Below are positions 1-64,000 of a DNA stretch of 64,000 nt, one piece after another. A program made the position numbers and the translations under genes. The stretch lies in the NCBI GenBank assembly GCA_045133915.1, contig JBGUUX010000100.1:69-64068 (forward strand), written 5' to 3'. The notes under the pieces were generated by a model. That model was not told where the DNA came from. It saw only the letters and a program-made list of their open reading frames with translations, and did not search any database. The stretch is from Eubacteriales bacterium (GTDB lineage: Bacteria; Bacillota; Clostridia; Oscillospirales; CAG-272). Within the stretch, counting starts at the first letter, position 1, and each line of letters starts with the position of its first letter.

Positions 1-516
1 TGCGCCGTCTGTTCCGGGCACCCCGTTGAAAGCGCCGTTGTCGGCATCCTCTTTTAACTTTTTAGCATCAGTTATTACTTCATTAATCGCAGCGACAAGA
101 GAGGTCTTGTCTTTCGAGTCAAGACCTGCGATATCACCTATTCTTGCAGACATCTGTTCCCACAGGTCAAGATTATATGTAATACTCTCATCACCCGAAG
201 GATCTGCACCACTTTTAACAGGCTGTGTCACCGCCCATGTTGTTGGTATTATAACACTACCGTCACCTTTTATACCGTAAACTCCTATAGCGACAGGTAT
301 GTCTGCAAGCTGTAACACTTCATAAGGAAATTCCACAACAGTATCTATATTAGGTACATCCTTTACTACGTTACCCTGGGTAAACACAGCTGTTTTAGCA
401 AGTCCGTTCCAGTCCTCATCAAATCTAAACTCAACTCTTGAGCCAACCATACCGACAGTTAACACATCAGTCTGTCTAATAACTGCCTTTGCGCCTGTGA
501 CATCAATTTTATACAA
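1..516 (-). CDS. Tail-fibre-like structural protein, first 172 codons (gene runs off the left edge)
   Basis: Absent from the ORF track because it has no stop in the window. The reverse strand reads GGAGGTG, 5 nt, then TTG (516-514), followed by LYKIDVTGAKAVIRQTDVLTVGMVGSRVEFRFDEDWNGL... It stays open to nt 1. The last residues, FNGVPGTDGA, look like the onset of a collagen-like G-X-Y run. It lies directly downstream of the virion module. Confidence 0.45.
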   Translation of the reverse strand, partial: MYKIDVTGAKAVIRQTDVLTVGMVGSRVEFRFDEDWNGLAKTAVFTQGNVVKDVPNIDTVVEFPYEVLQLADIPVAIGVYGIKGDGSVIIPTTWAVTQPVKSGADPSGDESITYNLDLWEQMSARIGDIAGLDSKDKTSLVAAINEVITDAKKLKEDADNGAFNGVPGTDGA

Positions 517-547
517 TTCTACACCTCCAACTCAATCTATTGTCCTA

Positions 548-594
548 TAAAAAGAATAACAAAAAGCGGCGCCGGTTTTCTATCCCGACGCCGC
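548..594 (-). terminator. Intrinsic terminator after the giant gene
   Basis: On the minus strand GCGGCGUCGG (594-585) pairs with CCGGCGCCGC (575-566): 10 bp with one G-U pair and a 9-nt loop. The hairpin is followed by UUUUUGUUAUUCUUUUU. Confidence 0.65.
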
Positions 595-602
595 CTCTTA
601 GC

Positions 603-3600
603 TTAATGCCAAGGTGCTTCGTATATTCTGCTTGCTGCCCAACCATTCAGGTAGTACAGAGCATCCTTCTGTTCAGTTGTGATAGGAAGAGAGTCAATAA
701 CGATCATAACCTGGGACTTAACCGATCCAGCGTCGGTCTTGCCGTCACCGTCCGCGTCTACTCCCTTAATTCCCTTTCTTTCTTCAACATATTGTGCATA
801 TTCAGGTACGCCAAGCCCTGTATATGCAAGCTCGTTGTAATATGTGGATACCTGTACTTCAGTCAGCTCGTAACCAGGATATTCACGCTTGAAGTCTATG
901 TGCTGGACCTTGGTCTCAGCCTCATCCATTGTCAGACCTCCATGCTCGATCATAATATCAATGGCCTTGCTTCTTGCGAAATATCCTTCCTCATAACCGG
1001 ACTTCGTATAGCTTGCAAGAGAGGATTGAGCCTCTTCCATAGTCTTTCCGTCGAAGCTTACCATAATGTTTATCAGCTCAGCCGCGGAAATATTCCCCTC
1101 CTTAAACTGTTCGCTGCGGTTACCGTATGTATAACCATGCTTTTCCTCGAAGTCCCATTCGGAAACCTTCTGCTGTGCCTGAGCCTTGGTATATCCGCCA
1201 TAGCGCACATACATCTCGACAGCTCTTGAAGCAGTGATCTCACCGTCCAAATACTTGGTCTTGATATCGTCGAACTCAATCCCGGTTACGACCTTGCTGC
1301 TCCACTTGTTGACGGCAGCGGTAATTTCCTCACTGTCCATATTGAAATGCTTTGTCAACATGCTGGTGGCCTGCTGCTTCGTGATCTTACCTTCCTTGTA
1401 CCATGTACCTATTTCGCCCTTAAGCTGGCTGAGAACATCTTTCTCAGTATAGCCGTGAGATACAAGCTCGTCCATAGCGGCACCGAAGTCGCCTCCGTTG
1501 CGTACCGCATCATAGAGTTTATCATATCTCGAATAGCTTCCGTCCGGATCTTCCCATTCCGCAATGATGAAATATGCCTCGTTTTCGGTATCTACAATGC
1601 CTTTTTCGATAAGCTCTTTTGTAGCTTCCTCGGCGGTGAGATATCCGTCTTGGTATGCATATTTTATCTGCGCCTGCTCGCTCGGCTCGTAGCTCTTGAC
1701 CTTAAGGCTCGGCGCCATGCTTCCTACAGTGCTATTCCATGCGGTTACAAACTCTCTTGTCGTTGTCGCCATAGGTAGGCCGGTCATACCAGCAATCGCC
1801 TGCAACAGCTTATATACGCCGCCGTACCAGGTGTAATTGGTATCAGCTCCGCTTCTTCTGTCATGCAGGATTTTAATGCCATCAACAAGAACATCCCACC
1901 ACTGCATTATTACAGACTGCGGTGCATTTCCATAGGTATCTACTCCAAACACGGAAAGTAACTCCTTTAACAGTTCATAAACGTCACTCAAAATAGGCAG
2001 CTTGTTTATGGGAACAAGTTCGTCAATGACGTTTCCCTTAAATGCCTCAAGCCATTTTTCCAGAAAGTTTTCGTAATCATCATCGTCACGCCATGCGTCG
2101 GCCACGGCCTGTACTGCCGCAAGCATTACTGCGCTTATCGCGTATACATAGGCGGTGCGAATGATTTTATCTTTGTTCCGCTTCCATGCCTCCTGCTTGG
2201 TAAAACCGCGCTGAATATCCGCATGGTACTTGTCGTAAGCGTCAACCAGCATGCTCGCGGTAGTCGTAGGCTCCGACATAAAGGAACCGAGATATCTTGC
2301 AACAACACCTTTACTACGAAGATACTCATTTTTGGTAAGTACGCTATCTACAACCTGAGTCTTGTATATAACTTCCTCAAAGAGTTCTGTTACAGCTTCA
2401 TAGAAGCCCTCGCTCTTAGGTGTAAGCTTCTGCTTCTTTATGACTTCCTGCTTTGCCGCGCTCCACATAGCCGCCCAGGTCATAAGGTCAGCTTTTTCAG
2501 CTCCCCACATTCCCACGTCGTTTACCTTGTCAAGAACGGTAGAACGGTGCTTGATGATCTCGGTCAAGCCGCGGGAGATGTTAATGTCATAAAATCCAAG
2601 TGATTTCCATGCAGCAATACCGCTGTATTTCTGCATTTCTTCAATATTACGCTGTATTGCTTTAGGATCAAGCTTCATCCCCTTAAGGATAGAGCTATAA
2701 TCTATCACCTGTGCCGCCCTGGTTATCGCCATAGGCTGCTGCATTACAACTCGGAGGTTATACGCAACCTGCGCCATATTGTACTGACGAAGGGCATTAA
2801 GACCGGTGGTGTCGGTCGGTACTCCCTGCGCCTCTGTACCATTAAACGCTTTAAGGATGTTTATAACAAAGGTCTGGGCATATCCCTGTCTGCCGCTACC
2901 CGGTCTTGTTTCCTCCGGTACACCGTATACGCGGTCCATCTGATCACGAACGCTACCCAACACAGCGCGTGCGCCGTTTTCGTCCGGCTCACTCTTCTGC
3001 TGGTAATTAAACCATTTGATCGCGTCCACTACGGGAAGTGCAAAGGCGTTATACTGCGCCATGCTTGCCATATGGTTGGCAAATACATCGAATATGCTAT
3101 ACAGAACAATTCTGTTTTTTGCGCCCTCCTGTGTGCTCTTGGTAAAGCCCATGTTGAGAAGTGCGTACAGGCTTGCAGCCGCGGGGTGCTCCTCTGCATT
3201 TACCGAGAGGTGTCTACCGTCAGAGTTTATAGGGAAATAATTCTCTTCTCCGAACAGCTCCTCACCGAAGCGCTTAACGCTTACGTAGTTGCCCCACTTG
3301 CCGCCCTGTTCCTGCATAAACTTCTGTAGGGTGTCGGCTACCTCTTTCTGACGAGGTGTCAGAGTGGCTATTATACGCTTCACATCGTTTTGGGTAAGAG
3401 TATGACCTACATCGGATATCTTCTTGTCGTTCGCCTTAAAGGTCGCCACACGGATACCTTCACCGAGTATATGACCAAGGGCCTGCGAACGTTTGCTCAG
3501 CTCATAGAAGGACATTATCGTGGATACCGGCATTTTTATAATGTCGCCGCCTACACGAATCTCCTTAATTTCCTTTTCCCAAGCTTTAACCTCAGCCGCG

Positions 3601-6600
3601 GTGTACGCCTTTTCCGCAAACTCCTGTATCTTCTTTGTATTGAAGGCCAGAGTTGCCTGTCCTCGGCGCAATCCGTCATATATAGCCTTACCGCCGTCAC
3701 CGAAACGCTCAAAGGCGTAAGCGGGACGCATCTGCTGCCATAATACGAAGTTGGATATATTTCCGGTATGCGGTCCGGCACTTTTCATCGCTCCGAGGGA
3801 TAGAATAGTATCGTCACCCGCTTCATATACATGCTGGAACATTGCGTTTACATGGAATTTATTAAAGTTTTGGATATACGCCTTTAAATTCCGCACAACA
3901 AGAGAAAGCTCTTTCAGCTCTGCTGCAGTCATCTGATTGATAATAAATTCCCCGTTATTGTTCTCAACAAGTGCCTGTGCTGCGGTTATGAAGGTATCAA
4001 GACGATCCATGAAGTTTTCAGGAAGATCTGTATATCCGTTGTACATATCGCCCACATTGGCATGCGGCTTCAATGTTGCCTTCAGATCATTCATCCTCTT
4101 TATGAATTCCTTATCAGCCACCGTAGGATTGCCGCCCTTAAGGGACTGCTTACTCATAAAGTTGATAGAGGAAAGGAACGGAATTACCGAGCCTTTCAGC
4201 GCGTCGGGAATATGCTTTACAACGTCTTTGTTGTTCGGGTGCAGCACCCAATTACTCAGCTCATCCACGTCGGCGCGAATTCTTTCACGGTATTTCTTTA
4301 TATCCGCCGCGTTATTTCTACGGTCACGCCAGCGCTTAAGGATTTCCTTACCATGTTCGCGCTCGGCCTGCTCAATAACCTTGCGGGCTTTTTCAAGGAC
4401 CTTTCTCAGTACCGCTTTTTCTTCGATGGTGAAAAGGTCGTCATTCTCCGCCTTTATCTGATCGTCAAGGATATGCATACGGTTAAGAGTTTCGGCTGCA
4501 GCTTCTCTGTCAACCTTTTCACCAAACTGCTGTTCTTTATACAGTCTGCCCTGTTCTATCCTCTTTTCCTGCAGCTCTTCAAGCCTTGCAAGATGCTTTT
4601 GGAAGATATTAAGTGCGTCCTGTTCACCGGGTGTAAGCTCACCTATATTGATGTCACCCGCAGCCATAGCTAATATCTCGCGGTTTGTTAATGTGCTTGT
4701 TCGCTGCTGATATAGCGCGTCCTCACCTATAGTTCCTTCGGGTCTCGCATCATGCCCGAAGTGCTTTAATACACTTTCAGGAAGGACGTCCGGGAAGTAC
4801 CTATTGACATATTCTAACAACTCTGCTATACTAATTGTGGAGTCGGTAGGAGTAGCGGACTTGTCCGTAATCTTCGGCAGCAATGCAGCCGACTCCTTTT
4901 TTGCGTTTGCGGAATAGAGTACATCTATTTCCGAAACCTCATTGGAGTATTTATTAACTACAAAGCTTGCTATATACAGATTTCCGTTCTGATTCTGTGC
5001 GGCTCCTATCAACACATATGCATTTTTGATTTCTACAGCTCTCGGAATTAGCTCATTCACCCTTATGGCGTTCTTGAGTACATTTCCAATTTCAACAAGT
5101 ACGGGGGCCTGCGTGTTTATTCTTCGGTCAAGTCCGTGCACCAAACTTCTTTTAGGCACAATAACATCGGTGTCTATATCATTAACATGTACTACTGCAT
5201 TGCCGTTTTCGTTGGTATAACCGACCGAAGCGGCATTTTTTAATGCAAAAGATACAATGTCCGCGCGTTTATATTTCACGCTATCGTCAACAGATGTCAC
5301 AGCCATATCCGGTTTATTGACAAACCATTCATAACTGTATCTTTCCTCACCTAAATATGCTCTTGCCTGATACTGAACATCCTCGCTGTCACTACCGTGC
5401 TGCTGTTCTGTTTTCGGTGCAAGCAGCTCCATAACCTCGTTAAACCTTGCTCTTTTCTCTGCAAGCTCTTCGGCTTTTTCAAAAGGTTTAGAGATAATCT
5501 CCTGCTGAGCCTTAAGATCTGCGTTAACGTCAGAGAGTGACTGCTCGGCATATGTTATCATGTTTTCAAAGCCAGCTATAATTTCGCCTATGTGGTTTAC
5601 CATTCTTGTGGTATTGGTGAGGTAAACATTGAATTTATAGGTAGCATTACCCTGGATAAGACCTTTATATTCTGCAGTTTCTCTGAGCACTTTCAACTCA
5701 AAACCTGCGAAGGTGCCCACGGTAACATATGTTCCCTGAACAGCTTTAGCAGCTATTTCTGCGGCGAGAGCTGCGCCAGCATCCTTCTTATCGGTATATA
5801 CCTGGCCGCCTACATTCATAGAGAATTTGCCCTCAGAGTATGTATCTACTCTTGATTTAATATCCTCGCGTATATTGGCGATACGGGTAGTATAGTAAGC
5901 TATCTTCTGCTCGTCGTCTGAAAGCTTGGTTTTTGCAAGGCGAATACTGGAATTGTAAGCTTTCTGCAGGTTTTCAAGCTTCTTGATCGCATCGGTGAGC
6001 TTTGTCTGTTCCTCAATGAGAGGATTACCGGAAGCCAAAGCCTTTACTTCAGCAGCAGAAAGAGTAACCTCTCCGGTATCTTCCGCAGTTCTGCCAACAT
6101 CTTCACCGTTCATTATCTGACCTATGAAGTGCTGCTTACGGTCAAGAATATCCCAAAGTCTTGAGTCAAAGCTGCCCTTTGTAACATAAACGTATTTGGA
6201 AACTTCCTCGTTGATGTTCTTCTGTCTGAAAGCACGACCATCTCTCTGCTCTACGTCACCCGGTCTCCAGGGTGCATCAAGATGATGTATTGCTACAATA
6301 CGCTTCTGCGCGTTCATACCAACACCCATTTTGCCTGTAGAGCCTATAAGAACACGGACCTTACCATCATTAACATCTGCAAAGAGCTGTTTTCTCTTGG
6401 CATCGGAGTCTGCTTCATGGATAAATGCTATTTCCTTTGCGGGTATACCGGCCTTGACAAGATATGCTCGCATATCGTCATAAAGCTTTGCACTGCCCTC
6501 GTCAAAAGCATCATCAACATTATCAGCGGTATTATCCACCTTGTTCTTGTCGCTGCCCTTAGGAGTAGCCATATCACAGAATATAATCTGTGTTCCCTTG

Positions 6601-9600
6601 ATGCTGGAGCTATCCTTGTATTCTGCAAGTACATTTTCACAGCAGCGGTATATCTTAGAGCCTGCCTCATAAGGGAGAGAAGGATCTATCATTCTCTGTG
6701 TATAAGAGACTTTTCTACCGTCACTTGTGATTTTCAGCATATTATCTATGCTGGGATCAACAGACTTGACTACCTCTGCTCTTTTCTGAAGCTGCAGCAT
6801 ATAGTCCTTCTGGAATTGTCCGGGCTCACACTCAACGATTTTAACAGCGCCGCCCTTCATCTTGGGGATTTTAAGGCCGGGAACATCTGTCAATACATCT
6901 GAAAAGCTACGGAATAATAACTGAAGCTCGTTGAGGTTTCGGAAGTTTGCAAATACCTGCTTCTGTCTCATGCCGGTACCGCTGGGGTTGATCTCCCACT
7001 TGTTCACAACCTCACCAAACTGCTTAGCCCATGCATCAAAGGATTTCAGGCCGAGCTGTTCAAGCACATCGGGCTGCAGATATCGCTGCATGATGTAAAG
7101 CTCCACCATGGAGTTCATAACGGGAGTTGCTGTTGCAAATACAATACCGCGACCACCGTTCATACCCTGCAGGTATCTAACCTTTGTATAAAGGTCAAAT
7201 GCTCTCTGAGATCCCTTTGCACTACCGAGACCGGCAACATTTGTCATCTTAGATACATACTCAAGATTTTTGAAGTTATGCGCTTCATCGACAAACAAGC
7301 TGTCAATGCCGAGCATTTCAAAATCGATGTTATCCTCGTCCTTCGGTTTTGAAGTAAGCTCTTTCAGCTTCTTTTCAAGCTGAGCTTTCTTCTTTTCCAT
7401 TTCCTTAACGGTAAGGCCCTTGCCGTCTCTGCTTTCAGCTTTTTCCTCAGCTATTGCATTAATGATCTCGTCAATCTGTTCCTCGTAGAACTTTGTCTGA
7501 TACTCAGCCGACATAGGAATTTTCTCGAACTGCTCATAAGAAACGATTACCGCATCATAGTCGCCGTTTGCTATCTTGTTTGTAAATACCTTTCTGTTTG
7601 CAGGAGTGAAGCTCTTATCGTCTGCCACCAATATACGTGATGCAGGGAAATAGCTGTGGAACTCTACGCCCCACTGTGCTACAAGAGCTTTTGGAACAAC
7701 GAACACAGGCTTCTTAACAACACCAAGTTCGCGGAGCTTCATAGCAGCAGCCGCCATTTCAAGGGTTTTACCTGCGCCCACACGGTGTGCAAGCAAGGTA
7801 TTACCGCCGGAAGATATGATACGGTGTACAGCATTTGCCTGATGCTCTCTTAATTTAAAATCAGCATTGATGCCATTAACAGTAAGATTGCTTCCGTCAT
7901 ACTTGGGATTAACGATAGCGTTAAAGGTTTCATTATAAAGCTTTGCAAGCTCTGTTCTGCGGGTTTCATCTTTCCACAGCCAGTCCTCAAACTCCTTCTG
8001 AATTGCCTTTACCTTTTCGTTTGCTGCTTCTGTTTCAGCTTCGTTAAGGACAGAGATCTTCTTGCCGTCAGGTCCTTCAACAGTGTCATTAACTTTTACA
8101 GTACGGCTGCCCATCATAGCGTCGATAAGCTCAAGGAAGGATTTACGTGCAGTACCCCAGGTCTGAGTATTATAGTAGCTGGCCTTAAGTCTCTTATTAT
8201 TGAGAGTTATCTTAAACTCTCCGCTAACTGTGCGTCCCACTTCAACATCAGGGCCGCTATAGCTATTGGGATTGTTTCTACCGCCGAGCATATGTGCAAT
8301 AAAGTCAGCATATACCTCGTTGGGAATAAACGTAGCACCGGGAGTTATGTATATCTCATTATAGGGAATATCTTTAGGAATAACGCGTCGCAGTTCTTCA
8401 ATGTTATGTGCATAGTCCTTGTCATAAGGAACAAGCGACTCTGCCTCGCGCAGCTTTGCTCTGACATTACCTGCAAGGTATGATTCACGTGCTACAAGTG
8501 TACCGTTTCTTGTCTTGAAGGCAAGGCGGGAAGCGATAACTTCATTTGTAACATCTTCTACCGTTCTGCTGGTAAGCTTTGCGATCAGCTCAGTATCCAC
8601 GCCTCCGGTAAGATTAAGAGAAGCAATAACACCTTCGCTGACACTGTCAACGTGTGTAACAGTCTTATTTGCGCTTATAGTGTCCTTAGTAAAGATATCA
8701 GCCTTGGTTGCTGTTTTCTTCTTTACATCGTAGTTTTCAAGGGAAAGGATTGAATAACTGTCGGGATCACTGTCAATAGCTTTTCTGTTTGCGGGGGAAT
8801 TAATATATCCGTATTCCTTTACAAAGCTATCATAAGCAGTATTCAGCGCCTTTCTTGACTGCTTTACTATTTTTGCATCAACGCCCTGCTGCAGGTTATT
8901 GGCAAGCGTTCTATATGCATCACGGATACCAAGCATGCCCGCAATTCTCTTTGCAGTCTTTTCATCGGTATCATACTTTACAAGCTGGCCATTTTCGCTT
9001 CTTGAAATACTACCGTCCTTATTAACTACAAATCCGCCCGCCTTGGTTTTCTTTGTAGCTCTTTCAACTGCAAAATTGGTCTTTTCAGGTGAAAGCTTTG
9101 CAATATAGGTCATTTCACCTTTTATATTCTTAAAAGCTTCTCTGATCTGATCGTCAATGGTGCCGCGATCCTTAAGAGGTTCATAGGTAAGAGTACGGGA
9201 ACCGTACATACCACTCTTTGTAACAGGAGTACCAAGTACCATTTCGGGATGCTCTTTGAAGTAATTGCTTACATAAGAGCCGTGGTTATAATCATAATCA
9301 GCATTTAAGAAGTCCGCACCTGAGTATTCTGTGCCACCCTCACGCTTTTTAAGGATGAGAATATCGGTAACAACCTCTGTTCCTGCATTGTCCTTAAATG
9401 ATGTGTTAGGAAGTCTGATAGCACCGAGAAGGTCAGCACGCTCCATCATATACTGACGGATTGCAGCATCCTTAGAGTCCATGGTAAAGGAAGATGTAAT
9501 AAACATCACTATACCACCGGGACGCACCTTATCAATAGACTTTGCAAAGAAATAATTATGAATTGACTTAGTAACTCTCTTAGGATATGTTCTGTCAACT

Positions 9601-12600
9601 ACACCGAAGTTACCAAAGGGAACGTTACCAATAGCAACATCCATATAGTTATCGGGTATATTAGCAGTTTCAAAGCCCTGGATACGAACATCAGAGTTAG
9701 GATAAAGGTATTTTGCAATCTGACCGGTAATACGATCCAGCTCAACCATAGTCCAACTGTTGACCTTTGCGCTCATGTCTGCAGGCATAGCACCCACAAA
9801 GTTACCAACACCGGAGGAAGGCTCCAGCATACGGCCACCCTTAAAGCCAAGCTGTTTCAGACCGTCATACATAGCCTTGATAACCTCAACAGAAGTATAG
9901 TGAGCATTCTTTGTAGATGCTGACATATCCTTGTATTCCTGCTCGGTGATAACACCTTCATCAACAAGGGACCTCAGCTCTTCAAATTCACTCGCCCAAC
10001 CGTCCTTTGCGGTCATTTCGCTTCTACGGGTATCTCTATTGTACTTCATTTCGCCAAAAGCATTGGCAAGTCCACCCCAACCAACATATTTGGAGAGTAT
10101 TTCCTGCTCTGCTGCTGTGGCATATCTGTCCTCTGTAGCAAGCTGCTTTATAAGTCTTATAGCGTCAACGTTTGCGCGGAAACGTGCTTTTTCGCCTGTA
10201 GGAAGGTTAAGGCTGTCACCTATAACAAAGTTATTGCCTTTAGGTTTCTCTGTTGACTTCTGCTCAATCTGCTTCTCAACTTCTTCGTGAAGCTGCTCAG
10301 CCTTTATTTCAGTTTCCTGCTCAGGTGTCAGCTCATCATTTCGTCGTAAATCTCCGACCTCACTAACTCCCTCGCTCCTGCCAGACCTATCTGTTGTGTC
10401 AGGTCTATCATCATCTCGTGAAGTCTCTGTCCCTCGCTCTGAAGAGTCTGTAACAGTGTCCCCTCCTGATGAAGTTTCCTGTACATCTTCGACTTGTGAT
10501 CCATCCAGTAATCGTGAAGTTCCCTGCCCATCGGCGTCAGATCCCAATACTGTTTGTCCGTTATCAACATTTTCTGTGCCATTTGTGGTAGCCTCCTCTA
10601 TGTTTTCAGTAGGTGTGATAGCTTCTTCGGTGACAACCTGCTCTCTGATCTCTGTTGGAGCTATATGAGTAAGCTTTGTATTTGCGTTTATAGCTTCAAC
10701 AACCTCGTCACGTTCTTCCTGAGTAGCATTTTCCATTACCTCAGCAAAGCTCTTAGGAGCAGACTCAACAGGTTTTACCTCTGCCTCATAAGCCTTATTC
10801 AAAGCCTCGGTTATAGCTTCACGCTCTGCATAGCCATACCAAACCTTGTTTTTACCATGCCAACGGAATTTGTTTTCCTTGAGAACGTCTCTTACTGCAT
10901 CGGAAGGCTTCTCATTGAAAGTAATTTCAAGAGATCCACGCTCCACATTATCAGTAATGGTAAATCCGTGTTCGCTTGTGGTAGTCTTAGGCTCAGTTTT
11001 AGTCTTAGGTTCCGCTACTTTAGTCTTAGATTTAGTCTCTGAAACCTTTTCGTCAACTGTTTCGGCGACCACGTCCTCTGCCACTGTCGCCTGATAATTC
11101 TCAACAGCCTGAACAGCAACATTGTCAAACAGATTTACAATGCTCTCTACATAATGAACAGCGTCACCGACCTGCTCTTTAAGCGCGTTAGCCTCGCGGG
11201 ACCTGTTGTGACCTATAGAATTAAAATACTCCCTCAGAATATTTACAAACTCTTTCAGCTTTTCAAGCAGCTTATCAAATATTGTCTTATGGTTGATAGC
11301 CAGCTTTTCAACGAAATTCGCATTAGGGAGAATGTCGGTCATAGCCTCAGCTACTACCTCACGGCTGGCTTTGTCATAGCTCATACCGGGGTTTGCTGCC
11401 TGCTTCTCTTCTATAAGGTCCTGGACGTTCTCTCCGCGCTCTGTAAGCGTATCAAACACTACTTTTCTGAACACATTATACTGCACAGGATTCCAATTTT
11501 CAATAAAATGGGTAAATTCATGTGCAAATGTTCTGAGCATTGTATATTTTGCAAGGTCATTGACATCCTTGATCTTGGAAAGACCGGCATTTATATCAAT
11601 ATAGATAGTGCCGGGCTCACTATGCTTGTACTTACCCTGCGCTCCTTCATAACGGCCCTCAGCATTTGCCTCGCTGCGATAGAGTACAATATCAACACCG
11701 GTGGCCTCTGCATAGGTGGAGAGCAGCTTATAAGCGGTATTCTGCCTGTCATTAAAGGTCTTTTTAAGGTCGCTTATGGTCACGCCCTCGCCTCTAACAA
11801 CACCCTTCTTCCTGCCGGTTTTGCCGTTCACAAGCTTTTTGTTGGCGGCTTCCTTTTCGGTAGCGGCAGTATCAGAGGCAGCCATGCCTGCCTTATACGC
11901 AAGCTCGCGCTGTGTCTCGGTCAGATAAGCTGTGCTCTCGCTGTTCATAGCATAAGAAAGCGAAACACCGCTATTACCCATATTGTACGCCTGCTCATAT
12001 GCAGCATCATATTTGGCAACGTCCTGGCCTTCGTGGTAGGTATGTATCATAGCCTGAGCCTGTGCTCCATACTTCTTGGAAGCTTCCTCAATGGTGATAA
12101 CATCTTCTTCGACATCGCTCGCTTCAGCAGCGTCCTCTACAGGCTCTATTTCCGCTTTTTGAGGCGCGTTTTTCGTAAGGGTAGGAGTTGTACTCTCGGG
12201 CGTTTTCGTACCCTCCTGCGTTATCTGTGCCTCGTCTACAAGGCGGCTATATACGTCGGGATTGATTCTGGCTGTATCTATCTTTCCGGTCCATGCGGAA
12301 TCCGTAAAATACACAGTATCAGGATTCAGCTCTTCGGCAACCTGTTCGCCGTACTTGCTGTTCCTTATAGCCTGCTGTTCAGTTTCGGAGAGTTCTTCCC
12401 CTGCTGCCTGTTTTGCAAGCGCCGAACTGATGACATCGATATCCGCAGTTTCGCCAAGGTCGGTGAGACGTGTTCCAGCCGCGCTCTTAATAGCGGCGAT
12501 ATCACCCTCTACTATTCCAGCCTCGTTAGACTGAACAAGGGATTTGATTTGTGCGCCGGATACATTTTTACCGCTGCTGATTTTCTCCTTGATTTGCTTC

Positions 12601-14822
12601 GCAAGCTTGTTATTAGGGTCTATTTCAAGAGCCTCATCGACGAGCGCAGAAAGAATTTCGCCGTCGTACCTTGTCTTGTATGCTTTGTTCTCTCTGCTGT
12701 TATTCGCTATTCCTGTAGCACCCATCATACCTGTCTGCGCTGCAGTAACAACACCACCGGCGCCAGCACCACCGATAAATCCGCCAATAGCCGAATCAAG
12801 CAGCTCAGCCCACCAATCCTGAGTCGCCTGCTTCTTTGCGTCTGTATCGGACAGACCGGCCATCTTATACTGCTTTATCGCAGATGCAATAGAACTCTTG
12901 TCCTGCCCGATAACTTCATCAGCTATAGTGCTCGAAATTGCTGAAATAACTTCCTCTCCGCCTTCATATAAGCCCTGCAGAAATACGTTGGTTGAGTTCT
13001 TAAACAGGCTCTTTAAGAATGCACCAACCGTGGCAGTGTCCCAAGACGTATCAATCTCGATCAACTTTTCCCATGTGATTTTCTCGGTGAAATATTCCGC
13101 AACACCGGAAATAACACCAACCGCCATAGCCTGTTCTGTTGTCTGGCCGTTTTTGATGCCCTCAATATATTTAGAGGATGCAGCCTGAGACGCCAGTATA
13201 AGACTACCGCCTACAGGACCAAGCATAGCCTGTGTCACATAGGACTGAACAGCAGAGGTTACACCGCCGTAAGCAGTGCCGGCAAGATTGCTCCAAAACT
13301 CGCTTCCGGTCTTATCCATAACCTCATTTTTAATATTTCCCGTAGCCGTTCCCGATACCGTTTCAGAAAATGCATTAGCATTATTATCATAGATATTGTC
13401 AAGCCCATAAGCAGAATGTTTGTCTTTTCCTGCATACGTAGCTCTTTCAAGGACATCCCCTGCAAACTCAACTGCTTGCGCGGGACCAGTAAAGAGATTT
13501 GCGACAGTAGTAAGTGCGGGATAGTCCTCTGCAGCCATCTCATAGCTTTTCTTCAGCTCTAACTGACGATTTCTGTCCTCGTTCCAGTCATGGTAGTACA
13601 GAAGTTCATCCCAATCATAGCCCTTACGGGAAAGGATGCCCTTATGTTTCTGCTGTCCGCTATAGCTGCCGTCTATGAGCTGCAGATAGGTCTCATAAAT
13701 AAGCTGATTTATAGATGCATTTGTATGTCCCTCTGTGTCTATACCATACTTGTTGATGATATAGTTGTATGCTTCCATATCCTCAGGATATACGGCGGCC
13801 CCTTCATCCTTTGCAGAGAGGGCTGCCATTGCCGCTTCCATTTCCTTTATATCCTGGTTATAGGACATAAGCTCATCATATGAGGTCTTAAGCGCATTAT
13901 CAGACTGAATAGCTGCTATTTTACCCTCTGTCTTTTTAACGGTTATAAGATTGTCGAGGGTAACAGCGCCGTGCTGATCGTAATACAGAACAGGATTTTT
14001 CTCTGTTATCGGTAAAGACATGGTTTTTTCGTAGATGATCTCTCCGATATAGGCAGGTGTGTTTACCTCAGTGTCTATATCGTATTTATCGACGATATAA
14101 TCATACGCCTGCGCATAATCAGGCATATTCTTTCTTATCCATTCGTCGGTTTTGCCTTCTTTCAAGAGATTGACGTAAAATCCGGCATATTCATGCTGCT
14201 GAACATCACTACCGATTGTTCCCTTATATGCTTCCAGCTCCTCAGCCGACTTGTTACCGTAATCAACGGAAGCGAGATAGTTATTATACTCTCCCTCCGA
14301 TCCGAAAGAAGAATAATATCTGCTTGTATCATAATTCGCCTTATCGAATTTAAGAAGGTCGGACTGATACTGATTAAACATTTCCTTTAACTCGTCGACG
14401 TTATCAAATTCATCCTCATGGTTATAGATGTAGTTATATACATCTTTGGAGGAATCGAGAACGTTTTTAAGATGCTTACCTGCATCTCCGCCATAATCAG
14501 CATCATACTTGTCAGCATTAGCTTTATTATAGCTTTCCATTTTCTCCATGGCGCTATATGCATCATCAAACCACTTAATAACGCCGTCAGCATCAATCTT
14601 ATCTGTCAGATACTTTGAACGCAGCTTCTCACGGTAGCTATCAAAGGGAGAGTTGCCGGAAGTTTTTACAGTTGTTTTATTGGCGCCCGAAGATGCAGGC
14701 TTATTTGTAGTGCCTGCAGAACTGCCGCCATTTTGCGTAGTTTTTTCTTCTTCGGACTTTGTATTACCCTTGAGGCCGTACTTGTTTTGCAGTTTCTTTC
14801 TGTATTCATCAAATGAGGACAT
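603..14822 (-). CDS. Giant (4,739 aa) polyvalent virion-associated protein: zincin-like motif, N6-adenine DNA methyltransferase and SNF2/DEAH helicase, plus large unassigned regions (DarB-like logic)
   Basis: Uninterrupted 14,220-nt ORF. Start is GGGAGG, 6 nt, ATG at 14822; stop is TAA at 603-605, followed by a terminator. Modules read from the translation:
- duplicated FD(E/S)YR(K/E)KL..KY motif near the N-terminus
- duplicated Y.YI..KY.IDTE motif at about aa 240 and 350
- Gly-rich hydrophobic stretches at about aa 530 and 678-702
- FAHEFTHF zincin motif at aa 1101
- LEPSSGVGNF and GNVPFG methyltransferase motifs
- GAGKT, DEAH and QRDGRAFR helicase motifs
- six C-terminal repeats of about 40 aa. 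Confidence 0.9.
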   Translation of the reverse strand: MSSFDEYRKKLQNKYGLKGNTKSEEEKTTQNGGSSAGTTNKPASSGANKTTVKTSGNSPFDSYREKLRSKYLTDKIDADGVIKWFDDAYSAMEKMESYNKANADKYDADYGGDAGKHLKNVLDSSKDVYNYIYNHEDEFDNVDELKEMFNQYQSDLLKFDKANYDTSRYYSSFGSEGEYNNYLASVDYGNKSAEELEAYKGTIGSDVQQHEYAGFYVNLLKEGKTDEWIRKNMPDYAQAYDYIVDKYDIDTEVNTPAYIGEIIYEKTMSLPITEKNPVLYYDQHGAVTLDNLITVKKTEGKIAAIQSDNALKTSYDELMSYNQDIKEMEAAMAALSAKDEGAAVYPEDMEAYNYIINKYGIDTEGHTNASINQLIYETYLQLIDGSYSGQQKHKGILSRKGYDWDELLYYHDWNEDRNRQLELKKSYEMAAEDYPALTTVANLFTGPAQAVEFAGDVLERATYAGKDKHSAYGLDNIYDNNANAFSETVSGTATGNIKNEVMDKTGSEFWSNLAGTAYGGVTSAVQSYVTQAMLGPVGGSLILASQAASSKYIEGIKNGQTTEQAMAVGVISGVAEYFTEKITWEKLIEIDTSWDTATVGAFLKSLFKNSTNVFLQGLYEGGEEVISAISSTIADEVIGQDKSSIASAIKQYKMAGLSDTDAKKQATQDWWAELLDSAIGGFIGGAGAGGVVTAAQTGMMGATGIANNSRENKAYKTRYDGEILSALVDEALEIDPNNKLAKQIKEKISSGKNVSGAQIKSLVQSNEAGIVEGDIAAIKSAAGTRLTDLGETADIDVISSALAKQAAGEELSETEQQAIRNSKYGEQVAEELNPDTVYFTDSAWTGKIDTARINPDVYSRLVDEAQITQEGTKTPESTTPTLTKNAPQKAEIEPVEDAAEASDVEEDVITIEEASKKYGAQAQAMIHTYHEGQDVAKYDAAYEQAYNMGNSGVSLSYAMNSESTAYLTETQRELAYKAGMAASDTAATEKEAANKKLVNGKTGRKKGVVRGEGVTISDLKKTFNDRQNTAYKLLSTYAEATGVDIVLYRSEANAEGRYEGAQGKYKHSEPGTIYIDINAGLSKIKDVNDLAKYTMLRTFAHEFTHFIENWNPVQYNVFRKVVFDTLTERGENVQDLIEEKQAANPGMSYDKASREVVAEAMTDILPNANFVEKLAINHKTIFDKLLEKLKEFVNILREYFNSIGHNRSREANALKEQVGDAVHYVESIVNLFDNVAVQAVENYQATVAEDVVAETVDEKVSETKSKTKVAEPKTKTEPKTTTSEHGFTITDNVERGSLEITFNEKPSDAVRDVLKENKFRWHGKNKVWYGYAEREAITEALNKAYEAEVKPVESAPKSFAEVMENATQEERDEVVEAINANTKLTHIAPTEIREQVVTEEAITPTENIEEATTNGTENVDNGQTVLGSDADGQGTSRLLDGSQVEDVQETSSGGDTVTDSSERGTETSRDDDRPDTTDRSGRSEGVSEVGDLRRNDELTPEQETEIKAEQLHEEVEKQIEQKSTEKPKGNNFVIGDSLNLPTGEKARFRANVDAIRLIKQLATEDRYATAAEQEILSKYVGWGGLANAFGEMKYNRDTRRSEMTAKDGWASEFEELRSLVDEGVITEQEYKDMSASTKNAHYTSVEVIKAMYDGLKQLGFKGGRMLEPSSGVGNFVGAMPADMSAKVNSWTMVELDRITGQIAKYLYPNSDVRIQGFETANIPDNYMDVAIGNVPFGNFGVVDRTYPKRVTKSIHNYFFAKSIDKVRPGGIVMFITSSFTMDSKDAAIRQYMMERADLLGAIRLPNTSFKDNAGTEVVTDILILKKREGGTEYSGADFLNADYDYNHGSYVSNYFKEHPEMVLGTPVTKSGMYGSRTLTYEPLKDRGTIDDQIREAFKNIKGEMTYIAKLSPEKTNFAVERATKKTKAGGFVVNKDGSISRSENGQLVKYDTDEKTAKRIAGMLGIRDAYRTLANNLQQGVDAKIVKQSRKALNTAYDSFVKEYGYINSPANRKAIDSDPDSYSILSLENYDVKKKTATKADIFTKDTISANKTVTHVDSVSEGVIASLNLTGGVDTELIAKLTSRTVEDVTNEVIASRLAFKTRNGTLVARESYLAGNVRAKLREAESLVPYDKDYAHNIEELRRVIPKDIPYNEIYITPGATFIPNEVYADFIAHMLGGRNNPNSYSGPDVEVGRTVSGEFKITLNNKRLKASYYNTQTWGTARKSFLELIDAMMGSRTVKVNDTVEGPDGKKISVLNEAETEAANEKVKAIQKEFEDWLWKDETRRTELAKLYNETFNAIVNPKYDGSNLTVNGINADFKLREHQANAVHRIISSGGNTLLAHRVGAGKTLEMAAAAMKLRELGVVKKPVFVVPKALVAQWGVEFHSYFPASRILVADDKSFTPANRKVFTNKIANGDYDAVIVSYEQFEKIPMSAEYQTKFYEEQIDEIINAIAEEKAESRDGKGLTVKEMEKKKAQLEKKLKELTSKPKDEDNIDFEMLGIDSLFVDEAHNFKNLEYVSKMTNVAGLGSAKGSQRAFDLYTKVRYLQGMNGGRGIVFATATPVMNSMVELYIMQRYLQPDVLEQLGLKSFDAWAKQFGEVVNKWEINPSGTGMRQKQVFANFRNLNELQLLFRSFSDVLTDVPGLKIPKMKGGAVKIVECEPGQFQKDYMLQLQKRAEVVKSVDPSIDNMLKITSDGRKVSYTQRMIDPSLPYEAGSKIYRCCENVLAEYKDSSSIKGTQIIFCDMATPKGSDKNKVDNTADNVDDAFDEGSAKLYDDMRAYLVKAGIPAKEIAFIHEADSDAKRKQLFADVNDGKVRVLIGSTGKMGVGMNAQKRIVAIHHLDAPWRPGDVEQRDGRAFRQKNINEEVSKYVYVTKGSFDSRLWDILDRKQHFIGQIMNGEDVGRTAEDTGEVTLSAAEVKALASGNPLIEEQTKLTDAIKKLENLQKAYNSSIRLAKTKLSDDEQKIAYYTTRIANIREDIKSRVDTYSEGKFSMNVGGQVYTDKKDAGAALAAEIAAKAVQGTYVTVGTFAGFELKVLRETAEYKGLIQGNATYKFNVYLTNTTRMVNHIGEIIAGFENMITYAEQSLSDVNADLKAQQEIISKPFEKAEELAEKRARFNEVMELLAPKTEQQHGSDSEDVQYQARAYLGEERYSYEWFVNKPDMAVTSVDDSVKYKRADIVSFALKNAASVGYTNENGNAVVHVNDIDTDVIVPKRSLVHGLDRRINTQAPVLVEIGNVLKNAIRVNELIPRAVEIKNAYVLIGAAQNQNGNLYIASFVVNKYSNEVSEIDVLYSANAKKESAALLPKITDKSATPTDSTISIAELLEYVNRYFPDVLPESVLKHFGHDARPEGTIGEDALYQQRTSTLTNREILAMAAGDINIGELTPGEQDALNIFQKHLARLEELQEKRIEQGRLYKEQQFGEKVDREAAAETLNRMHILDDQIKAENDDLFTIEEKAVLRKVLEKARKVIEQAEREHGKEILKRWRDRRNNAADIKKYRERIRADVDELSNWVLHPNNKDVVKHIPDALKGSVIPFLSSINFMSKQSLKGGNPTVADKEFIKRMNDLKATLKPHANVGDMYNGYTDLPENFMDRLDTFITAAQALVENNNGEFIINQMTAAELKELSLVVRNLKAYIQNFNKFHVNAMFQHVYEAGDDTILSLGAMKSAGPHTGNISNFVLWQQMRPAYAFERFGDGGKAIYDGLRRGQATLAFNTKKIQEFAEKAYTAAEVKAWEKEIKEIRVGGDIIKMPVSTIMSFYELSKRSQALGHILGEGIRVATFKANDKKISDVGHTLTQNDVKRIIATLTPRQKEVADTLQKFMQEQGGKWGNYVSVKRFGEELFGEENYFPINSDGRHLSVNAEEHPAAASLYALLNMGFTKSTQEGAKNRIVLYSIFDVFANHMASMAQYNAFALPVVDAIKWFNYQQKSEPDENGARAVLGSVRDQMDRVYGVPEETRPGSGRQGYAQTFVINILKAFNGTEAQGVPTDTTGLNALRQYNMAQVAYNLRVVMQQPMAITRAAQVIDYSSILKGMKLDPKAIQRNIEEMQKYSGIAAWKSLGFYDINISRGLTEIIKHRSTVLDKVNDVGMWGAEKADLMTWAAMWSAAKQEVIKKQKLTPKSEGFYEAVTELFEEVIYKTQVVDSVLTKNEYLRSKGVVARYLGSFMSEPTTTASMLVDAYDKYHADIQRGFTKQEAWKRNKDKIIRTAYVYAISAVMLAAVQAVADAWRDDDDYENFLEKWLEAFKGNVIDELVPINKLPILSDVYELLKELLSVFGVDTYGNAPQSVIMQWWDVLVDGIKILHDRRSGADTNYTWYGGVYKLLQAIAGMTGLPMATTTREFVTAWNSTVGSMAPSLKVKSYEPSEQAQIKYAYQDGYLTAEEATKELIEKGIVDTENEAYFIIAEWEDPDGSYSRYDKLYDAVRNGGDFGAAMDELVSHGYTEKDVLSQLKGEIGTWYKEGKITKQQATSMLTKHFNMDSEEITAAVNKWSSKVVTGIEFDDIKTKYLDGEITASRAVEMYVRYGGYTKAQAQQKVSEWDFEEKHGYTYGNRSEQFKEGNISAAELINIMVSFDGKTMEEAQSSLASYTKSGYEEGYFARSKAIDIMIEHGGLTMDEAETKVQHIDFKREYPGYELTEVQVSTYYNELAYTGLGVPEYAQYVEERKGIKGVDADGDGKTDAGSVKSQVMIVIDSLPITTEQKDALYYLNGWAASRIYEAPWH
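888..1658 (-). repeat. Six degenerate ~36-45-aa tandem protein repeats at the C-terminus of the giant protein
   Basis: The units are AYQDGYLTAEEATKELIEKG..., LYDAVRNGGDFGAAMDELVSHGYT..., WYKEGKITKQQATSMLTKHF..., KYLDGEITASRAVEMYVRYGGYTKAQAQQKVSEW, QFKEGNISAAELINIMVSFDGKTMEEAQ and GYEEGYFARSKAIDIMIEHGGLTMDEAETKV. The consensus is roughly aromatic-x-x-G-x-I-T/S-x3-A-x3-hydrophobic-x3-GG-x-T-x2-EA-x2-KV. Confidence 0.6.
6226..7800 (-). other. SNF2/DEAH-box helicase core within the giant protein
   Basis: Motif I is LLAHRVGAGKTLEMAAAA (7741-7800, about aa 2341). Motif II is FVDEAHNFKN (7268-7292, about aa 2511). Motif VI is QRDGRAFRQ (6226-6252, about aa 2858). Confidence 0.85.
9612..10238 (-). 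other. Gamma-class N6-adenine DNA methyltransferase core within the giant protein
   Basis: The module begins at GNNFVIGDSLNLPTGEKARFRANVDAIRLIKQL...EQEILSKYVGWGGLANAF (about aa 1529). The AdoMet motif is MLEPSSGVGNFVG (about 9795-9830). The catalytic motif IV variant is AIGNVPFG (9612-9628). Confidence 0.8.
10328..10582 (-). CDS. Candidate nested gene (84 aa) in the +1 frame of the giant ORF; TnpV-like sequence pattern
   Basis: ATG at 10582 is preceded by AGGAGG (10597-10592) with a 9-nt spacer; stop is TGA at 10328-10330. The translation MAQKMLITDKQYWDLTPMGRELHDYWMDHKSKMYRKLHQEGTLLQTLQSEGQRLHEMM... looks helical and protein-like. The giant frame over the same nucleotides is D/S/T/G/E/R-rich low complexity. 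The family resemblance is from memory only. Confidence 0.3.
   Translation of the reverse strand: MAQKMLITDKQYWDLTPMGRELHDYWMDHKSKMYRKLHQEGTLLQTLQSEGQRLHEMMIDLTQQIGLAGARELVRSEIYDEMMS
11400..11650 (-). other. Zincin-like HExxH metallopeptidase motif region of the giant protein
   Basis: YTMLRTFAHEFTHFIENWNPVQY, with HEFTH encoded at 11522-11508 (aa 1101-1105). The context resembles the metallopeptidase modules seen in phage and conjugative-element polyvalent proteins. Confidence 0.55.
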
Positions 14823-14834
14823 AGTAAACCTCCC

Positions 14835-15758
14835 TTAATATGTATTCCCTCTCGGTGCGTAGGTGTTCTTGTATGAATTATACTGTGCCTGAGTTATTAC
14901 TCCACTTTTGAGAGCCTGTCTGAGATAATTATTTATTTCGCTTTTTGCAGCTCCATTACGAATTAGAGTATTCAACTCATCTTCTATATCAAACTCAGGC
15001 TCGGGATCGGGCTCGGGGTCAGGAGTCGGTGTAGGAGTAGTGTTCGTATTTGAGCCGCTGCTACCACTGCTTGACCTACCTGAACTACCTGAACTTTTCG
15101 ACGTAGACGCCGCCGCTTCCGCTTTCTGCTCTTTGTAGTAGTTGAGATAGGCTGCAGCCTCGCCGTTGCTCATACCTGCCGCGGTAAGCTCTTCGGTACT
15201 GGGTGTATATCCGGTAGTAGTTATAAGCGAAACAAGCTTTTCGTAAGAATCCTGCTGACGAATATACTCATTGTCAGCTCTATTTGTAAGGTAGTCCACC
15301 TTCTGCCACCAATTACTGAGATCATCCTGAAATTTGCTATACTCATCGTCGCGCATGCTTCCGGCCATAGAGAATTGATTAAGTAAATCCTGCCCTTCCT
15401 GGTTGTACTGGTCAAGGGCCATACCGTAAAGTTCGGGCACAACATCATTAAGCTTCTGAAGATACTCCTGATAAGCCTGATTACCTGCCGTTACACCGTA
15501 AGAACTACCGTAACCGCCCGTAAGAGCTGCCGCCTTTCCCATCGTGTCCATCATAGCCTGCTTCCCTCCGAGAATATACTGGTCCTTATACTGCTTGTAG
15601 AGTGCATCTCCGTCGATGTCATAGGAGAACTTTTTTCTGTTTGCTATTTGCTTATATGCATCATCAAGCTGTTGCTCGTAAGTACCTGCATAAGTAGGCT
15701 TTGTTGCATCGGCATCCTCTAAAAGGTCATAGTATGTTTTCTTTTTATTATCATCCAT
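14835..15758 (-). CDS. Hypothetical virion-module protein (307 aa from the preferred start), with a Ser/Thr/Pro/Asp-rich linker near the C-terminus
   Basis: ORF 14835-15794. The preferred start is ATG at 15758 (MDDNKKK), preceded by AGGAGG and 5 nt, and overlapping the upstream stop (AATGGATGA). The low-complexity stretch is SSGSSGRSSSGSSGSNTNTTPTPTPDPEPDPEPE. Confidence 0.7.
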   Translation of the reverse strand: MDDNKKKTYYDLLEDADATKPTYAGTYEQQLDDAYKQIANRKKFSYDIDGDALYKQYKDQYILGGKQAMMDTMGKAAALTGGYGSSYGVTAGNQAYQEYLQKLNDVVPELYGMALDQYNQEGQDLLNQFSMAGSMRDDEYSKFQDDLSNWWQKVDYLTNRADNEYIRQQDSYEKLVSLITTTGYTPSTEELTAAGMSNGEAAAYLNYYKEQKAEAAASTSKSSGSSGRSSSGSSGSNTNTTPTPTPDPEPDPEPEFDIEDELNTLIRNGAAKSEINNYLRQALKSGVITQAQYNSYKNTYAPRGNTY

Positions 15759-15933
15759 TTTTGCCTCCTGTAATGTTTTCGATTTTCTTTTCAAGGTTAG
15801 CTATTTTACCCTCGTATTCTTCGCAGATCAAATTTAAACTCTCTGTCAAACGGAAGAGATGACGGTGCATTTCTGATATATCCTCACGAGGATGACCCGT
15901 CTGTGTTCTTGGATAATCAAAGCGCTTTGCCAT
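15751..15933 (-). CDS. Small hypothetical protein (60 aa)
   Basis: Translationally coupled at both ends: a TAATG overlap with the 590-aa gene at 15933, and its stop overlaps the next ATG. Confidence 0.55.
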   Translation of the reverse strand: MAKRFDYPRTQTGHPREDISEMHRHLFRLTESLNLICEEYEGKIANLEKKIENITGGKNG

Positions 15934-17705
15934 TACAAATCACTTCCCTGTTCTATGGATTTTACGATAGAATATATCTTCACGTCTCCCTGTCCTTCGA
16001 TACGGAGTCTCAGGTGATCACAACGCCTCGGTCTAACGGGAACCGAGAAGCTTCTCAGGCTCGTCCCTCTGAACGAACAAGCCTTCACCCACTCACCCTC
16101 CGAGTCATACTGGATATAGAAGTCGGCTCTCGCTCCTATCTCAAGGCTCAGACGGATAAGCAGTCGTGATATATATTTTTTATCGGGATATTCTGCCGAC
16201 AGGATACCCGTTTCGAGCATCCACTCTACACTGTCCTCGGTTACATCTCCATCATCACCGATACATCGCAGTTCGGTTGTTTTATCATCAGCAACGTAAT
16301 ACAACCGTCCGTTATGAGCGCAACACTGTCTGAAGGATGTTTTGTCCTCCTTATGCCACAGCTTTTTAACCGTATCGTACACCATAAGGTCTGCATCGCC
16401 TGACCCAAAGACTTTTTCAAGAGAAACGTAATACTTGTTATTTTTCGTGCCTGCTACAGCGCTTACATATCTCTCGTTACCGAGAGCATAACTTATACAG
16501 GTAGGCATCGAGCCATCATAAGCGTATATACCGTCCGATGATTTATAGTACAGAACGTTATTTACCACAGAAAGACTGTCCGAAGCATTTCCCGATACCC
16601 CGTTACACACAAGTTCTTGCACCTGATAGGGGGGATTTGAGTTGTATATTTTATACATCCTGTCATCCTTGAAGAAAATGGGTGTGCCGAGGTAATTAAC
16701 CGCGCCTGTGAAGAAACCGCCTGCCCCTACTGAAACTGTATAGCTGTCGGTAGACAGTCCCATATAGCATCGCCAGTTTTTGAAGTCACCGAGTTTAGAA
16801 GCATATATCTCATTAAGCATTCCGGGAGTCTCCACATCATACTTGCATCCCCACAGCCTGTTGCCAGCTTCGATGACAAAGTCCATATCGGGCATCTCTC
16901 TTGTAACAGAAATCGTATTACTATAGGTGAAGTTCCTGTCTATGATGCCGGGAACAACGATATAATCATCGCCCTTCGCCCAAATGATCTTATCGCCGTT
17001 GAGATCCCCCACGCTCTTCTTCCAGTTTTCATCTTCTGAGGAACTTTCAAATCCTGTTATCCTGACTCCGTCATACTCCTGAAAGTTTTTTCCGATACCC
17101 GTTGCACTTATCTTTACATAGCTTGTGGGAACGCTCACCCACATACCTAAACTTTCCGAATACTGTTTCAGGGTATGAGGCACAGACGAAGTGTCTATCC
17201 AATAATCAAGATTACTGGGATCAGTTGGAGCGTTTGCCTGCGCAGGAGTTCCTGTTATCTCAGCGCCGTCAAGCGTACATATCCTCAACACCACGGTGTC
17301 GGTACTACGGTAGGATGCCTCGATATCTCCGTAACTCATATCGGCGGTATTTACCCACTTTTTATCGGGAAGCACGATAACGTACGCTCCCATCACAACA
17401 AGCTGCTTGTGTGTCCTTGGTGAAAAACCCATATTTATTCGTTTGCCATTTACAACTATATCAGTGCCTTCTGTATAACAAAAGGTGTCTCCCACCGATA
17501 CTATACCGCTGATACCGTACTCATCTGTTCCCTCTATTACCCTTCTTCTCTTTTCTCTCGGTGCAAGCAAAGGATATAGGTCAGAGGACATATTTTTCAT
17601 ATCGTAAAACTCTCCATCGCCGATACGGAGATTGTGGTTATAGCCGCAGAATGTCTGTACCATATCTCTGGCGGTTTCCAGCACGTTAAGTGTAGGATAT
17701 TTCAT
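15933..17705 (-). CDS. Hypothetical virion protein (590 aa) with beta-propeller-like repeated strands
   Basis: Start context AAGGAGGAAAATATG. Recurrent motifs typical of propeller blades: NRLWGCKYD, RMYKIYN, NVLYYKSSDGIYAYDG, NKYYVSLEK...LMVYD and GRLYYVADD. Confidence 0.6.
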   Translation of the reverse strand: MKYPTLNVLETARDMVQTFCGYNHNLRIGDGEFYDMKNMSSDLYPLLAPREKRRRVIEGTDEYGISGIVSVGDTFCYTEGTDIVVNGKRINMGFSPRTHKQLVVMGAYVIVLPDKKWVNTADMSYGDIEASYRSTDTVVLRICTLDGAEITGTPAQANAPTDPSNLDYWIDTSSVPHTLKQYSESLGMWVSVPTSYVKISATGIGKNFQEYDGVRITGFESSSEDENWKKSVGDLNGDKIIWAKGDDYIVVPGIIDRNFTYSNTISVTREMPDMDFVIEAGNRLWGCKYDVETPGMLNEIYASKLGDFKNWRCYMGLSTDSYTVSVGAGGFFTGAVNYLGTPIFFKDDRMYKIYNSNPPYQVQELVCNGVSGNASDSLSVVNNVLYYKSSDGIYAYDGSMPTCISYALGNERYVSAVAGTKNNKYYVSLEKVFGSGDADLMVYDTVKKLWHKEDKTSFRQCCAHNGRLYYVADDKTTELRCIGDDGDVTEDSVEWMLETGILSAEYPDKKYISRLLIRLSLEIGARADFYIQYDSEGEWVKACSFRGTSLRSFSVPVRPRRCDHLRLRIEGQGDVKIYSIVKSIEQGSDL

Positions 17706-17722
17706 ATTTTCCTCCTTTGTTT

Positions 17723-18097
17723 TTAGAATATGAAACGATTGCCACCACTCTTTGGCATATTGTTTCTGTTATAATAATTTGCATAGGCTTGATAAGCCGC
17801 ATTGAACATAAGTATTGAGTTGTTATACTTGGCATATTCACCGTTGGTATAGTCTATCTGTGCTTCCAGGTATCTTATATACAGTTCGTCATAAGGAGCA
17901 GGTACTAAGAGAACCGTTTCAAGATCTGTCCCCTCGGTATAACCTGCAAACAATACACTCTCGGAACCTTCGTGGGTATCAATGATATTCTTTTTTATCA
18001 TTGTATCCACTCTCGAAAGCCAGCCTATCTTATCAGCGGGAATATATGTATTGACCTTTAAGCTATCTATCTGTGTTATCGCTTCATTAATAGTCAC
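17723..18097 (-). CDS. Hypothetical head-completion/connector-position protein (124 aa)
   Basis: GTG start at 18097 after AGGAGA. Located two genes after the capsid gene. No diagnostic motif. Confidence 0.5.
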   Translation of the reverse strand: MTINEAITQIDSLKVNTYIPADKIGWLSRVDTMIKKNIIDTHEGSESVLFAGYTEGTDLETVLLVPAPYDELYIRYLEAQIDYTNGEYAKYNNSILMFNAAYQAYANYYNRNNMPKSGGNRFIF

Positions 18098-18145
18098 GGT
18101 TATTCTCCTATCTAAAACAAAGGGGAGCCTTAAGCCCCCCTTTAA

Positions 18146-18397
18146 TCATTTGGACGCTTCTGCTACAAGTGCGTCGATTTTATTATCCAGTTTTTCCTGC
18201 GCTCTGCGGGACCTGTCGATCTCCGCCTTTACGTATGCAGGTACCTTAACGGTCTTGCCCTTGGGTATGACGAAATTTTCGCCGTTAATAGACACAAAGT
18301 CATTAGGATCGTCAAGCTCAGAGGTCTTATGAATAAAAACCTCTACGTAGTCGTCCTTTGCAGCTTCAGGAGCTGCGTTGGTTCTGTTAGTTGCCAT
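18146..18397 (-). CDS. Small hypothetical protein after the capsid gene (83 aa)
   Basis: Start context TAAGGAGGAAAATATG. A weak hairpin follows at 18112-18140. Confidence 0.6.
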   Translation of the reverse strand: MATNRTNAAPEAAKDDYVEVFIHKTSELDDPNDFVSINGENFVIPKGKTVKVPAYVKAEIDRSRRAQEKLDNKIDALVAEASK

Positions 18398-18419
18398 ATT
18401 TTCCTCCTTAAAGGTTAAA

Positions 18420-18447
18420 GAGGGACAGGGCGTAAGCCTTGCCCCTC
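18420..18447 (-). terminator. Stem-loop immediately downstream of the major capsid gene (attenuator or mRNA stabiliser)
   Basis: GAGGGACAGGGC, GTAA loop, GCCTTGCCCCTC: a 12-bp stem with one mismatch and one G-U pair. On the minus strand it is followed by CUCUUUAACCUUU. Confidence 0.45.
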
Positions 18448-18452
18448 ACTGA

Positions 18453-19541
18453 TTAGTTAGCCTCGTCGATTGCGCTGAAGCTGGAACAGCTCATTACACG
18501 CACCACGCGCTCGGGATAAAGGATGGTCGCACCGTTGGTCTCAAACTTGTAACCGATAGTGCTGAACTGGTTAAGAGGACCGCCAGCCTGCTCCTTACCC
18601 TTGATGATCATCTCAAGAGCACCGCCCTCGGGATCGATGATACCAAAGGCATCCTTACCGAAGAAGTATGTAGCGTAGGTAACACCGCCTGCCTTGTTTG
18701 CATACTCGCCGTCAAGGACAGGTGCAAACACGTTCTCGATGAAGCGGCAGCCATGAAGCTCACCGATTTCACCGTTAAAGATCTCGGAGGTAGCGGAATA
18801 CTTATGCGCCTCGATCCACTCCTTGGTCTTTCTCAGCTCATAAGCTACGCTGGGATGGATTACAGCATAATACTTACCGTTGATGGTAGGTACTCTGTTC
18901 TTCTTCATAGTGGTAACTGTCTTTGCTACCATATCAGGAGTAAGCAGAGACATTACAGTAGCGCTTGCCTCCATAAGATTGGGAGCATTAGGAGTAGTAC
19001 CGGAAACAGCACCGGTAGCAAGGGTGATGTTGTCACAGTAAAGAACGGTCTTGTTGACAAGCAGAGCGTCTCTGATGAGAACTTCCTGTGTCTCTGCGGC
19101 AGATGCACCCATTTCCTCGGTAGCGCCGAGAATGGTGTCGTCATATGCACGCATTTCAAGCTTGTCAGTGATAGCGGTATAAGTACCGTACTGCTTGATA
19201 GCACCGTGCTTAGTGCTCATACCGAACTTCTGGCCGGTAGGAATAACACCCTCAACGAGCTCGGTCGCTCTTGCAAAGGTGTTCCACTTACGCCATTCTA
19301 CGCTGACGCCGTGGTTTGCGGGAAGCTTCTGCTTCTTACCGAACTGTGCATAGAAAAGCTCTACGCGGGCATTTTCAAGAAGCTCAGTATCATAGAACTC
19401 CTTGAGCTCACCGGACATGGTGTTTACATCGTCAAACGCTTCAGTTGCGCCTGTATAAGCGTTAACGTAATTGCCGGTAGCATTTACAAGAGTACCGGCG
19501 TCAGCAAAAAGCTGAAGATTGATCTTGTTGATTTCAAACAT
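18453..19541 (-). CDS. Major capsid protein (362 aa) with an N-terminal Prp-type propeptide
   Basis: Located after the scaffold gene, with a suitable size. The N-terminus MFEINKINLQLF/ADAG carries the LQLFA-type motif shared with the scaffold protein and with ribosomal protein L27 of Firmicutes. Confidence 0.8.
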   Translation of the reverse strand: MFEINKINLQLFADAGTLVNATGNYVNAYTGATEAFDDVNTMSGELKEFYDTELLENARVELFYAQFGKKQKLPANHGVSVEWRKWNTFARATELVEGVIPTGQKFGMSTKHGAIKQYGTYTAITDKLEMRAYDDTILGATEEMGASAAETQEVLIRDALLVNKTVLYCDNITLATGAVSGTTPNAPNLMEASATVMSLLTPDMVAKTVTTMKKNRVPTINGKYYAVIHPSVAYELRKTKEWIEAHKYSATSEIFNGEIGELHGCRFIENVFAPVLDGEYANKAGGVTYATYFFGKDAFGIIDPEGGALEMIIKGKEQAGGPLNQFSTIGYKFETNGATILYPERVVRVMSCSSFSAIDEAN

Positions 19542-19595
19542 AGTAATTTTTCCTTCCGTAAATACAAATAACTCAGAGGGAGAAAGGTACGCCTA

Positions 19596-20600
19596 TTAAC
19601 TTCCGGGGTACAGTTTCTCCCCTCGCGCTGCAGCGTCACGGATGCGCTGCTTCAAAGCAGCTCTCTGTTCGGGACTTGCATTGCGATAGTCGAACTTTGA
19701 CACGGAAGCAGCCTGACCGGACGTGCCGTTTTCTACGGGGCGTCGGCTACCTGCCTGAATAGCGTTTGAAAGATTAGCGGCAGTTTTCTGCGCTGTCACC
19801 TGCATCGCAGCCGCCTGTATCTCTTTTCTATGTACGGCATAATATGCGTCCTCAACGCTTACGCCTACATTGGGTGAGGTCATACGTGCAAAAGCGGGAT
19901 TTTTAAGCTCTGTAGCAAGCTTAAAGTTAGGGAAAACTTCCTTCATAGCTTCACCCTGCTGTTCAAGGGACTTAATATGGGAAATAATACGCTGCTGCTC
20001 AACTGTACGCTCTTCTGCGCGCTGCTTTCTTGCGGTGCCTCTTTCATCCTGGTCGATCTTCTTTGCCGTTGCCAGGTCAACACCCATTTCAAGGGCCTTG
20101 TCCTCATAGTAGGCATCGTCGTCATGAACAGCCTTCGAGAGAGCTTTATAGTCCATATTCTCCATATCAAGGTTGTGCTTTCTTGCCAGCACTTCAAGAG
20201 CAGGAGCTAAATCTGACAGAGCTTCTTCTGCCGACTTTTCAGATTTAAGTCGAGCCTTCATAACAGCCTGCATTTCCTTGTTATATTCCGGATCTGCCAT
20301 GATCTCATCCCAGGTCATACGCTTGGTAGTTTCAGACTTAGGTTCTTCCGTTGTCGTTGCAGCGGCGGCCTGCTCTGAACTCTGCTGCTGGCTCTGCGGT
20401 GCATTTGCAACTGCGCCCTTGGGGAGCTGTGCAGGGTTGTTCTTCGCCCGTTTGCGTAATTTCTCTGCAGGAACTCCAAGCTCCAGCAGTCTACTCTGCC
20501 CGGCGTCGACAGTATTTCCGCCCGCTGCTCCGTCTGCACCACCATCTCCGGCACCTTCACCGGCGAAAAGCTGCAGATTAAGCTTTTTAATATTTAACAT
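19596..20600 (-). CDS. Scaffolding protein (334 aa from the preferred start)
   Basis: The preferred start is ATG at 20600 (GGAGG, 8 nt, ATG), giving MLNIKKLNLQLF/AGEGAG. The protein is Ala/Glu/Lys/Gln-rich and predicted helical. It lies between the portal/Prp genes and the capsid gene. Confidence 0.75.
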   Translation of the reverse strand: MLNIKKLNLQLFAGEGAGDGGADGAAGGNTVDAGQSRLLELGVPAEKLRKRAKNNPAQLPKGAVANAPQSQQQSSEQAAAATTTEEPKSETTKRMTWDEIMADPEYNKEMQAVMKARLKSEKSAEEALSDLAPALEVLARKHNLDMENMDYKALSKAVHDDDAYYEDKALEMGVDLATAKKIDQDERGTARKQRAEERTVEQQRIISHIKSLEQQGEAMKEVFPNFKLATELKNPAFARMTSPNVGVSVEDAYYAVHRKEIQAAAMQVTAQKTAANLSNAIQAGSRRPVENGTSGQAASVSKFDYRNASPEQRAALKQRIRDAAARGEKLYPGS

Positions 20601-20776
20601 GAGTAAATCCTCCGATATCATCTGCCGCTATATGGGCGGCGAGTCCCTATATAATACCCATTAAGGGTTATATATCAAAATGGTGCCCGGTATTAAATCC
20701 CGCCCCGGGCAACGGCGAGTAATATAAAGAAGACACAACGACAAAATCAAGAGAAATTGTCTGACTATAATATACT

Positions 20777-21130
20777 CTAATCGAGCTTTTCTTTTCTATC
20801 CCTCGTATAGTTTATAATTTCATATTTCACATACTCGGGATAATCCTGCGCCAGTATGTCAAAACCGGCACATATACTGTCAAATACAAGGGCAACAGTA
20901 CAGTCAAAAGTGGGAGCTACCTTGCAACACAACTCTGTGTTACCTTCCTCAATCTGTACTATAGTTTCTGCTGCTATTCCAGAGACTTTCAGGTTTTTTA
21001 TAAAGGCAGCAAGGGTATATACCAGTATAGACGCAGAAGCGCATACAAGGTCCTTGCCCTTTTCCGCACTTAAAGAATGGCCCTCAACAGTAAGGCTGTG
21101 CTCTTTTCTGCAATATGTAACTCTTATCAT
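20777..21130 (-). CDS. prp: Prp-like cysteine protease (ribosomal-processing protease family, DUF464)
   Basis: 117 aa. VEGHSLSAEKGKDLVCASASILVYTL matches the GH...G.D.VCA.vS catalytic His/Cys signature of Prp. A TAATG overlap couples it to the portal gene. Confidence 0.8.
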   Translation of the reverse strand: MIRVTYCRKEHSLTVEGHSLSAEKGKDLVCASASILVYTLAAFIKNLKVSGIAAETIVQIEEGNTELCCKVAPTFDCTVALVFDSICAGFDILAQDYPEYVKYEIINYTRDRKEKLD

Positions 21131-23058
21131 TACTTATTCTCCTTTACTACACTTCCCGCATTAGGCTGTGAAGCTTGCGAGGAACGTTCTCGGACATTCT
21201 TTCCCCTTGTACCTTCATTGTTACCAATTCCTGCAATATGGTCGCTCTGCATCATAGAAGCATTGCCACCGCCACCCATAGCAGTCATACCGCCCATGGT
21301 CTGCATTATATCCTGGCTGATGCCCTGTACCATATCAGGGCGAACAACCTGAGCAAACATAAGGGCCATCTGCATATACTGTACAAGCTTTTGGAACATA
21401 GTACCGTTGCGGGCTATCTTCTGCATTATGATGTCCTTACCGTCAAAATCCATCATTTCAAGACAAGTGATTGCCTGATCTACCATCTGAGGGTTAAAGA
21501 AACCCTTATCAAAGAACTGCAGTGCCAGCTCATTCTGTGTTACCTTGGTGTATACGTTCTTCTTCTGTGCTGATATCTTGATATCAAATACAGGAAGGCG
21601 GAAGCCCTGGTCCTGGCCGAAAGCATATCCCTGGTGAACAGGCTGCAGTTTGCTGTTATCGTAGCTGGTAAACTGCTCTACACCGTACTGACCGAGTATA
21701 CGGAACTGACGGGGCATATCATAGAACTGTCTTATAAGCTCTATGCACATTTCCACAATCAAACCAAATGATCTGTAGGCCGCCTCAGTGCTGTCCCTTG
21801 AGCCCTTACCGCTGGCCTCCTGGAGTGCAGCAATAGCAGAATACGCGGTCACACCCGAGCCTACATTACCTGTGCTTGTCTCGGTATTACCGCTTGTCTC
21901 TCTCAATTCCTGTATGGTACGGTCCAGTACCGCTACATAATTACCGTCAAGGGGGTTGTGTTCGATAGGTCTCAGATAATCGTCATTCACATTGCCTGTT
22001 GTGTGAACAATAGGATTAGAAAGGTCAAGGAACTCACCCTCATTAACAGAGCCCTCCTGCCTTGCAAAGTATCGGGGAGTAGCACCCGCCATAGCATTTT
22101 TAACAAAGCTTGTCTTTAGGAGGTCAATCTCTGTCTGTGGATTGCGGCACAGATCCACATAGCCATAACCGCAGGGAGAGCCCTCTATAGGGAACAGAGC
22201 ATCAAACACATAGGGGTATTTACCGTGGTCATAGAAGCCGCGTGTAGCCATTTCAGGTATGTTCTCGCTGGAATAAAGAACAATATCATTGACATACTTG
22301 CAGTATTGCAGAGTCTTTTTACCATCTATAATCTTGTGATAGTACACGTCAATAACGGTTATTTTGTTCTCGGTATCCACATGATCGTCATACAGGAACT
22401 TTGTGCTAACAAAGGTTTCTCCTTTGAGCTTAGATTCCAGCTCCGGATATCTCTGCTCCAAAAGGTCCTTGTCGCATAACTCTGTATGGAAGAAATAACG
22501 GCTGTTCTGTATATCAGTAATACCTGGCTCCCAATAGAGATTAAGCAGATTAACCTTTTCTATACCTATATCACCAAGGCCATGAAGCTTTGCAGCATTC
22601 CATACTACCTTGTAGGCACCTGTACCAGTCTTAAGCTTCTGCCACATAACATCTGAATAAGTTTTCTCAAACTGATTCTGCTCTAAGATACAGGGGATAA
22701 TAGCAGAAAGCTTCTGCGCCTCCTCCCTGTCATCTGACTCTCTCGGCAGTATATTAGGCTCAGGATATGCCTCAATAGCATCAGCATGCTTGCTGACAAT
22801 AACGTTATGCAGCCAGCCTGATACGCTCGTGAAGCCTTTATCCTTTCCTATGTTGGTCTCTTTCTGTTCTTCTGTAGTATTGCGCAGCTTCCACCAGTTT
22901 TCAGAAGCAACTATGCGCTGCTCTGTTCTGCTCTTGCCTGCTTTGTATTTTTCAAGGACCTGGGTAAACTTCTTTACCTGCTCAGGGCCTATAGGCTGCA
23001 CCATAGCTGACATGGCCTCGGGAGCCTTAACCTCATTGGGTGTAGGGTTTCTATCCAT
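21130..23058 (-). CDS. Portal protein (642 aa)
   Basis: Located immediately after terL. The size fits, and the start context is AAGGAGGAAATATG. The acidic/Gly-Met-rich C-terminal tail is typical of portals. Confidence 0.75.
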   Translation of the reverse strand: MDRNPTPNEVKAPEAMSAMVQPIGPEQVKKFTQVLEKYKAGKSRTEQRIVASENWWKLRNTTEEQKETNIGKDKGFTSVSGWLHNVIVSKHADAIEAYPEPNILPRESDDREEAQKLSAIIPCILEQNQFEKTYSDVMWQKLKTGTGAYKVVWNAAKLHGLGDIGIEKVNLLNLYWEPGITDIQNSRYFFHTELCDKDLLEQRYPELESKLKGETFVSTKFLYDDHVDTENKITVIDVYYHKIIDGKKTLQYCKYVNDIVLYSSENIPEMATRGFYDHGKYPYVFDALFPIEGSPCGYGYVDLCRNPQTEIDLLKTSFVKNAMAGATPRYFARQEGSVNEGEFLDLSNPIVHTTGNVNDDYLRPIEHNPLDGNYVAVLDRTIQELRETSGNTETSTGNVGSGVTAYSAIAALQEASGKGSRDSTEAAYRSFGLIVEMCIELIRQFYDMPRQFRILGQYGVEQFTSYDNSKLQPVHQGYAFGQDQGFRLPVFDIKISAQKKNVYTKVTQNELALQFFDKGFFNPQMVDQAITCLEMMDFDGKDIIMQKIARNGTMFQKLVQYMQMALMFAQVVRPDMVQGISQDIMQTMGGMTAMGGGGNASMMQSDHIAGIGNNEGTRGKNVRERSSQASQPNAGSVVKENK

Positions 23059-23067
23059 ATTTCCTCC

Positions 23068-24531
23068 TTATCTAAAACCTTGACGGTATTGTTTCTCGCT
23101 GAACTGATTAAGCGGGTCTGATACAATAGGCTTGGGATTAACGTGCATAATGGGTGATACAGGCTGTGACATGCACATATACCTGACCTCATCTGGGCAG
23201 TGATCCTCTAACTTTGTATCAAGGTCCTCGGGATGTGTCTCCGAGAACATCATTAGCGGCATTGTACGTATAAATGCCTTGCAGTTATTGAATACATACA
23301 TTCTTGCATAACCGTTTTGGTCGAACTGTAACCTATAGTGCACCTGCATCCAACCGGGAATACGCTGATTATCTCCAGGAGTGAAGTATATGCCGTACTT
23401 TGCTGCAGTATCAGCTATACTCTCTCCGCGGCTGCTGTCCCATATAGCAGGATCGGCAACGCTATCAACTATCTTTCTACCCTTTAGCCACGGGTGTTCC
23501 CTCTCAAACTCACTGATACGGCGGAACTGTTCATCCGGGGACCACTTTACACCCTCATCCGGTGTCTGTGTGCAACCATACATCTCCATAATGCGGTACA
23601 ATACCCCGTCATAATCGATAGCCCAATACCCAAGGGAAAAGGGCTTGTTATATCCAAAGTCGTATGATCGCATTATATTCCAGCCCCTGCAGTCGCCTTT
23701 ATTAAGGTCAAAGGGCTCTATAACATGTGTCCACCTGTGCTGTTCTAAAGCTTGTTCCTGTGTGATACCGGCCTCTATGCACTTCTGAGCATCCGGTTTG
23801 AAACGCAGCTCTTCAAAGAACTGTCCCTCAAATATATCCCAGGCACCATCTAACCATGCTGCCCTAAGCTTTGGAGGCAGGTTTTTCAGGAATGATATGT
23901 ACTCCGGCTGGCTTTCCATCAGATACGTATTATCTGTAACAAGCGCCTGGATAAACACATAATCATCCGGGTTTTCGTCATTCTGAAAATTCCTATCTAT
24001 AAACAGCCTCTTAAAATAACCATGGCTCGGACCACCGGGGTTGAATGTATAGTAAATGCGCTTAGGAAAGTTATTAACACCACGGCAGCACACTATGATC
24101 TTTTCAATCCATTCCTGCAGCAGGTTTGTTGCTTCATCGATAAAGATAACGTCATACTGTGTTCCCTGATAGTGCATCAGATCATTGTCATTATCGCAGT
24201 AGTCAAACTTAATAGTAGAGCCGTTATTCCAAAAGAAAGTACGCTCCTGCTGATTATACCGGGCAATACTGGTAGGAATTTCGGTTTTCAGTATATTAAT
24301 GTGGTTAGCCCTCAGCTCAGGCATGGTACGGCGGACGATAAGTACGTTGATACCGGCATAATTCACGCACAATCGCTTAGCTTTATCTCTTACAATATGG
24401 CTCTTACCACCACCTCTGGCGCCGCCATATCCTACGTGCTTCACTTTTGCCGCCAAGAACATGGCCTGCTTCTCTGTAGGATGAGTCAGCTCCAGTCGCC
24501 TTACAGCTCTGTTTCTCTCGCCCTTACTCAT
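23068..24531 (-). CDS. terL: Terminase large subunit
   Basis: Walker A is YGGARGGGKSH and Walker B is YDVIFIDEAT. The preferred start is ATG at 24531 (GGAGG, 6 nt), overlapping the terS stop. Confidence 0.9.
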   Translation of the reverse strand: MSKGERNRAVRRLELTHPTEKQAMFLAAKVKHVGYGGARGGGKSHIVRDKAKRLCVNYAGINVLIVRRTMPELRANHINILKTEIPTSIARYNQQERTFFWNNGSTIKFDYCDNDNDLMHYQGTQYDVIFIDEATNLLQEWIEKIIVCCRGVNNFPKRIYYTFNPGGPSHGYFKRLFIDRNFQNDENPDDYVFIQALVTDNTYLMESQPEYISFLKNLPPKLRAAWLDGAWDIFEGQFFEELRFKPDAQKCIEAGITQEQALEQHRWTHVIEPFDLNKGDCRGWNIMRSYDFGYNKPFSLGYWAIDYDGVLYRIMEMYGCTQTPDEGVKWSPDEQFRRISEFEREHPWLKGRKIVDSVADPAIWDSSRGESIADTAAKYGIYFTPGDNQRIPGWMQVHYRLQFDQNGYARMYVFNNCKAFIRTMPLMMFSETHPEDLDTKLEDHCPDEVRYMCMSQPVSPIMHVNPKPIVSDPLNQFSEKQYRQGFR

Positions 24532-24988
24532 TCCATTCCTCCGGTCCTGCAGCAAACACAACCTCAATTACATTGGCAGTATCATCGTCCTTGTTAGCCG
24601 ACTTGCGCAGATTAGCAATACGCGCCTCCTGTTCCCGTGTATCAAGGTCAGACTTAACGCCCTGGATCTCCTTAAGGTCCTTCATAGCAGCAGTCAGAGC
24701 ACGAAGATCCTTTGCGGTCTTGATATCGTCTGCCATAACTTCTATCTTTGTAAGCAGCTTGTCCGCCACACTCTGTAACCTGGTGGCGCGGGCAACCTGT
24801 TGATTGCTTATTTCATCAAGTGTTTTTGATACGGTATTGTTCGTGTGCTGTTCACGCAGGCCGATCCAGCCTTCTTCCTTAGAACGGTGGCAGATCGCCT
24901 GATAACTAACACCATGTTTCTGAGCCAACTTACGGTAGCTGGTGTCGGTGGTTATGTATTCTGTTTTAATAGCCTGCCAGTCTGCCAT
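24524..24988 (-). CDS. terS: Terminase small subunit (HTH-containing)
   Basis: MADWQAIKTEYITTDTSYRKLAQKHGVSYQAICHRSKEEGW has an N-terminal HTH followed by a coiled-coil region. It lies directly upstream of, and overlaps, terL. Start is ATG at 24988 after AGGAGGGAGG. Confidence 0.75.
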   Translation of the reverse strand: MADWQAIKTEYITTDTSYRKLAQKHGVSYQAICHRSKEEGWIGLREQHTNNTVSKTLDEISNQQVARATRLQSVADKLLTKIEVMADDIKTAKDLRALTAAMKDLKEIQGVKSDLDTREQEARIANLRKSANKDDDTANVIEVVFAAGPEEWNE

Positions 24989-25059
24989 AAGCCTCCCTCC
25001 TTTTTTCATCATAGATATTTTAACGGATTGCCCCCGCGATTTTCTATCCTTGCGAGCAG

Positions 25060-25090
25060 CGCAAAAAGGAGCAAGGTTATCCCCTGCTCC
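25060..25090 (-). terminator. Intrinsic terminator between the early region and terS
   Basis: On the minus strand GGAGCAGGG, loop, CCUUGCUCC (25090-25068) is followed by UUUUUGCG. Confidence 0.5.
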
Positions 25091-25094
25091 ATTT

Positions 25095-25127
25095 AACTTA
25101 CCGGTAACTTGCCGGTAACTTGCTGGT
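25095..25127. repeat. Three tandem 11-bp repeats (AACTTRCYGGT)
   Basis: aacttaccggt / aacttgccggt / aacttgctggt at 25095-25105, 25106-25116 and 25117-25127. They are helically phased and lie just upstream of the terS leader. Confidence 0.8.
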
Positions 25128-25468
25128 TATTTGCCAAAAGACGGTATTCCGAGCTTTATCATACGGCTTAACATAAGCTCATTTAGATGTATAAACAATA
25201 GGTCGCATGGATCTTCTGTCCTTACCGGCTCCCCATTGACAGTAAGCGTCGCTGTAATGCTGTGACATAATCCATGGTCCTTTGGCTCTATGGTGATACC
25301 AATATCCCCGTGATAGAACATCGAGAACTCTTTAAGAATCTGTTCAGCTTCCCTTTTAGCCTTTTCAACTAAAGCAGGAAGGTTACGTTTTCCACAGGCA
25401 AAATAGTCCGGATGTTCTTCACAGTATTTTTTATGGATCTTTTGGCTATAGGTTAACTTGCCGTCCAT
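25127..25468 (-). CDS. Hypothetical protein (113 aa)
   Basis: ORF 25127-25489. The preferred start is ATG at 25468 (AAGGAG, 7 nt). Confidence 0.6.
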   Translation of the reverse strand: MDGKLTYSQKIHKKYCEEHPDYFACGKRNLPALVEKAKREAEQILKEFSMFYHGDIGITIEPKDHGLCHSITATLTVNGEPVRTEDPCDLLFIHLNELMLSRMIKLGIPSFGK

Positions 25469-25472
25469 ACTC

Positions 25473-26342
25473 TCACTCCTTGTAATCAAATAATGTTGGT
25501 ATAGAAAAATTCAACCATAACACTTCTGTACGCCTATCGGAGTTTTGATTATATGATTTTCTTTCTATCCGGTGCCACTCTTTGAGCTCATAGTCATACA
25601 TGTCCGACGGATAACCGCTAAGGATAACGTACCCCTTGTGGTTCTTTAATGCGTCCAGCAGGTTAACGTGATCCTGCTCGTTCATCTCGTACCGATACTG
25701 CTTTCCGCCTCTTGTATTCAACAGATACGGAGGATCTGCATATATAAGCACGTTGTCGTGATTAAACTTATTAATGAGATCCAGCGCGGGTCTGTTCTCT
25801 ATTTGAACACCTTTAAGACGGACGGCTGCGGCCAGAATCTTTTCGGGCATCTGATTCCATGAGTTTACACAATAGCTGCGTTCTCTTGCATAAACATCAA
25901 TTTTGAAGCCTGTTTTCTGATAAGTCTTAAAACCGTGTCCCATTTTAGAACGTATTGCAAAGCGGTATGCTCTGTCAAAGTCGTCTGTACCACGGTTTTC
26001 GTGTGCGTCGTTGAATACCTCCCGGGAATACGGTGTAAAACTGATTGCTTCTGCAAGATCGTCCGGCTTTTCTCTAAGTACCTTAAAGAAGTTAGTAATA
26101 TCGCCGTCAATATCATTAACAGTCTCTATTGCCGATGGAGGTTTATTAAACAGTACGGCACCCGAGCCAAAGAAAGGTTCTAAGTATGATCTATGTTCCG
26201 GCATAAGAGCAACAATTTGCTTTGCCATGCTCCATTTTGCACCGGGGTAATTAAGTATAGCGTTTATTTCAATCACCTCACATCCTATCATTAAGGTTTG
26301 CAAGCATACCCACCTCAGTATCATCCGTGAGAATATCTCCAT
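25473..26342 (-). CDS. dam: Dam-family (D12 class) N6-adenine DNA methyltransferase
   Basis: Motifs NYPGAKW, LEPFFGSGAV and the catalytic LIYADPPY. The start is uncertain: the ORF opens at 26342, and an internal ATG at 26291 is more likely. Confidence 0.85.
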   Translation of the reverse strand: MEIFSRMILRWVCLQTLMIGCEVIEINAILNYPGAKWSMAKQIVALMPEHRSYLEPFFGSGAVLFNKPPSAIETVNDIDGDITNFFKVLREKPDDLAEAISFTPYSREVFNDAHENRGTDDFDRAYRFAIRSKMGHGFKTYQKTGFKIDVYARERSYCVNSWNQMPEKILAAAVRLKGVQIENRPALDLINKFNHDNVLIYADPPYLLNTRGGKQYRYEMNEQDHVNLLDALKNHKGYVILSGYPSDMYDYELKEWHRIERKSYNQNSDRRTEVLWLNFSIPTLFDYKE

Positions 26343-26679
26343 CCTTCGGCCACTGTAATAATTGTCCGCAGCACCGGCAGTAAGCCTTGTCCTGTACGAA
26401 CACCATCACACCGCATACGGGACAGCGCTCGTTCTCTACCGCCACAGGCTCCTGCTTCTTCCAGAGCACTACGTTTTCTTTTCTTAAGCGGTTATTCTCT
26501 TCGTTCAGATCGTTAATAATAACGTCCTTTGCGGCTAAGATACTTCCACAGCTCTTACGGGCCTCATCAACAAATCCTAAACCGCTGCCTATAAGATAAT
26601 CGGCTACGGCTTTACAGCATTTTTTCGACCACATGAATTCTGCGTCCAATATCTCTATCAGTCTTTCCCTATCGTTCAT
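26278..26679 (-). CDS. Hypothetical protein with coiled coil and a C-terminal Zn-ribbon (CPVCG...CRCCG)
   Basis: 133-aa ORF, tightly packed with its neighbours. Confidence 0.6.
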   Translation of the reverse strand: MNDRERLIEILDAEFMWSKKCCKAVADYLIGSGLGFVDEARKSCGSILAAKDVIINDLNEENNRLRKENVVLWKKQEPVAVENERCPVCGVMVFVQDKAYCRCCGQLLQWPKDGDILTDDTEVGMLANLNDRM

Positions 26680-27068
26680 TCAACCACCTCTTCCGGTAAC
26701 TTTACGAAGTCTCCAAAAGTCTTTTCATGTTCGAGCACATCGGGCATCACATCGCCTATATGAACAAACGTACTTCTGATTCCATACGCTGATGCCACGG
26801 ATCTTTCAATACCACACCCCTTGAAAAGATCGCTCCAATCGATACCGATAAAGAAATCGGCTTCCGCTAACAACTGGATCGCCTTACCAAGATACCAAAC
26901 AGCCTGATTATTGTTTTCGGGAGGAGTATCTTCAATATATGAAGGAATGACTTCCAACTCCTGTTCAAAAACGATTTCAGCGATTTTGTGCATCTTCTCC
27001 ATGCTCTTTTTGATATTTTCTTCTGTTCTGCCCTTCATCGGACAGCTAATAAATAATTTTTTCATCAT
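26676..27068 (-). CDS. DUF4406 / nucleoside 2-deoxyribosyltransferase-like protein
   Basis: LFISCPMKGRTEENIKKS...AVWYLGKAIQLLAEADFFIGIDWSDLFKGCGIERSVASAYGI fits the pattern of this family as I remember it. Confidence 0.45.
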   Translation of the reverse strand: MMKKLFISCPMKGRTEENIKKSMEKMHKIAEIVFEQELEVIPSYIEDTPPENNNQAVWYLGKAIQLLAEADFFIGIDWSDLFKGCGIERSVASAYGIRSTFVHIGDVMPDVLEHEKTFGDFVKLPEEVVE

Positions 27069-27253
27069 TATTTTCCTTTCTTGGGCGGCTCTGCATTAAG
27101 AACATTCGCCATACACTCCAAACATTCGTCTCGGATTTCGTCCGTTTTGTCCTCATACAAGCCGAAGCAAAACACCCTATTGTCATTTTTGCCGAATTCA
27201 TTTGTTGTTGTATTTGCTTTATAACAATCACCGTTCAACGGTTTCCCTCTCAA
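27068..27253 (-). CDS. Small hypothetical protein (61 aa)
   Basis: Fills the gap between its neighbours exactly. Its end overlaps the next start at 27068. Confidence 0.5.
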   Translation of the reverse strand: MRGKPLNGDCYKANTTTNEFGKNDNRVFCFGLYEDKTDEIRDECLECMANVLNAEPPKKGK

Positions 27254-27254
27254 T

Positions 27255-27662
27255 TCAGCTCTCGTTGTCTTTTTTATTTGCCCCGTCCTTTCCGTCCATC
27301 ATTTCAAGCTCAACCTTTACGGCTATGACAACAGGATCATTTGATACTCTGCCATCACATAACCTCTCCGCAAACTCTTTTCGGGCTTCGGATTTGATTT
27401 CAGCATAAACCTCGTTTTTGAATAGTTCCCTGTTTTCGTTCAAACCTTCTTGAAATGCGTTATCTGCATTTGTTGATAATATTGCGTTTTCTTTTTTCAA
27501 CCTCTCATTCTCTACCTGCAGGCGTTTGATGAGGTCGAGGGCATTTTTGTCCATTTCTACACCGCAACTCGGTGCATCAAGATGTTTAAAACAACAATCT
27601 TCGCAATCAGCACTGTGGTAAGCACAACACTCCAACGCCTTAATTACATCGTTATCGTTCAT
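27255..27662 (-). CDS. Hypothetical Cys-cluster / coiled-coil protein
   Basis: MNDNDVIKALECCAYHSADCEDCCFKHLD... followed by LKRLQVENERLKKEN. The preferred start is ATG at 27662. Confidence 0.55.
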   Translation of the reverse strand: MNDNDVIKALECCAYHSADCEDCCFKHLDAPSCGVEMDKNALDLIKRLQVENERLKKENAILSTNADNAFQEGLNENRELFKNEVYAEIKSEARKEFAERLCDGRVSNDPVVIAVKVELEMMDGKDGANKKDNES

Positions 27663-27673
27663 TCCGCACCGCC

Positions 27674-27850
27674 TTATAAATGTCCCATTGTTCGCATTCT
27701 GGAACAACGTTCTTTGTTTACAGCCTTGTCTTTTTTATCCATCGCCTGCTGACAAGCCTTTTCAACCATCTTGTAGTATTCATAGTTATCTGTTTCAAAC
27801 TGAATACGATAATCACCTTTTGTAATCTGTGCTTTCCATGATGTACTCAT
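27674..27850 (-). CDS. Small hypothetical protein (58 aa)
   Basis: The preferred start MSTSWKAQ at 27850 overlaps the upstream stop (TAATGA). Confidence 0.5.
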   Translation of the reverse strand: MSTSWKAQITKGDYRIQFETDNYEYYKMVEKACQQAMDKKDKAVNKERCSRMRTMGHL

Positions 27851-28296
27851 TATTCCGCACCGCCTTTCTCGGTTCTGTATATGCACTCTTCCGCCTTACA
27901 ATTAGAGATATCATATCCCACCTGCATAGGGCATCTTTTCCCGGTACACTTTGTGTGTTTTACTTGTTCCCCACAGCTACAGAAGTCATTGAATCTTGTG
28001 AAATGGCAGGTTGCCCAACCACTCCACCGTCTACACTCCGCAAAGACTACAAGTGTATCATCTTCCGATGAATAGGAATGTAGCTCCTTGTTTTCGGCAT
28101 TCCAATGTTTACAGTCCTCACAGCGAACAACCTCGGCATATCGGGATTTATCCATGAAGGTTTTACATTCAGTATTTTCGTAGGGAAAATTATTCATCTT
28201 TATCTGTCTATCAAGAACTCTTTTAGTCACATCAATCAAACTGTTCTTAAAGTATTCGCAGTTTTCATAATGTAAGCAATCCTTACATGCACTCAT
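27850..28296 (-). CDS. Hypothetical Cys-rich protein (148 aa)
   Basis: Repeated C.DC.H motifs (CKDCLHYENC, CEDCKHWN), common in clostridial phage early regions. Confidence 0.6.
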   Translation of the reverse strand: MSACKDCLHYENCEYFKNSLIDVTKRVLDRQIKMNNFPYENTECKTFMDKSRYAEVVRCEDCKHWNAENKELHSYSSEDDTLVVFAECRRWSGWATCHFTRFNDFCSCGEQVKHTKCTGKRCPMQVGYDISNCKAEECIYRTEKGGAE

Positions 28297-28631
28297 AGTT
28301 GCCCGCCTTCCATAAGTTCTTTATAGGATATACCGCCTGCAAGCCCTACCGATTTGTCGCTGTCGGTTGGCATGTATCGTGCATCAGAGAACGCAGGATA
28401 CAGGAATTCAAGCATCGCAAAATTCGCAACATCAATAAGATATTCCTTGTTATGTGTTTTTTCATAAGCATCAAGCCTCTCTCTGATGCACTTATGAGCC
28501 TGTGCAAGTTCAGGATAGGTCTTAGAGGCCCAACCGTATTTATGATGCGAGACCTCTATAGCATTCTTCATCTTGTTTATGAATGCTTCCGAAAAATCTC
28601 TTCTAAGGATCTCTTCTCTGTTATCTGCCAT
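28293..28631 (-). CDS. Hypothetical protein (112 aa)
   Basis: The preferred start MADNREEILRRDF at 28631 overlaps the upstream stop by 1 nt. Confidence 0.55.
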   Translation of the reverse strand: MADNREEILRRDFSEAFINKMKNAIEVSHHKYGWASKTYPELAQAHKCIRERLDAYEKTHNKEYLIDVANFAMLEFLYPAFSDARYMPTDSDKSVGLAGGISYKELMEGGQL

Positions 28632-28981
28632 TATGTATCCTCCCTTTTCACCCTCGCCCCACACTCAGGGCAGAATTTACACTCATATTCACATAAAACC
28701 TCGTCCCCGACTTTTTCATCATGGCGCCATTCAGAGAGATCTCTCAGCTTTACACCGCACTCAGAACAGTTAAATTCACCAACAAAATCCTGTTTTATGT
28801 TGCTGCATTCCCTAACAGGGGTAACATCAGCGAAGGGAATTTCGTTTAGCTCAGTATCCCTAAAATCAGCAAGTACTCCTGCGGCAAGTGAGCTTTGGAT
28901 ACAATCGTATTTTACATATTCTTCTACAAGATCATCTAATTTACTTACCACAGCATCCGCATCAATATACCATGCCATCAT
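28631..28981 (-). CDS. Hypothetical Zn-ribbon protein (116 aa)
   Basis: Cys pairs CSECG...CKFCPECG. Confidence 0.55.
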   Translation of the reverse strand: MMAWYIDADAVVSKLDDLVEEYVKYDCIQSSLAAGVLADFRDTELNEIPFADVTPVRECSNIKQDFVGEFNCSECGVKLRDLSEWRHDEKVGDEVLCEYECKFCPECGARVKREDT

Positions 28982-29139
28982 TCATCCTCCTCAATAACTC
29001 TTCTGCCGCATCGAGGGCAGTGATCGTACTCGTACTCATCAATGTTGTTTTCAACGCAGTCGATAACAGCATCACAATAAGGGCAGATTATGAACTTCTT
29101 ATCTTTGTTTTTCTTGGGAATGTATACTGTCCAAGGCAT
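28978..29139 (-). CDS. Small Zn-ribbon protein (53 aa), not in the ORF track
   Basis: ATG at 29139 makes a TAATG overlap with the upstream gene. Translation: [53 protein letters not shown]. Its stop overlaps the next ATG. Confidence 0.5.
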   Translation of the reverse strand: MPWTVYIPKKNKDKKFIICPYCDAVIDCVENNIDEYEYDHCPRCGRRVIEEDE

Positions 29140-29477
29140 TATGTATTCCTCTCTTTTACCAACTTAGCAGACACCTTAACAATGTACTCATCATCATTAA
29201 GCTCTACCACGGTCTCGGTTGACATTGCACCACTGGCAATGATCTGATCGGCAAGAATCCTTGCAAGCTCTAACCTCACATACTCCTTATAGCCAGGGCC
29301 CTTATCGTATCTGTCCTTGTTGACCATCATAGTAGCAGTCACAGGCACCGTTGTGATACTCTCAGCCTTGATTTTGGGAGCTACGGGAGGGAAAACATAT
29401 CCACCCAGCAGCCCTATAAGATTATTCTTCGCCTTTGTCCAAAGGTCTTTGATTTTGATTTTAAGATTAGGTTTCAT
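29139..29477 (-). CDS. Hypothetical protein (112 aa)
   Basis: ORF packed between its neighbours. Confidence 0.55.
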
Positions 29478-29832
29478 CTTTATTCTCCTTTATCACAGTA
29501 AGATCTCCGTACCCCTCTCTGAAAGCGCGGTAATAATATTCGCCTACCTTCTCCGAAAGGCTAATCAGTTTTTTCAGCACCTTTGCGTCTATGTTGAATT
29601 TTAATGTAGAGCGCACTTCACTGGTAATATCAAGCACCACGATCATGCACCCTGCCTCGCCATTCTCGTCGATGTTAGCGGCGGCAAACATGTTACGCTG
29701 CGGGTCGGGATAAAACTCAATCTTTGCAGGGTACTGAGCCGTTTTAATCTCAGCCACAAGGCCCGCCGCACTGCCACAAAACTTACAGAGCTCTTCAAGC
29801 GCTGCCTCGTATTCGATTTTAGCTTTCATCAT
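29467..29832 (-). CDS. Hypothetical protein (~121 aa)
   Basis: The preferred start is [15 protein letters not shown] at 29832, after AAAGGA. Confidence 0.55.
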
Positions 29833-29870
29833 ACGTCCTTTCTGCCGGTTTAACCGTCCCACCGGCAAGG

Positions 29871-30092
29871 CTATGTATCGTATTTACTTATTAGCATCCT
29901 ATACACCTCGCATTTGGTGTAATGCTCACAGCAGAAAACACCTATTTGCGTGTCAAAGTCTGCCTTTTTGTGATAAACGAGGGCCAGGCTGCTGTTGTCC
30001 ACAAGCCCCTCACAGGTAATCCGGCTTTTCCCGTCGTCATACTTGTAGAAGGGACAAGTGACATAAGCCTGCCAGTATGAGCCACTTGGCAT
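29871..30092 (-). CDS. Small Cys-rich hypothetical protein (73 aa)
   Basis: ORF with Cys-containing segments CPFY...CEG...CCEHYTKC. Confidence 0.55.
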
Positions 30093-30106
30093 ATAAGCAC
30101 CCCCTG

Positions 30107-30787
30107 TTATTTGTTGTCAAGTCCGCTATCCTCTCTATACCACTTCAAGATTGTCTCATAGTGATTGGAAACCTTGGCATCATTCTTGATGATAAAAGAG
30201 GACAGTTTATCAACGTAGTAGTCAAAGGTCTCAATGTCGCCAAACTCTTCCAAAAGACTATCTATCTGATCGTTTGACAGAAACACTACGCCCTTACCCA
30301 GCTTTCCACCGACAACTTTCACCTTTCTGTCCGCCGTCGCCGCCGTATCCGACCTTTCGTTTGTAGATGTGGTTGCAGCTGCAGCTGTAGTTGTAGATGG
30401 AGTTATAGTTGTGGATGGAGTTGTTGTTGTAGTTGGATACCATTGGTTATCATTGGTTATCATTGATGACCTTTGATGTTCACTGATAGCAATGGTCTTT
30501 AGCCATTCATCAAAGGTGATCTCCGGTTCTCCCTTCTTTTTGCGTTCCCGACAGACGGTAGCATATTGACGTCTTTGAACAGACAGATTATACTCCGCTT
30601 CATCCTTATCTATCTTCGGTTTTACGAACTCCCAAGCCAGCGACAGCGCCAATCCATCAAACTCCGGTACTGTCCCGCTTTTTCCATACTCCAGCATTGC
30701 CCAGAATAACCGTCCTTTGTCGGCATCCGGCAATTTCTTGAGAGGTCCCATCATATCGAAATATACCATTATTCCGGGTCTTGCCAT
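30107..30787 (-). CDS. Replication-organizer-like protein (DUF6291/DnaD-like N-terminus) with a Thr-rich linker
   Basis: The N-terminus YFDMMGPLKKLPDADKGRLFWAMLEY resembles phage replisome-organizer N-domains (from memory). The internal linker is TTTTTPSTTITPSTTTAAAATTST. Confidence 0.4.
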   Translation of the reverse strand: MARPGIMVYFDMMGPLKKLPDADKGRLFWAMLEYGKSGTVPEFDGLALSLAWEFVKPKIDKDEAEYNLSVQRRQYATVCRERKKKGEPEITFDEWLKTIAISEHQRSSMITNDNQWYPTTTTTPSTTITPSTTTAAAATTSTNERSDTAATADRKVKVVGGKLGKGVVFLSNDQIDSLLEEFGDIETFDYYVDKLSSFIIKNDAKVSNHYETILKWYREDSGLDNK

Positions 30788-30800
30788 GCGTCACACTCCT

Positions 30801-31508
30801 TTACTTCTTACATGCCATAACCTTTATTCCATCCGGCACGCTATTTCTTACGCGGGAAATAAACCGTTCTTCATGGCTCGTTGCGTCCGAAAGGTGTAAA
30901 AGATGTATTTCACGGCATTGTGAGAGGTCCAGTTCTTTCAGATAATCGCACAGGTTGTCTATCTCCATGTGCGCGTTGGTTATACGGTGCCGTACCTTCT
31001 CAGGCAGCTTCTCACAGCGATCAAGTATATCCCTTGAATAGTTGGCCTCAATAGCTAAGATATTCAGCCCGGGAAAGCGATACCGCAGGTTTACCGTATC
31101 TGTAGCAAATGCCAGGATATCACCGTCCGCCCTGCTCTTTATAAGGAAGCCAAGAGGCTCGGCAGCGTCGTGGAATGTAGCAAAGGGAACGATATCAAAG
31201 CTGTCTATGTTAAACTGCTCCATAGAGCTGATAACATTTGTCGCGTCAACTCCCAGCGCGTCGGCAGTCCCCTCACTCATATAGACGCTCAAACCGTCCT
31301 TTATAAGCTCGCTGACACTCTTGGAATGATCCTTGTGCTCATGGCTTATAAGACAACCTGCGAACTCGGTCAGAGAAAAGCCCGAAAGCTTCTGCAGCTT
31401 CTTGTGTGATACCCCGCACTCCAAAAGAATACGGGTATCACTGTCACTCACTATGTATGCGTTTCCATGTGAGGAGGAGGCTAATGCTTCAAATTTCATA
31501 TAGGACAC
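30801..31508 (-). CDS. MBL-fold metallo-hydrolase
   Basis: HGNAYIV...LLECG...LISHEHKDHSKS contains the HxHxDH motif. Confidence 0.8.
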   Translation of the reverse strand: MSYMKFEALASSSHGNAYIVSDSDTRILLECGVSHKKLQKLSGFSLTEFAGCLISHEHKDHSKSVSELIKDGLSVYMSEGTADALGVDATNVISSMEQFNIDSFDIVPFATFHDAAEPLGFLIKSRADGDILAFATDTVNLRYRFPGLNILAIEANYSRDILDRCEKLPEKVRHRITNAHMEIDNLCDYLKELDLSQCREIHLLHLSDATSHEERFISRVRNSVPDGIKVMACKK

Positions 31509-32083
31509 GTCCTTTCCTCTGTTTTAACCTCAACAGTATCGGTAGGCGCATGAAGCTTCTGATACTCTGTAGATTTCTTTATCTGCTCCTGTATCCATTC
31601 AGGCAGCTCCTTAAACACCTCGTCGTCCCACTGCTGCATATCCCACTTGATATGCTTGTTAGTGCTCTCCGGGACCGGGAAGCCCTTGGGCAACGGCATA
31701 AGGTTGTCCACGTTTGCATATTCGCCTGTCTCATTCAGCACAACATTGAGCTGGCAGGGTAAGCCTACCTGATCAAACAGGTCAAGATCAAGAAATTCAT
31801 CATCCGAATACGTCTTAGAGTTCCAGGAAGAGAGAAAAGCTCTCAAATGGCCTTTTTTAGAACCACTTACGGTAAATTCCTTTGAAAGCTGTCTCGGCTC
31901 CTGCTTGCCGTCTACCTCTACAGTCTCGGAGGGGATCTCCCATATAAATTTGACCTTATTGGAATAGCTCTTGAATTTTTCGGAATACTGTTCTCCGAGG
32001 TCGATAACTCCGATACATACAGCAATATATACACCCGGCTCCACAGGCGGGATCTTCGGCTTTGCTCTGTCTTTAACCTTCAT
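31496..32083 (-). CDS. DUF669-like phage protein (possible ssDNA-binding partner of the ATPase)
   Basis: 195 aa, lying between the SMC-like ATPase and the MBL hydrolase as in known phage recombination modules. The family call is from memory. Confidence 0.4.
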   Translation of the reverse strand: MKVKDRAKPKIPPVEPGVYIAVCIGVIDLGEQYSEKFKSYSNKVKFIWEIPSETVEVDGKQEPRQLSKEFTVSGSKKGHLRAFLSSWNSKTYSDDEFLDLDLFDQVGLPCQLNVVLNETGEYANVDNLMPLPKGFPVPESTNKHIKWDMQQWDDEVFKELPEWIQEQIKKSTEYQKLHAPTDTVEVKTEERTCPI

Positions 32084-34010
32084 AACTTACATTCAACTCC
32101 TTATCTTTTTCTGATACGACAAGTCTTATTATCTGACTGTCTGTTTTTTCAAGATCGGTAACACTCTCTGCATTGTCAACAAAAAGCGGAACGCTAACGC
32201 CGTAAGCCTTGGAAAGTGTGTTTATAATGTCTATACCCAGGTTGATTTTCGCGCCGCTGTTCACGCATAAGTAAGGGACATCCTTAAAAACTACGTCGCA
32301 GCGGTCCTCTATACCACCGTTGGCCTGCTCTCTGAAAAGACGGAAACGGGCAATGCGGAAAAGACCGTTTATACTGTCCTCAACAAAGGAAGTCTTGTAT
32401 CGGGTAAACTCTTCCAAAAGGAAAAGCATATTTTCTATCCTCTGCAGCCTCTCTGCCGCTGCCTGTGCTTCTGCCTGCAGATCTGCAATTCTCGTTTGAG
32501 CGTATGCCAGAGCTGATTCCTTACCAACCGTTTCCAAAGCTGTATTGATTTCAGCATTCACCTCGGATATCTTGTCTCGCAGCTCTTTTGAGGCGGTATA
32601 GCTGTCCTCACGCAATACGCGTAGTTCTTCCTGCAGGTGGGATATCAAGCCGCGCAGCCCATCGGCCGTGTCCTTGTATCCTTCCATGTCAACAACTTCG
32701 ACCTTTACACCGTCTGCAGCTTTTATCTGAGCTTCAAGCTCGGCAATCTCCTTGTCATAAGCCTTGATTTCATCCTCGCACAGCTTTAACTGTTCTTCGG
32801 TGGATGCTTTTACCTTCTTAAGCCTGTCAGCCTCGTCCTCTATATCGCGCAGTCTCGCCTGTTTATTCGCCTCAAACTCAGCTTTTATCTTTGCTGCACG
32901 TTCAGCAGGGAAAGCCTGTCCGCAGGTAGGGCAATTGCCGACTGTAAATTCCTCCGCGTTTGCTTTCATCCAACTATCGCGGTATTTTTCAATGCTGATT
33001 TCTATCCTTTCAAGGGAAGCACGATGATTTTCAAGCGTTTTTTGTGTAATCGCCTGCTTGCTCTGCACACCCTGAAGCTTTATTTTTATACCGTTTATAT
33101 CCGGCTGTCCCTGCGTCTGACTTTCACGGTAGAGCCTGTTTTTCGACTCCAGCTCGTTAAGCGCAAGCTGAGCGTTCTTTATTTCCATGTTTTTCGCTTC
33201 AACCGCTGTGTTATGTTCTATGGCAAGCAACTGTGCCGAAAGGTCCTCTTTAAGGGCGGTAAGGCTCTTAACCTCATTCTTCGCGGCCTCAAAGTCGAGG
33301 GCTCCCAGGCTGTCAATAGTTTTCTGACATTCATTTATTCTTGCGGGGATCTCGTCACGCACACCCACACAGCCACGTTTTTCCGAAAGCAGCTTCTTTT
33401 TATAGTCGTCTACACTCAGGCGGCCCATTCCCTCAATGATCGGGGCAAAGTCCTCACGGGTCTCTAAGATCTGCACGTCGCTCTTGGTGCCCGCTACTCT
33501 GAAAAGCACTGCCCTTCTGTCCTGCCAGGGCATTTCTCCGGCAAAGTAGCTTACGCTCGTCAGCATACGGAACAGATCCTCCGAAACAAGCTCGTCCACC
33601 TTTGCGGTAAATGCAAACTTCTTACAGGGGACTTTATCTACGAAATATTCCGATGTATTACCGTCATAAGTTGCCTCCGTACTGCCTCTCTTGGTGCTCC
33701 ATACCTCCTGCAGAGTACGGCGCAGGGATATTATCTCTCCGTTTACGGACAATACAGCTTCAACCTCTGTTATTGCGTCATGATCTTTGACTACTCCCCC
33801 TTTGCCAAGTGGTTTGATTTCGATGTTCTTTTCACCGTTACCGAGGCTGTCCTTAGAAAATAGTAACCAAGTCAATGCGTCAAATACGCTTGTCTTACCG
33901 GTTGCATTGTCGCCGGATATAACAGCATTTCTGCCGTTAAAATCTAATTTAAGGTGCTGGTGACATTTGAAATTCGTCAATTCCAAGCTAATGAGTTTAA
34001 TATCTTTCAT
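32073..34010 (-). CDS. SMC/SbcC/RecF-like AAA ATPase (645 aa)
   Basis: The N-terminal Walker A is ISGDNATGKTSVFDALTWLLF. A long central coiled coil contains a CPTCGQ zinc hook-like motif. A C-terminal ATPase half follows. Confidence 0.8.
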   Translation of the reverse strand: MKDIKLISLELTNFKCHQHLKLDFNGRNAVISGDNATGKTSVFDALTWLLFSKDSLGNGEKNIEIKPLGKGGVVKDHDAITEVEAVLSVNGEIISLRRTLQEVWSTKRGSTEATYDGNTSEYFVDKVPCKKFAFTAKVDELVSEDLFRMLTSVSYFAGEMPWQDRRAVLFRVAGTKSDVQILETREDFAPIIEGMGRLSVDDYKKKLLSEKRGCVGVRDEIPARINECQKTIDSLGALDFEAAKNEVKSLTALKEDLSAQLLAIEHNTAVEAKNMEIKNAQLALNELESKNRLYRESQTQGQPDINGIKIKLQGVQSKQAITQKTLENHRASLERIEISIEKYRDSWMKANAEEFTVGNCPTCGQAFPAERAAKIKAEFEANKQARLRDIEDEADRLKKVKASTEEQLKLCEDEIKAYDKEIAELEAQIKAADGVKVEVVDMEGYKDTADGLRGLISHLQEELRVLREDSYTASKELRDKISEVNAEINTALETVGKESALAYAQTRIADLQAEAQAAAERLQRIENMLFLLEEFTRYKTSFVEDSINGLFRIARFRLFREQANGGIEDRCDVVFKDVPYLCVNSGAKINLGIDIINTLSKAYGVSVPLFVDNAESVTDLEKTDSQIIRLVVSEKDKELNVSYEG

Positions 34011-34521
34011 TTATATTTCTCCTTTTTGATCTGTTATTATTTTGTGTTTTCATATCAACCCATCGGCAATTATCAGGGGAGTACCCCCTGTCGTTATTGA
34101 TTCAATCTATGGTACATTGTCCCATGGGTGCGTTTTTGTCATATCCGTTTGCCATGGCCCACTCGTAGAAAGCGTTAAAATCATTGCGCCATTCTCCGCA
34201 TATCGTAATACCACGCCCACCGTACCTCGGATATTTGGGATTTTTTGGATTGCAACACCGTTGTTTCATATCTTTCCACACTGTATGTAACCGTGTTCCA
34301 CTTTTCCCGTGTACGGTATTGAGTGATATAATATGTTCACGATGTAGACATCCGCAACTTTTTGTTGTACCATTAACCAAGTTACTGCTCGAAACTGAGC
34401 AAACGGAGCCACAATCACATTGACATTTCCACATAGCACGCTTTTGTTTATCACTACCTGCTCGTTTTAACACAACAAGCCTTCCAAAGCGCCGCCCTGT
34501 TAAATCTTTAAGTGGTGCCAT
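33997..34521 (-). pseudogene. Phage DNA-binding/HNH-like protein interrupted by an in-frame TGA
   Basis: From ATG at 34521 the ORF reads MAPLKDLTGRRFGRLVVL...W.C.CDCG...SCGC...YGGRGITICGEW...GQCTID, then TGA (34104-34102). The same frame continues as INNDRGYSPDNCRWVDMKTQNNNRSKRRN to TAA at 33999-33997. The stop sits where the family has Arg (IDRI). Confidence 0.65.
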
Positions 34522-34747
34522 TGTTGTTTTCCCTTTCTGCCAACTCGACTTTTCTCGGGTCAACAATTAATACTGAATTAACGTTGCTTTTGCTTAGAAG
34601 CTCAACCTGAAGTATAGGATGATACCTGCCGTTATACGGGTCTCGTATCATACGGTATATATAAGCTGAAATGCAGGGATAAACCTTGCCCTCAAATACC
34701 ACAGGTTTTCTTTCATCAATGGCCTTGCGTATCTCTTCCGGTTTCAT
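34508..34747 (-). CDS. Hypothetical protein (79 aa)
   Basis: ORF overlapping both neighbours by a few nucleotides. Confidence 0.55.
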   Translation of the reverse strand: MKPEEIRKAIDERKPVVFEGKVYPCISAYIYRMIRDPYNGRYHPILQVELLSKSNVNSVLIVDPRKVELAERENNNGTT

Positions 34748-34965
34748 CGTTTTGACTGTGCCTTTGCTTCCTTAAAGGCATCTACGTAGAATCTCAAAGC
34801 CTTGTATATGCCTCTTGCAATCTCCCACCTCATACTGTATATGGTGAGGTACACCGTTGATATCAGACACAGCCTGATTGCTATGTCCGATGAATCGAGA
34901 CACATAGCCGATATTACCATCACAGCTATGGCGATTGCGTTAATGATTTTTACGACCTTTTTCAT
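34744..34965 (-). CDS. Small membrane protein (73 aa, two hydrophobic helices)
   Basis: The hydrophobic segments are IINAIAIAVMVISAMCL and LCLISTVYLTIY. Confidence 0.5.
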   Translation of the reverse strand: MKKVVKIINAIAIAVMVISAMCLDSSDIAIRLCLISTVYLTIYSMRWEIARGIYKALRFYVDAFKEAKAQSKR

Positions 34966-34967
34966 AG

Positions 34968-35120
34968 TTACTTTGCTTGCAGAAGCCTTGCAGCCGACTT
35001 TGCTATGGCTTCAAGCCTCCGCTTCCTTTCTTCTTCAGTAAGCACCGGGATATATACCCTCGCTACCATATTTTCTGTTTTGATTATTATGGGTTCCTTG
35101 TAGGTATCATTGTTTGCCAT
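34968..35120 (-). CDS. Small hypothetical protein (50 aa), not in the ORF track
   Basis: GGAGG, 5 nt, ATG at 35120. Translation: MANNDTYKEPIIIKTENMVARVYIPVLTEEERKRRLEAIAKSAARLLQAK. Confidence 0.45.
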   Translation of the reverse strand: MANNDTYKEPIIIKTENMVARVYIPVLTEEERKRRLEAIAKSAARLLQAK

Positions 35121-35230
35121 ATGAACCTCCGAATTAATTACTTAATCCATAATATTCAGGACTGCTTGTCCCTGTCCCATCCGGACAACATATAGTTTTG
35201 AATTCGCTAAGTTGCGAAATCACGACTTTT

Positions 35231-35434
35231 TCAGTAAAAAAAATAATCGAGATCCAGCGGAATAGACAAGCCAAGAAGAGCACAAGCCTTTTCAATTTGT
35301 GGCATTGTCCACGGACTTCTTTCGTTTAGCTTGGCACTAATAGTAGACTTATCCATTTCCATTGCTACAGCGAATTTATCGAGAGAACCAAAAATCTCTC
35401 TTATCTTTTCACGTAATCTTCCAAAGGTTTTCAA
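35231..35434 (-). CDS. Cro-like HTH regulator (67 aa)
   Basis: The HTH is FAVAMEMDKSTISAKLN. The gene is divergent from the cI-like gene and is the first gene of the leftward operon. Confidence 0.7.
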   Translation of the reverse strand: MKTFGRLREKIREIFGSLDKFAVAMEMDKSTISAKLNERSPWTMPQIEKACALLGLSIPLDLDYFFY

Positions 35435-35484
35435 TTTTCGACACCTCCTTTCTCTGAGGTTGGGATTTCACGACCTTGATTTTG

Positions 35485-35512
35485 ATTATACTCAAAATTT
35501 TCTGAATGTCAA
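35485..35512 (-). promoter_or_regulatory. Leftward early promoter (cro side)
   Basis: On the minus strand: TTGACA (35512-35507), a 16-nt spacer, then TATAAT (35490-35485). Both hexamers match consensus. Confidence 0.7.
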
Positions 35513-35564
35513 TCCCCTTTTGCAAAAAAATCACGACTTTTTTTGTAAAACTCCGTCGAAAGTC

Positions 35565-35593
35565 TTGAAATCCCGTTTGTTTTATGGTATTAT
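35565..35593 (+). promoter_or_regulatory. Rightward promoter for the cI-like repressor
   Basis: TTGAAA (35565-35570), a 17-nt spacer ending in TGG, then TATTAT (35588-35593). Confidence 0.65.
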
Positions 35594-35616
35594 AAGTAAA
35601 CAAGGAGGTGATGAAA

Positions 35617-36120
35617 GTGAAGATACGGGATAAGGTGCAAAGGGTTACTTCTACTAAGGACAGATTAAAAGAAGCAATGCTTCGAGCAAATAAGAAGCAA
35701 ATAGACATTTCGAGAGAAACCGGTATTGCTAAAGGTACTATAAGTAATTATCTTTATGGTAAATATGAGCCAAAGCCGGAAGCCGTTGCAAAACTCGCAG
35801 AATCCCTTAATGTTAGTGATATGTGGCTCATGGGTTACGACGTTCCAATGAAAAGGAGTAAAAATCTTACCAATTATGAGGAAAATCCCCACGAGTTAGA
35901 ATTACATGACTATTTTGAGACGCTTGAAACAAAAGAACAAAAAGAAATAGTCGAATATGTGAAAGCTGTATCAAACGGCGATAAAAAAGCGATCTCCCCC
36001 GAAAATTTAATACTTACCGAAGGAGAGCAGATACTTATAGACTTATTCAGGCGTGTCCCCGAAGAACAGCAACAGCTTGTTCTTCAGATGATTCGAGCTG
36101 CTTTAGGAAGCCAACAATGA
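35617..36120 (+). CDS. cI-like XRE-family repressor
   Basis: The HTH is QIDISRETGIAKGTISNYLYGK. The ORF opens at 35608. The GTG at 35617 has the best spacing (8 nt) from AGGAGG (35603-35608). The C-terminus is LIDLFRRVPEEQQQLVLQMIRAAL. Confidence 0.8.
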   Translation: MKIRDKVQRVTSTKDRLKEAMLRANKKQIDISRETGIAKGTISNYLYGKYEPKPEAVAKLAESLNVSDMWLMGYDVPMKRSKNLTNYEENPHELELHDYFETLETKEQKEIVEYVKAVSNGDKKAISPENLILTEGEQILIDLFRRVPEEQQQLVLQMIRAALGSQQ

Positions 36121-36205
36121 TGGCACCAGCCGTCATCAGAGCTTTCTCAGGATTATCGTTTTCACGGATCATAGTAATAAGTTCTCTCTCGTTTTCTGTC
36201 ATCAT
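36047..36205 (-). CDS. Candidate small ORF (52 aa) convergent with, and overlapping, the repressor 3' end
   Basis: ATGATG at 36205. Translation: MMTENERELITMIRENDNPEKALMTAGAIIVGFLKQLESSEEQAVAVLRGHA. It overlaps the cI-like gene by 74 nt in antisense. A LexA box lies 25 nt upstream. Confidence 0.3.
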   Translation of the reverse strand: MMTENERELITMIRENDNPEKALMTAGAIIVGFLKQLESSEEQAVAVLRGHA

Positions 36206-36229
36206 CGTTATTTCCCCTTTCACACCTTA

Positions 36230-36243
36230 CGAACACTTGTTCG
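36230..36243. promoter_or_regulatory. Cheo-box-type LexA operator
   Basis: CGAACACTTGTTCG is a perfect GAAC-N4-GTTC palindrome matching the Firmicute LexA/DinR consensus CGAAC-N4-GTTCG. A TAGAAT -10-like hexamer (36262-36257, minus strand) lies just upstream of it. Confidence 0.6.
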
Positions 36244-36375
36244 TTTTCGCGTTTTCATTCTACCGTGCCATCTGTCCGATAAAACGGACTTAAAACAATC
36301 GGTGTGATTTCAGTTTATTATATCGATTTCAAATTGTCAAAAAAATTTCAACAATCTTTAGGTATTGTGATATTT

Positions 36376-36720
36376 ATGATGCAACAAACATTAATAGAAT
36401 GGCTCAATAAAAATGTTGATGCCGGAAGCGCCCTTGTATATAGTCTGATAGCATTTTTTGCATGGTTTATATTCTGGAAACTGCTTTTAGGTAGGGCATT
36501 TGAAAAATGCAATTATAATTCTTTTGGATATGCACTGTTTGAATTGGGCGCAGGTGGAACATTTTTGGTGATAATTTTTATATTATTTATCACTGTTTTA
36601 TTTGTAACCTCATTCCAGGCAGTATTTGCATACGGATTAAAAATGATATTTACGCTTTCATTATTTTGGGGAATAATAATTGCATTTGCTATTTTTCTTA
36701 TACGGCATATAAAAAAATAA
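36376..36720 (+). CDS. Prophage-encoded membrane protein (about 114 aa, 3-4 TM helices) between repressor and integrase
   Basis: The ORF opens at 36304 (GTG); ATG at 36376 is preferred. The hydrophobic segments are ALVYSLIAFFAWFIFWKLLL, GAGGTFLVIIFILFITVLFV and LSLFWGIIIAFAIFLI. Confidence 0.6.
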   Translation: MMQQTLIEWLNKNVDAGSALVYSLIAFFAWFIFWKLLLGRAFEKCNYNSFGYALFELGAGGTFLVIIFILFITVLFVTSFQAVFAYGLKMIFTLSLFWGIIIAFAIFLIRHIKK

Positions 36721-36732
36721 AGGAGGAGGTCA

Positions 36733-38400
36733 ATGTATAATCCATACGAACAACTAAATTTTAGTCCCGATGAGATCCTCGTATATCTGAGGAAATCGAG
36801 AACTGACGATCCGTTGATGACGGTTGAGGAAGTCCTTGCAAAGCACGAGACCATCCTCAATGAATGGGGAGAGAGAAATCTGTCAGCTCCCATCCCCGAA
36901 GAGCAAAAATACAGAGAGGTTGTATCGGGTGAAACCATAGCAGACCGCCCGGAAATACAAAAGCTCCTCAGACTTATTGAATCTCCCAAGATAAAAGCGA
37001 TCCTCACCGTAGAGGTACAGAGGCTCTCAAGAGGAGACCTTGAGGATGCAGGCAGACTTATAAAGCTGCTTCGCTACACCAACACCCTTGTCATCACTCC
37101 GCAGAAAATATACGATCTCCGTGACGAGTATGACCGAGACTCCTTTGAGCGAGAACTTAAGAGAGGCAACGAGTTCCTCGAATATCAGAAGAAAATAATG
37201 AACCGAGGCAGACTTCTCTCTGTATCGCAAGGCAATTATATAGGCTCTGTACCGCCTTTCGGATATGATAAGGTATTTGTAACCGAAGGTAAAAGAAAAT
37301 GCCCCATACTCGTTATAAACGAGTCAGAGGCACAAGCAGTACGGATGATATTCGATATGTACGTCAATCAGGACATGGGCAGAGTAAACATAGCACACCG
37401 TCTGAACGATTTAGGCATCAAACCACGAAAAGCAAAACTGTGGGGACAAGATGGCATCAAGAAAATTCTTGAGAACCAACACTATACAGGCAAGGTTATT
37501 TGGGATTTCAGAAAAACCGTCACCGTAATCGAGGAAGGCGAGGTATTAAAAACGAGACCGGTTGCCAAGATGGGAGAATATCTTATTTACAACGGAAAGC
37601 ACGAAGCTATTATCTCCGAGGAGCTATTCAACAAGGCAAGGGAGAAGAAAGGCAGAAACCACAGAGCCAAGCCAACCACCAAGGTCAGAAACCCCTTCGC
37701 AAGCCTGCTGTACTGTCAGTGCGGCAGAGCGATGTCATTAAGGACCTACAAGAAAGAAGGTAAACTGCCAAGGCTGATGTGCGATGATCAAGTACATTGT
37801 CATACAGGCTCCTGCACCTATGAGGAGTTTGAGACAATGATAATCAACATATTAAAGCAGTGCATAGAGGACTTTGAAATTCGGATAAAGAATGACAACG
37901 GTGACTCAATAAAAATGCACGAGAAGCTGCTGAAAACCCTTGAGAAGAAAATACAGGACCTTGAAGCCAAGGAACTGTCACAATGGGAGCAGCAGTCTCA
38001 CCCCGACCCTGCACAGAGGATGCCTCCCGAAATCTTCAAGAGGCTGAACGAAAAGCTCCTGAAGGAAAAGGACGAGGTCAAGGAAGCGATGTGCAATGCC
38101 CGGAAGTCAATGCCTGAACGCATCGACTATCAGGAGAAGCTCTACAAATTTCAAGAAGCCTTGGATGCCCTGCAAGATCCCGACAGACCTGCAGCAGAAA
38201 AGAACAGACTTCTCAAAGACTGCATCGAAAGAATTGACTATAACCGAGAAGCACCCGAATTAATAAAGAACCCCGAAAAGAAAACCTATAAGAACGGCAG
38301 AGAGGACGGCAAAGGCAGAAGGCTTAAACCCAACCCTCTGAAATCAGGTGCCACTTGGACCAAGCCACCTATAGAACTTGATGTGAAACTGAAGGTGTAA
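36733..38400 (+). CDS. Large serine recombinase (prophage integrase, 555 aa)
   Basis: The N-terminal resolvase-type catalytic domain reads VYLRKSRTDD...VSGETIADRPEIQKLL...VQRLSRGD. It is followed by a recombinase domain, a Zn-ribbon (CQCG...C.DQVHCHTGSC) and a C-terminal coiled coil. Confidence 0.9.
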   Translation: MYNPYEQLNFSPDEILVYLRKSRTDDPLMTVEEVLAKHETILNEWGERNLSAPIPEEQKYREVVSGETIADRPEIQKLLRLIESPKIKAILTVEVQRLSRGDLEDAGRLIKLLRYTNTLVITPQKIYDLRDEYDRDSFERELKRGNEFLEYQKKIMNRGRLLSVSQGNYIGSVPPFGYDKVFVTEGKRKCPILVINESEAQAVRMIFDMYVNQDMGRVNIAHRLNDLGIKPRKAKLWGQDGIKKILENQHYTGKVIWDFRKTVTVIEEGEVLKTRPVAKMGEYLIYNGKHEAIISEELFNKAREKKGRNHRAKPTTKVRNPFASLLYCQCGRAMSLRTYKKEGKLPRLMCDDQVHCHTGSCTYEEFETMIINILKQCIEDFEIRIKNDNGDSIKMHEKLLKTLEKKIQDLEAKELSQWEQQSHPDPAQRMPPEIFKRLNEKLLKEKDEVKEAMCNARKSMPERIDYQEKLYKFQEALDALQDPDRPAAEKNRLLKDCIERIDYNREAPELIKNPEKKTYKNGREDGKGRRLKPNPLKSGATWTKPPIELDVKLKV

Positions 38401-38404
38401 TTTT

Positions 38405-38438
38405 TTTGCACCTATCAGTTCCATCAATAGTGTGCGTA
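38405..38438. other. Prophage-host junction (attR/attL) with an imperfect dyad
   Basis: GCACCTAT (38408-38415), N11, ATAGTGTGC (38427-38435). It lies between the integrase stop (38400) and the last cotJC-homologous codons (GCA CAC at 38435-38430). Confidence 0.5.
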
Positions 38439-38633
38439 TTCTTCGGTAGCAATATCCCGAAGGAGATTTGCTACCCTGTTGTCAGACATGGCGTAGCTCT
38501 GAGAAAAATATCGAAGGGATGCACCAAGCTCGCCGTCGGGACCGCCGTACTGACTGGAAATGACCTTAGCGGCTCTTGCATCGGGGGTCTTGATGTTCAC
38601 GGGGAACTGTAATCTCTTTTCATACTCCCACAT
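38424..38633 (-). pseudogene. cotJC: 5' fragment of cotJC (Mn-catalase-family spore coat protein), truncated by the prophage
   Basis: MWEYEKRLQFPVNIKTPDARAAKVISSQYGGPDGELGASLRYFSQSYAMSDNRVANLLRDIATEEYAHY, then stop. This matches the N-terminus of CotJC up to TEE(F/Y)AH. Full-length proteins are about 190 aa. Confidence 0.8.
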
Positions 38634-38887
38634 CAGTTCATTCCTCCTTTCCAGGCGCTGTTGTTTACCCAGCGCCAACAGTCGGTGTCCTCGGCGTCAT
38701 ATCCGCCTAAGGGGGAGATCTCCTCGTTGTGACGGCAGACTAACTCCTTGCGCTTTGCGGCATATTCGTTAAAAAGAGCCTTTGCCTCGGCGCAGTCGGG
38801 GTGTGTGTCTATAAAGAGTCTCAGCTCATCCATACAGAAGCTGACACATTGCAGTTCTCTCATTATCTCGTCTCTCATCGGCGGCAT
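38633..38887 (-). CDS. cotJB: Spore coat protein CotJB
   Basis: ELQCVSFCMDELRLFIDTHPDCAEAKALFNEY matches the CotJB signature (L.LYLDTHP). Confidence 0.8.
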   Translation of the reverse strand: MPPMRDEIMRELQCVSFCMDELRLFIDTHPDCAEAKALFNEYAAKRKELVCRHNEEISPLGGYDAEDTDCWRWVNNSAWKGGMN

Positions 38888-39102
38888 CCTCCCATACAGT
38901 AAGGCTTGTTAAGGTCGGCAAAGAGCGTTCCCTTATCTAACGCCTCGCAGCATCTGTAGACGTTTTTATACTCCTGTACCGGAACATACGCCATAGCAAG
39001 AGACACGGGCTGTGAAGTACAAACACAGTACTCGGCATCCTCCCGTGGCATAGGTCTGGGACAGGGACGGACTCTCGGGGTATATCTGTTGTATCTATCC
39101 AT
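38875..39102 (-). CDS. cotJA: Spore coat-associated protein CotJA
   Basis: LAMAYVPVQEYKNVY...ALDKGTLFADLNKPY matches the CotJA signature. Confidence 0.75.
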   Translation of the reverse strand: MDRYNRYTPRVRPCPRPMPREDAEYCVCTSQPVSLAMAYVPVQEYKNVYRCCEALDKGTLFADLNKPYCMGGCRR

Positions 39103-39159
39103 TATTTCTCTCCGTGATTTATTGCAGCCGCGGCTGCTAATATCAGTATATGAGATCGG

Positions 39160-39189
39160 TTGACATAGGTGAAAACGATGTGGTATAAT
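39160..39189 (+). promoter_or_regulatory. Promoter of the fic-mod-res operon
   Basis: TTGACA (39160-39165), an 18-nt spacer ending in TGG, then TATAAT (39184-39189). Confidence 0.6.
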
Positions 39190-39229
39190 AGATGTATAGT
39201 TTCATATACCCTTATTTGGAGGTACAAGA

Positions 39230-39835
39230 ATGGCACTTGAAAATAAACTTGGTATCACAAGCTCTCCGGAGCTTGCGGAAGCAGAGGAACGTATCAGCAA
39301 GAAAAAGGCAGCAGAGCTGTTTGAAAACGGCTTACTTGACAGATCAGAGGCCGGTACGTTTGCGTCGCTGAAGGCCATTCATAAATACCTATTTGAGGAT
39401 ATTTACGACTTTGCGGGTGAGCTTCGCACCGTGAATATTGCCAAGGGTAATTTTCGCTTTGCGCCCTTAATGTATATTGAAGCGGCACTTGCCAATATCG
39501 ACAAGATGCCTCAGTCCACCTTTGACGAGATCGTGGAAAAGTACGTGGAAATGAACATCGCCCATCCCTTCCGCGAGGGTAACGGCAGAAGTATGCGCAT
39601 CTGGCTGGATTGCATATTTAAAAAGGAGATCGGCAAGGTGGTCGATTGGAGCAAGGTGGATAAAGAGGACTATCTGCTTGCAATGGAACGCAGTCCTATT
39701 AAGGATATCGAGATTAAGCATATCCTGAAAAACGCCCTGACTGACGATATCCATAGCCGCGAAGTTTATATGAAGGGTATCGACCACAGCTACTACTACG
39801 AGGGTTATACGACTTTCAAAACGGAAGAGTTGTAA
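39230..39835 (+). CDS. fic: Fic-family protein (AMPylase type), class III with a C-terminal inhibitory helix
   Basis: The active-site motif is HPFREGNGRSMR. The C-terminal SYYYEG fits the (S/T)xxxE(G/N) auto-inhibition motif. Start context: GGAGG, 7 nt, ATG. Confidence 0.85.
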   Translation: MALENKLGITSSPELAEAEERISKKKAAELFENGLLDRSEAGTFASLKAIHKYLFEDIYDFAGELRTVNIAKGNFRFAPLMYIEAALANIDKMPQSTFDEIVEKYVEMNIAHPFREGNGRSMRIWLDCIFKKEIGKVVDWSKVDKEDYLLAMERSPIKDIEIKHILKNALTDDIHSREVYMKGIDHSYYYEGYTTFKTEEL

Positions 39836-39849
39836 AGGAGTTATAAGTT

Positions 39850-41748
39850 ATGAATTTTTTTGATGCTGTTGTAACCGTCTTAAAACAAGACGAAAGATTT
39901 TTTACTGCAGAGGACGAATTGCTCCGCAATTCCGTCTATGAAGCTGCTATGAAAATGGACGCCGACCTCTTGAAGATGCTCTATAATAATGAAGTTACCA
40001 GAGAACGCTTCTTTAACGACATTGACGGCATTTCCGTTTTTGATAAAGTCGGTTTCGGCTGGGTAATCAATAATCGGGAGTTTCTGCCGGACTCATACAC
40101 TCGCTATAAGAATAAAATCGGTCTGACGAACAGCAACGGAGATTATATATCTACATCGAACGATGTTGAACTCGTTTTCCCGTACAAAGATTGTGTCCTT
40201 GAGGGCGGTCAGACAAAGGAAGACCAGAAGCGCAGCGAAATCTTCTATAATGAAACACTTGCTCCCGATGAAGTGGATAGACTTCTTTATCCAAAAGTGC
40301 TAACGAACGCCAAAAGATATACGGCTGATGGCATTACCATAGCCGACAGTATATCCAATGCAGATAATTTGATTATCAAAGGCAACAACTTATTATCTAT
40401 TGCTTCTCTGTTACGCTCTTTCGAACATCGCATTTCGTGCATTTGTATCGACCCACCTTATAACACAACGGGTAGTGGCTTTGAATACAACGATAGTTTC
40501 AATCATTCAACGTGGCTTACTTTTATGAAAACACGTTTGGAGATTTCGCAAAAATTACTTGCTACCAATGGCACAATCTTCATTTTCTGTGATGATTGCG
40601 AACAAGCATATTTGCGTGTTCTTATGGACGACATTTTTGGCAGAGATAAATATATTCAGACAGTTGTATGGAGAAATTGCGACAATAGCAATAATGATGC
40701 GAAACAATTTTCACAAGACCACAATTACATCTTGGTTTATTCAAATAATCCGAATTGGGAAAGTCTGAAACTCGATAGAACCGAGGGACAAGCCAAACAT
40801 TACAAAAATCCCAACAACGACCCTCGTGGTCCGTGGTTTGATGGAAACCCCGTAAATTCTCCCAATCCGCGTGAAAATCTTAAATATACGCTTGTTGCAC
40901 CAAACGGGAATATTATTCAACCGCCTGCTAATGGTTGGAGATGGGATAAAAAAGAAATGCAAAGACGAATGGAAACAGGCGAAATTCGTTTCAACGAGCA
41001 GAATACCAATATTATCAGACGCACATACTTGTTGGAGCAGAAAGGACTTCCGCCTTCAAGTTTGTGGGATATTTGTGAAGAAGATGCTCAATGGTTGGAT
41101 ATTAAAGAAACGGGACATACCAGACAGGCGAAATATGAGCAAAAGAAGTTGTTCCCTGGAATGCCTACAAGTGAATTGTTCAAAACGCCTAAACCCGAAA
41201 GAGTAATACAAAAGATACTTCAAATTGCCACCATAGAAAATGATGTTGTTTTGGATTTCTTTGGTGGAAGTGGAACTACGGCAGCCGTTGCGCACAAAAT
41301 GGGGCGGCAATATATTCTTTGCGAACAAATGGATTATATTAAAGACTTCATTATCGAACGCATAAAAAAGGTTATCGATGGTGAAAAAGGCGGTATTTCC
41401 GTTGAGCAAAAGTGGAATGGCGGAGGATCTTTTGTCTATTGCGAACTTGCCAGCTTAAACCAAAAGTATGTCGATGATATTCAGACGGCTACAACCGATG
41501 CCGACATTGTTACCATCTGGCACGAAATGCTGAAAACGGGCTTCATCAGCTGCAAGGTCAATCCGAAAGATATTGATATGGAAGATGTTGCCTTTACGGA
41601 ATTATCTCTTGACGACAAAAAGCGTTTCCTTATGGAACTGCTCGACAAGAACCAGTTGTATGTAAATTATTGCGATATGGAAGATGAAACTTTTGCCGTG
41701 TCCGAAGCAGACAAGGCATTTACAAAGAGTTTCTATGGGGAGATGTAA
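39850..41748 (+). CDS. mod: Type III restriction-modification methyltransferase (Mod, beta-class N6/N4)
   Basis: Motif IV CIDPPYNT comes before motif I FFGGSGTTAAVA, the beta-class order. Confidence 0.85.
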   Translation: MNFFDAVVTVLKQDERFFTAEDELLRNSVYEAAMKMDADLLKMLYNNEVTRERFFNDIDGISVFDKVGFGWVINNREFLPDSYTRYKNKIGLTNSNGDYISTSNDVELVFPYKDCVLEGGQTKEDQKRSEIFYNETLAPDEVDRLLYPKVLTNAKRYTADGITIADSISNADNLIIKGNNLLSIASLLRSFEHRISCICIDPPYNTTGSGFEYNDSFNHSTWLTFMKTRLEISQKLLATNGTIFIFCDDCEQAYLRVLMDDIFGRDKYIQTVVWRNCDNSNNDAKQFSQDHNYILVYSNNPNWESLKLDRTEGQAKHYKNPNNDPRGPWFDGNPVNSPNPRENLKYTLVAPNGNIIQPPANGWRWDKKEMQRRMETGEIRFNEQNTNIIRRTYLLEQKGLPPSSLWDICEEDAQWLDIKETGHTRQAKYEQKKLFPGMPTSELFKTPKPERVIQKILQIATIENDVVLDFFGGSGTTAAVAHKMGRQYILCEQMDYIKDFIIERIKKVIDGEKGGISVEQKWNGGGSFVYCELASLNQKYVDDIQTATTDADIVTIWHEMLKTGFISCKVNPKDIDMEDVAFTELSLDDKKRFLMELLDKNQLYVNYCDMEDETFAVSEADKAFTKSFYGEM

Positions 41749-41750
41749 TT

Positions 41751-44348
41751 ATGCCGTTCCTTTATGAACAACTTGATACATTGCGTAATTTCGGCAGTTA
41801 CACCGAAATACCACCGTACATACAAGAAAATATAAGTCCGCGCTTTGAGTTAAGACCGTATCAGATAGGCGCGTTTGAAAACTTCATAACCTACTTTGAA
41901 AACGAAAAGATGTGTCACAAGCCGACGCAAACGCTGTTCCACATGGCAACAGGTTCGGGTAAAACGATGATAATGGCAGGGCTGATGCTGTACCTCTATA
42001 AAAAGGGGTATCGCAACTTTCTGTTCTTCGTAAATCTCTCGAACATCGTCAATAAGACGAGGGACAACTTCTTGAACGCGCTTTCAAGTAAGTACCTTTT
42101 CGCTGACGAAGTACGTTTATCCGGGGAGCGCGTGCCGATAAAGGAAGTTACTAACTTCCAATACGCAGACGAGAACGCAATCAACATCTGCTTCACTACT
42201 ACGCAAGGGCTTCACTCTGATATGTGGTCGGCAAAGGAAAACGCCATATCCTATGAAGATTTTGAGGGTAAAAAGGTCGTTCTTATCTCCGATGAAGCGC
42301 ATCATCTGAACGTAGATACAAAGACGCTTGAGAAAAACAAGGACGAGCTGGCTAATTATCACAGTTGGGAATATACGGTTCGCCGCATCTTTGAAACGAA
42401 CAAGGAAAATGTGCTGTTAGAATTCACGGCTACTTGTGACATTCATAATCCGCAGATACGTGCTGAATATGAAAGTAAAATCGTTTATGACTATCCGCTT
42501 TCCAAGTTCAGAGCAGACGGCTACTCGAAAGAGATTAAGACGCTGCGCTCCGATGTGACGATTATGGAAAGAGCAATTCAAGCGATAATGTTAAGTCAGT
42601 ACCGTTTGAAAGTGTTTCAAGATAAACGCTTGTCAGTAAAGCCCGTTGTGTTGTTCAAGGCTGCCAAAATTGCAGACAGTAACGAGTTTATGGAAGCGTT
42701 TATTGATACGATTAGCAATTTGACGGGTAACGAACTGCGTAGAATCTCCGAACTGACGGATAACGAAACGCTGGGTGAAGCATACGCATACTTTGAAAAG
42801 AACGGTATCAGCTTCGACCAGTTGGCACAAGAATTGCGCGAAGATTTTTCGGCAGAACATTGTATCTCGGCGAACGATGATAAAGAAGCAGCAGCGAAGC
42901 AGATAGCGTTAAACTCTCTGGAAGATGCTTCAAATCCGTACCGTGCCGTGTTCGAGGTCAAGAAGTTGGACGAGGGCTGGGATGTTCTCAATCTGTTTGA
43001 TATTGTCCGTTTGTACGAAACGCGACAGTCTGGCGGTAAGAAGATTTCCCCTGCAACCGTTTCAGAAGCGCAGTTAATAGGTCGTGGCGCACGTTATTGT
43101 CCGTTCCAGATTGATGATGAACAGGAGAAGTACAAGAGAAAGTACGATACGGACATTGATAATCCGCTTCGTATCTGTGAAGAACTGTATTACCATTGTC
43201 AGAACGACAGCCGTTATATTGGCGAACTTAATAACGCGTTGCGTGAAATTGGTGTTGATATTGAGAACCAGACTGTCCGCACCTATGTACTGAAAGACAG
43301 TTTCAAGTCTGATGCTCTCTACCGTGAGGGACTTGTCTTTACAAATGACCGAGTAGAGAAAAGCAGAAAAGATGTTGATGGGCTGCTCCCGTCCGTCCGC
43401 GAACACATTTACACAGTTAAGCTCGCAACGGGCAGTTCTGGCGAAGATACGCTTTTCGGTGTTGGCAACGCATTAACAGAAAGACAGACAGCAACCTACG
43501 TTTATCGTACTTCCATCGGCGAAATTGCCGAAATGAATTATGCAATCGTTCATAAGGCGTTGTGTAAATATAATGTTCTCAAGTTTAACACCTTGAAAAG
43601 TTACTTCCCGAACCTTAAATCAACAAGGGAGTTTATAACGAGTGAGAACTATATGGGCGGTATCAAGGTCGAAATTACATCGAAGTATGAAAAGCCTGCG
43701 CCGTACATTCTTTTCACCGCTTGCGCGAACGTACTTGAAAAAGTGGCTGCGTCTGTATCTGCTATCGAAGTGACCTATGAGGGTACAACCGAGTTTAAAC
43801 CTAAACGCATCTACGAAATGTTCAAGGACAAGAAATGTAACTACACCATTCTGCATGACGGCGGCGTTGGTTACTCTCAAAACGATATGACCGTTCCGAG
43901 CAGTTGGAAAATCGACTTGTCAAAAGAAGATTGGTTTGCGTTTGAAGATAACTTTGGTACAAGCGAAGAAAAGGCATTTGTCGCTTACTTCAAAGGATTC
44001 GTACCGATGTTAAAAGCAAAGTATGATAAGGTGTTCCTTGTTAGAAATGAACGCCAACTTCACATCTATTCTTTTGACGGTGGAGAACGCTTTGAACCCG
44101 ACTATCTGTTATTCTTGCATAAGAATAATAGCGACGGTTACGAGCAACTGCAAGTGTTCATCGAACCGAAAGGTACACACCTTGTCGAAAACGATAAATG
44201 GAAAGAAGACTTCCTACTTGAAATTGAAGACAAGGCGATTGCAACGAAAATCTTTGTTGATGATAATAAGTACAGAATCTGGGGATTCCACTTTTTCAAC
44301 ACCGATGTTCGTATGAGCGATTTTGCAGAAGATATGAGCAGATTATAA
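41751..44348 (+). CDS. res: Type III restriction enzyme Res subunit (DEAH helicase-nuclease)
   Basis: Motifs MATGSGKTMIMAG and LISDEAHHLN. 865 aa. Starts 3 nt after the mod stop. Confidence 0.85.
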   Translation: MPFLYEQLDTLRNFGSYTEIPPYIQENISPRFELRPYQIGAFENFITYFENEKMCHKPTQTLFHMATGSGKTMIMAGLMLYLYKKGYRNFLFFVNLSNIVNKTRDNFLNALSSKYLFADEVRLSGERVPIKEVTNFQYADENAINICFTTTQGLHSDMWSAKENAISYEDFEGKKVVLISDEAHHLNVDTKTLEKNKDELANYHSWEYTVRRIFETNKENVLLEFTATCDIHNPQIRAEYESKIVYDYPLSKFRADGYSKEIKTLRSDVTIMERAIQAIMLSQYRLKVFQDKRLSVKPVVLFKAAKIADSNEFMEAFIDTISNLTGNELRRISELTDNETLGEAYAYFEKNGISFDQLAQELREDFSAEHCISANDDKEAAAKQIALNSLEDASNPYRAVFEVKKLDEGWDVLNLFDIVRLYETRQSGGKKISPATVSEAQLIGRGARYCPFQIDDEQEKYKRKYDTDIDNPLRICEELYYHCQNDSRYIGELNNALREIGVDIENQTVRTYVLKDSFKSDALYREGLVFTNDRVEKSRKDVDGLLPSVREHIYTVKLATGSSGEDTLFGVGNALTERQTATYVYRTSIGEIAEMNYAIVHKALCKYNVLKFNTLKSYFPNLKSTREFITSENYMGGIKVEITSKYEKPAPYILFTACANVLEKVAASVSAIEVTYEGTTEFKPKRIYEMFKDKKCNYTILHDGGVGYSQNDMTVPSSWKIDLSKEDWFAFEDNFGTSEEKAFVAYFKGFVPMLKAKYDKVFLVRNERQLHIYSFDGGERFEPDYLLFLHKNNSDGYEQLQVFIEPKGTHLVENDKWKEDFLLEIEDKAIATKIFVDDNKYRIWGFHFFNTDVRMSDFAEDMSRL

Positions 44349-44353
44349 TTTTA

Positions 44354-44392
44354 AAACCAGGCACGAGATTTGATTTCTCGTGCCTGGTTTTA
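44354..44392 (+). terminator. Intrinsic terminator after res
   Basis: ACCAGGCACGAGA (44356-44368), a 7-nt loop, TCTCGTGCCTGGT (44376-44388), then TTTTAT. Confidence 0.7.
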
Positions 44393-44611
44393 TGTACGTT
44401 GCTTTTCCTTGGAAACAGCTTGTCCTATCGTGAATTTCGAAAAAATAGTGTAATTTAGGGTCAAGTTGTTCTTAGGTGATTGCAGGTATGCCATTTTTGC
44501 GAAAAGGTTCAAAGTGCCGAAAGCCCGGTAATATCAAGGATTTTCAGGCCCTCGGGAAAGTAGATTGTGCTTACAAGTTCGTTGCATCTCCCGTCATACC
44601 ATTAAACAGAG

Positions 44612-44640
44612 TTGACAGTGAATTAAATACAGGTTATAAT
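44612..44640 (+). promoter_or_regulatory. Promoter upstream of add
   Basis: TTGACA (44612-44617), a 17-nt spacer, TATAAT (44635-44640). It is followed by a leader of about 115 nt containing the palindrome GGGAGGATAATATCCTCCC. Confidence 0.55.
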
Positions 44641-44760
44641 AACAAGTACAAAACACGATGACATTTGAGAAAGCCTCAGATTTTCAACATTATTCCCGTT
44701 TCGGGAGGATAATATCCTCCCCTACGATCATACCGATGATATCTGTTACAAAAGGTTAAT

Positions 44761-45642
44761 ATGAACAAATACATTGATCTCCACCTGCACCTTGACGGTT
44801 CGCTGTCAGAGCAAAGCGTAAAAGAGCTTTGCCGTATGCAGGATATAAAAATCCCCGACAATTTAATAAGCTTACTGAAATGTCCCGAGGACTGCCGTGA
44901 TCTAAACGAATATCTGCGTTGCTTTGAGTTTCCCTTGACACTTCTGCAGAGCGAGGACGCTATAACCTATGCGGTAGAAAGGCTGTGCCATGAAACAGAT
45001 TACCGCTACTGCGAGATACGCTTTGCTCCGCAGCTTCATACCCGTACGGGATTGACCCAAAAACAGGTCATTGAAGCGGCTGTCAAGGGGTTAGGTAAAA
45101 ACTACCGCCTGATACTCTGTTGTATGCGGGGCGGTAACAATGAAGAAACGGTAAGGTATGCCTCCGACTTTTTAGGTCGTGGTGTAGTGGCTCTTGACCT
45201 TGCGGGAGCAGAAGCCCTCTACCCTACCCGTGACTATAAGCACCTTTTTGAAATGGCGGCAAAAGAAAATATCCCCTACACCATCCACGCAGGAGAAGCC
45301 GACGGCCCCGAAAGCATACGGGATGCTGTAAATATGGGGGCTTCGCGCATCGGTCACGGAGTACGTGCCATAGAGGATGAGTCGGTAATGAAGCTTTTGG
45401 CTGACCGAAAGATCCCCCTTGAAATGTGCCCTACAAGCAATCTGAACACCCGAGTTATAACCGATATACGTGATTATCCCATCAAAAAATATCTGGATAT
45501 GGGTATCGTCGTCACCGTAAACTCGGACAATATGAGTGTGTCAAACACCGACGTCAAAAAGGAGCTTAAGCTGATAAAAGATAGCTTTGGCATTGACGAG
45601 GATATACTGCTTATTAATGCAGAAAAATCGGCGTTTAAATAA
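44761..45642 (+). CDS. add: Adenosine deaminase
   Basis: The metal-binding start is IDLHLHLDGSLS, followed by ...HAGE...SDN.... Confidence 0.8.
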   Translation: MNKYIDLHLHLDGSLSEQSVKELCRMQDIKIPDNLISLLKCPEDCRDLNEYLRCFEFPLTLLQSEDAITYAVERLCHETDYRYCEIRFAPQLHTRTGLTQKQVIEAAVKGLGKNYRLILCCMRGGNNEETVRYASDFLGRGVVALDLAGAEALYPTRDYKHLFEMAAKENIPYTIHAGEADGPESIRDAVNMGASRIGHGVRAIEDESVMKLLADRKIPLEMCPTSNLNTRVITDIRDYPIKKYLDMGIVVTVNSDNMSVSNTDVKKELKLIKDSFGIDEDILLINAEKSAFK

Positions 45643-45710
45643 TGCAGAGTGCAGAATGCAGAATGCAGAATTGAGGATATTTTTGTCACCGCAAGGGTTC
45701 CAAAAATTCC
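45641..45710 (+). repeat. Partial copy (one end) of the heptamer-TIR element
   Basis: aatgcagagtgcagaatgcagaatgcagaattgaggatatttttgtcacc...aaaaattcc matches the terminal ~70 bp of the 208-bp element when read inward from one end. Confidence 0.7.
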
Positions 45711-45756
45711 GTTGTAATTATATTTCAGTTCACAAAGCCGAAACGGCAGCATATTT

Positions 45757-45785
45757 AAAAATGGTTCACTGAGTGAACCATTTTT
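45757..45785. terminator. Bidirectional terminator between add and the LysR gene
   Basis: AAAA, ATGGTTCAC, TGA loop, GTGAACCAT, TTTT. The hairpin includes the LysR stop codon. Confidence 0.6.
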
Positions 45786-46653
45786 GTTCGTTTATAAGCT
45801 TAATAAGCTCTCTTGCCGGAAGGGTGAGAGAATGGCGTTTTTTCTTTACCAAAGTTATTTCCCTTTCGGGCAGCCCTTGAGTAAGTGATATCCTCTTAAC
45901 ACCTGTCTCTGTCTCTAAAAACTGTTCGGGAACAAAGCCTACGCCGAGACCGTGCTTGACAAGGGGCAATATCTGATCGGCGGTAGCCGCCTCTATATCG
46001 GGTGAAAAATCAACCCCTGCTTCGGCAAACATTTTGAAATACAGATCGTAGGTAGACGAGCCCTTTCCCAAGGATATCATAGGATATTCTGCAAGCTCCT
46101 TTAAGGTGATATTCTCCATCACCTCAAAATCGGTACTGCATACAGGCACCTCTCTCAGAATGCACAAGGGTGTGGTCTGTATCTTTTCGTTTAGCTCCAC
46201 CGGAGTTGTGACGACCGCAAGATCAATAAGCCTGTTGTCTACCATCCTAATCGCCTGAGGAGTTGAGACGTTGAGTATTTTTATACGTATACCCGGATAT
46301 AGCTCGTGATATCTGCGAAGTATCGGTAACAGATAACAGCGCAGAGCGATCTCGGTTGCTCCCAAAGATACAACTCCGTTCTGCAGACTGTTTTTGAGAG
46401 ATATAGATTCTTCCCCTGCCTGTATATGCTTAAAAGCTATAGAAATATGCTCGTACAGCTCCGTCCCTTCCTCGGTGAGTACAACTCCCTTGTTGGTACG
46501 TTCAAACAAAGTACAGTCAAGCTGTTTTTCTAAATTTTTTATTGCTCTTGTAAGATTTGGCTGGTTGCTGTAAAGCATTTCCGCCGCTCTTGTAAAGCTT
46601 TTATATCTGGCAACGTAATAAAATATCCTGTAATGATCGTAACTGATATTCAT
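45766..46653 (-). CDS. LysR-family transcriptional regulator
   Basis: The N-terminal wHTH is FYYVARYKSFTRAAEMLYSNQPNLTRAIKNLEKQL. It is followed by a substrate-binding domain of typical length. Confidence 0.85.
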   Translation of the reverse strand: MNISYDHYRIFYYVARYKSFTRAAEMLYSNQPNLTRAIKNLEKQLDCTLFERTNKGVVLTEEGTELYEHISIAFKHIQAGEESISLKNSLQNGVVSLGATEIALRCYLLPILRRYHELYPGIRIKILNVSTPQAIRMVDNRLIDLAVVTTPVELNEKIQTTPLCILREVPVCSTDFEVMENITLKELAEYPMISLGKGSSTYDLYFKMFAEAGVDFSPDIEAATADQILPLVKHGLGVGFVPEQFLETETGVKRISLTQGLPEREITLVKKKRHSLTLPARELIKLINEQKWFTQ

Positions 46654-46768
46654 AGTTTCTCCATATCATTTTGACATATACGATATATTAACTATACATT
46701 TTACATATAGCATTATCTGTATTATAATACTATCAAAGGAATATGTCAAATGTTTTTTGGAGGTATTT

Positions 46769-47095
46769 ATGAACATTACTATTTTAAGTGAGCTTTTAGA
46801 GGCATTCACCATCATATGCTTCGGTCTGTCATGGCCTATATCCATCCGTAAATCCCTTATCTCAAAAACCGGTAAGGGTAAAAGTCTTTTCTTCGAGGTT
46901 TTTCTGCTTGTTGGATATGCTCTCGGTATTATGCGAAAGATGATCCAGGTAAGCTCTTTAGACTGTACAGGATTCGTGTTCTACCTTGGTTTCTTCTTCT
47001 ATGTGCTTAATTTCATAGAAATTTCTATAGATATCGCCCTCTACTTCAGAAACGTAAAATATGATAAAATGAGAAGCGAGGGCGTTTTGGTATAA
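46769..47095 (+). CDS. Small membrane protein (108 aa)
   Basis: GGAGG, 5 nt, ATG at 46769. Three hydrophobic helices. Confidence 0.6.
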   Translation: MNITILSELLEAFTIICFGLSWPISIRKSLISKTGKGKSLFFEVFLLVGYALGIMRKMIQVSSLDCTGFVFYLGFFFYVLNFIEISIDIALYFRNVKYDKMRSEGVLV

Positions 47096-47105
47096 AAAAT
47101 CCCTA

Positions 47106-47639
47106 TCATAAGGATAGGGATTTTTTTATGCGTGTAAGTGTTTTTCGTATCGGAATATAGAGTATAAGCATCACGGCAAAGTTGCCGATACAGTGGGTAA
47201 GGTCAAAGGGGATACCTGATATCCACTTGGCAAAGGCGGTGGAAAGTCCAAAGGACACGCCCCCCTCTATCCAGCCGAGAGCAAAGTAGGTAACAGAACA
47301 AAGCGCGCCGAACAAAAGTCCGTAAATACCGCTGAATATGCTCCATATCCATACGTTGTCAATCTTTTTGAAAAGCAAGCCTGCAACGGCAGGTATCCAC
47401 CATATGTAAGTGTACATTATTACCCAGTCGCCAAAGGGGTACAGAAGCGCCTGTACTATGACAAACACCGGAATAACGCACATTACCCTCCAGCCAAAGC
47501 AGATGCCGTAGATTATGACGAGAAAGCTCACCAGTTCTATGTTTGGCAGAAAGTCAAGGGCTACCTTTGCCGCAAGTAAAATTGCGGTCATAATACCGAT
47601 AACTGCAATATCTAGGACACGGAATTTTTTAGCCTTCAT
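47106..47639 (-). CDS. ECF-transporter S-component-like membrane protein (177 aa)
   Basis: Polytopic, about 6 TM helices. It is the last gene of the riboswitch-controlled operon. Confidence 0.55.
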   Translation of the reverse strand: MKAKKFRVLDIAVIGIMTAILLAAKVALDFLPNIELVSFLVIIYGICFGWRVMCVIPVFVIVQALLYPFGDWVIMYTYIWWIPAVAGLLFKKIDNVWIWSIFSGIYGLLFGALCSVTYFALGWIEGGVSFGLSTAFAKWISGIPFDLTHCIGNFAVMLILYIPIRKTLTRIKKSLSL

Positions 47640-48024
47640 ATACGGTATATTCTATCTTAAAGCTGTCGCCGTCATCTACAGGCTGCTCAAAGATGCCGTA
47701 GTTGCAGTATTCGCCGTTTACGTAGAAGCCCCAGTAGCTCATATCCTTGTCATAGTCGGCGGTAATGCCGTTTATGGTGTTGACGTAGGTATCCTCTGCC
47801 TCGTAGGTGATGCCTGCCTCGGTCATGGCGTCGGCAAGATAGAGAGCGTCGGTCTTAACGGTATATTCCTTGCTCTCACCCTTGTCGTCAACAAACTCAA
47901 TAGTTACAGACTTTGTGCCCTCTGTTGCTTTGGGAACGAAGACAAAGTATATTGTTGCTACTATCGCGATCACTAATATAAATGCTGCGATTGCTATAAT
48001 TGTTTTCTTGTTCATACGATACAT
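47629..48024 (-). CDS. DUF4430 protein with N-terminal anchor (transcobalamin beta-domain-like)
   Basis: An N-terminal TM/signal anchor is followed by VTIEFVDDKGESKEYTVKTD...YWGFYVNGEYCNYG...DGDSFKIEY, the DUF4430 pattern. Confidence 0.65.
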   Translation of the reverse strand: MYRMNKKTIIAIAAFILVIAIVATIYFVFVPKATEGTKSVTIEFVDDKGESKEYTVKTDALYLADAMTEAGITYEAEDTYVNTINGITADYDKDMSYWGFYVNGEYCNYGIFEQPVDDGDSFKIEYTVYEG

Positions 48025-48053
48025 CTCCTTTTCATCAAATTATATCATATTAC

Positions 48054-48953
48054 TTATGTTTTTTCAAGTCGGAAAGAAAGTTTTAATGCCCTGCGAAAGC
48101 AATATTCGGTCCACAGTTCAAGACACAGGGGCATTATGCAAAGAACAGTATATCCCGTATAGAAAACTGTACTTGCCAGGGTAAAGGGCGGCAGAATTAT
48201 CCTCGGATCATAGACACAACCCGTCTGCCCCAACATAACACCCATCACTGTCAGTGTCAGCACAAAAAAGGTGAAAACCGTATAGGCTCTGTCACGGTTA
48301 TCAAAGCGGTATATCGAAAAGGCTTTTCTGCCCCTCAATATACTACCTCGGCTACGCATTGATACCGATGCTTGGGTCAGAGAATCTATAGTCCAGGTTA
48401 TAAGTATAGAGAATATACGAAGCATATTCAGAGTACGCCTGAGTATATTTCCCTGCCTCACCCCTCTGCCGATACAGCTTTGCGCGGTGTTTATGCGCTT
48501 TGCCTCGGTTGTTATGCGAGGTATCATACGCAAAAGTATTGATAGGAAAAGGGATAGCCCGGGGCTTAATCTGCCGAAGAGATATACCACTTTATCAGAG
48601 GTGAATACCGAGAATATGCAGGAAAACCACATAATGACCCCCGCTGTGCGGATACCGAGAACAAGACCGTACAGCAAGGATTCGGCTGTTATGTTATTAC
48701 CTATAAAGTTTTGGTCAAGAACGGTTACGCCGAAATGGGTATACGAGCTGTAATAAAGGGCAAATGCCGCTATAAGAGGTATAAGTATAAGGTTAAATAT
48801 AACTGCCTTTACGCCGTTTCGCTTTATACTGTAGGCAAAGGCGCAGATATAGGATATCAGAAGAAACACGGGATGATCAAAGCTAAGCGTTCCCAAAAGA
48901 ACGGCAGCAAAATATATCAGATTTACCGCAGGATGACAGTGTTCAAATCCCAT
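48054..48953 (-). CDS. ecfT: ECF transporter T component (EcfT/CbiQ family)
   Basis: 299-aa polytopic protein next to ecfA and the S component. Conserved Arg-rich loops are present (AQSCIGRGVRQGNILRR...MRSRG). Confidence 0.7.
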   Translation of the reverse strand: MGFEHCHPAVNLIYFAAVLLGTLSFDHPVFLLISYICAFAYSIKRNGVKAVIFNLILIPLIAAFALYYSSYTHFGVTVLDQNFIGNNITAESLLYGLVLGIRTAGVIMWFSCIFSVFTSDKVVYLFGRLSPGLSLFLSILLRMIPRITTEAKRINTAQSCIGRGVRQGNILRRTLNMLRIFSILITWTIDSLTQASVSMRSRGSILRGRKAFSIYRFDNRDRAYTVFTFFVLTLTVMGVMLGQTGCVYDPRIILPPFTLASTVFYTGYTVLCIMPLCLELWTEYCFRRALKLSFRLEKT

Positions 48954-49647
48954 AGTTATCCTCCGTAATACCGTATTTTACTCTGACCCGTTCTAACTTT
49001 TCAAGTAAAGGCTTACCGAGCAAAAGCATAATTAACGCGGTGCAAATGCCCTGCATAACATTGACGGGAAAGCCGGAAGCAAGGGATGAGATAAGAGACT
49101 TTACGCTCAGATCAGGCATCATAACAAACAAATGCGCCGTATCAAGCAACGGACCTATCCAGACTATGACCGTAAAAAAGCCTATAACTGCCATTATCCA
49201 CGGTTTACGTCCGCTTTTGTTATTCATAAATACAAATCCTGCAAGCATACCGCCTGCTCCGTATGCCGTCATCTGAAATGGCATATACGCTCCTATACCG
49301 TAAAAAAAGTCACCTACAAACGCCGTAACTGCACCTACGATAAAGCCATATTCGGGACCAAGGGCTATACCTGCAAGCATTATAAGAGCATACGCCGCCT
49401 TAAAATGGGGGATGGGTATAAGGACACGTCCTAAGATCGCAAGGACACACATAACTAAAAGCGTCATTATCTCACAAAGTCTCGGCTTGTTTCTGCCAAA
49501 GGTCATAAAGAACGGAACAAGCAGCTCTGCAAAGATAAGCAGACAAGTTATAAAATATCCTCTGCCGGGCAGCTTGGTACCGAAAAACAGCGTAAGGGGA
49601 ATAAAAACAAAAAAGACTGTTATCAAGGCTATATTTGATTTTTTCAT
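48943..49647 (-). CDS. ECF S-component-like membrane protein (234 aa)
   Basis: Polytopic and Gly-rich (GPEYGFIVGAVTAFVGDFFYGIGAYMPFQM). Confidence 0.55.
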   Translation of the reverse strand: MKKSNIALITVFFVFIPLTLFFGTKLPGRGYFITCLLIFAELLVPFFMTFGRNKPRLCEIMTLLVMCVLAILGRVLIPIPHFKAAYALIMLAGIALGPEYGFIVGAVTAFVGDFFYGIGAYMPFQMTAYGAGGMLAGFVFMNNKSGRKPWIMAVIGFFTVIVWIGPLLDTAHLFVMMPDLSVKSLISSLASGFPVNVMQGICTALIMLLLGKPLLEKLERVRVKYGITEDNYGI

Positions 49648-51302
49648 ATATCCTCCTTATTCTGTCTGTAGAGCTGTACTACATCTTCGGCGGTAACTGC
49701 GTTTGCAAATATATGCTTGCTCATACGGCTGGCGGCAGTCGTATAAAAGCTGTTGGCGGAAAAGAATCTCACCGGCGCGTCGCTGGTAACTATACCTCCG
49801 TCAAAAAACATACTTATCATGTCAGCGTGTTCCGCACAGAACTCGATATCGTGGGAGACCATAACGACGGTTATTCCCTGTTCCTTTAATCTGCCGAGTA
49901 TCGAAGCAAAGCTTTCCTTAAAGAAGCTATCCATGCCCTTTGTGGGTTCGTCAAGCAAAAGAAGCCTGGGTTCACTCAGAAGTACTTTACACAGTGCCGC
50001 TCTCTGTTGTTCTCCTCCCGAAAGATCGTAGGGATGACTGTTCAGAAGAGGTGTTATCTGACAAAGCTGTGCAGTTGCTTTTATCTTAGCTTCGTTCTTT
50101 GTCATTTCAAAAAGGTCCTCGTAAACCGTCTTTTTAACAAACAGACTCTTTGGATCCTGTGGCAGCATAGCAAGACAGCGTGAAAAAAGCTCGGTCTGCT
50201 TATATTTTTCCTGAGGCTTTCCGAATATTTTTATACTACCTCGGTAGGGTTTACATACACCGCATATTGCCTTAAGAGTGGTAGATTTTCCTGTGCCGTT
50301 ACCGCCTACGATAGCACATAAACTTCCTTTAGGAACGTCAAGACTTACACCTCGCATAACGTCGGTGCTGTTTTTTTCGTAACGAAACCAAACTTCCTTG
50401 AGAGAAATTGCGGGGTCATCAACCTCATCCTCAAAAGCGGATACGGGCAGAGTGTCGATCCTTGGTTTATCTGTAAACTCAGAGCTGAGCCATCTTCTTC
50501 CTTCACGGACGGTAAGAGGAACCTGTCCCTCTGCACCCGTACCCAAAAATACTCTCACGGGGGTAGGCATGGCCCTGAACATAGGGTTATGAGATTCATA
50601 GAGAAGCTTTCCGATATGCTTTGGAGCGCCGTCGGCGATCACCCTGCCCTCCTCCATTACTATAGCACGGTCGACGTAAGGAAAAATATCCTCAAGCCTG
50701 TGCTCGGTGATAATGACTGTAGTTCCGAGCTCTGTATTTATCTTTCGCACCGTGTTGAGAAAATCTGAGGCTGCGATAGGGTCGAGCTGACTTGTAGGCT
50801 CATCTAAGATAAGCACGCGAGGCTGCATAGCCATAACAGAAGCTAAATTGAGCAACTGCTTTTGCCCGCCCGAAAGCTCTGCTACGTTTCGGTGAAACCA
50901 ATCCTGTATCCCAAAATAGCTCGCCATCTCGGCAACACGTGCACGCATAGTCCTTTGCTCACAGCCAAGGCTTTCCAGTCCGAAAGCAAGCTCATGCCAT
51001 ACCTTGTCGGTCACTATCTGGTCATCAGGATTCTGCATAACGTATCCTATGCCCGAAGACTGGTCTCTTGCGCTAACTTGATTAAGAGCAGTACCGCAAA
51101 AATACACCTCTCCGCTTCTCTTTCCGTTGGGGGTAAGAACGCTTTTCAGGTGGCGGAGCAAGGTCGTTTTTCCGCTTCCCGACCGACCGCAGAGAACTGT
51201 ATACTCTCCTTTTTTAACAGAAAAGGAAACCGAGTCAAGGGACTTTTTGCCATTGGCTGCAGAATAGCAAAAGCTTAAATTGTCTATCTTAAAATCTTCC
51301 AT
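49644..51302 (-). CDS. ecfA: Fused double ABC ATPase (EcfA-EcfA')
   Basis: Two Walker A motifs (GRSGSGKTT, GGNGTGKST). Two signature motifs (LSGGQKQ, LSGGEQQ). Two Walker B motifs (LILDEPTS, LLLDEPTK). Confidence 0.9.
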   Translation of the reverse strand: MEDFKIDNLSFCYSAANGKKSLDSVSFSVKKGEYTVLCGRSGSGKTTLLRHLKSVLTPNGKRSGEVYFCGTALNQVSARDQSSGIGYVMQNPDDQIVTDKVWHELAFGLESLGCEQRTMRARVAEMASYFGIQDWFHRNVAELSGGQKQLLNLASVMAMQPRVLILDEPTSQLDPIAASDFLNTVRKINTELGTTVIITEHRLEDIFPYVDRAIVMEEGRVIADGAPKHIGKLLYESHNPMFRAMPTPVRVFLGTGAEGQVPLTVREGRRWLSSEFTDKPRIDTLPVSAFEDEVDDPAISLKEVWFRYEKNSTDVMRGVSLDVPKGSLCAIVGGNGTGKSTTLKAICGVCKPYRGSIKIFGKPQEKYKQTELFSRCLAMLPQDPKSLFVKKTVYEDLFEMTKNEAKIKATAQLCQITPLLNSHPYDLSGGEQQRAALCKVLLSEPRLLLLDEPTKGMDSFFKESFASILGRLKEQGITVVMVSHDIEFCAEHADMISMFFDGGIVTSDAPVRFFSANSFYTTAASRMSKHIFANAVTAEDVVQLYRQNKEDI

Positions 51303-51311
51303 TATTTCTCC

Positions 51312-52682
51312 TTATTCCCAGCGCTCTGCGCCAACGTCCTCACCAAGGCCCTTACAAGTGTAGCACCATACTATGTTTTCGCCACCCGTAAGCTCATAGC
51401 TTGAACATCCGTAGTTCGGGAACCATCCGTTGACCTTGTACATCCACCCCGATTCAAATCCGCAGTCGAATTCGTAAAGGTTGTTGATGCCTTCGATATA
51501 ATAACTGTCGTACATTGGTGTCCAGCTGTATTCTATCTGTATTTCGTACTGCTTACAGATACGGTTGAGCACGTCAAAGACCGTCTCTCCCTTGGTAAAC
51601 TCTACCGTTGTAACCGGAAATATACATCCGTCCTCAGGCACGTAGGGCGCCTTTGCGGGGTCGAGCTCGTCATAGTTGTCAAGTATAGTATCGCAACGTA
51701 TGGTTATAGAACACCTTAGCTTTTGGGGTTCGGGAGGAGTTGTTTCAGAAGGTAAGGTTTCCTTAGGCTTGGTTTCCTTTGGTTTAGTATCCGTTGGCTT
51801 TGTCTCTTTAGGCTTTGTCGTCTCTTCAGTTACGGTTTGCACTGCCTCGGTATCATCGGGTACCTCGGTATCATCGGGAACCTCGGTATCGTCGGGGATA
51901 TATTCTTCGCTATCGATCACCTCTTCTGTACCGTCAAGTGCTTCGGTTTCTTTAAGTTCGGTATCTACGGCAGTTGTATCGGATACAGTTGTATCGTCAG
52001 TTTCGCTTTTCTCAGGTGCCTGAAGCTGAGCCCATCTGTCAGCTTCGAGAGCATCAAGCTCCTCAAGAGTAAAGATTAAGTCCTTTGAAGAATCAACACG
52101 GCGAAGCTGTGCAATATTAAAGTCGTTCAAGCTGTTAATGGAAATTTTTCGCACAGACCTTTCGTCACCCAGCCATTCAACCATATCTCCCGCCTCGGCA
52201 TCTTCAATCTTACCGTAATATACCGAGATGCTCTGGGCGCCTTTACGTACGCTGAGGGTCGCAACTGCTTTTTCTGCAACGACCTCTTTTTCGTCAAAGC
52301 AGAGAGTTACGGACTTAGCTGTATCAACAAACACTTCACCCTTCTCCACCGAAAGGCAAAGAGCCGTACTTGCAGGGTTAAGTATCTCTGTCACCGCGCT
52401 CTGCCCCAGGGTTATATATCCGTCTCCTATGGTTATACGTGCCGTTGCTCCGGCATCTACCGATACACGGTCTCCTTCTCTTAACACGGTGTTTTCGGTT
52501 ACGGCAAAAGCTACGCCGTTACGCTCAAGCTCTGTTATTCCTCTGATATCGCAGAGCATGGCTGTATCTTCACCGGGTTTATCAAACCAACCCTTATAAA
52601 ATCCGGTACCTACGATACCTGCAGAAATAATGGCTATGATAATAACCACCATTACGATATTTGCTATCTTTTTCTTCTTCAT
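51312..52682 (-). CDS. Membrane-anchored protein with FecR-like N-domain, acidic Thr/Pro/Glu linker and C-terminal DUF4430 domain
   Basis: TM anchor IANIVMVVIIIAIISAGIVG. Linker DDTEVPDDTEVPDDTEA...TKPKETKPTDTKPKETKPKE. C-terminus GWMYKVNGWFPNYGCSSYELTGGENIVWCY. Confidence 0.65.
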   Translation of the reverse strand: MKKKKIANIVMVVIIIAIISAGIVGTGFYKGWFDKPGEDTAMLCDIRGITELERNGVAFAVTENTVLREGDRVSVDAGATARITIGDGYITLGQSAVTEILNPASTALCLSVEKGEVFVDTAKSVTLCFDEKEVVAEKAVATLSVRKGAQSISVYYGKIEDAEAGDMVEWLGDERSVRKISINSLNDFNIAQLRRVDSSKDLIFTLEELDALEADRWAQLQAPEKSETDDTTVSDTTAVDTELKETEALDGTEEVIDSEEYIPDDTEVPDDTEVPDDTEAVQTVTEETTKPKETKPTDTKPKETKPKETLPSETTPPEPQKLRCSITIRCDTILDNYDELDPAKAPYVPEDGCIFPVTTVEFTKGETVFDVLNRICKQYEIQIEYSWTPMYDSYYIEGINNLYEFDCGFESGWMYKVNGWFPNYGCSSYELTGGENIVWCYTCKGLGEDVGAERWE

Positions 52683-52738
52683 TACTTTTCCTGTATAAGC
52701 TGATATAGTCGGTTGCCGTATACAGCAACCGACGTATA

Positions 52739-54136
52739 TTATCTGTTATAATTTTTTCTCTTGTTAAAGGCTATCATAAGGATAACCGACATAGCTAACA
52801 TAACCGCATAAAATATTATGCTTGCGTTGTCCGAGGTCTGAGGTGCGCTTTGGCCCGCTTCAGATGGCTTGGTTACAGCCTTTTTTGTGGTTACGGTAAC
52901 CTTGTTTGCGGTCTTAGCGGTGGTTACCTTAGCCTTGTCGGCGGTAACGCTTCCTTTGGTTTCATCAGGTGTATCCTTTGTATCGGTACCCTTTGTCACC
53001 GTTGTATCGTCAGAGCCGGTAGTTTCTTCCTCTGTGGTTGTATCTTCGGGAAGTGTTGTATCAGTATCTACGGTAGTGTCCTCGGAAGCAGTAGTGTCCT
53101 CTGTAGCGGTTGTATCACGAGAGGTGGTATCGTCCTCGGGAGGAAGAAGCTCCCCATCGCCTATCACCACGTCGCTCATATCATAGAGGGAGGTCTTGCC
53201 CTCAAGGAATCTGAAATATGCCGCAAGAGCATACGTCGCCTGCTCTGTTGCCATACCGTTAAGTGCCGCACCCGGATTATGGGCAAAGCCACCGCCCTCT
53301 ATAGCAAAGCTACACATAGCATCCACCACTGACACACCGTTCTTTACAAAACGGGGATCGGTGTGAGGATTAATTCCGAGGGTGGTAAGGGCAACGATGA
53401 CCTGGGCACAGGACTCGCTGCAGATACCGTCTATAGAACCGTAGCCACCGTCATCCTTCTGAAGCTCGGAGAGACGTACAACACCGCGGTCAACTGCCTC
53501 TTTGACAGCCTCGTTTCTTTGGTAATAAGGCGCAAGTGACTGGATAGCCATACCCGTCATATCCGTGTCTGCGTTTTTGCCTGACAGAGCCCAGCCGCCG
53601 TCCTCAAGCTGCTTTGAGAGTATAAAGCTTATAAGACCCTCTCGGCTTACCTGTTCGGTTGCATCAGGGTTCTCGGGTATATCATAGCCGTTACAGTCAA
53701 AGGCAATAAGCGCCCAGATAGGACCGTTAATACCCTGCTTTTTCACATAGGTCATATCGGTAAGACCTACAAGGAGGTTATGGCCTGCTACGTCGGTTAC
53801 GTCATAACCTGCTGAGGTAAGAGCAAGGATAACACGGGAGTTATCGGTGGACTTGGACTTATGAAGCTGACCCTTTTCGTTGATTTTTGAGTTAACGTAT
53901 TCAACAACGTTTTCATAATACCCTTCGGGACAACAATAGCCGGAGCGAGTGAGGTCTATGACCATCCACTCACCGCCTACAGAACCGACGGTAGGTGTAC
54001 CGAGAGTGCTTATATACTCAAGAGTCTCTTCATATATGGTTCTATGGTCGGTGTCTGCAAATACCGTAAAGGGTATTACGGAGGTGAGCATTATTACGGT
54101 TAAAAAAATTGCGGTAATCTTTGTTATACGCTTCAT
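52739..54136 (-). CDS. Secreted prenyltransferase/terpene-cyclase-like (alpha/alpha toroid) protein with Thr-rich stalk and C-terminal TM anchor
   Basis: A signal peptide is followed by repeated QxxDGGW-type motifs (QLEDGGWALSG, QKDDGGYGS, IEGGGFAHN). The T/D/E-rich stalk is followed by a C-terminal hydrophobic helix. Confidence 0.65.
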   Translation of the reverse strand: MKRITKITAIFLTVIMLTSVIPFTVFADTDHRTIYEETLEYISTLGTPTVGSVGGEWMVIDLTRSGYCCPEGYYENVVEYVNSKINEKGQLHKSKSTDNSRVILALTSAGYDVTDVAGHNLLVGLTDMTYVKKQGINGPIWALIAFDCNGYDIPENPDATEQVSREGLISFILSKQLEDGGWALSGKNADTDMTGMAIQSLAPYYQRNEAVKEAVDRGVVRLSELQKDDGGYGSIDGICSESCAQVIVALTTLGINPHTDPRFVKNGVSVVDAMCSFAIEGGGFAHNPGAALNGMATEQATYALAAYFRFLEGKTSLYDMSDVVIGDGELLPPEDDTTSRDTTATEDTTASEDTTVDTDTTLPEDTTTEEETTGSDDTTVTKGTDTKDTPDETKGSVTADKAKVTTAKTANKVTVTTKKAVTKPSEAGQSAPQTSDNASIIFYAVMLAMSVILMIAFNKRKNYNR

Positions 54137-54146
54137 TTGAGTTTCC

Positions 54147-56078
54147 TTACTTTACTTCTATGAGATAGAAGTTATAGCTTTCGTCGTTATACTGTACCAT
54201 AAAGCTCCAACGACCCTCGGTGAGGTTATCGATAACGATCTCGCCGTTTTCGTTTACTGCATCAAGTTTCTTATACTGCATGCCGGGAGCCCTCTTGATG
54301 TTGCCCGCTGTAGTGTACTTTCCGGGAGCATATCTGATGATATACATATCGTCGAGGTTGCCAAAGGTAACTGTATTTCCGTCCTGTAACATTGTAGGGA
54401 CCTTCTTCTCTACGTTATAGTAGAAGAAGTGTTTATACCCGTTATTGTACTCGACGATTACGGTTACCTCACCCTCGTCGCGGTACTGGACCATATACTC
54501 TTCTGCATCCTTGATATCGGTCTTATTGGTGAAGTTACGCACACCTGCCGCCTTTTTGATATCTGCAACAGAGGTATAATGACCGTATGCGGTACGGATG
54601 ATCTTGATATCGGGAATATTTTGAACTATAACCTGAAGTCCGTTCTCAACAAGTACGGGATAGTCAACGGTAAGTGTATGATAAATTACGTCATAAGTAC
54701 CGTCGTTATATCTGATAAGTACGGTATAATCACCCGGCTCGTTTACGGTGCAGGTAAAATCGTGGGTTGCAAAATAGTTGGAAAGCTTAGCAGCAGATGC
54801 CTGATATTTATACTCACCGCTTGCCTTGATCTCGGAATAGTTTTCAAAGCTTCCCTTGGCAATCCACATATCATTATAATTCTCACCAAAGTCCTTTACT
54901 GTAAGCTTAACGCCGTAGGACTCAACGTAGGGAGAGATCTCGGATACCTCTGCATAGATAAAATTGCTTGAGCCGTCATTTTCTCTTACCCAGAAAGTAT
55001 ATTCACCAACCCAAGGAAGATCATAGGTAAACACACCGTTAGCGGTGTGCTTTGCTACCGTTGCGGCATCAAGAGTAAGATTTTTCTCGGCATTTTTGAT
55101 TTCATCGCCTGTGGTGTAGTTACCGAGAGCAAGGCGGATCTCCTTTACGTCATTTACGTTATTAATAGTTACGGTGTAGTTATCTACCTCTGTGATCTCG
55201 GGTGCGGGTGCGGCTTTTGCCTCAACCTTTACGGTAGCAAATGCGGGAGCCGAAACTACAGCCTCGGGATTATACTCGCCGTAGCCGCCATCTGCCCAAA
55301 TATACCACATACCCTCTTCGGGAAGTGTAAGCTCTATATAGCCGTTATCATCGGTACAGAGCTCGCCCTCGGCCTCCCCGTAGCTTCTGCCGTAGTATAC
55401 ATTGTAATAATATTCGCTCTCAAAAGCTGCCGCACCGCCGTTATTCCAGTCGGAAAAGCTGCGTACAAGACCGAGTGTAAGGCTATCACCCTCGGCAACG
55501 GCCACCTCACGGACAAGCTTGCCCTCAGCATCGGTGAAATAGTGAAATCCTGTAAGGCTATCCCCCCAGAAGGACCAGTCGGTATAATGAGCGACGTTGA
55601 GAAAATCGCCATCGTGGAGAACTATCTGGTCTGCGGTAAGTCCCCAACCGTCCACATTGGGATATGAACCATTAAGGTCATAGCGGAGATTCTCATCCTC
55701 AAAGCCGAACATTGAGGACTCAAAATAGATACTGCCCGCACCGCCAGTCACAGTAACCTCGGACCAGTCGCGACCCATAATATTCTCGTGAACATAGATA
55801 TAGAGATGAAGTGCGGTGATATCGTAATTGCCGTCACGGTCAGAGTCATAAAGATACTGCTCAAGATCATAGTCACAGAGGTCTACAGATTTAAGATCCT
55901 CTATCTTTACTGCGGTATTTGCTACAGGATCACCGTTTGCGTCTTTTACAAAATAGCTGTCATCGCTTATAGAGATATAAACGGTATCATCCCCGTCAGC
56001 CATAACGGCAAATGCCATAAGTAATGACATAACTACAGCTATAGTAATAATGCTAAGAGTTTTCATTGTCTTTTTCAT
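54147..56078 (-). CDS. Secreted protein: DUF4430-like N-terminal region plus four ~88-aa tandem domains
   Basis: The ORF opens at 56126; the preferred start is MKKTMKTLSIITIAVVMSLLMAFAVMA at 56078. The N-terminal part ends ...LHDGDFLNVAHY, which is DUF4430-like. Four repeats carry the signature K(E/I)IR.A.G.YT...(D/E)IK.A. Confidence 0.65.
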   Translation of the reverse strand: MKKTMKTLSIITIAVVMSLLMAFAVMADGDDTVYISISDDSYFVKDANGDPVANTAVKIEDLKSVDLCDYDLEQYLYDSDRDGNYDITALHLYIYVHENIMGRDWSEVTVTGGAGSIYFESSMFGFEDENLRYDLNGSYPNVDGWGLTADQIVLHDGDFLNVAHYTDWSFWGDSLTGFHYFTDAEGKLVREVAVAEGDSLTLGLVRSFSDWNNGGAAAFESEYYYNVYYGRSYGEAEGELCTDDNGYIELTLPEEGMWYIWADGGYGEYNPEAVVSAPAFATVKVEAKAAPAPEITEVDNYTVTINNVNDVKEIRLALGNYTTGDEIKNAEKNLTLDAATVAKHTANGVFTYDLPWVGEYTFWVRENDGSSNFIYAEVSEISPYVESYGVKLTVKDFGENYNDMWIAKGSFENYSEIKASGEYKYQASAAKLSNYFATHDFTCTVNEPGDYTVLIRYNDGTYDVIYHTLTVDYPVLVENGLQVIVQNIPDIKIIRTAYGHYTSVADIKKAAGVRNFTNKTDIKDAEEYMVQYRDEGEVTVIVEYNNGYKHFFYYNVEKKVPTMLQDGNTVTFGNLDDMYIIRYAPGKYTTAGNIKRAPGMQYKKLDAVNENGEIVIDNLTEGRWSFMVQYNDESYNFYLIEVK

Positions 56079-56316
56079 TTTTCTTTGCTTCCTTTCGTCT
56101 TTGCTTTGCCCGTGCGCGTCTTGCACGGTTCTTATCTATACGGCTGACCTCGGGAGGCTCTTTGAGCCCTGCAGCCTCTAACGCTCTCGGCCATGGTCCA
56201 AGCTTCTGTTTGATAAGACACACGTCATTGTCAGCAAAATCTGCTCGCTTGGGCAATCTGCCGAGCTCGGTTGCTCTGTTAATTAATAGCTGAATTGCAT
56301 ATTCTCTCTTGTCCAT
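56053..56316 (-). CDS. Small basic protein with a homing-endonuclease-associated-repeat-like motif
   Basis: ELGRLPKRADFADNDVCLIKQKLGPWPRALEAAGLK, followed by a Lys/Arg-rich tail. It is the first ORF after the riboswitch. Confidence 0.5.
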   Translation of the reverse strand: MDKREYAIQLLINRATELGRLPKRADFADNDVCLIKQKLGPWPRALEAAGLKEPPEVSRIDKNRARRARAKQRRKEAKKNEKDNENS

Positions 56317-56330
56317 ATTTTCCCCCTTTC

Positions 56331-56368
56331 AAAAATAAAAAAGTGCTTTCCTCGAACGAGAAAAGCAC
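56331..56368 (-). terminator. Riboswitch expression-platform terminator
   Basis: On the minus strand GUGCUUUUCUCG, UUC loop, GAGGAAAGCAC is followed by UUUUUUAUUUUU. Confidence 0.65.
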
Positions 56369-56389
56369 AACTGGTCTGACATATGGACA

Positions 56390-56575
56390 AAGCCGTACGG
56401 GTACAGTACGGGTATCGTGACCGGCTGCACCTCTTCTTGTCCAAGATTGCGTTTACCTATTACCATGGGAGTATTCCGGCTTGCCTTTTGGCTTACGGTA
56501 ATGACGGTTGCTAATGATTTGCACATTATTCCCAATTACCCGCTTTTGCGGTACCACAGTAATCAAATATTCGGT
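56390..56575 (-). promoter_or_regulatory. Cobalamin riboswitch
   Basis: The minus strand reads GGTACC...AATTGGGAATAATGTGCAAATCATTAGCAACCGTCATTACCGTAAGCC. This closely parallels the conserved core AATAGGGAA..GGTG.AAATCC....CAGCCCCCGCTACTGTAA. A B12-box-like AGCCGG..GATACCCG lies downstream. The operon content is consistent with corrinoid uptake. Confidence 0.65.
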
Positions 56576-56585
56576 TTACGTGATT

Positions 56586-56614
56586 ATATTATCACAGTTA
56601 TTTTGAATTTGCAA
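56586..56614 (-). promoter_or_regulatory. Promoter of the riboswitch-controlled operon
   Basis: On the minus strand: TTGCAA (56614-56609), a 17-nt spacer containing TG, then TAATAT (56591-56586). Confidence 0.45.
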
Positions 56615-57467
56615 TAGTTTTCTTAAATTTAATTTCGTTAAGTAAAGTAAAGCCCAGTATCAGCGCTCCGCCGATCCATTGCCACAGACCCATATCCTCG
56701 CCGAGCACGGTAACCGATATGACCACCGCCACAAGGGGATCTATATAGCTGAGTATAGACACCTTCTGCCCCGAGAGATTGCTCACCGAGGTGAAATACA
56801 TACAGTAGGTTATGCCGGTATGCACAAGACCTACCGTGAGAAGCGCCGCCCAGCCCTTGGTATCAAGGGTAGTAAAGTTAAATCGGTCGGTGAGTGCTAC
56901 GTAAGGGATAAGCACCGCAACGGCTGAGACAAACTGCAGAAAGGTACGGTGTATACCGTCGATAGCTTTTATGTATTTGTTCAGCAGGATAACGGTAGCA
57001 TAAAGGCACGCCGCACCAAGACCGAAGACTATACCGAGAGGGTTGCCTACCCTGCCTACGCCTGTGATAAGCACAAGACCGAGGGTGGACATAACAAAGC
57101 ATATCCAAGCCTTTGGGGTCATACGCTCCTTAAAGAGTATGGGACAGGCTACCGTCACTATAACGGGGGCAAAATAATAACTGAGAGTTGCCACCGACAC
57201 GGTGGTATACTTATACGCCTCAAAGAGAAGTATCCAGTTAAATGCCATGGCAACACCCGATATTATAACTATGGGAAGCTGCTTTTTAATCCCCTTAAAA
57301 TCTATACGCTGCCCCGTTATAAGAAGAAAGAGTCCTATAAACACCGAAGCCAGTACAGCACGGTAGAGTGCCACCTCGCCTGATGCAAGTCCCGTCATAC
57401 GCACAAAGGGGGCTATGGTGCCGAACATTGCCATTGATAAGGCTAATAATATAGTTTGTTTTTTCAT
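56598..57467 (-). CDS. EamA/DMT-family transporter
   Basis: 289 aa, about 10 TM helices, with two EamA-like halves. Confidence 0.8.
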   Translation of the reverse strand: MKKQTILLALSMAMFGTIAPFVRMTGLASGEVALYRAVLASVFIGLFLLITGQRIDFKGIKKQLPIVIISGVAMAFNWILLFEAYKYTTVSVATLSYYFAPVIVTVACPILFKERMTPKAWICFVMSTLGLVLITGVGRVGNPLGIVFGLGAACLYATVILLNKYIKAIDGIHRTFLQFVSAVAVLIPYVALTDRFNFTTLDTKGWAALLTVGLVHTGITYCMYFTSVSNLSGQKVSILSYIDPLVAVVISVTVLGEDMGLWQWIGGALILGFTLLNEIKFKKTIANSK

Positions 57468-57484
57468 GGTGAGATCCTTTTACA

Positions 57485-57692
57485 AATGCAGAATGCAGAG
57501 TGCAGAATGCAGAGTTAAGGAGATTTTTGTTGCATCAGAGCAACAAAAAGTCCATTTATTTATATTGATATAGGGAATTTGCAGATATAAGCAGTGAATT
57601 TCAGAAAACAGAAATATTATGGTATGTAGATTTTCGACCTTAAGGGAGAAAATCCACCATAATTCTGCATTCTGCATTCTGCACTCTGCATT
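57485..57692. repeat. 208-bp MITE-like element with terminal inverted repeats made of AATGCAG heptamers (copy A)
   Basis: Left end: aatgcagaatgcagagtgcagaatgcagag. Right end: its inverted complement, ctctgcattctgcattctgcactctgcatt-like. There is an internal hairpin TTTTTGTTGC...GCAACAAAAA. Apart from scattered substitutions it has the same internal sequence as 60868-61075, in the opposite orientation. Confidence 0.85.
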
Positions 57693-57697
57693 CCGAA

Positions 57698-58159
57698 TTA
57701 TTTCTCTCTCTTGTCTCTCAGCTTTTGAAAGAACTTACCCATAAGCTCAAGGCTTTCCTTTTCGCATAAGCCCTGATCTATCTCGGGCTTGTGATTGAGA
57801 GGATAGGAATTGAAATTGAGAACAGAGCCGAAGGCTCCTGCCTTGGGGTCTTTGGCTGCATATACCACACGCTTGATGCGGGAGTTGATGATAGCTCCGC
57901 CGCACATGGGACAGGGCTCAAGGGTAACGTAGAGAGTACACATAGGCAGTCTCCATCCTCCCAGCACCTTGCAGGCAGAGTCTATTGCCATAAGCTCGGC
58001 ATGGTAGGTTGCGTTTTTATCGTTTTCGCGGCGGTTGTGAGCCTTGGAGATGACCTTTCCAAGATCGTCCACCACTACCGCACCGATAGGTACCTCGCCC
58101 TCTTCAAACGCCTTTTGCGCCTCCTCTAAGGCTATATCCATATAGTATTTATCGTCCAT
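57698..58159 (-). CDS. tadA: tRNA-specific adenosine deaminase
   Basis: Zinc-binding deaminase motifs HAELMAI and PCPMCGGAI. Confidence 0.9.
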   Translation of the reverse strand: MDDKYYMDIALEEAQKAFEEGEVPIGAVVVDDLGKVISKAHNRRENDKNATYHAELMAIDSACKVLGGWRLPMCTLYVTLEPCPMCGGAIINSRIKRVVYAAKDPKAGAFGSVLNFNSYPLNHKPEIDQGLCEKESLELMGKFFQKLRDKREK

Positions 58160-58247
58160 TTGATTTCCTTTCGGCCCGTCCGTGAGGTCGGTCCCTACAA
58201 AAATTTAATTTAATGATACACTAACATAAGATATTTTGCAATATTAA

Positions 58248-58276
58248 TTGATATTTTTCTCAAATGATGATATAAT
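58248..58276 (+). promoter_or_regulatory. Promoter of the 221-aa membrane protein gene
   Basis: TTGATA (58248-58253), a 17-nt spacer ending in TGA, then TATAAT (58271-58276). Confidence 0.55.
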
Positions 58277-58302
58277 TATGCAAAACAAACCAAGAGGTCA
58301 AT

Positions 58303-58968
58303 ATGAATACTACGACACAAACAAAAAAGTCCTTTCCTATCGCGGCGATAATGTTTTTTGCCTACGTTATTATGTCCTTAGTAGCCAAGGCGATGACCAA
58401 GCTCGTCGAGCCCTATACCGGTGCTTCCAACGACTTTATCCTCTTCTACCTAATCTTTACAACCGTAGGTATACTGATGCTTGCAACAAGAAAGGTAAAT
58501 ATAGTTTATCCTATTCTTTTTGCCGTTCCTTACTTAAAGACCTTGGTGGATACCTTTATTGCGCTGGGTCATTTCTTTAACTATCCCAAGATGTTACCCC
58601 TTGTACGCTATATTGCGTGCTGTATGCTTAACCTCACTTATCTCGCTCTTGTGGGTCTGGGCTTAGTGGCTTTTATCTGCAGAAAGAAGAAGTGCAAGAT
58701 CCTTAAGCTCTGGTTTCTTCCCGCAGTGTTTTATATTGTCAGCCGACTCCTTGCTGAGATATACAATTTGGTTCCCCGTATTGCAACGTTAAACATTATA
58801 AAAGCCATCTACCCGTGCTTTGCTAACGTTATCCCCACTCTGTTGCTCGCTGCGGCATTTCTTTTCTTTGGCTTATGGCTGTATAAGATGAACTCGCTTA
58901 ACGGTACAGCCGCACCCGTAACATCCGAGCCTGAGGTTGTGGTTGAAGAAGTTCAGGAAGAACTTTAA
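58303..58968 (+). CDS. Hypothetical polytopic membrane protein (221 aa)
   Basis: AAGAGG, 5 nt, ATG. About 6 hydrophobic helices and an acidic C-terminal tail. Confidence 0.7.
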   Translation: MNTTTQTKKSFPIAAIMFFAYVIMSLVAKAMTKLVEPYTGASNDFILFYLIFTTVGILMLATRKVNIVYPILFAVPYLKTLVDTFIALGHFFNYPKMLPLVRYIACCMLNLTYLALVGLGLVAFICRKKKCKILKLWFLPAVFYIVSRLLAEIYNLVPRIATLNIIKAIYPCFANVIPTLLLAAAFLFFGLWLYKMNSLNGTAAPVTSEPEVVVEEVQEEL

Positions 58969-59058
58969 GAGAACGAAAGACGGACTTAAAAAGTCCGTCT
59001 TGATTTTTTCATAATATAGCGGTATAATTATTATTTGAATATACCAAGGAGTAACACT

Positions 59059-60285
59059 ATGACATATAAACCCGAGATACTTTCCCCTGCGGGAAATTTT
59101 GAAAAAATGAAGGCGGCTATCCTCTACGGTGCCGATGCGGTATACCTTGCCGGTAAGGTGTTTGGTATGCGCGCGGCGGCGGATAACTTTACCGTTGAAG
59201 AGATATACGAGGCGGTAAAATACGCCCACGAGAGAAACGTAAAAGTCTACGTTACCGTCAACACCATGCCAAAGGTTGACCAGTACCAGGCTCTTGAAGA
59301 ATATCTCACCTCACTTAAGGGTAGCGGTATAGATGCCCTTATAGTAGCAGATCTTGGCGTAATTGATTTAGCAAAAAGAGTTCTGCCTGAGGTTGAGCTT
59401 CATATATCCACACAGGCATCTATTGTCAGCCCCCAGACCTGTATGGCTTATTACAGAATGGGCGCAAAGCGTGTTGTTCTTGCCCGTGAGTTGAGCCTTG
59501 AACAGATCATTGAGATCAGAAAAAATATCCCCGATGACCTTGAGCTTGAGGTATTTATCCACGGCTCTATGTGCGTTTCCTGGAGCGGAAGATGTCTTCT
59601 CTCCGAGCATCTTACCGGACGTGACGCCAACTGCGGCGCTTGCACTCAGCCCTGCCGCTGGAGCTACAAGCTCTATGAGATAGTAGAGGACAAGCGCCCC
59701 GACGCTCCCCTGCCTATCGAACAGACCGAGCACGGAACCTTTATTATGTCCTCAAAGGACATGTGCATGATAGAGCATATTCCCGAGTTACTTGAGGCAG
59801 GTATCAAGTCCTTTAAGATAGAGGGACGTATGAAGAGCGCATATTATACCGCCGTTACCACCAACGCTTACCGTATGGCATTTGACCGATATATGGCAGA
59901 CCCCGAAAATTACGTTTACGATCCTGCATGGAAAAACGAGCTTGAGTCGGTAAGCCACCGTGAGTATAACACGGGCTACTTCTTCGGCAACCCCATACTT
60001 GATGCAAACCTATGCGAGTATAACGGATATCTCCGTGAAAAAGCTTATATAGCGCAGGCTCTTGGTTATGAGGAAGGTGTGGCCACCTTTATACAGCGTA
60101 ACAAGGTCTGCCTTGGCGACAAGGTAGAGGTCATCTCCCCCGGTAAGTGCGGCAGAGCTTTTGATATAACCCTTATGACAGACGAAAAGGGCGAGGCCAT
60201 AGAATCTGCGCCCCACCCCGGAATGATATTTAAGATAAACGCTCCCTTTGAAATATTGCCCGGTGATATAATAAGATATGCCTAA
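59059..60285 (+). CDS. Peptidase U32 family protein
   Basis: MTYKPEILSPAGNFEKMKAAILYGADAVYLAG... matches the family start. The conserved E..IHGSMC.S.SGRCLLS segment is present. Preferred start at 59059 (AAGGAG, 7 nt). Confidence 0.85.
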   Translation: MTYKPEILSPAGNFEKMKAAILYGADAVYLAGKVFGMRAAADNFTVEEIYEAVKYAHERNVKVYVTVNTMPKVDQYQALEEYLTSLKGSGIDALIVADLGVIDLAKRVLPEVELHISTQASIVSPQTCMAYYRMGAKRVVLARELSLEQIIEIRKNIPDDLELEVFIHGSMCVSWSGRCLLSEHLTGRDANCGACTQPCRWSYKLYEIVEDKRPDAPLPIEQTEHGTFIMSSKDMCMIEHIPELLEAGIKSFKIEGRMKSAYYTAVTTNAYRMAFDRYMADPENYVYDPAWKNELESVSHREYNTGYFFGNPILDANLCEYNGYLREKAYIAQALGYEEGVATFIQRNKVCLGDKVEVISPGKCGRAFDITLMTDEKGEAIESAPHPGMIFKINAPFEILPGDIIRYA

Positions 60286-60374
60286 AAAAGCGGCAAGTTG
60301 CCGCACCCATACTACGCCCTTTTGTGTAGTGATACAAATCACACGGAATAGAGAAAATTCCTATATATTAAAAA

Positions 60375-60406
60375 AACAAAAGTCGGTTTTAAAACCGACT
60401 TTTTTC
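60375..60406. terminator. Bidirectional terminator between the U32 gene and ridA
   Basis: A-run, AGTCGGTTTT/AAAACCGACT stem, T-run. Confidence 0.7.
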
Positions 60407-60412
60407 ATTTAA

Positions 60413-60443
60413 TTTCGCATTACGAATTACGCATTGCGAATTA
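60413..60443. repeat. Degenerate solo TIR-like heptamer tract
   Basis: ttcgcattacgaattacgcattgcgaatta. Compare the right end of copy A, ctgcattctgcactctgcattccgaatta. Both abut the stop codon of a minus-strand gene. Confidence 0.5.
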
Positions 60444-60815
60444 TATTTCAGCTATGACCTCAACCTCTACAAGAACGTTTCTGGGCAGCTGCTTTGCGGC
60501 TACACAGCTTCTTGCAGGCTTGCCTGTGAAGTATCTACCGTACACCTCGTTGAATGCGGCAAAGTCTGCCATATCAGAAAGGAAGCAGGTGGTCTTGACA
60601 GCCTTTTCGATGCTTGTTCCCGCTGCTTCAAGAACAGCACAGAGGTTCTTACATACCTGCTCGGTCTGATCGGTTATGGTCTCTGCTTTGATCCGGCCGT
60701 CTGCGGGGTCTATTGCTATCTGTCCCGAGGTAAACACAAGGTTACCTACCACCATTGCCTGAGAGTAGGGTCCTATTGCATCGGGGGCGGACTTTGTATA
60801 TACTATCTTGCTCAT
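60441..60815 (-). CDS. ridA: RidA/YjgF-family reactive intermediate deaminase
   Basis: SAPDAIGPYSQAMVVGNLVFTSGQI...ARSCVAAKQLPRNVLVEVEVIA. Confidence 0.9.
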   Translation of the reverse strand: MSKIVYTKSAPDAIGPYSQAMVVGNLVFTSGQIAIDPADGRIKAETITDQTEQVCKNLCAVLEAAGTSIEKAVKTTCFLSDMADFAAFNEVYGRYFTGKPARSCVAAKQLPRNVLVEVEVIAEI

Positions 60816-60867
60816 ATTTGTTTCTCCTATATCGTTGATTTTATTTATCCCAAACAGGGAGATCTAA

Positions 60868-61075
60868 AATGCAGAGTGCAGAATGCAGAATGCAGAATTA
60901 TGGTTGATTTTCTCCCTTTAGGTCGAAAATCGACATATCATCATATTTCTGTTTTCTGAAATTTACTGCTTATATCTGCAAATTTCCAATATCAATGTAA
61001 TCAAATGGAATTTTTGTCACCGACAGGTGGCAAAAATCTCCTCAATTCTGCATTCTGCACTCTGAATTCTGCATT
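60868..61075. repeat. 208-bp MITE-like heptamer-TIR element (copy B, inverted relative to copy A)
   Basis: Same length as copy A. The internal sequence is the reverse complement of 57485-57692 with scattered substitutions. The internal hairpin is TTTTTGTCACC...GGTGGCAAAAA. Confidence 0.85.
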
Positions 61076-61099
61076 CAAAGGAGGCATTTTGCATTTTAA

Positions 61100-62299
61100 T
61101 TAATTGTCAATTATTTTAAATCCATGCTCTTTGAGCGTATTGGTAATAAGCTGAACGTGATCGTAGTCTCTTGTCTCCATCTCGATACGCAGGTAACAGC
61201 CGTTGATGCTGGTGGTATCCCCTGCTCTCTCGTGGTGAACGCCCGTTACGTTACCGCCGCACTGTGCGATAAGGCTTGATACAGCAACAAGCTGACCCGG
61301 CTTATCAAGAAGCTCGATGGTAAGACGGCTAGAGCGTCCCGACTTCATAAGACCGCGGTCTATAACGCGGGAAAGGCTGGTAACGTCGATATTACCGCCC
61401 GAAACAAGGCTTACTACCTTCTTGCCCTTAATGGGGAACTTGCCGTGCATAGCCGCAGCTACCGCTACAGCACCTGCTCCCTCTGCTACCATCTTCTGCT
61501 TTTCGATAAGGGCAAGGATAGCCGAGCATACCTCGTCGTCGGTAACAAGGGCGATATCGTCAACGTATTTACTGATAAGGTCAAAGGTGTTCTCGCCCGG
61601 CTGCTTTACCGCAATACCGTCGGCAACTGTGGAGACCGAATCGAGTGTCTCGATAGCTCCGTTACGTACCGAGTTATACATACTGGGAGCGCCTGTCGCC
61701 TGAACGCCGTATACCATGATGGAGGGTCTTATCTGCTTAACTGTATACGCAATACCCGAGATAAGTCCGCCACCGCCGATAGGCACGATGATAGCGTCAA
61801 GATCGTCAAGATCGTTTAATATCTCAAGTGCTACGGTTCCCTGTCCTGCGATAACGTTCTCGTCATCAAAGGGATGAACAAAGGTATATCCCTCGCTGTC
61901 GCGAAGCTCTAATGCCTTTTTGTATGCATCGTCATAGCATCCGGGAACAAGGCATACGTCTGCTCCGTAGCCCTTGGTAGCCTCTACCTTGGAGATAGGT
62001 GCGGTATCGGGCAGGCAGATAAGGGACTTGATGCCGTTCTTTGATGCGGCAAGGGCAACGCCCTGAGCGTGGTTGCCTGCAGAGCATGCTATAACGCCCT
62101 TTGCCTTCTCCTCTTCGGAAAGCATAGCTATCTTGTAGCCTGCGCCTCTTACCTTAAAGGAGCCTGTTATCTGCAGGTTCTCGGGCTTTAAGTAAAGTCG
62201 GCAGTCCTCTGCTATGCCGTATGCACGGACACAGTTGGTAGGTCTGATGATGTTTCGCAGTACTGTCTGCGCATTGAAAATCTTGTCAAGTGTCAACAT
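61100..62299 (-). CDS. ilvA: Threonine ammonia-lyase (short form with a C-terminal ACT-like domain)
   Basis: The PLP site is ENLQITGSFKVRGA, and GGGGLISG is present. The ORF opens at 62440, but the GAGGT, 7 nt, ATG start at 62299 (MLTLDKIFNAQ) is preferred because the upstream part is the T-box leader. Confidence 0.85.
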   Translation of the reverse strand: MLTLDKIFNAQTVLRNIIRPTNCVRAYGIAEDCRLYLKPENLQITGSFKVRGAGYKIAMLSEEEKAKGVIACSAGNHAQGVALAASKNGIKSLICLPDTAPISKVEATKGYGADVCLVPGCYDDAYKKALELRDSEGYTFVHPFDDENVIAGQGTVALEILNDLDDLDAIIVPIGGGGLISGIAYTVKQIRPSIMVYGVQATGAPSMYNSVRNGAIETLDSVSTVADGIAVKQPGENTFDLISKYVDDIALVTDDEVCSAILALIEKQKMVAEGAGAVAVAAAMHGKFPIKGKKVVSLVSGGNIDVTSLSRVIDRGLMKSGRSSRLTIELLDKPGQLVAVSSLIAQCGGNVTGVHHERAGDTTSINGCYLRIEMETRDYDHVQLITNTLKEHGFKIIDN

Positions 62300-62340
62300 A
62301 GTTTTTACCTCAGCAAAATATACTTGTCTTCGGAATCTAA

Positions 62341-62598
62341 AATAAAAAAATCTCAAAGCCGTTTTGCTTTGAGACGGGTGTATTACACTCGCGGTACCAC
62401 TCAAATTGCGATAATTATCGCCACTCATGGAGTCTGACAACTCCTTTGCCTTAACGCAGCTTCACGGAGAGAATTACTTATTTTCACGCTCTCAGCTCGG
62501 AAGTGATGGCAATAGACAGCTTGTATATCGGCTTTCACCTGCCGCCGACTCTCTGGATACTCTGCCGCCCTTGCGTCTTCGTCATTGCTTTTAGAAAT
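62341..62598 (-). promoter_or_regulatory. T-box leader (probable Ile specifier) with terminator
   Basis: On the minus strand: an AGAGAG box plus a GGTGAAA distal loop. The T-box sequence is AATTTGAGTGGTACCGCGAG (62407-62388). The terminator is UCUCAAAGC...GCUUUGAGA followed by U7. The candidate specifier AUC-A lies in ...UUGCCAUCACUUCC.... Confidence 0.75.
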
Positions 62599-62605
62599 TA
62601 AGACG

Positions 62606-62634
62606 ATTATAGCACTATCTATCCTTTATGTCAA
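62606..62634 (-). promoter_or_regulatory. Promoter of the T-box/ilvA transcript
   Basis: On the minus strand: TTGACA (62634-62629), a 17-nt spacer, TATAAT (62611-62606). Both hexamers match consensus. Confidence 0.7.
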
Positions 62635-62724
62635 TACAAAAAACACATTTTGTTAACAACTTTGCTTATTGGAATTAATATCTATTTGGTAAAATTCTCC
62701 TAACATTTTATCGGGAGTTACGAG

Positions 62725-63891
62725 ATGACAAGCAGATTTGACAGATTTTCAGCATTAATATTTGAAATTTCGAGATTATGGCATCAGATATCCGCAAACG
62801 AAATGGCGCATTTTGGTCTCAAAGGCACTTATACCGTTTATCTGTCAGCTATCTACAACAATCCCGACGGAATAACCTCAGCCGCTCTTGCCGATATATG
62901 CCGACGTGACAAGGCAGACGTTTCACGAGCTGTTTCTGCCATGGAAAAAGAGGGTCTTTTGGTTAGAAAAACCGAAAAGAACAACAGTTACCGCGCTGCC
63001 CTTGTACTTACAGAGGTTGGCCGCAAGGCTGCCGAATACGTTCTTGCCAAGGGCGAGCTTGCCGTTGAAATGGCGGACACCGGCGTTACCCCCAAGGAGA
63101 TAGAGAGCTTCTACAAGACTCTTGAGACTATTGCGGGTAATCTGCGTTGCATATCCGAGCACGGTATAACAAATGATTATATAAAGCTCAAGGCGGTTCT
63201 TTTTGACCTTGACGGTACTCTTCTGCCTATGGATCAGGATGAGTTTATGAAAAAGTATATGGGCGGTCTTTGCAAACACCTTATGCCTATGGGATATGAC
63301 GCCGACAAGCTGCCCGTAGCTATATGGCAGGGTGTAAAAGCAATGTACAAAAACACGGGAGAGTTTACCAACGAAGAGGTGTTCTGGAACGCCTTTAAAA
63401 AGCTTTATCCCGATACCTCAGACAAGGAAATAAAGCTCCTTGATGAATATTACGAAACTAAGTTTAACGAGGTAGCATCTGTAGCTACACCCAACCCCGA
63501 TGCAAAAAAAGCCGTAGAATATATAAAGGCGAAGGGTCTGCGTGTGACCCTTGCTACAAATCCCCTCTTTCCCCGTATAGCTACCAAAAAGCGTATCAGA
63601 TGGGCGGGATTTAAGGAAGAGGACTTTGAGTTCTTCACCTCATTTGAGGATTCCTGCAATGCTAAGCCTAACCCCGACTATTTCAGAGGTATATGCGAGC
63701 GTATGGGTCTTAAGCCCTGCGAATGTCTGTTGGTCGGTAACGATGTGGACGAGGATATGGCTGCCCGTGATATCGGTATGAAGGTATTTCTTATTACCGA
63801 CCATATGATAAACAAAAACGGCAAGGATATTTCGGTATATCCTCACGGTAACTTTAAAGATCTTATTGAATATATAAAAGAGCAGGCTTAG
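62725..63891 (+). CDS. MarR-type wHTH fused to a HAD-superfamily hydrolase
   Basis: N-terminal ~140 aa: GLKGTYTVYLSAIYNNPDGITSAALADICRRDKADVSRAVSAMEKEGLLVR. C-terminal part: HAD motif I LFDLDGTLL, motif II LATN, motif IV VGNDVDEDM. Confidence 0.75.
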   Translation: MTSRFDRFSALIFEISRLWHQISANEMAHFGLKGTYTVYLSAIYNNPDGITSAALADICRRDKADVSRAVSAMEKEGLLVRKTEKNNSYRAALVLTEVGRKAAEYVLAKGELAVEMADTGVTPKEIESFYKTLETIAGNLRCISEHGITNDYIKLKAVLFDLDGTLLPMDQDEFMKKYMGGLCKHLMPMGYDADKLPVAIWQGVKAMYKNTGEFTNEEVFWNAFKKLYPDTSDKEIKLLDEYYETKFNEVASVATPNPDAKKAVEYIKAKGLRVTLATNPLFPRIATKKRIRWAGFKEEDFEFFTSFEDSCNAKPNPDYFRGICERMGLKPCECLLVGNDVDEDMAARDIGMKVFLITDHMINKNGKDISVYPHGNFKDLIEYIKEQA

Positions 63892-63927
63892 GCGTTGTAC
63901 CAGTATGGATACAACGCCGGTTTTATT
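63891..63927 (+). terminator. Intrinsic terminator
   Basis: GGCGTTGTA, a 10-nt loop, TACAACGCC, then GGTTTTATT. Confidence 0.6.
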
Positions 63928-64000
63928 CGCCAAAGGCGAGTTGTATTGCTTCGCAGTTATATTCAGCTACCGCCGAGTGATATTGCCTTCGGCAGTTTAG

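Follow-up and report, generated by a model that had tools for sequence, protein, structure and literature searches.

How does a spore-coat gene come to break off after 69 codons directly beside a phage integrase gene, and can the break be undone? This question is raised by a 64,000-nucleotide stretch of a contig from a member of the Oscillospirales (hereafter called the window), in which cotJC of the cotJ operon runs into phage DNA. In Bacillus subtilis this coat operon is expressed in the mother cell. The earlier note on this DNA had proposed a prophage with a large serine recombinase (LSR) inserted inside cotJC, with the architecture of skin in sigK and SPbeta in spsM. The proposal is borne out by the comparison of attR with free attP sites, by relatives in which cotJC is read through, and by related junctions on both halves of the gene. 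Sequence comparison establishes the insertion, the position of the crossover, a site specificity shared across the LSR family, and that the element is a phage. The best explanation as a whole, which is very probably correct, is that a temperate tailed phage of ~43.6 kb was inserted into cotJC by its own LSR.

The host side of the junction is described best. As first proposed, cotJA and cotJB are intact on the minus strand, and cotJC is broken after ~69 residues, at the point where full-length proteins continue with AHLEMI (Table 1). Close CotJC relatives (82 % identity) read through the site as ...TEELAHLEMIG..., and full-length relatives have 187-195 residues, so that the stop in the window is not a natural end of the gene. 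The fragment, which aligns with residues 1-67 of B. subtilis CotJC, stands in place of a protein of ~190 residues with all metal-binding motifs; tblastn found no C-terminal or 3' part of cotJC anywhere in the 64-kb window. The open reading frame is host-derived from 38633 down to 38440, comprising codons 1-65 and the GA of E66, and phage-encoded from 38439, the third base of E66, to 38424. The phage-encoded end, Y-A-H-Y-stop, mimics the host sequence. Codon E66 lies within the conserved TEE[LF]AH motif, which we take to be metal-binding. To the right of the junction the genes are those of the host. The likely operon promoter has a -10 of the CATAnnnT type, the -10 element of sigmaE and sigmaK, and (T)CACC-N15-CATAnnnT also occurs upstream of cotJA at other loci; the assignment to these sigma factors presumably carries over from B. 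subtilis. Between the window and the related locus L175 the cotJC 5' fragment has a dN/dS of 0.08, a value that is uninformative on selection after the insertion, since divergence is greater between the hosts (dS 0.72) than between the prophages (dS 0.26).

Table 1. Positions of the features of the interrupted cotJ operon and its prophage in the window
Feature	Position	Strand	Basis
Prophage, right-hand ~38.4 kb of a ~43.6-kb genome	1-38441		Phage gene content; collinear with L185
DarB-like antirestriction protein, giant, 4739 aa	603-14822	-	phrog_10089, E=0
Head and packaging module	15933-25012	-	Pfam and PHROG
Internal virion protein	15933-17705	-	Pfam/PHROG
Major head protein	18453-19541	-	Pfam/PHROG
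Prp protease	20777-21130	-	Pfam/PHROG
P22-like portal	21130-23058	-	Pfam/PHROG
Large terminase	23068-24567	-	Pfam/PHROG
Small terminase	24524-25012	-	Pfam/PHROG
Early, replication and recombination genes	25473-34566	-	PHROG
DNA methyltransferase	25473-26342	-	PHROG
Metallo-hydrolase	30801-31508	-	PHROG
SbcC/SMC-like protein	32073-34010	-	PHROG
HNH endonuclease	34102-34566	-	PHROG
50-aa ORF, candidate recombination directionality factor (RDF)	34968-35120	-	Co-occurrence
GGGACAGGGACAAGCAGTCCTGAATATT, degenerate local copy of the GGACAA-N-CATAnnnT motif	35151-35178	-	Upstream of the 50-aa gene
Small Cro-like HTH protein (DUF739) at the head of the leftward early operon	35231-35434	-	Pfam DUF739, 7e-10
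cI-like repressor (HTH_3)	35608-36120	+	Pfam HTH_3, 8e-11; PHROG transcriptional repressor families
Hydrophobic protein, 138 aa, just upstream of the LSR	36304-36720	+	No family match
Large serine recombinase (LSR, integrase), 555 aa	36733-38400	+	Pfam Resolvase, Recombinase
attR	38419-38462		P half TTCCATCA (38419-38426) and 13 nt, TC, host half of 13 nt and TCCCGAAG
cotJC 5' fragment, 69 aa	38424-38633	-	Mn_catalase profile positions 1-69/284, 3e-20
cotJB, intact	38633-38887	-	Pfam CotJB, 4e-20
cotJA, intact	38875-39102	-	Pfam CotJA, 9e-17
Likely cotJ operon promoter, TTCACC-N15-CATATACT	39145-39173	-	sigmaE/sigmaK-type -10 CATAnnnT

The boundary between phage and host is located by two free phage genomes of 43.6 kb, L185 and L186, whose LSR is 90 % identical to that of the window. 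Both match the window up to ...GTGTGCGTATTC and then run into the phage arm GTCTGCTCACAAATGATGGAT, while the window runs into TTCGGTAGCAATATCCCG, which is the reverse complement of cotJC. The identity to the attP of L185 stops at 38441, and the crossover dinucleotide TC at 38440-38441 corresponds to the GA of codon E66. The attP immediately follows the integrase gene on its 3' side, with the layout TTCCATCA-N13-TC-N13-TGATGGAA. An 8-13-2-13-8 dyad of this kind, centred on TC or GA, is present in 14 of the 19 free attP sites downstream of LSRs of the family, and the joined ends of the Roseburia phage Jekyll show it as well. As is typical of LSRs, the attP is a short (~40-50 bp) imperfect palindrome adjoining int, recombination takes place at its central dinucleotide, and the attR of the window joins a P half to a host half. 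The integrase-proximal sequence is therefore an att site, as had been supposed, broken at the central TC of its dyad. Two details of the earlier note have to be corrected: the break is not at the TGA, which ends the phage-encoded part of the frame, and the dyad GCACCTAT-N11-ATAGTGTGC (38408-38435), thought to span it, exists but lies wholly in the phage half. The sequence of this dyad is also present in the free attP of L185; the centre of the true att dyad is at 38440-38441. Over the 34 nt between the start of GCACCTAT and the TC core, the P arm and that of the free phage genome differ by 1 base. The attB of the exact host is reconstructed from its relatives.

The DNA to the left of the junction is that of a phage over its whole length, as the earlier reading of more than 38 kb of phage genes to the window edge had it, and is collinear with L185 at 84-95 % nucleotide identity, the match ending at 38444. 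Terminase, portal, major capsid and a lysogeny switch are all present, in agreement with a temperate member of the Caudoviricetes. The giant DarB-like protein contains SNF2 helicase and methyltransferase regions (Pfam SNF2-rel_dom, ResIII and Helicase_C) and has homologues of 4767 and 4591 residues at the same place in L185 and L187, respectively. The left ~5 kb of the prophage, with tail and lysis genes and attL, lie beyond the contig end. At the corresponding place L185 carries an endolysin, a holin-like protein and a BppU_N tail protein; the L185 endolysin and tail protein were too poorly conserved to serve as probes for the far end. The tail gene beside the giant ORF differs between the window and L185, its start included.

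The 555-residue LSR abuts the break in cotJC as described earlier, its stop codon being 23 nt from the cotJC TGA. Its domains agree with those of LSRs, in which an N-terminal resolvase catalytic domain is followed by a recombinase domain and a zinc-ribbon/coiled-coil region, with Pfam matches to Resolvase (4.8e-9, residues 16-135) and Recombinase (2.8e-20, residues 198-306) and a Zn_ribbon_recom match (3.3e-4) below the curated cut-off of that family. The motif YLRKSR at residues 18-23 contains the presumed catalytic Ser. Homologues number 7115 at E<=1e-50, and the best 120 of these 7115 are all at least 70 % identical. Genes for proteins of 112-114 residues occupy the position of the hydrophobic protein gene beside the LSR in L175 and L176, a likeness of position rather than of established homology.

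The LSR is the last gene of a rightward lysogeny operon, of which the cI-like repressor is the first, and which has the promoter TTGAAA-17-TATTAT (35565-35593). The leftward early operon is preceded by a perfect promoter, TTGACA-16-TATAAT (35512-35485). The product of its second gene, a protein of 50 residues with no Pfam or PHROG match even at E=0.5, is probably the directionality factor, as its distribution suggests: of 38 loci whose LSR is at least 42 % identical, 32 have a homologue in the 8 kb upstream of the LSR gene, as against none of 10 loci of LSR clades at 32 % identity or less. Shared phage ancestry could also produce such co-occurrence of the 50-residue protein and the LSR.

Upstream of the 50-aa gene there is a conserved motif, rGGACAAgc-N7-gCATAnnnT. 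Of 35 upstream regions left after dereplication, 19 contain the arrangement ACA-N10/11-CATA, compared to 2.6-2.7 % of control windows. A sigmaK-type pattern, AC-N16-18-CATAnnnT, was found at 11 of 32 loci and in 2.7 % of control windows, with no match in the window; none of the loci examined, the window included, has a strict sigmaE pattern of the B. subtilis type in front of the 50-aa gene. GGACAAG presumably fits the B. subtilis SpoIIID box. The copy in the window reads GAATA where L185 has CATA. The suggestion that the prophage should be searched for an RDF dependent on a sporulation sigma factor has thus yielded a candidate protein, but one whose upstream motif has no CATA in this particular prophage.

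The window is not an isolated case. Related LSRs lie beside cotJC 5' or 3' fragments in 36 species genomes (the matches of a genome scan with the 3'-junction pattern), 97 metagenome contigs and many viral contigs. The layout of the window, with LSR, attR, reversed cotJC 5' part and cotJB in succession, recurs in L175, L176, L006/L115, L109 and L124, and in L006 and L176 it extends to cotJA. In L175, an independent contig from another sample, the LSR is 96 % identical to that of the window and the same junction is found at 91.5 % nucleotide identity. The opposite orientation, in which the LSR is followed by ...GA|R-CTN-GCN-CAY (ELAH...), is found in L012, L058 and many other genome and metagenome loci, and far-end junctions onto the cotJC 3' part are found in L044, L054 and ~20 genome loci. 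Both halves of cotJC are on one contig in L277, a complete pair but with an LSR of a different family. In L211 both halves are kept but inverted, and here the same integrase may flip a segment instead of excising it. No site-2 pair of 5' and 3' halves was found on one viral contig (61 contigs in the 3' scan, the best 80 of 245 in the 5' scan), probably owing to trimmed prophage predictions, and the other end of the window prophage was not among the 36 species genomes matching the 3'-junction pattern. Several LSR lineages insert into cotJC, in both orientations, and between them they use at least 4-5 codon positions, each within a conserved catalase motif; the largest of these lineages includes the window prophage and Jekyll. 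Some loci carry double insertions. Frameshifted LSRs and broken cotJC 3' parts are found at L222, L229, L271 and L304, and therefore not every such insertion stays reversible. L280, considered as a mini-element of the same LSR clade, was ruled out, as no P arm follows its LSR.

Insertion within the coding sequence of a sporulation gene, here at codon 66 of cotJC, is a feature of the intervening elements or phage regulatory switches (skin, SPbeta, vfbin, gin, yin), in which the two halves of the gene are kept in the same orientation on either side. The window can be compared to several of them. SPbeta in spsM of B. subtilis (SprA, RDF SprB; PMC4191935, PMC5499854) is likewise a full-size temperate phage with an LSR at its edge, and it splits a mother-cell-expressed spore-envelope gene as the window prophage splits cotJC. 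In SPbeta the integrase is expressed in the lysogen and directionality is given by a small separate protein, for which the window has a candidate. The two differ in host class (Clostridia here), target gene, att sequences and phage type, and their LSRs are only distantly related; sporulation-specific excision and the sigmaE/K control of sprB have been shown experimentally for SPbeta, whereas the window is known from sequence alone. The skin elements in sigK (SpoIVCA in B. subtilis, CD1231 with the RDF CD1234 in Clostridioides difficile; PMC5025042) are also LSR-bounded insertions in a mother-cell gene. The recombinase of the C. difficile skin is constitutive and its small orphan RDF is under sigmaE and SpoIIID, an arrangement that the lysogeny operon and motif of the window suggest as well. 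Skin elements, however, are degenerate prophage remnants in the gene of an essential sporulation sigma factor, whereas the window element looks intact, has relatives present as free genomes in metagenomes, and targets a non-essential coat protein. Closer in habit is yin in yabG of Clostridium botulinum (PMC10747680), a clostridial serine-recombinase prophage in a coat-related mother-cell gene, where in silico analysis had suggested an RDF and a sigmaK promoter. Its gene and recombinase are different, its excised circles have been detected experimentally, and it is unique to one strain, while the cotJC-targeting clade is widespread.

An experimentally active counterpart is Jekyll (LR596902.1; 10.1101/575076), a mitomycin-inducible phage, the window prophage being read from its DNA. 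The LSRs belong to the same clade (43 % identity). The attP of Jekyll, reconstructed from the ends of the record, has the 8-13-GA-13-8 layout like that of the window, and its terminal sequence equals junction L279, where the cotJC 3' part (ELAH...) follows. Judging from these sequences, Jekyll would occupy the same cotJC codon as the window prophage. It encodes a homologue of the 50-residue protein (VUE37419.1). In contrast to the window prophage it is a siphovirus of a Lachnospiraceae host, and its orientation at the site is the reverse one, the integrase lying beside the cotJC 3' part. The paper describing it does not mention cotJC, spores or catalase (10.1101/575076). That cotJC is a frequent integration target is stated in a passage of Kohm et al. 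2021 (10.1101/2021.11.22.469490), citing Abe et al. 2013, and a skin-like element in cotJC of Laceyella sacchari is listed by Galperin et al. 2022 (10.1101/2022.02.25.481979). These insertions share target and kind of element with the window; in the passages concerned they are one-line catalogue mentions from Bacilli, without att sites, phage family, distribution or mechanism. The C. difficile prophage phi027, another candidate precedent, lies beside a cotJC-like gene and not inside it (PMC12122855).

From these comparisons the course of events may be described as follows. The LSR recombined the phage attP with the host attB inside cotJC, with strand exchange at the GA of E66. In the resulting lysogen cotJC can encode only residues 1-66 and four phage-encoded residues, and the 3' half of the gene should lie at the other prophage end, ~5 kb past the contig end, where the attL on the cotJC sense strand would read approximately ATCCATCATTTGTGAGCAGAC-GA-R CTN GCN CAY YTN GAR ATG. 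The integrase is probably made constitutively, because its gene is at the end of a cI-type lysogeny operon. By itself it would not be expected to join attL to attR, and excision would need the directionality factor, the identity of which we infer, as we do the timing of excision. Excision would restore cotJC exactly, because serine integrases rejoin the ends at the 2-bp core and no sequence is lost. It almost certainly takes place when the prophage is induced. That it is also programmed to occur in the mother cell during sporulation, by analogy with the elements described above, is a real possibility that falls somewhat short of probable. The mother-cell reading draws on that analogy and on a candidate RDF whose gene is preceded by a sporulation-like motif, of which the window has a degenerate copy.

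Four explanations of the locus can be weighed against these data. That CotJC is naturally short here, or that the contig is an assembly chimera, is effectively refuted: the source is a draft contig and nothing else speaks for it, while cotJC is uninterrupted at this point in relatives, the break coincides exactly with the midpoint of a conserved att dyad, and the contig from another sample has the same junction. A defective prophage that has lost the ability to excise, leaving cotJC permanently dead in the strain, is improbable. The missing left end and the divergent tail gene beside the giant ORF would be compatible with it, but all inspected genes are open, including those of the LSR, repressor, terminase, portal and capsid, the P arm is nearly unchanged from that of a free phage genome, and the element is collinear with L185. 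Insertion of an excisable phage leaves two possibilities. There is about an even chance that the prophage is an ordinary disruptive lysogen, for which cotJC is a convenient, conserved and dispensable landing site and which leaves it only by ordinary induction; the lysogen would then sporulate without this CotJC or rely on a paralogue. Conserved coding sequences are a common choice of LSR phages, and the use of several cotJC positions by unrelated LSR clades fits targeting driven by conservation. The candidate RDF is encoded within the repressor-controlled early operon, Jekyll is inducible by mitomycin and sheds virions constitutively (10.1101/575076), and decayed LSRs and cotJC fragments are present at some loci. 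Ordinary lysogeny nevertheless offers no explanation for the conserved motif with CATAnnnT that precedes the 50-aa gene, and all well-studied elements in mother-cell genes excise during sporulation (PMC4191935, PMC5025042, PMC5595907).

The last explanation, to which we would give slightly less than an even chance and which reasons from known elements, is that the prophage is a programmed intervening element. The RDF would be transcribed by sigmaE or sigmaK RNA polymerase, perhaps with SpoIIID, and excision in the mother cell would rebuild cotJC for coat assembly while the forespore retains the prophage; this would extend the best explanation given above and does not exclude it. The target is a coat operon with a CATAnnnT -10 in its promoter, the candidate RDF co-occurs with the LSR clade, and its upstream motif is found at diverse loci far above the control frequency. 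The integrase is part of a presumably constitutive lysogeny operon, like CD1231 of C. difficile, where the RDF CD1234 depends on sigmaE and SpoIIID (PMC5025042), and precedents in Clostridia are provided by skinCd (PMC5025042) and by yin in yabG (PMC10747680). On the other hand, the -10 in the window is GAATA and not CATA, the ACA-CATA spacing of 11-12 nt is shorter than the gap of 14-16 nt between the blocks of sigmaK promoters (PMC517825), and the motif could serve another factor or be a phage-specific signal. CotJC is, moreover, dispensable for gross spore properties in B. subtilis (PMC12122855), so that its simple loss may be tolerated, and the double insertions and decayed copies also weigh against a programme.

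Whether or not excision is programmed, the locus in the window exemplifies a habit that is very common among phages of gut spore-formers and had been noted before. Taken singly it is ordinary, another serine-integrase prophage in a sporulation gene, with a target that had been listed before. In gut Lachnospiraceae and Oscillospiraceae this cotJC codon serves many temperate phages as their site, the att architecture is now defined to the base, and a cultured, inducible member of the clade, Jekyll of Roseburia intestinalis, is available that probably occupies the same site. Whether prophage excision is linked to sporulation in gut commensals, as it is in B. subtilis and C. difficile, can therefore be tested directly. 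A further use of the defined attP/attB pairs could be as orthogonal integrase tools in Clostridia. A broader proposal, tentative and rather unlikely to hold in full, is that cotJC acts quite generally as a landing pad for the temperate phages of Clostridia in the gut, of which the largest lineage would carry the 50-residue RDF under a mother-cell-type promoter (sigmaE/K and SpoIIID-like). If it were true, these phages would leave the mother-cell chromosome during sporulation, restore the coat gene and be inherited through the spore, and phage carriage and spore formation would be widely linked in commensals of the human gut.

The cotJ operon of the host is interrupted in its third gene. The upstream genes cotJA and cotJB are complete, as an earlier note on this DNA had stated, and the ATG of cotJC overlaps the cotJB stop codon by one base. 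The cut that the note had placed at about 69 residues of cotJC is borne out: the frame covers positions 1-69 of the 284 in the Mn_catalase profile, is 54 % identical to B. subtilis CotJC over residues 1-67, and the remainder of CotJC has no match anywhere within the window. The nearest database relatives (82 % identical) read on through the break with ...TDIGTEELAHLEMIGAIV..., and full-length relatives have 187-195 aa. The orthologues do not end here, and the short frame is therefore a truncation and not a natural end.

Coordinates of the main features in the window
Feature	Position	Strand	Description
DarB-like giant ORF	603-14822	-	4739 aa; SNF2 helicase and methyltransferase regions
50-aa ORF, candidate RDF	34968-35120	-	second gene of early leftward operon
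Large serine recombinase	36733-38400	+	555 aa; Resolvase and Recombinase domains
cotJC 5' fragment	TGA at 38424-38426	-	69 codons; Mn_catalase profile 3e-20
cotJB	38633-38887	-	complete; Pfam family match 4e-20
cotJA	38875-39102	-	complete; Pfam family match 9e-17
Fic-domain gene	39230-39835	+	Pfam; adjoins cotJA on host side

The element beside the break is a phage. The large serine recombinase (LSR), on the strand opposite to cotJC, ends 23 nt from the cotJC TGA, and phage genes fill the window to its left, as the note had described. These comprise a cI-like repressor gene and, divergent from it, a cro-like gene, both with textbook promoters, replication or early-type genes (HNH, SbcC-like, methylase), and the small and large terminase, P22-like portal, Prp protease, major head protein, internal virion protein and giant DarB-like ORF. 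The DarB-like ORF makes up one third of the phage genome; its homologues at the equivalent position in L185 and L187, two free relatives, measure 4767 aa and 4591 aa. Boxes resembling AAAGTCGTGA recur around the divergent promoters, between the cro-like and 50-aa genes and beyond the latter (35216-35232, 35470-35480, 35525-35540, 34955-34970), and are probably repressor operators. On the host side, the Fic gene is followed by a type III restriction-modification-like pair (632-aa methylase-like and 865-aa helicase-like, judged by ORF sequence). Together they span 39230-44348 (+) and may form a small defence island beside the integration site; ordinary chromosomal genes follow.

The exact position of the insertion is given by comparison with free phages. 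At E<=1e-50 the LSR protein has 7115 homologues; all of the best 120 share at least 70 % identity with it, and most come from contigs of 42-46 kb with the look of complete phage genomes. The integrase also picked out 23 loci among viral contigs, with proteins 53-75 % identical, and in most of them a ~50-bp dyad, TTCCATCA-N13-(TC or GA)-N13-TGATGGAA, lies right after the LSR stop codon. This dyad is the attP; its core is present in either orientation, as TC in 11 sites and GA in 3. Two 43.6-kb contigs, L185 and L186, whose integrase is 90 % identical, align collinearly with the window at 84-95 % nucleotide identity. Their attP is GCACCTATCAGTTCCATCAATGGTGTGCGTATTC|GTCTGCTCACAAATGATGGAT and the corresponding window junction is GCACCTATCAGTTCCATCAATAGTGTGCGTATTC|TTCGGTAGCAATATCCCGAAGG. 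The identity stops at base 38441, beyond which the window carries cotJC in reverse complement (...GAT ATT GCT ACC GAA GA), and the crossover is therefore the TC at 38440-38441 (the GA of codon E66), the exact centre of the att dyad. The end of the cotJC fragment, Y-A-H-Y-TGA, is phage DNA that mimics the host (...LAH...), the TGA being the triplet with which the conserved arm TGATGGAA opens. The dyad at 38408-38435 that the note had read as an att site is also present in the free attP; it is phage DNA to the left of the break and differs from the att core. As the contig L175, from another sample, has the same junction (integrase 96 % and cotJC fragment 91 % identical), an assembly artefact is ruled out. 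A further relative, L187 (ENA contig NODE_16_length_92854), is 92.9 kb long and has the free-phage order LSR, attP, lysis and tail genes. Being about twice as long as its ~46-kb relatives, it is probably a head-to-tail dimer that arose from assembling a circular or concatemeric genome.

The window is nearly the whole of its 64,425-nt source contig. It ends about 5 kb short of the other prophage end, attL, as judged from L185, where about 5 kb (endolysin, small membrane proteins and a BppU_N tail protein) separate attP from the giant gene. The far junction was sought elsewhere with the pattern TCCAWCA-N13-GAR YTN GSN CAY YTN GAR AT, a phage arm joined to ELAHLE[MI], which, within the loci from the searches above, hit true junctions and nothing else. 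It matches 36 species-representative genomes and 97 metagenome contigs. The genomes include Lachnospiraceae, Oscillospiraceae, Roseburia, Marvinbryantia, Coprococcus, Ruminococcus and Faecousia, and the isolates Muricoprocola aceti and Paenibacillus caseinilyticus; a second contig of the source assembly is absent from these 36. The integrase clade is site-specific. About 15 genomes have a family integrase (42-63 % identity) immediately upstream of the cotJC 3' part, the reverse of the window's orientation. In about 20 the 3' part borders on phage DNA and no integrase is close by, as expected of the far-end junction when the element is oriented as in the window. Both junction types thus occur in the clade, and we infer that the 3' half of cotJC lies at the other end of the window's own prophage.

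The closest named phage, Roseburia phage Jekyll, has an integrase 43 % identical to that of the window. Its record (LR596902.1; L322/L323/L324) ends with ...ATCCAACATATCTGAACCGATGAATT and starts with GAATTGGGATGGAGATGTTGGAT; joined, the ends form the same 8-13-GA-13-8 site. The right-end sequence is identical to the metagenome junction L279, which runs into ELAH... of cotJC, and Jekyll therefore sits in the same cotJC codon of R. intestinalis. The published description of Jekyll makes no mention of a cotJC location.

Insertion into cotJC is not confined to one point. Among the best 120 matches to the 69-aa fragment, 38 go on as CotJC (intact or cut by a contig end) and 82 diverge within codons 61-68 in many distinct junction classes. 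Viral contigs carry the 5' part in 245 cases and the 3' part in 61, almost all at prophage ends among the matches listed. A second hot spot lies near codon 28 (GGPDGE/GGPDGEL; L024, L042, L050, L061-L069, L140-L173); the LSR family found there is only 26 % identical to the window's, and its gene lies directly upstream of the remaining cotJC. Other insertion points lie near codons 119-122 (L078, L085, L086, L089, L090), near codon 135 (L088, L093, L116) and possibly near codon 178, after ...RFGEA (L012, L211). In L141, L171, L172 and L189 a middle piece of cotJC (codons ~28-65 or ~66-137) lies between two different LSR elements. In several hosts (L012/L040, L042, L060 and L071) the 3' part is followed after 1-2 kb by an extra, reversed serine recombinase gene that is homologous to the partial recombinase at L211 3-460; the extreme 3' end of cotJC, or the gene after it, may be the target of another element.

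Both halves of the gene are found on one contig in two arrangements. In L277 (metagenome contig OBLI01001429.1, 3400-8060) they have the same orientation, in the order cotJA, cotJB, cotJC 5' part, 3.4-kb element, cotJC 3' part. The element carries as cargo a 684-aa hybrid histidine kinase, beside a 458-aa serine recombinase of a different family from the window's LSR, and its crossover lies in GGTA (codons G63/T64), eight bases upstream of the window's site; L276 carries the same mini-element. In L211 1-5300 (Lachnospiraceae MAG JAIECJ010000021.1) the halves lie 3.3 kb apart in opposite orientation: arm-GA-3' part(+), 1.4 kb, family LSR(+), arm-TC-5' part(-), cotJB, cotJA. The arms are almost the same in sequence, and it is an inversion between them, not an excision, that would restore cotJC and give rise to an attP. 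Either a genuine flip by the integrase or a misassembly of the MAG could explain the order.

Serine integrases integrate at a 2-bp core without loss of bases. Excision would therefore rebuild cotJC in frame, a reconstitution that follows from mechanism. The integrase gene closes the repressor operon, and its product is probably present in the lysogen, as are the recombinases SprA and CD1231 (PMC5499854, PMC5025042); the direction of recombination would then be set by a recombination directionality factor (RDF). Homologues of the 50-aa protein occur within 8 kb of the integrase in 18/19 loci with an LSR at least 53 % identical to the window's, in 32/38 at 42 % or more, and in 0/10 at 32 % or less (other clades). 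The small L211 element encodes one as well, as does Jekyll (39001-39177, preceded by AAGACAACCAGTACAGCATTAAC). No known family matches the protein, and its co-occurrence with the integrase makes it a candidate RDF.

The sequence ACA-N10/11-CATA, typically rGGACAAgc-N7-gCATAnnnT, lies 16-35 nt upstream of the 50-aa gene start in 19/35 dereplicated loci; the corresponding rates are 2.7 % for random windows and 2.6 % for 1404 windows upstream of ORFs in the same loci. SigmaE/sigmaK promoters have CATAnnnT as their -10 element, and it is also found upstream of cotJA in these organisms. GGACAAG presumably resembles the B. subtilis box for SpoIIID. A sigmaK -35 element would call for a longer spacing, and the window's own -10 is GAATA, not CATA. 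In C. difficile the SpoIIID consensus is KRTAACARK and the RDF requires sigmaE and SpoIIID (PMC5025042). The motif is a lead, not proof, pointing to mother-cell control of the candidate RDF. Excision timed to the sporulating mother cell is a tentative reading, to which we give a little under even chances, and the simplest rival, that disruption of a dispensable coat gene is tolerated, is no less likely. At L222, L229, L271, L284, L303 and L304 the family integrases are frameshifted or fragmented and the cotJC 3' parts fall in two alignment pieces, which suggests that element and gene have both decayed in some lineages, or else sequencing errors in low-coverage contigs.

As an insertion target cotJC has already been named, in 10.1101/2021.11.22.469490 (citing Abe 2013) and also in 10.1101/2022.02.25.481979. 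With the target known, the main value of these observations lies, more than in the single locus, in the breadth of cotJC insertion and in a cultured test system.
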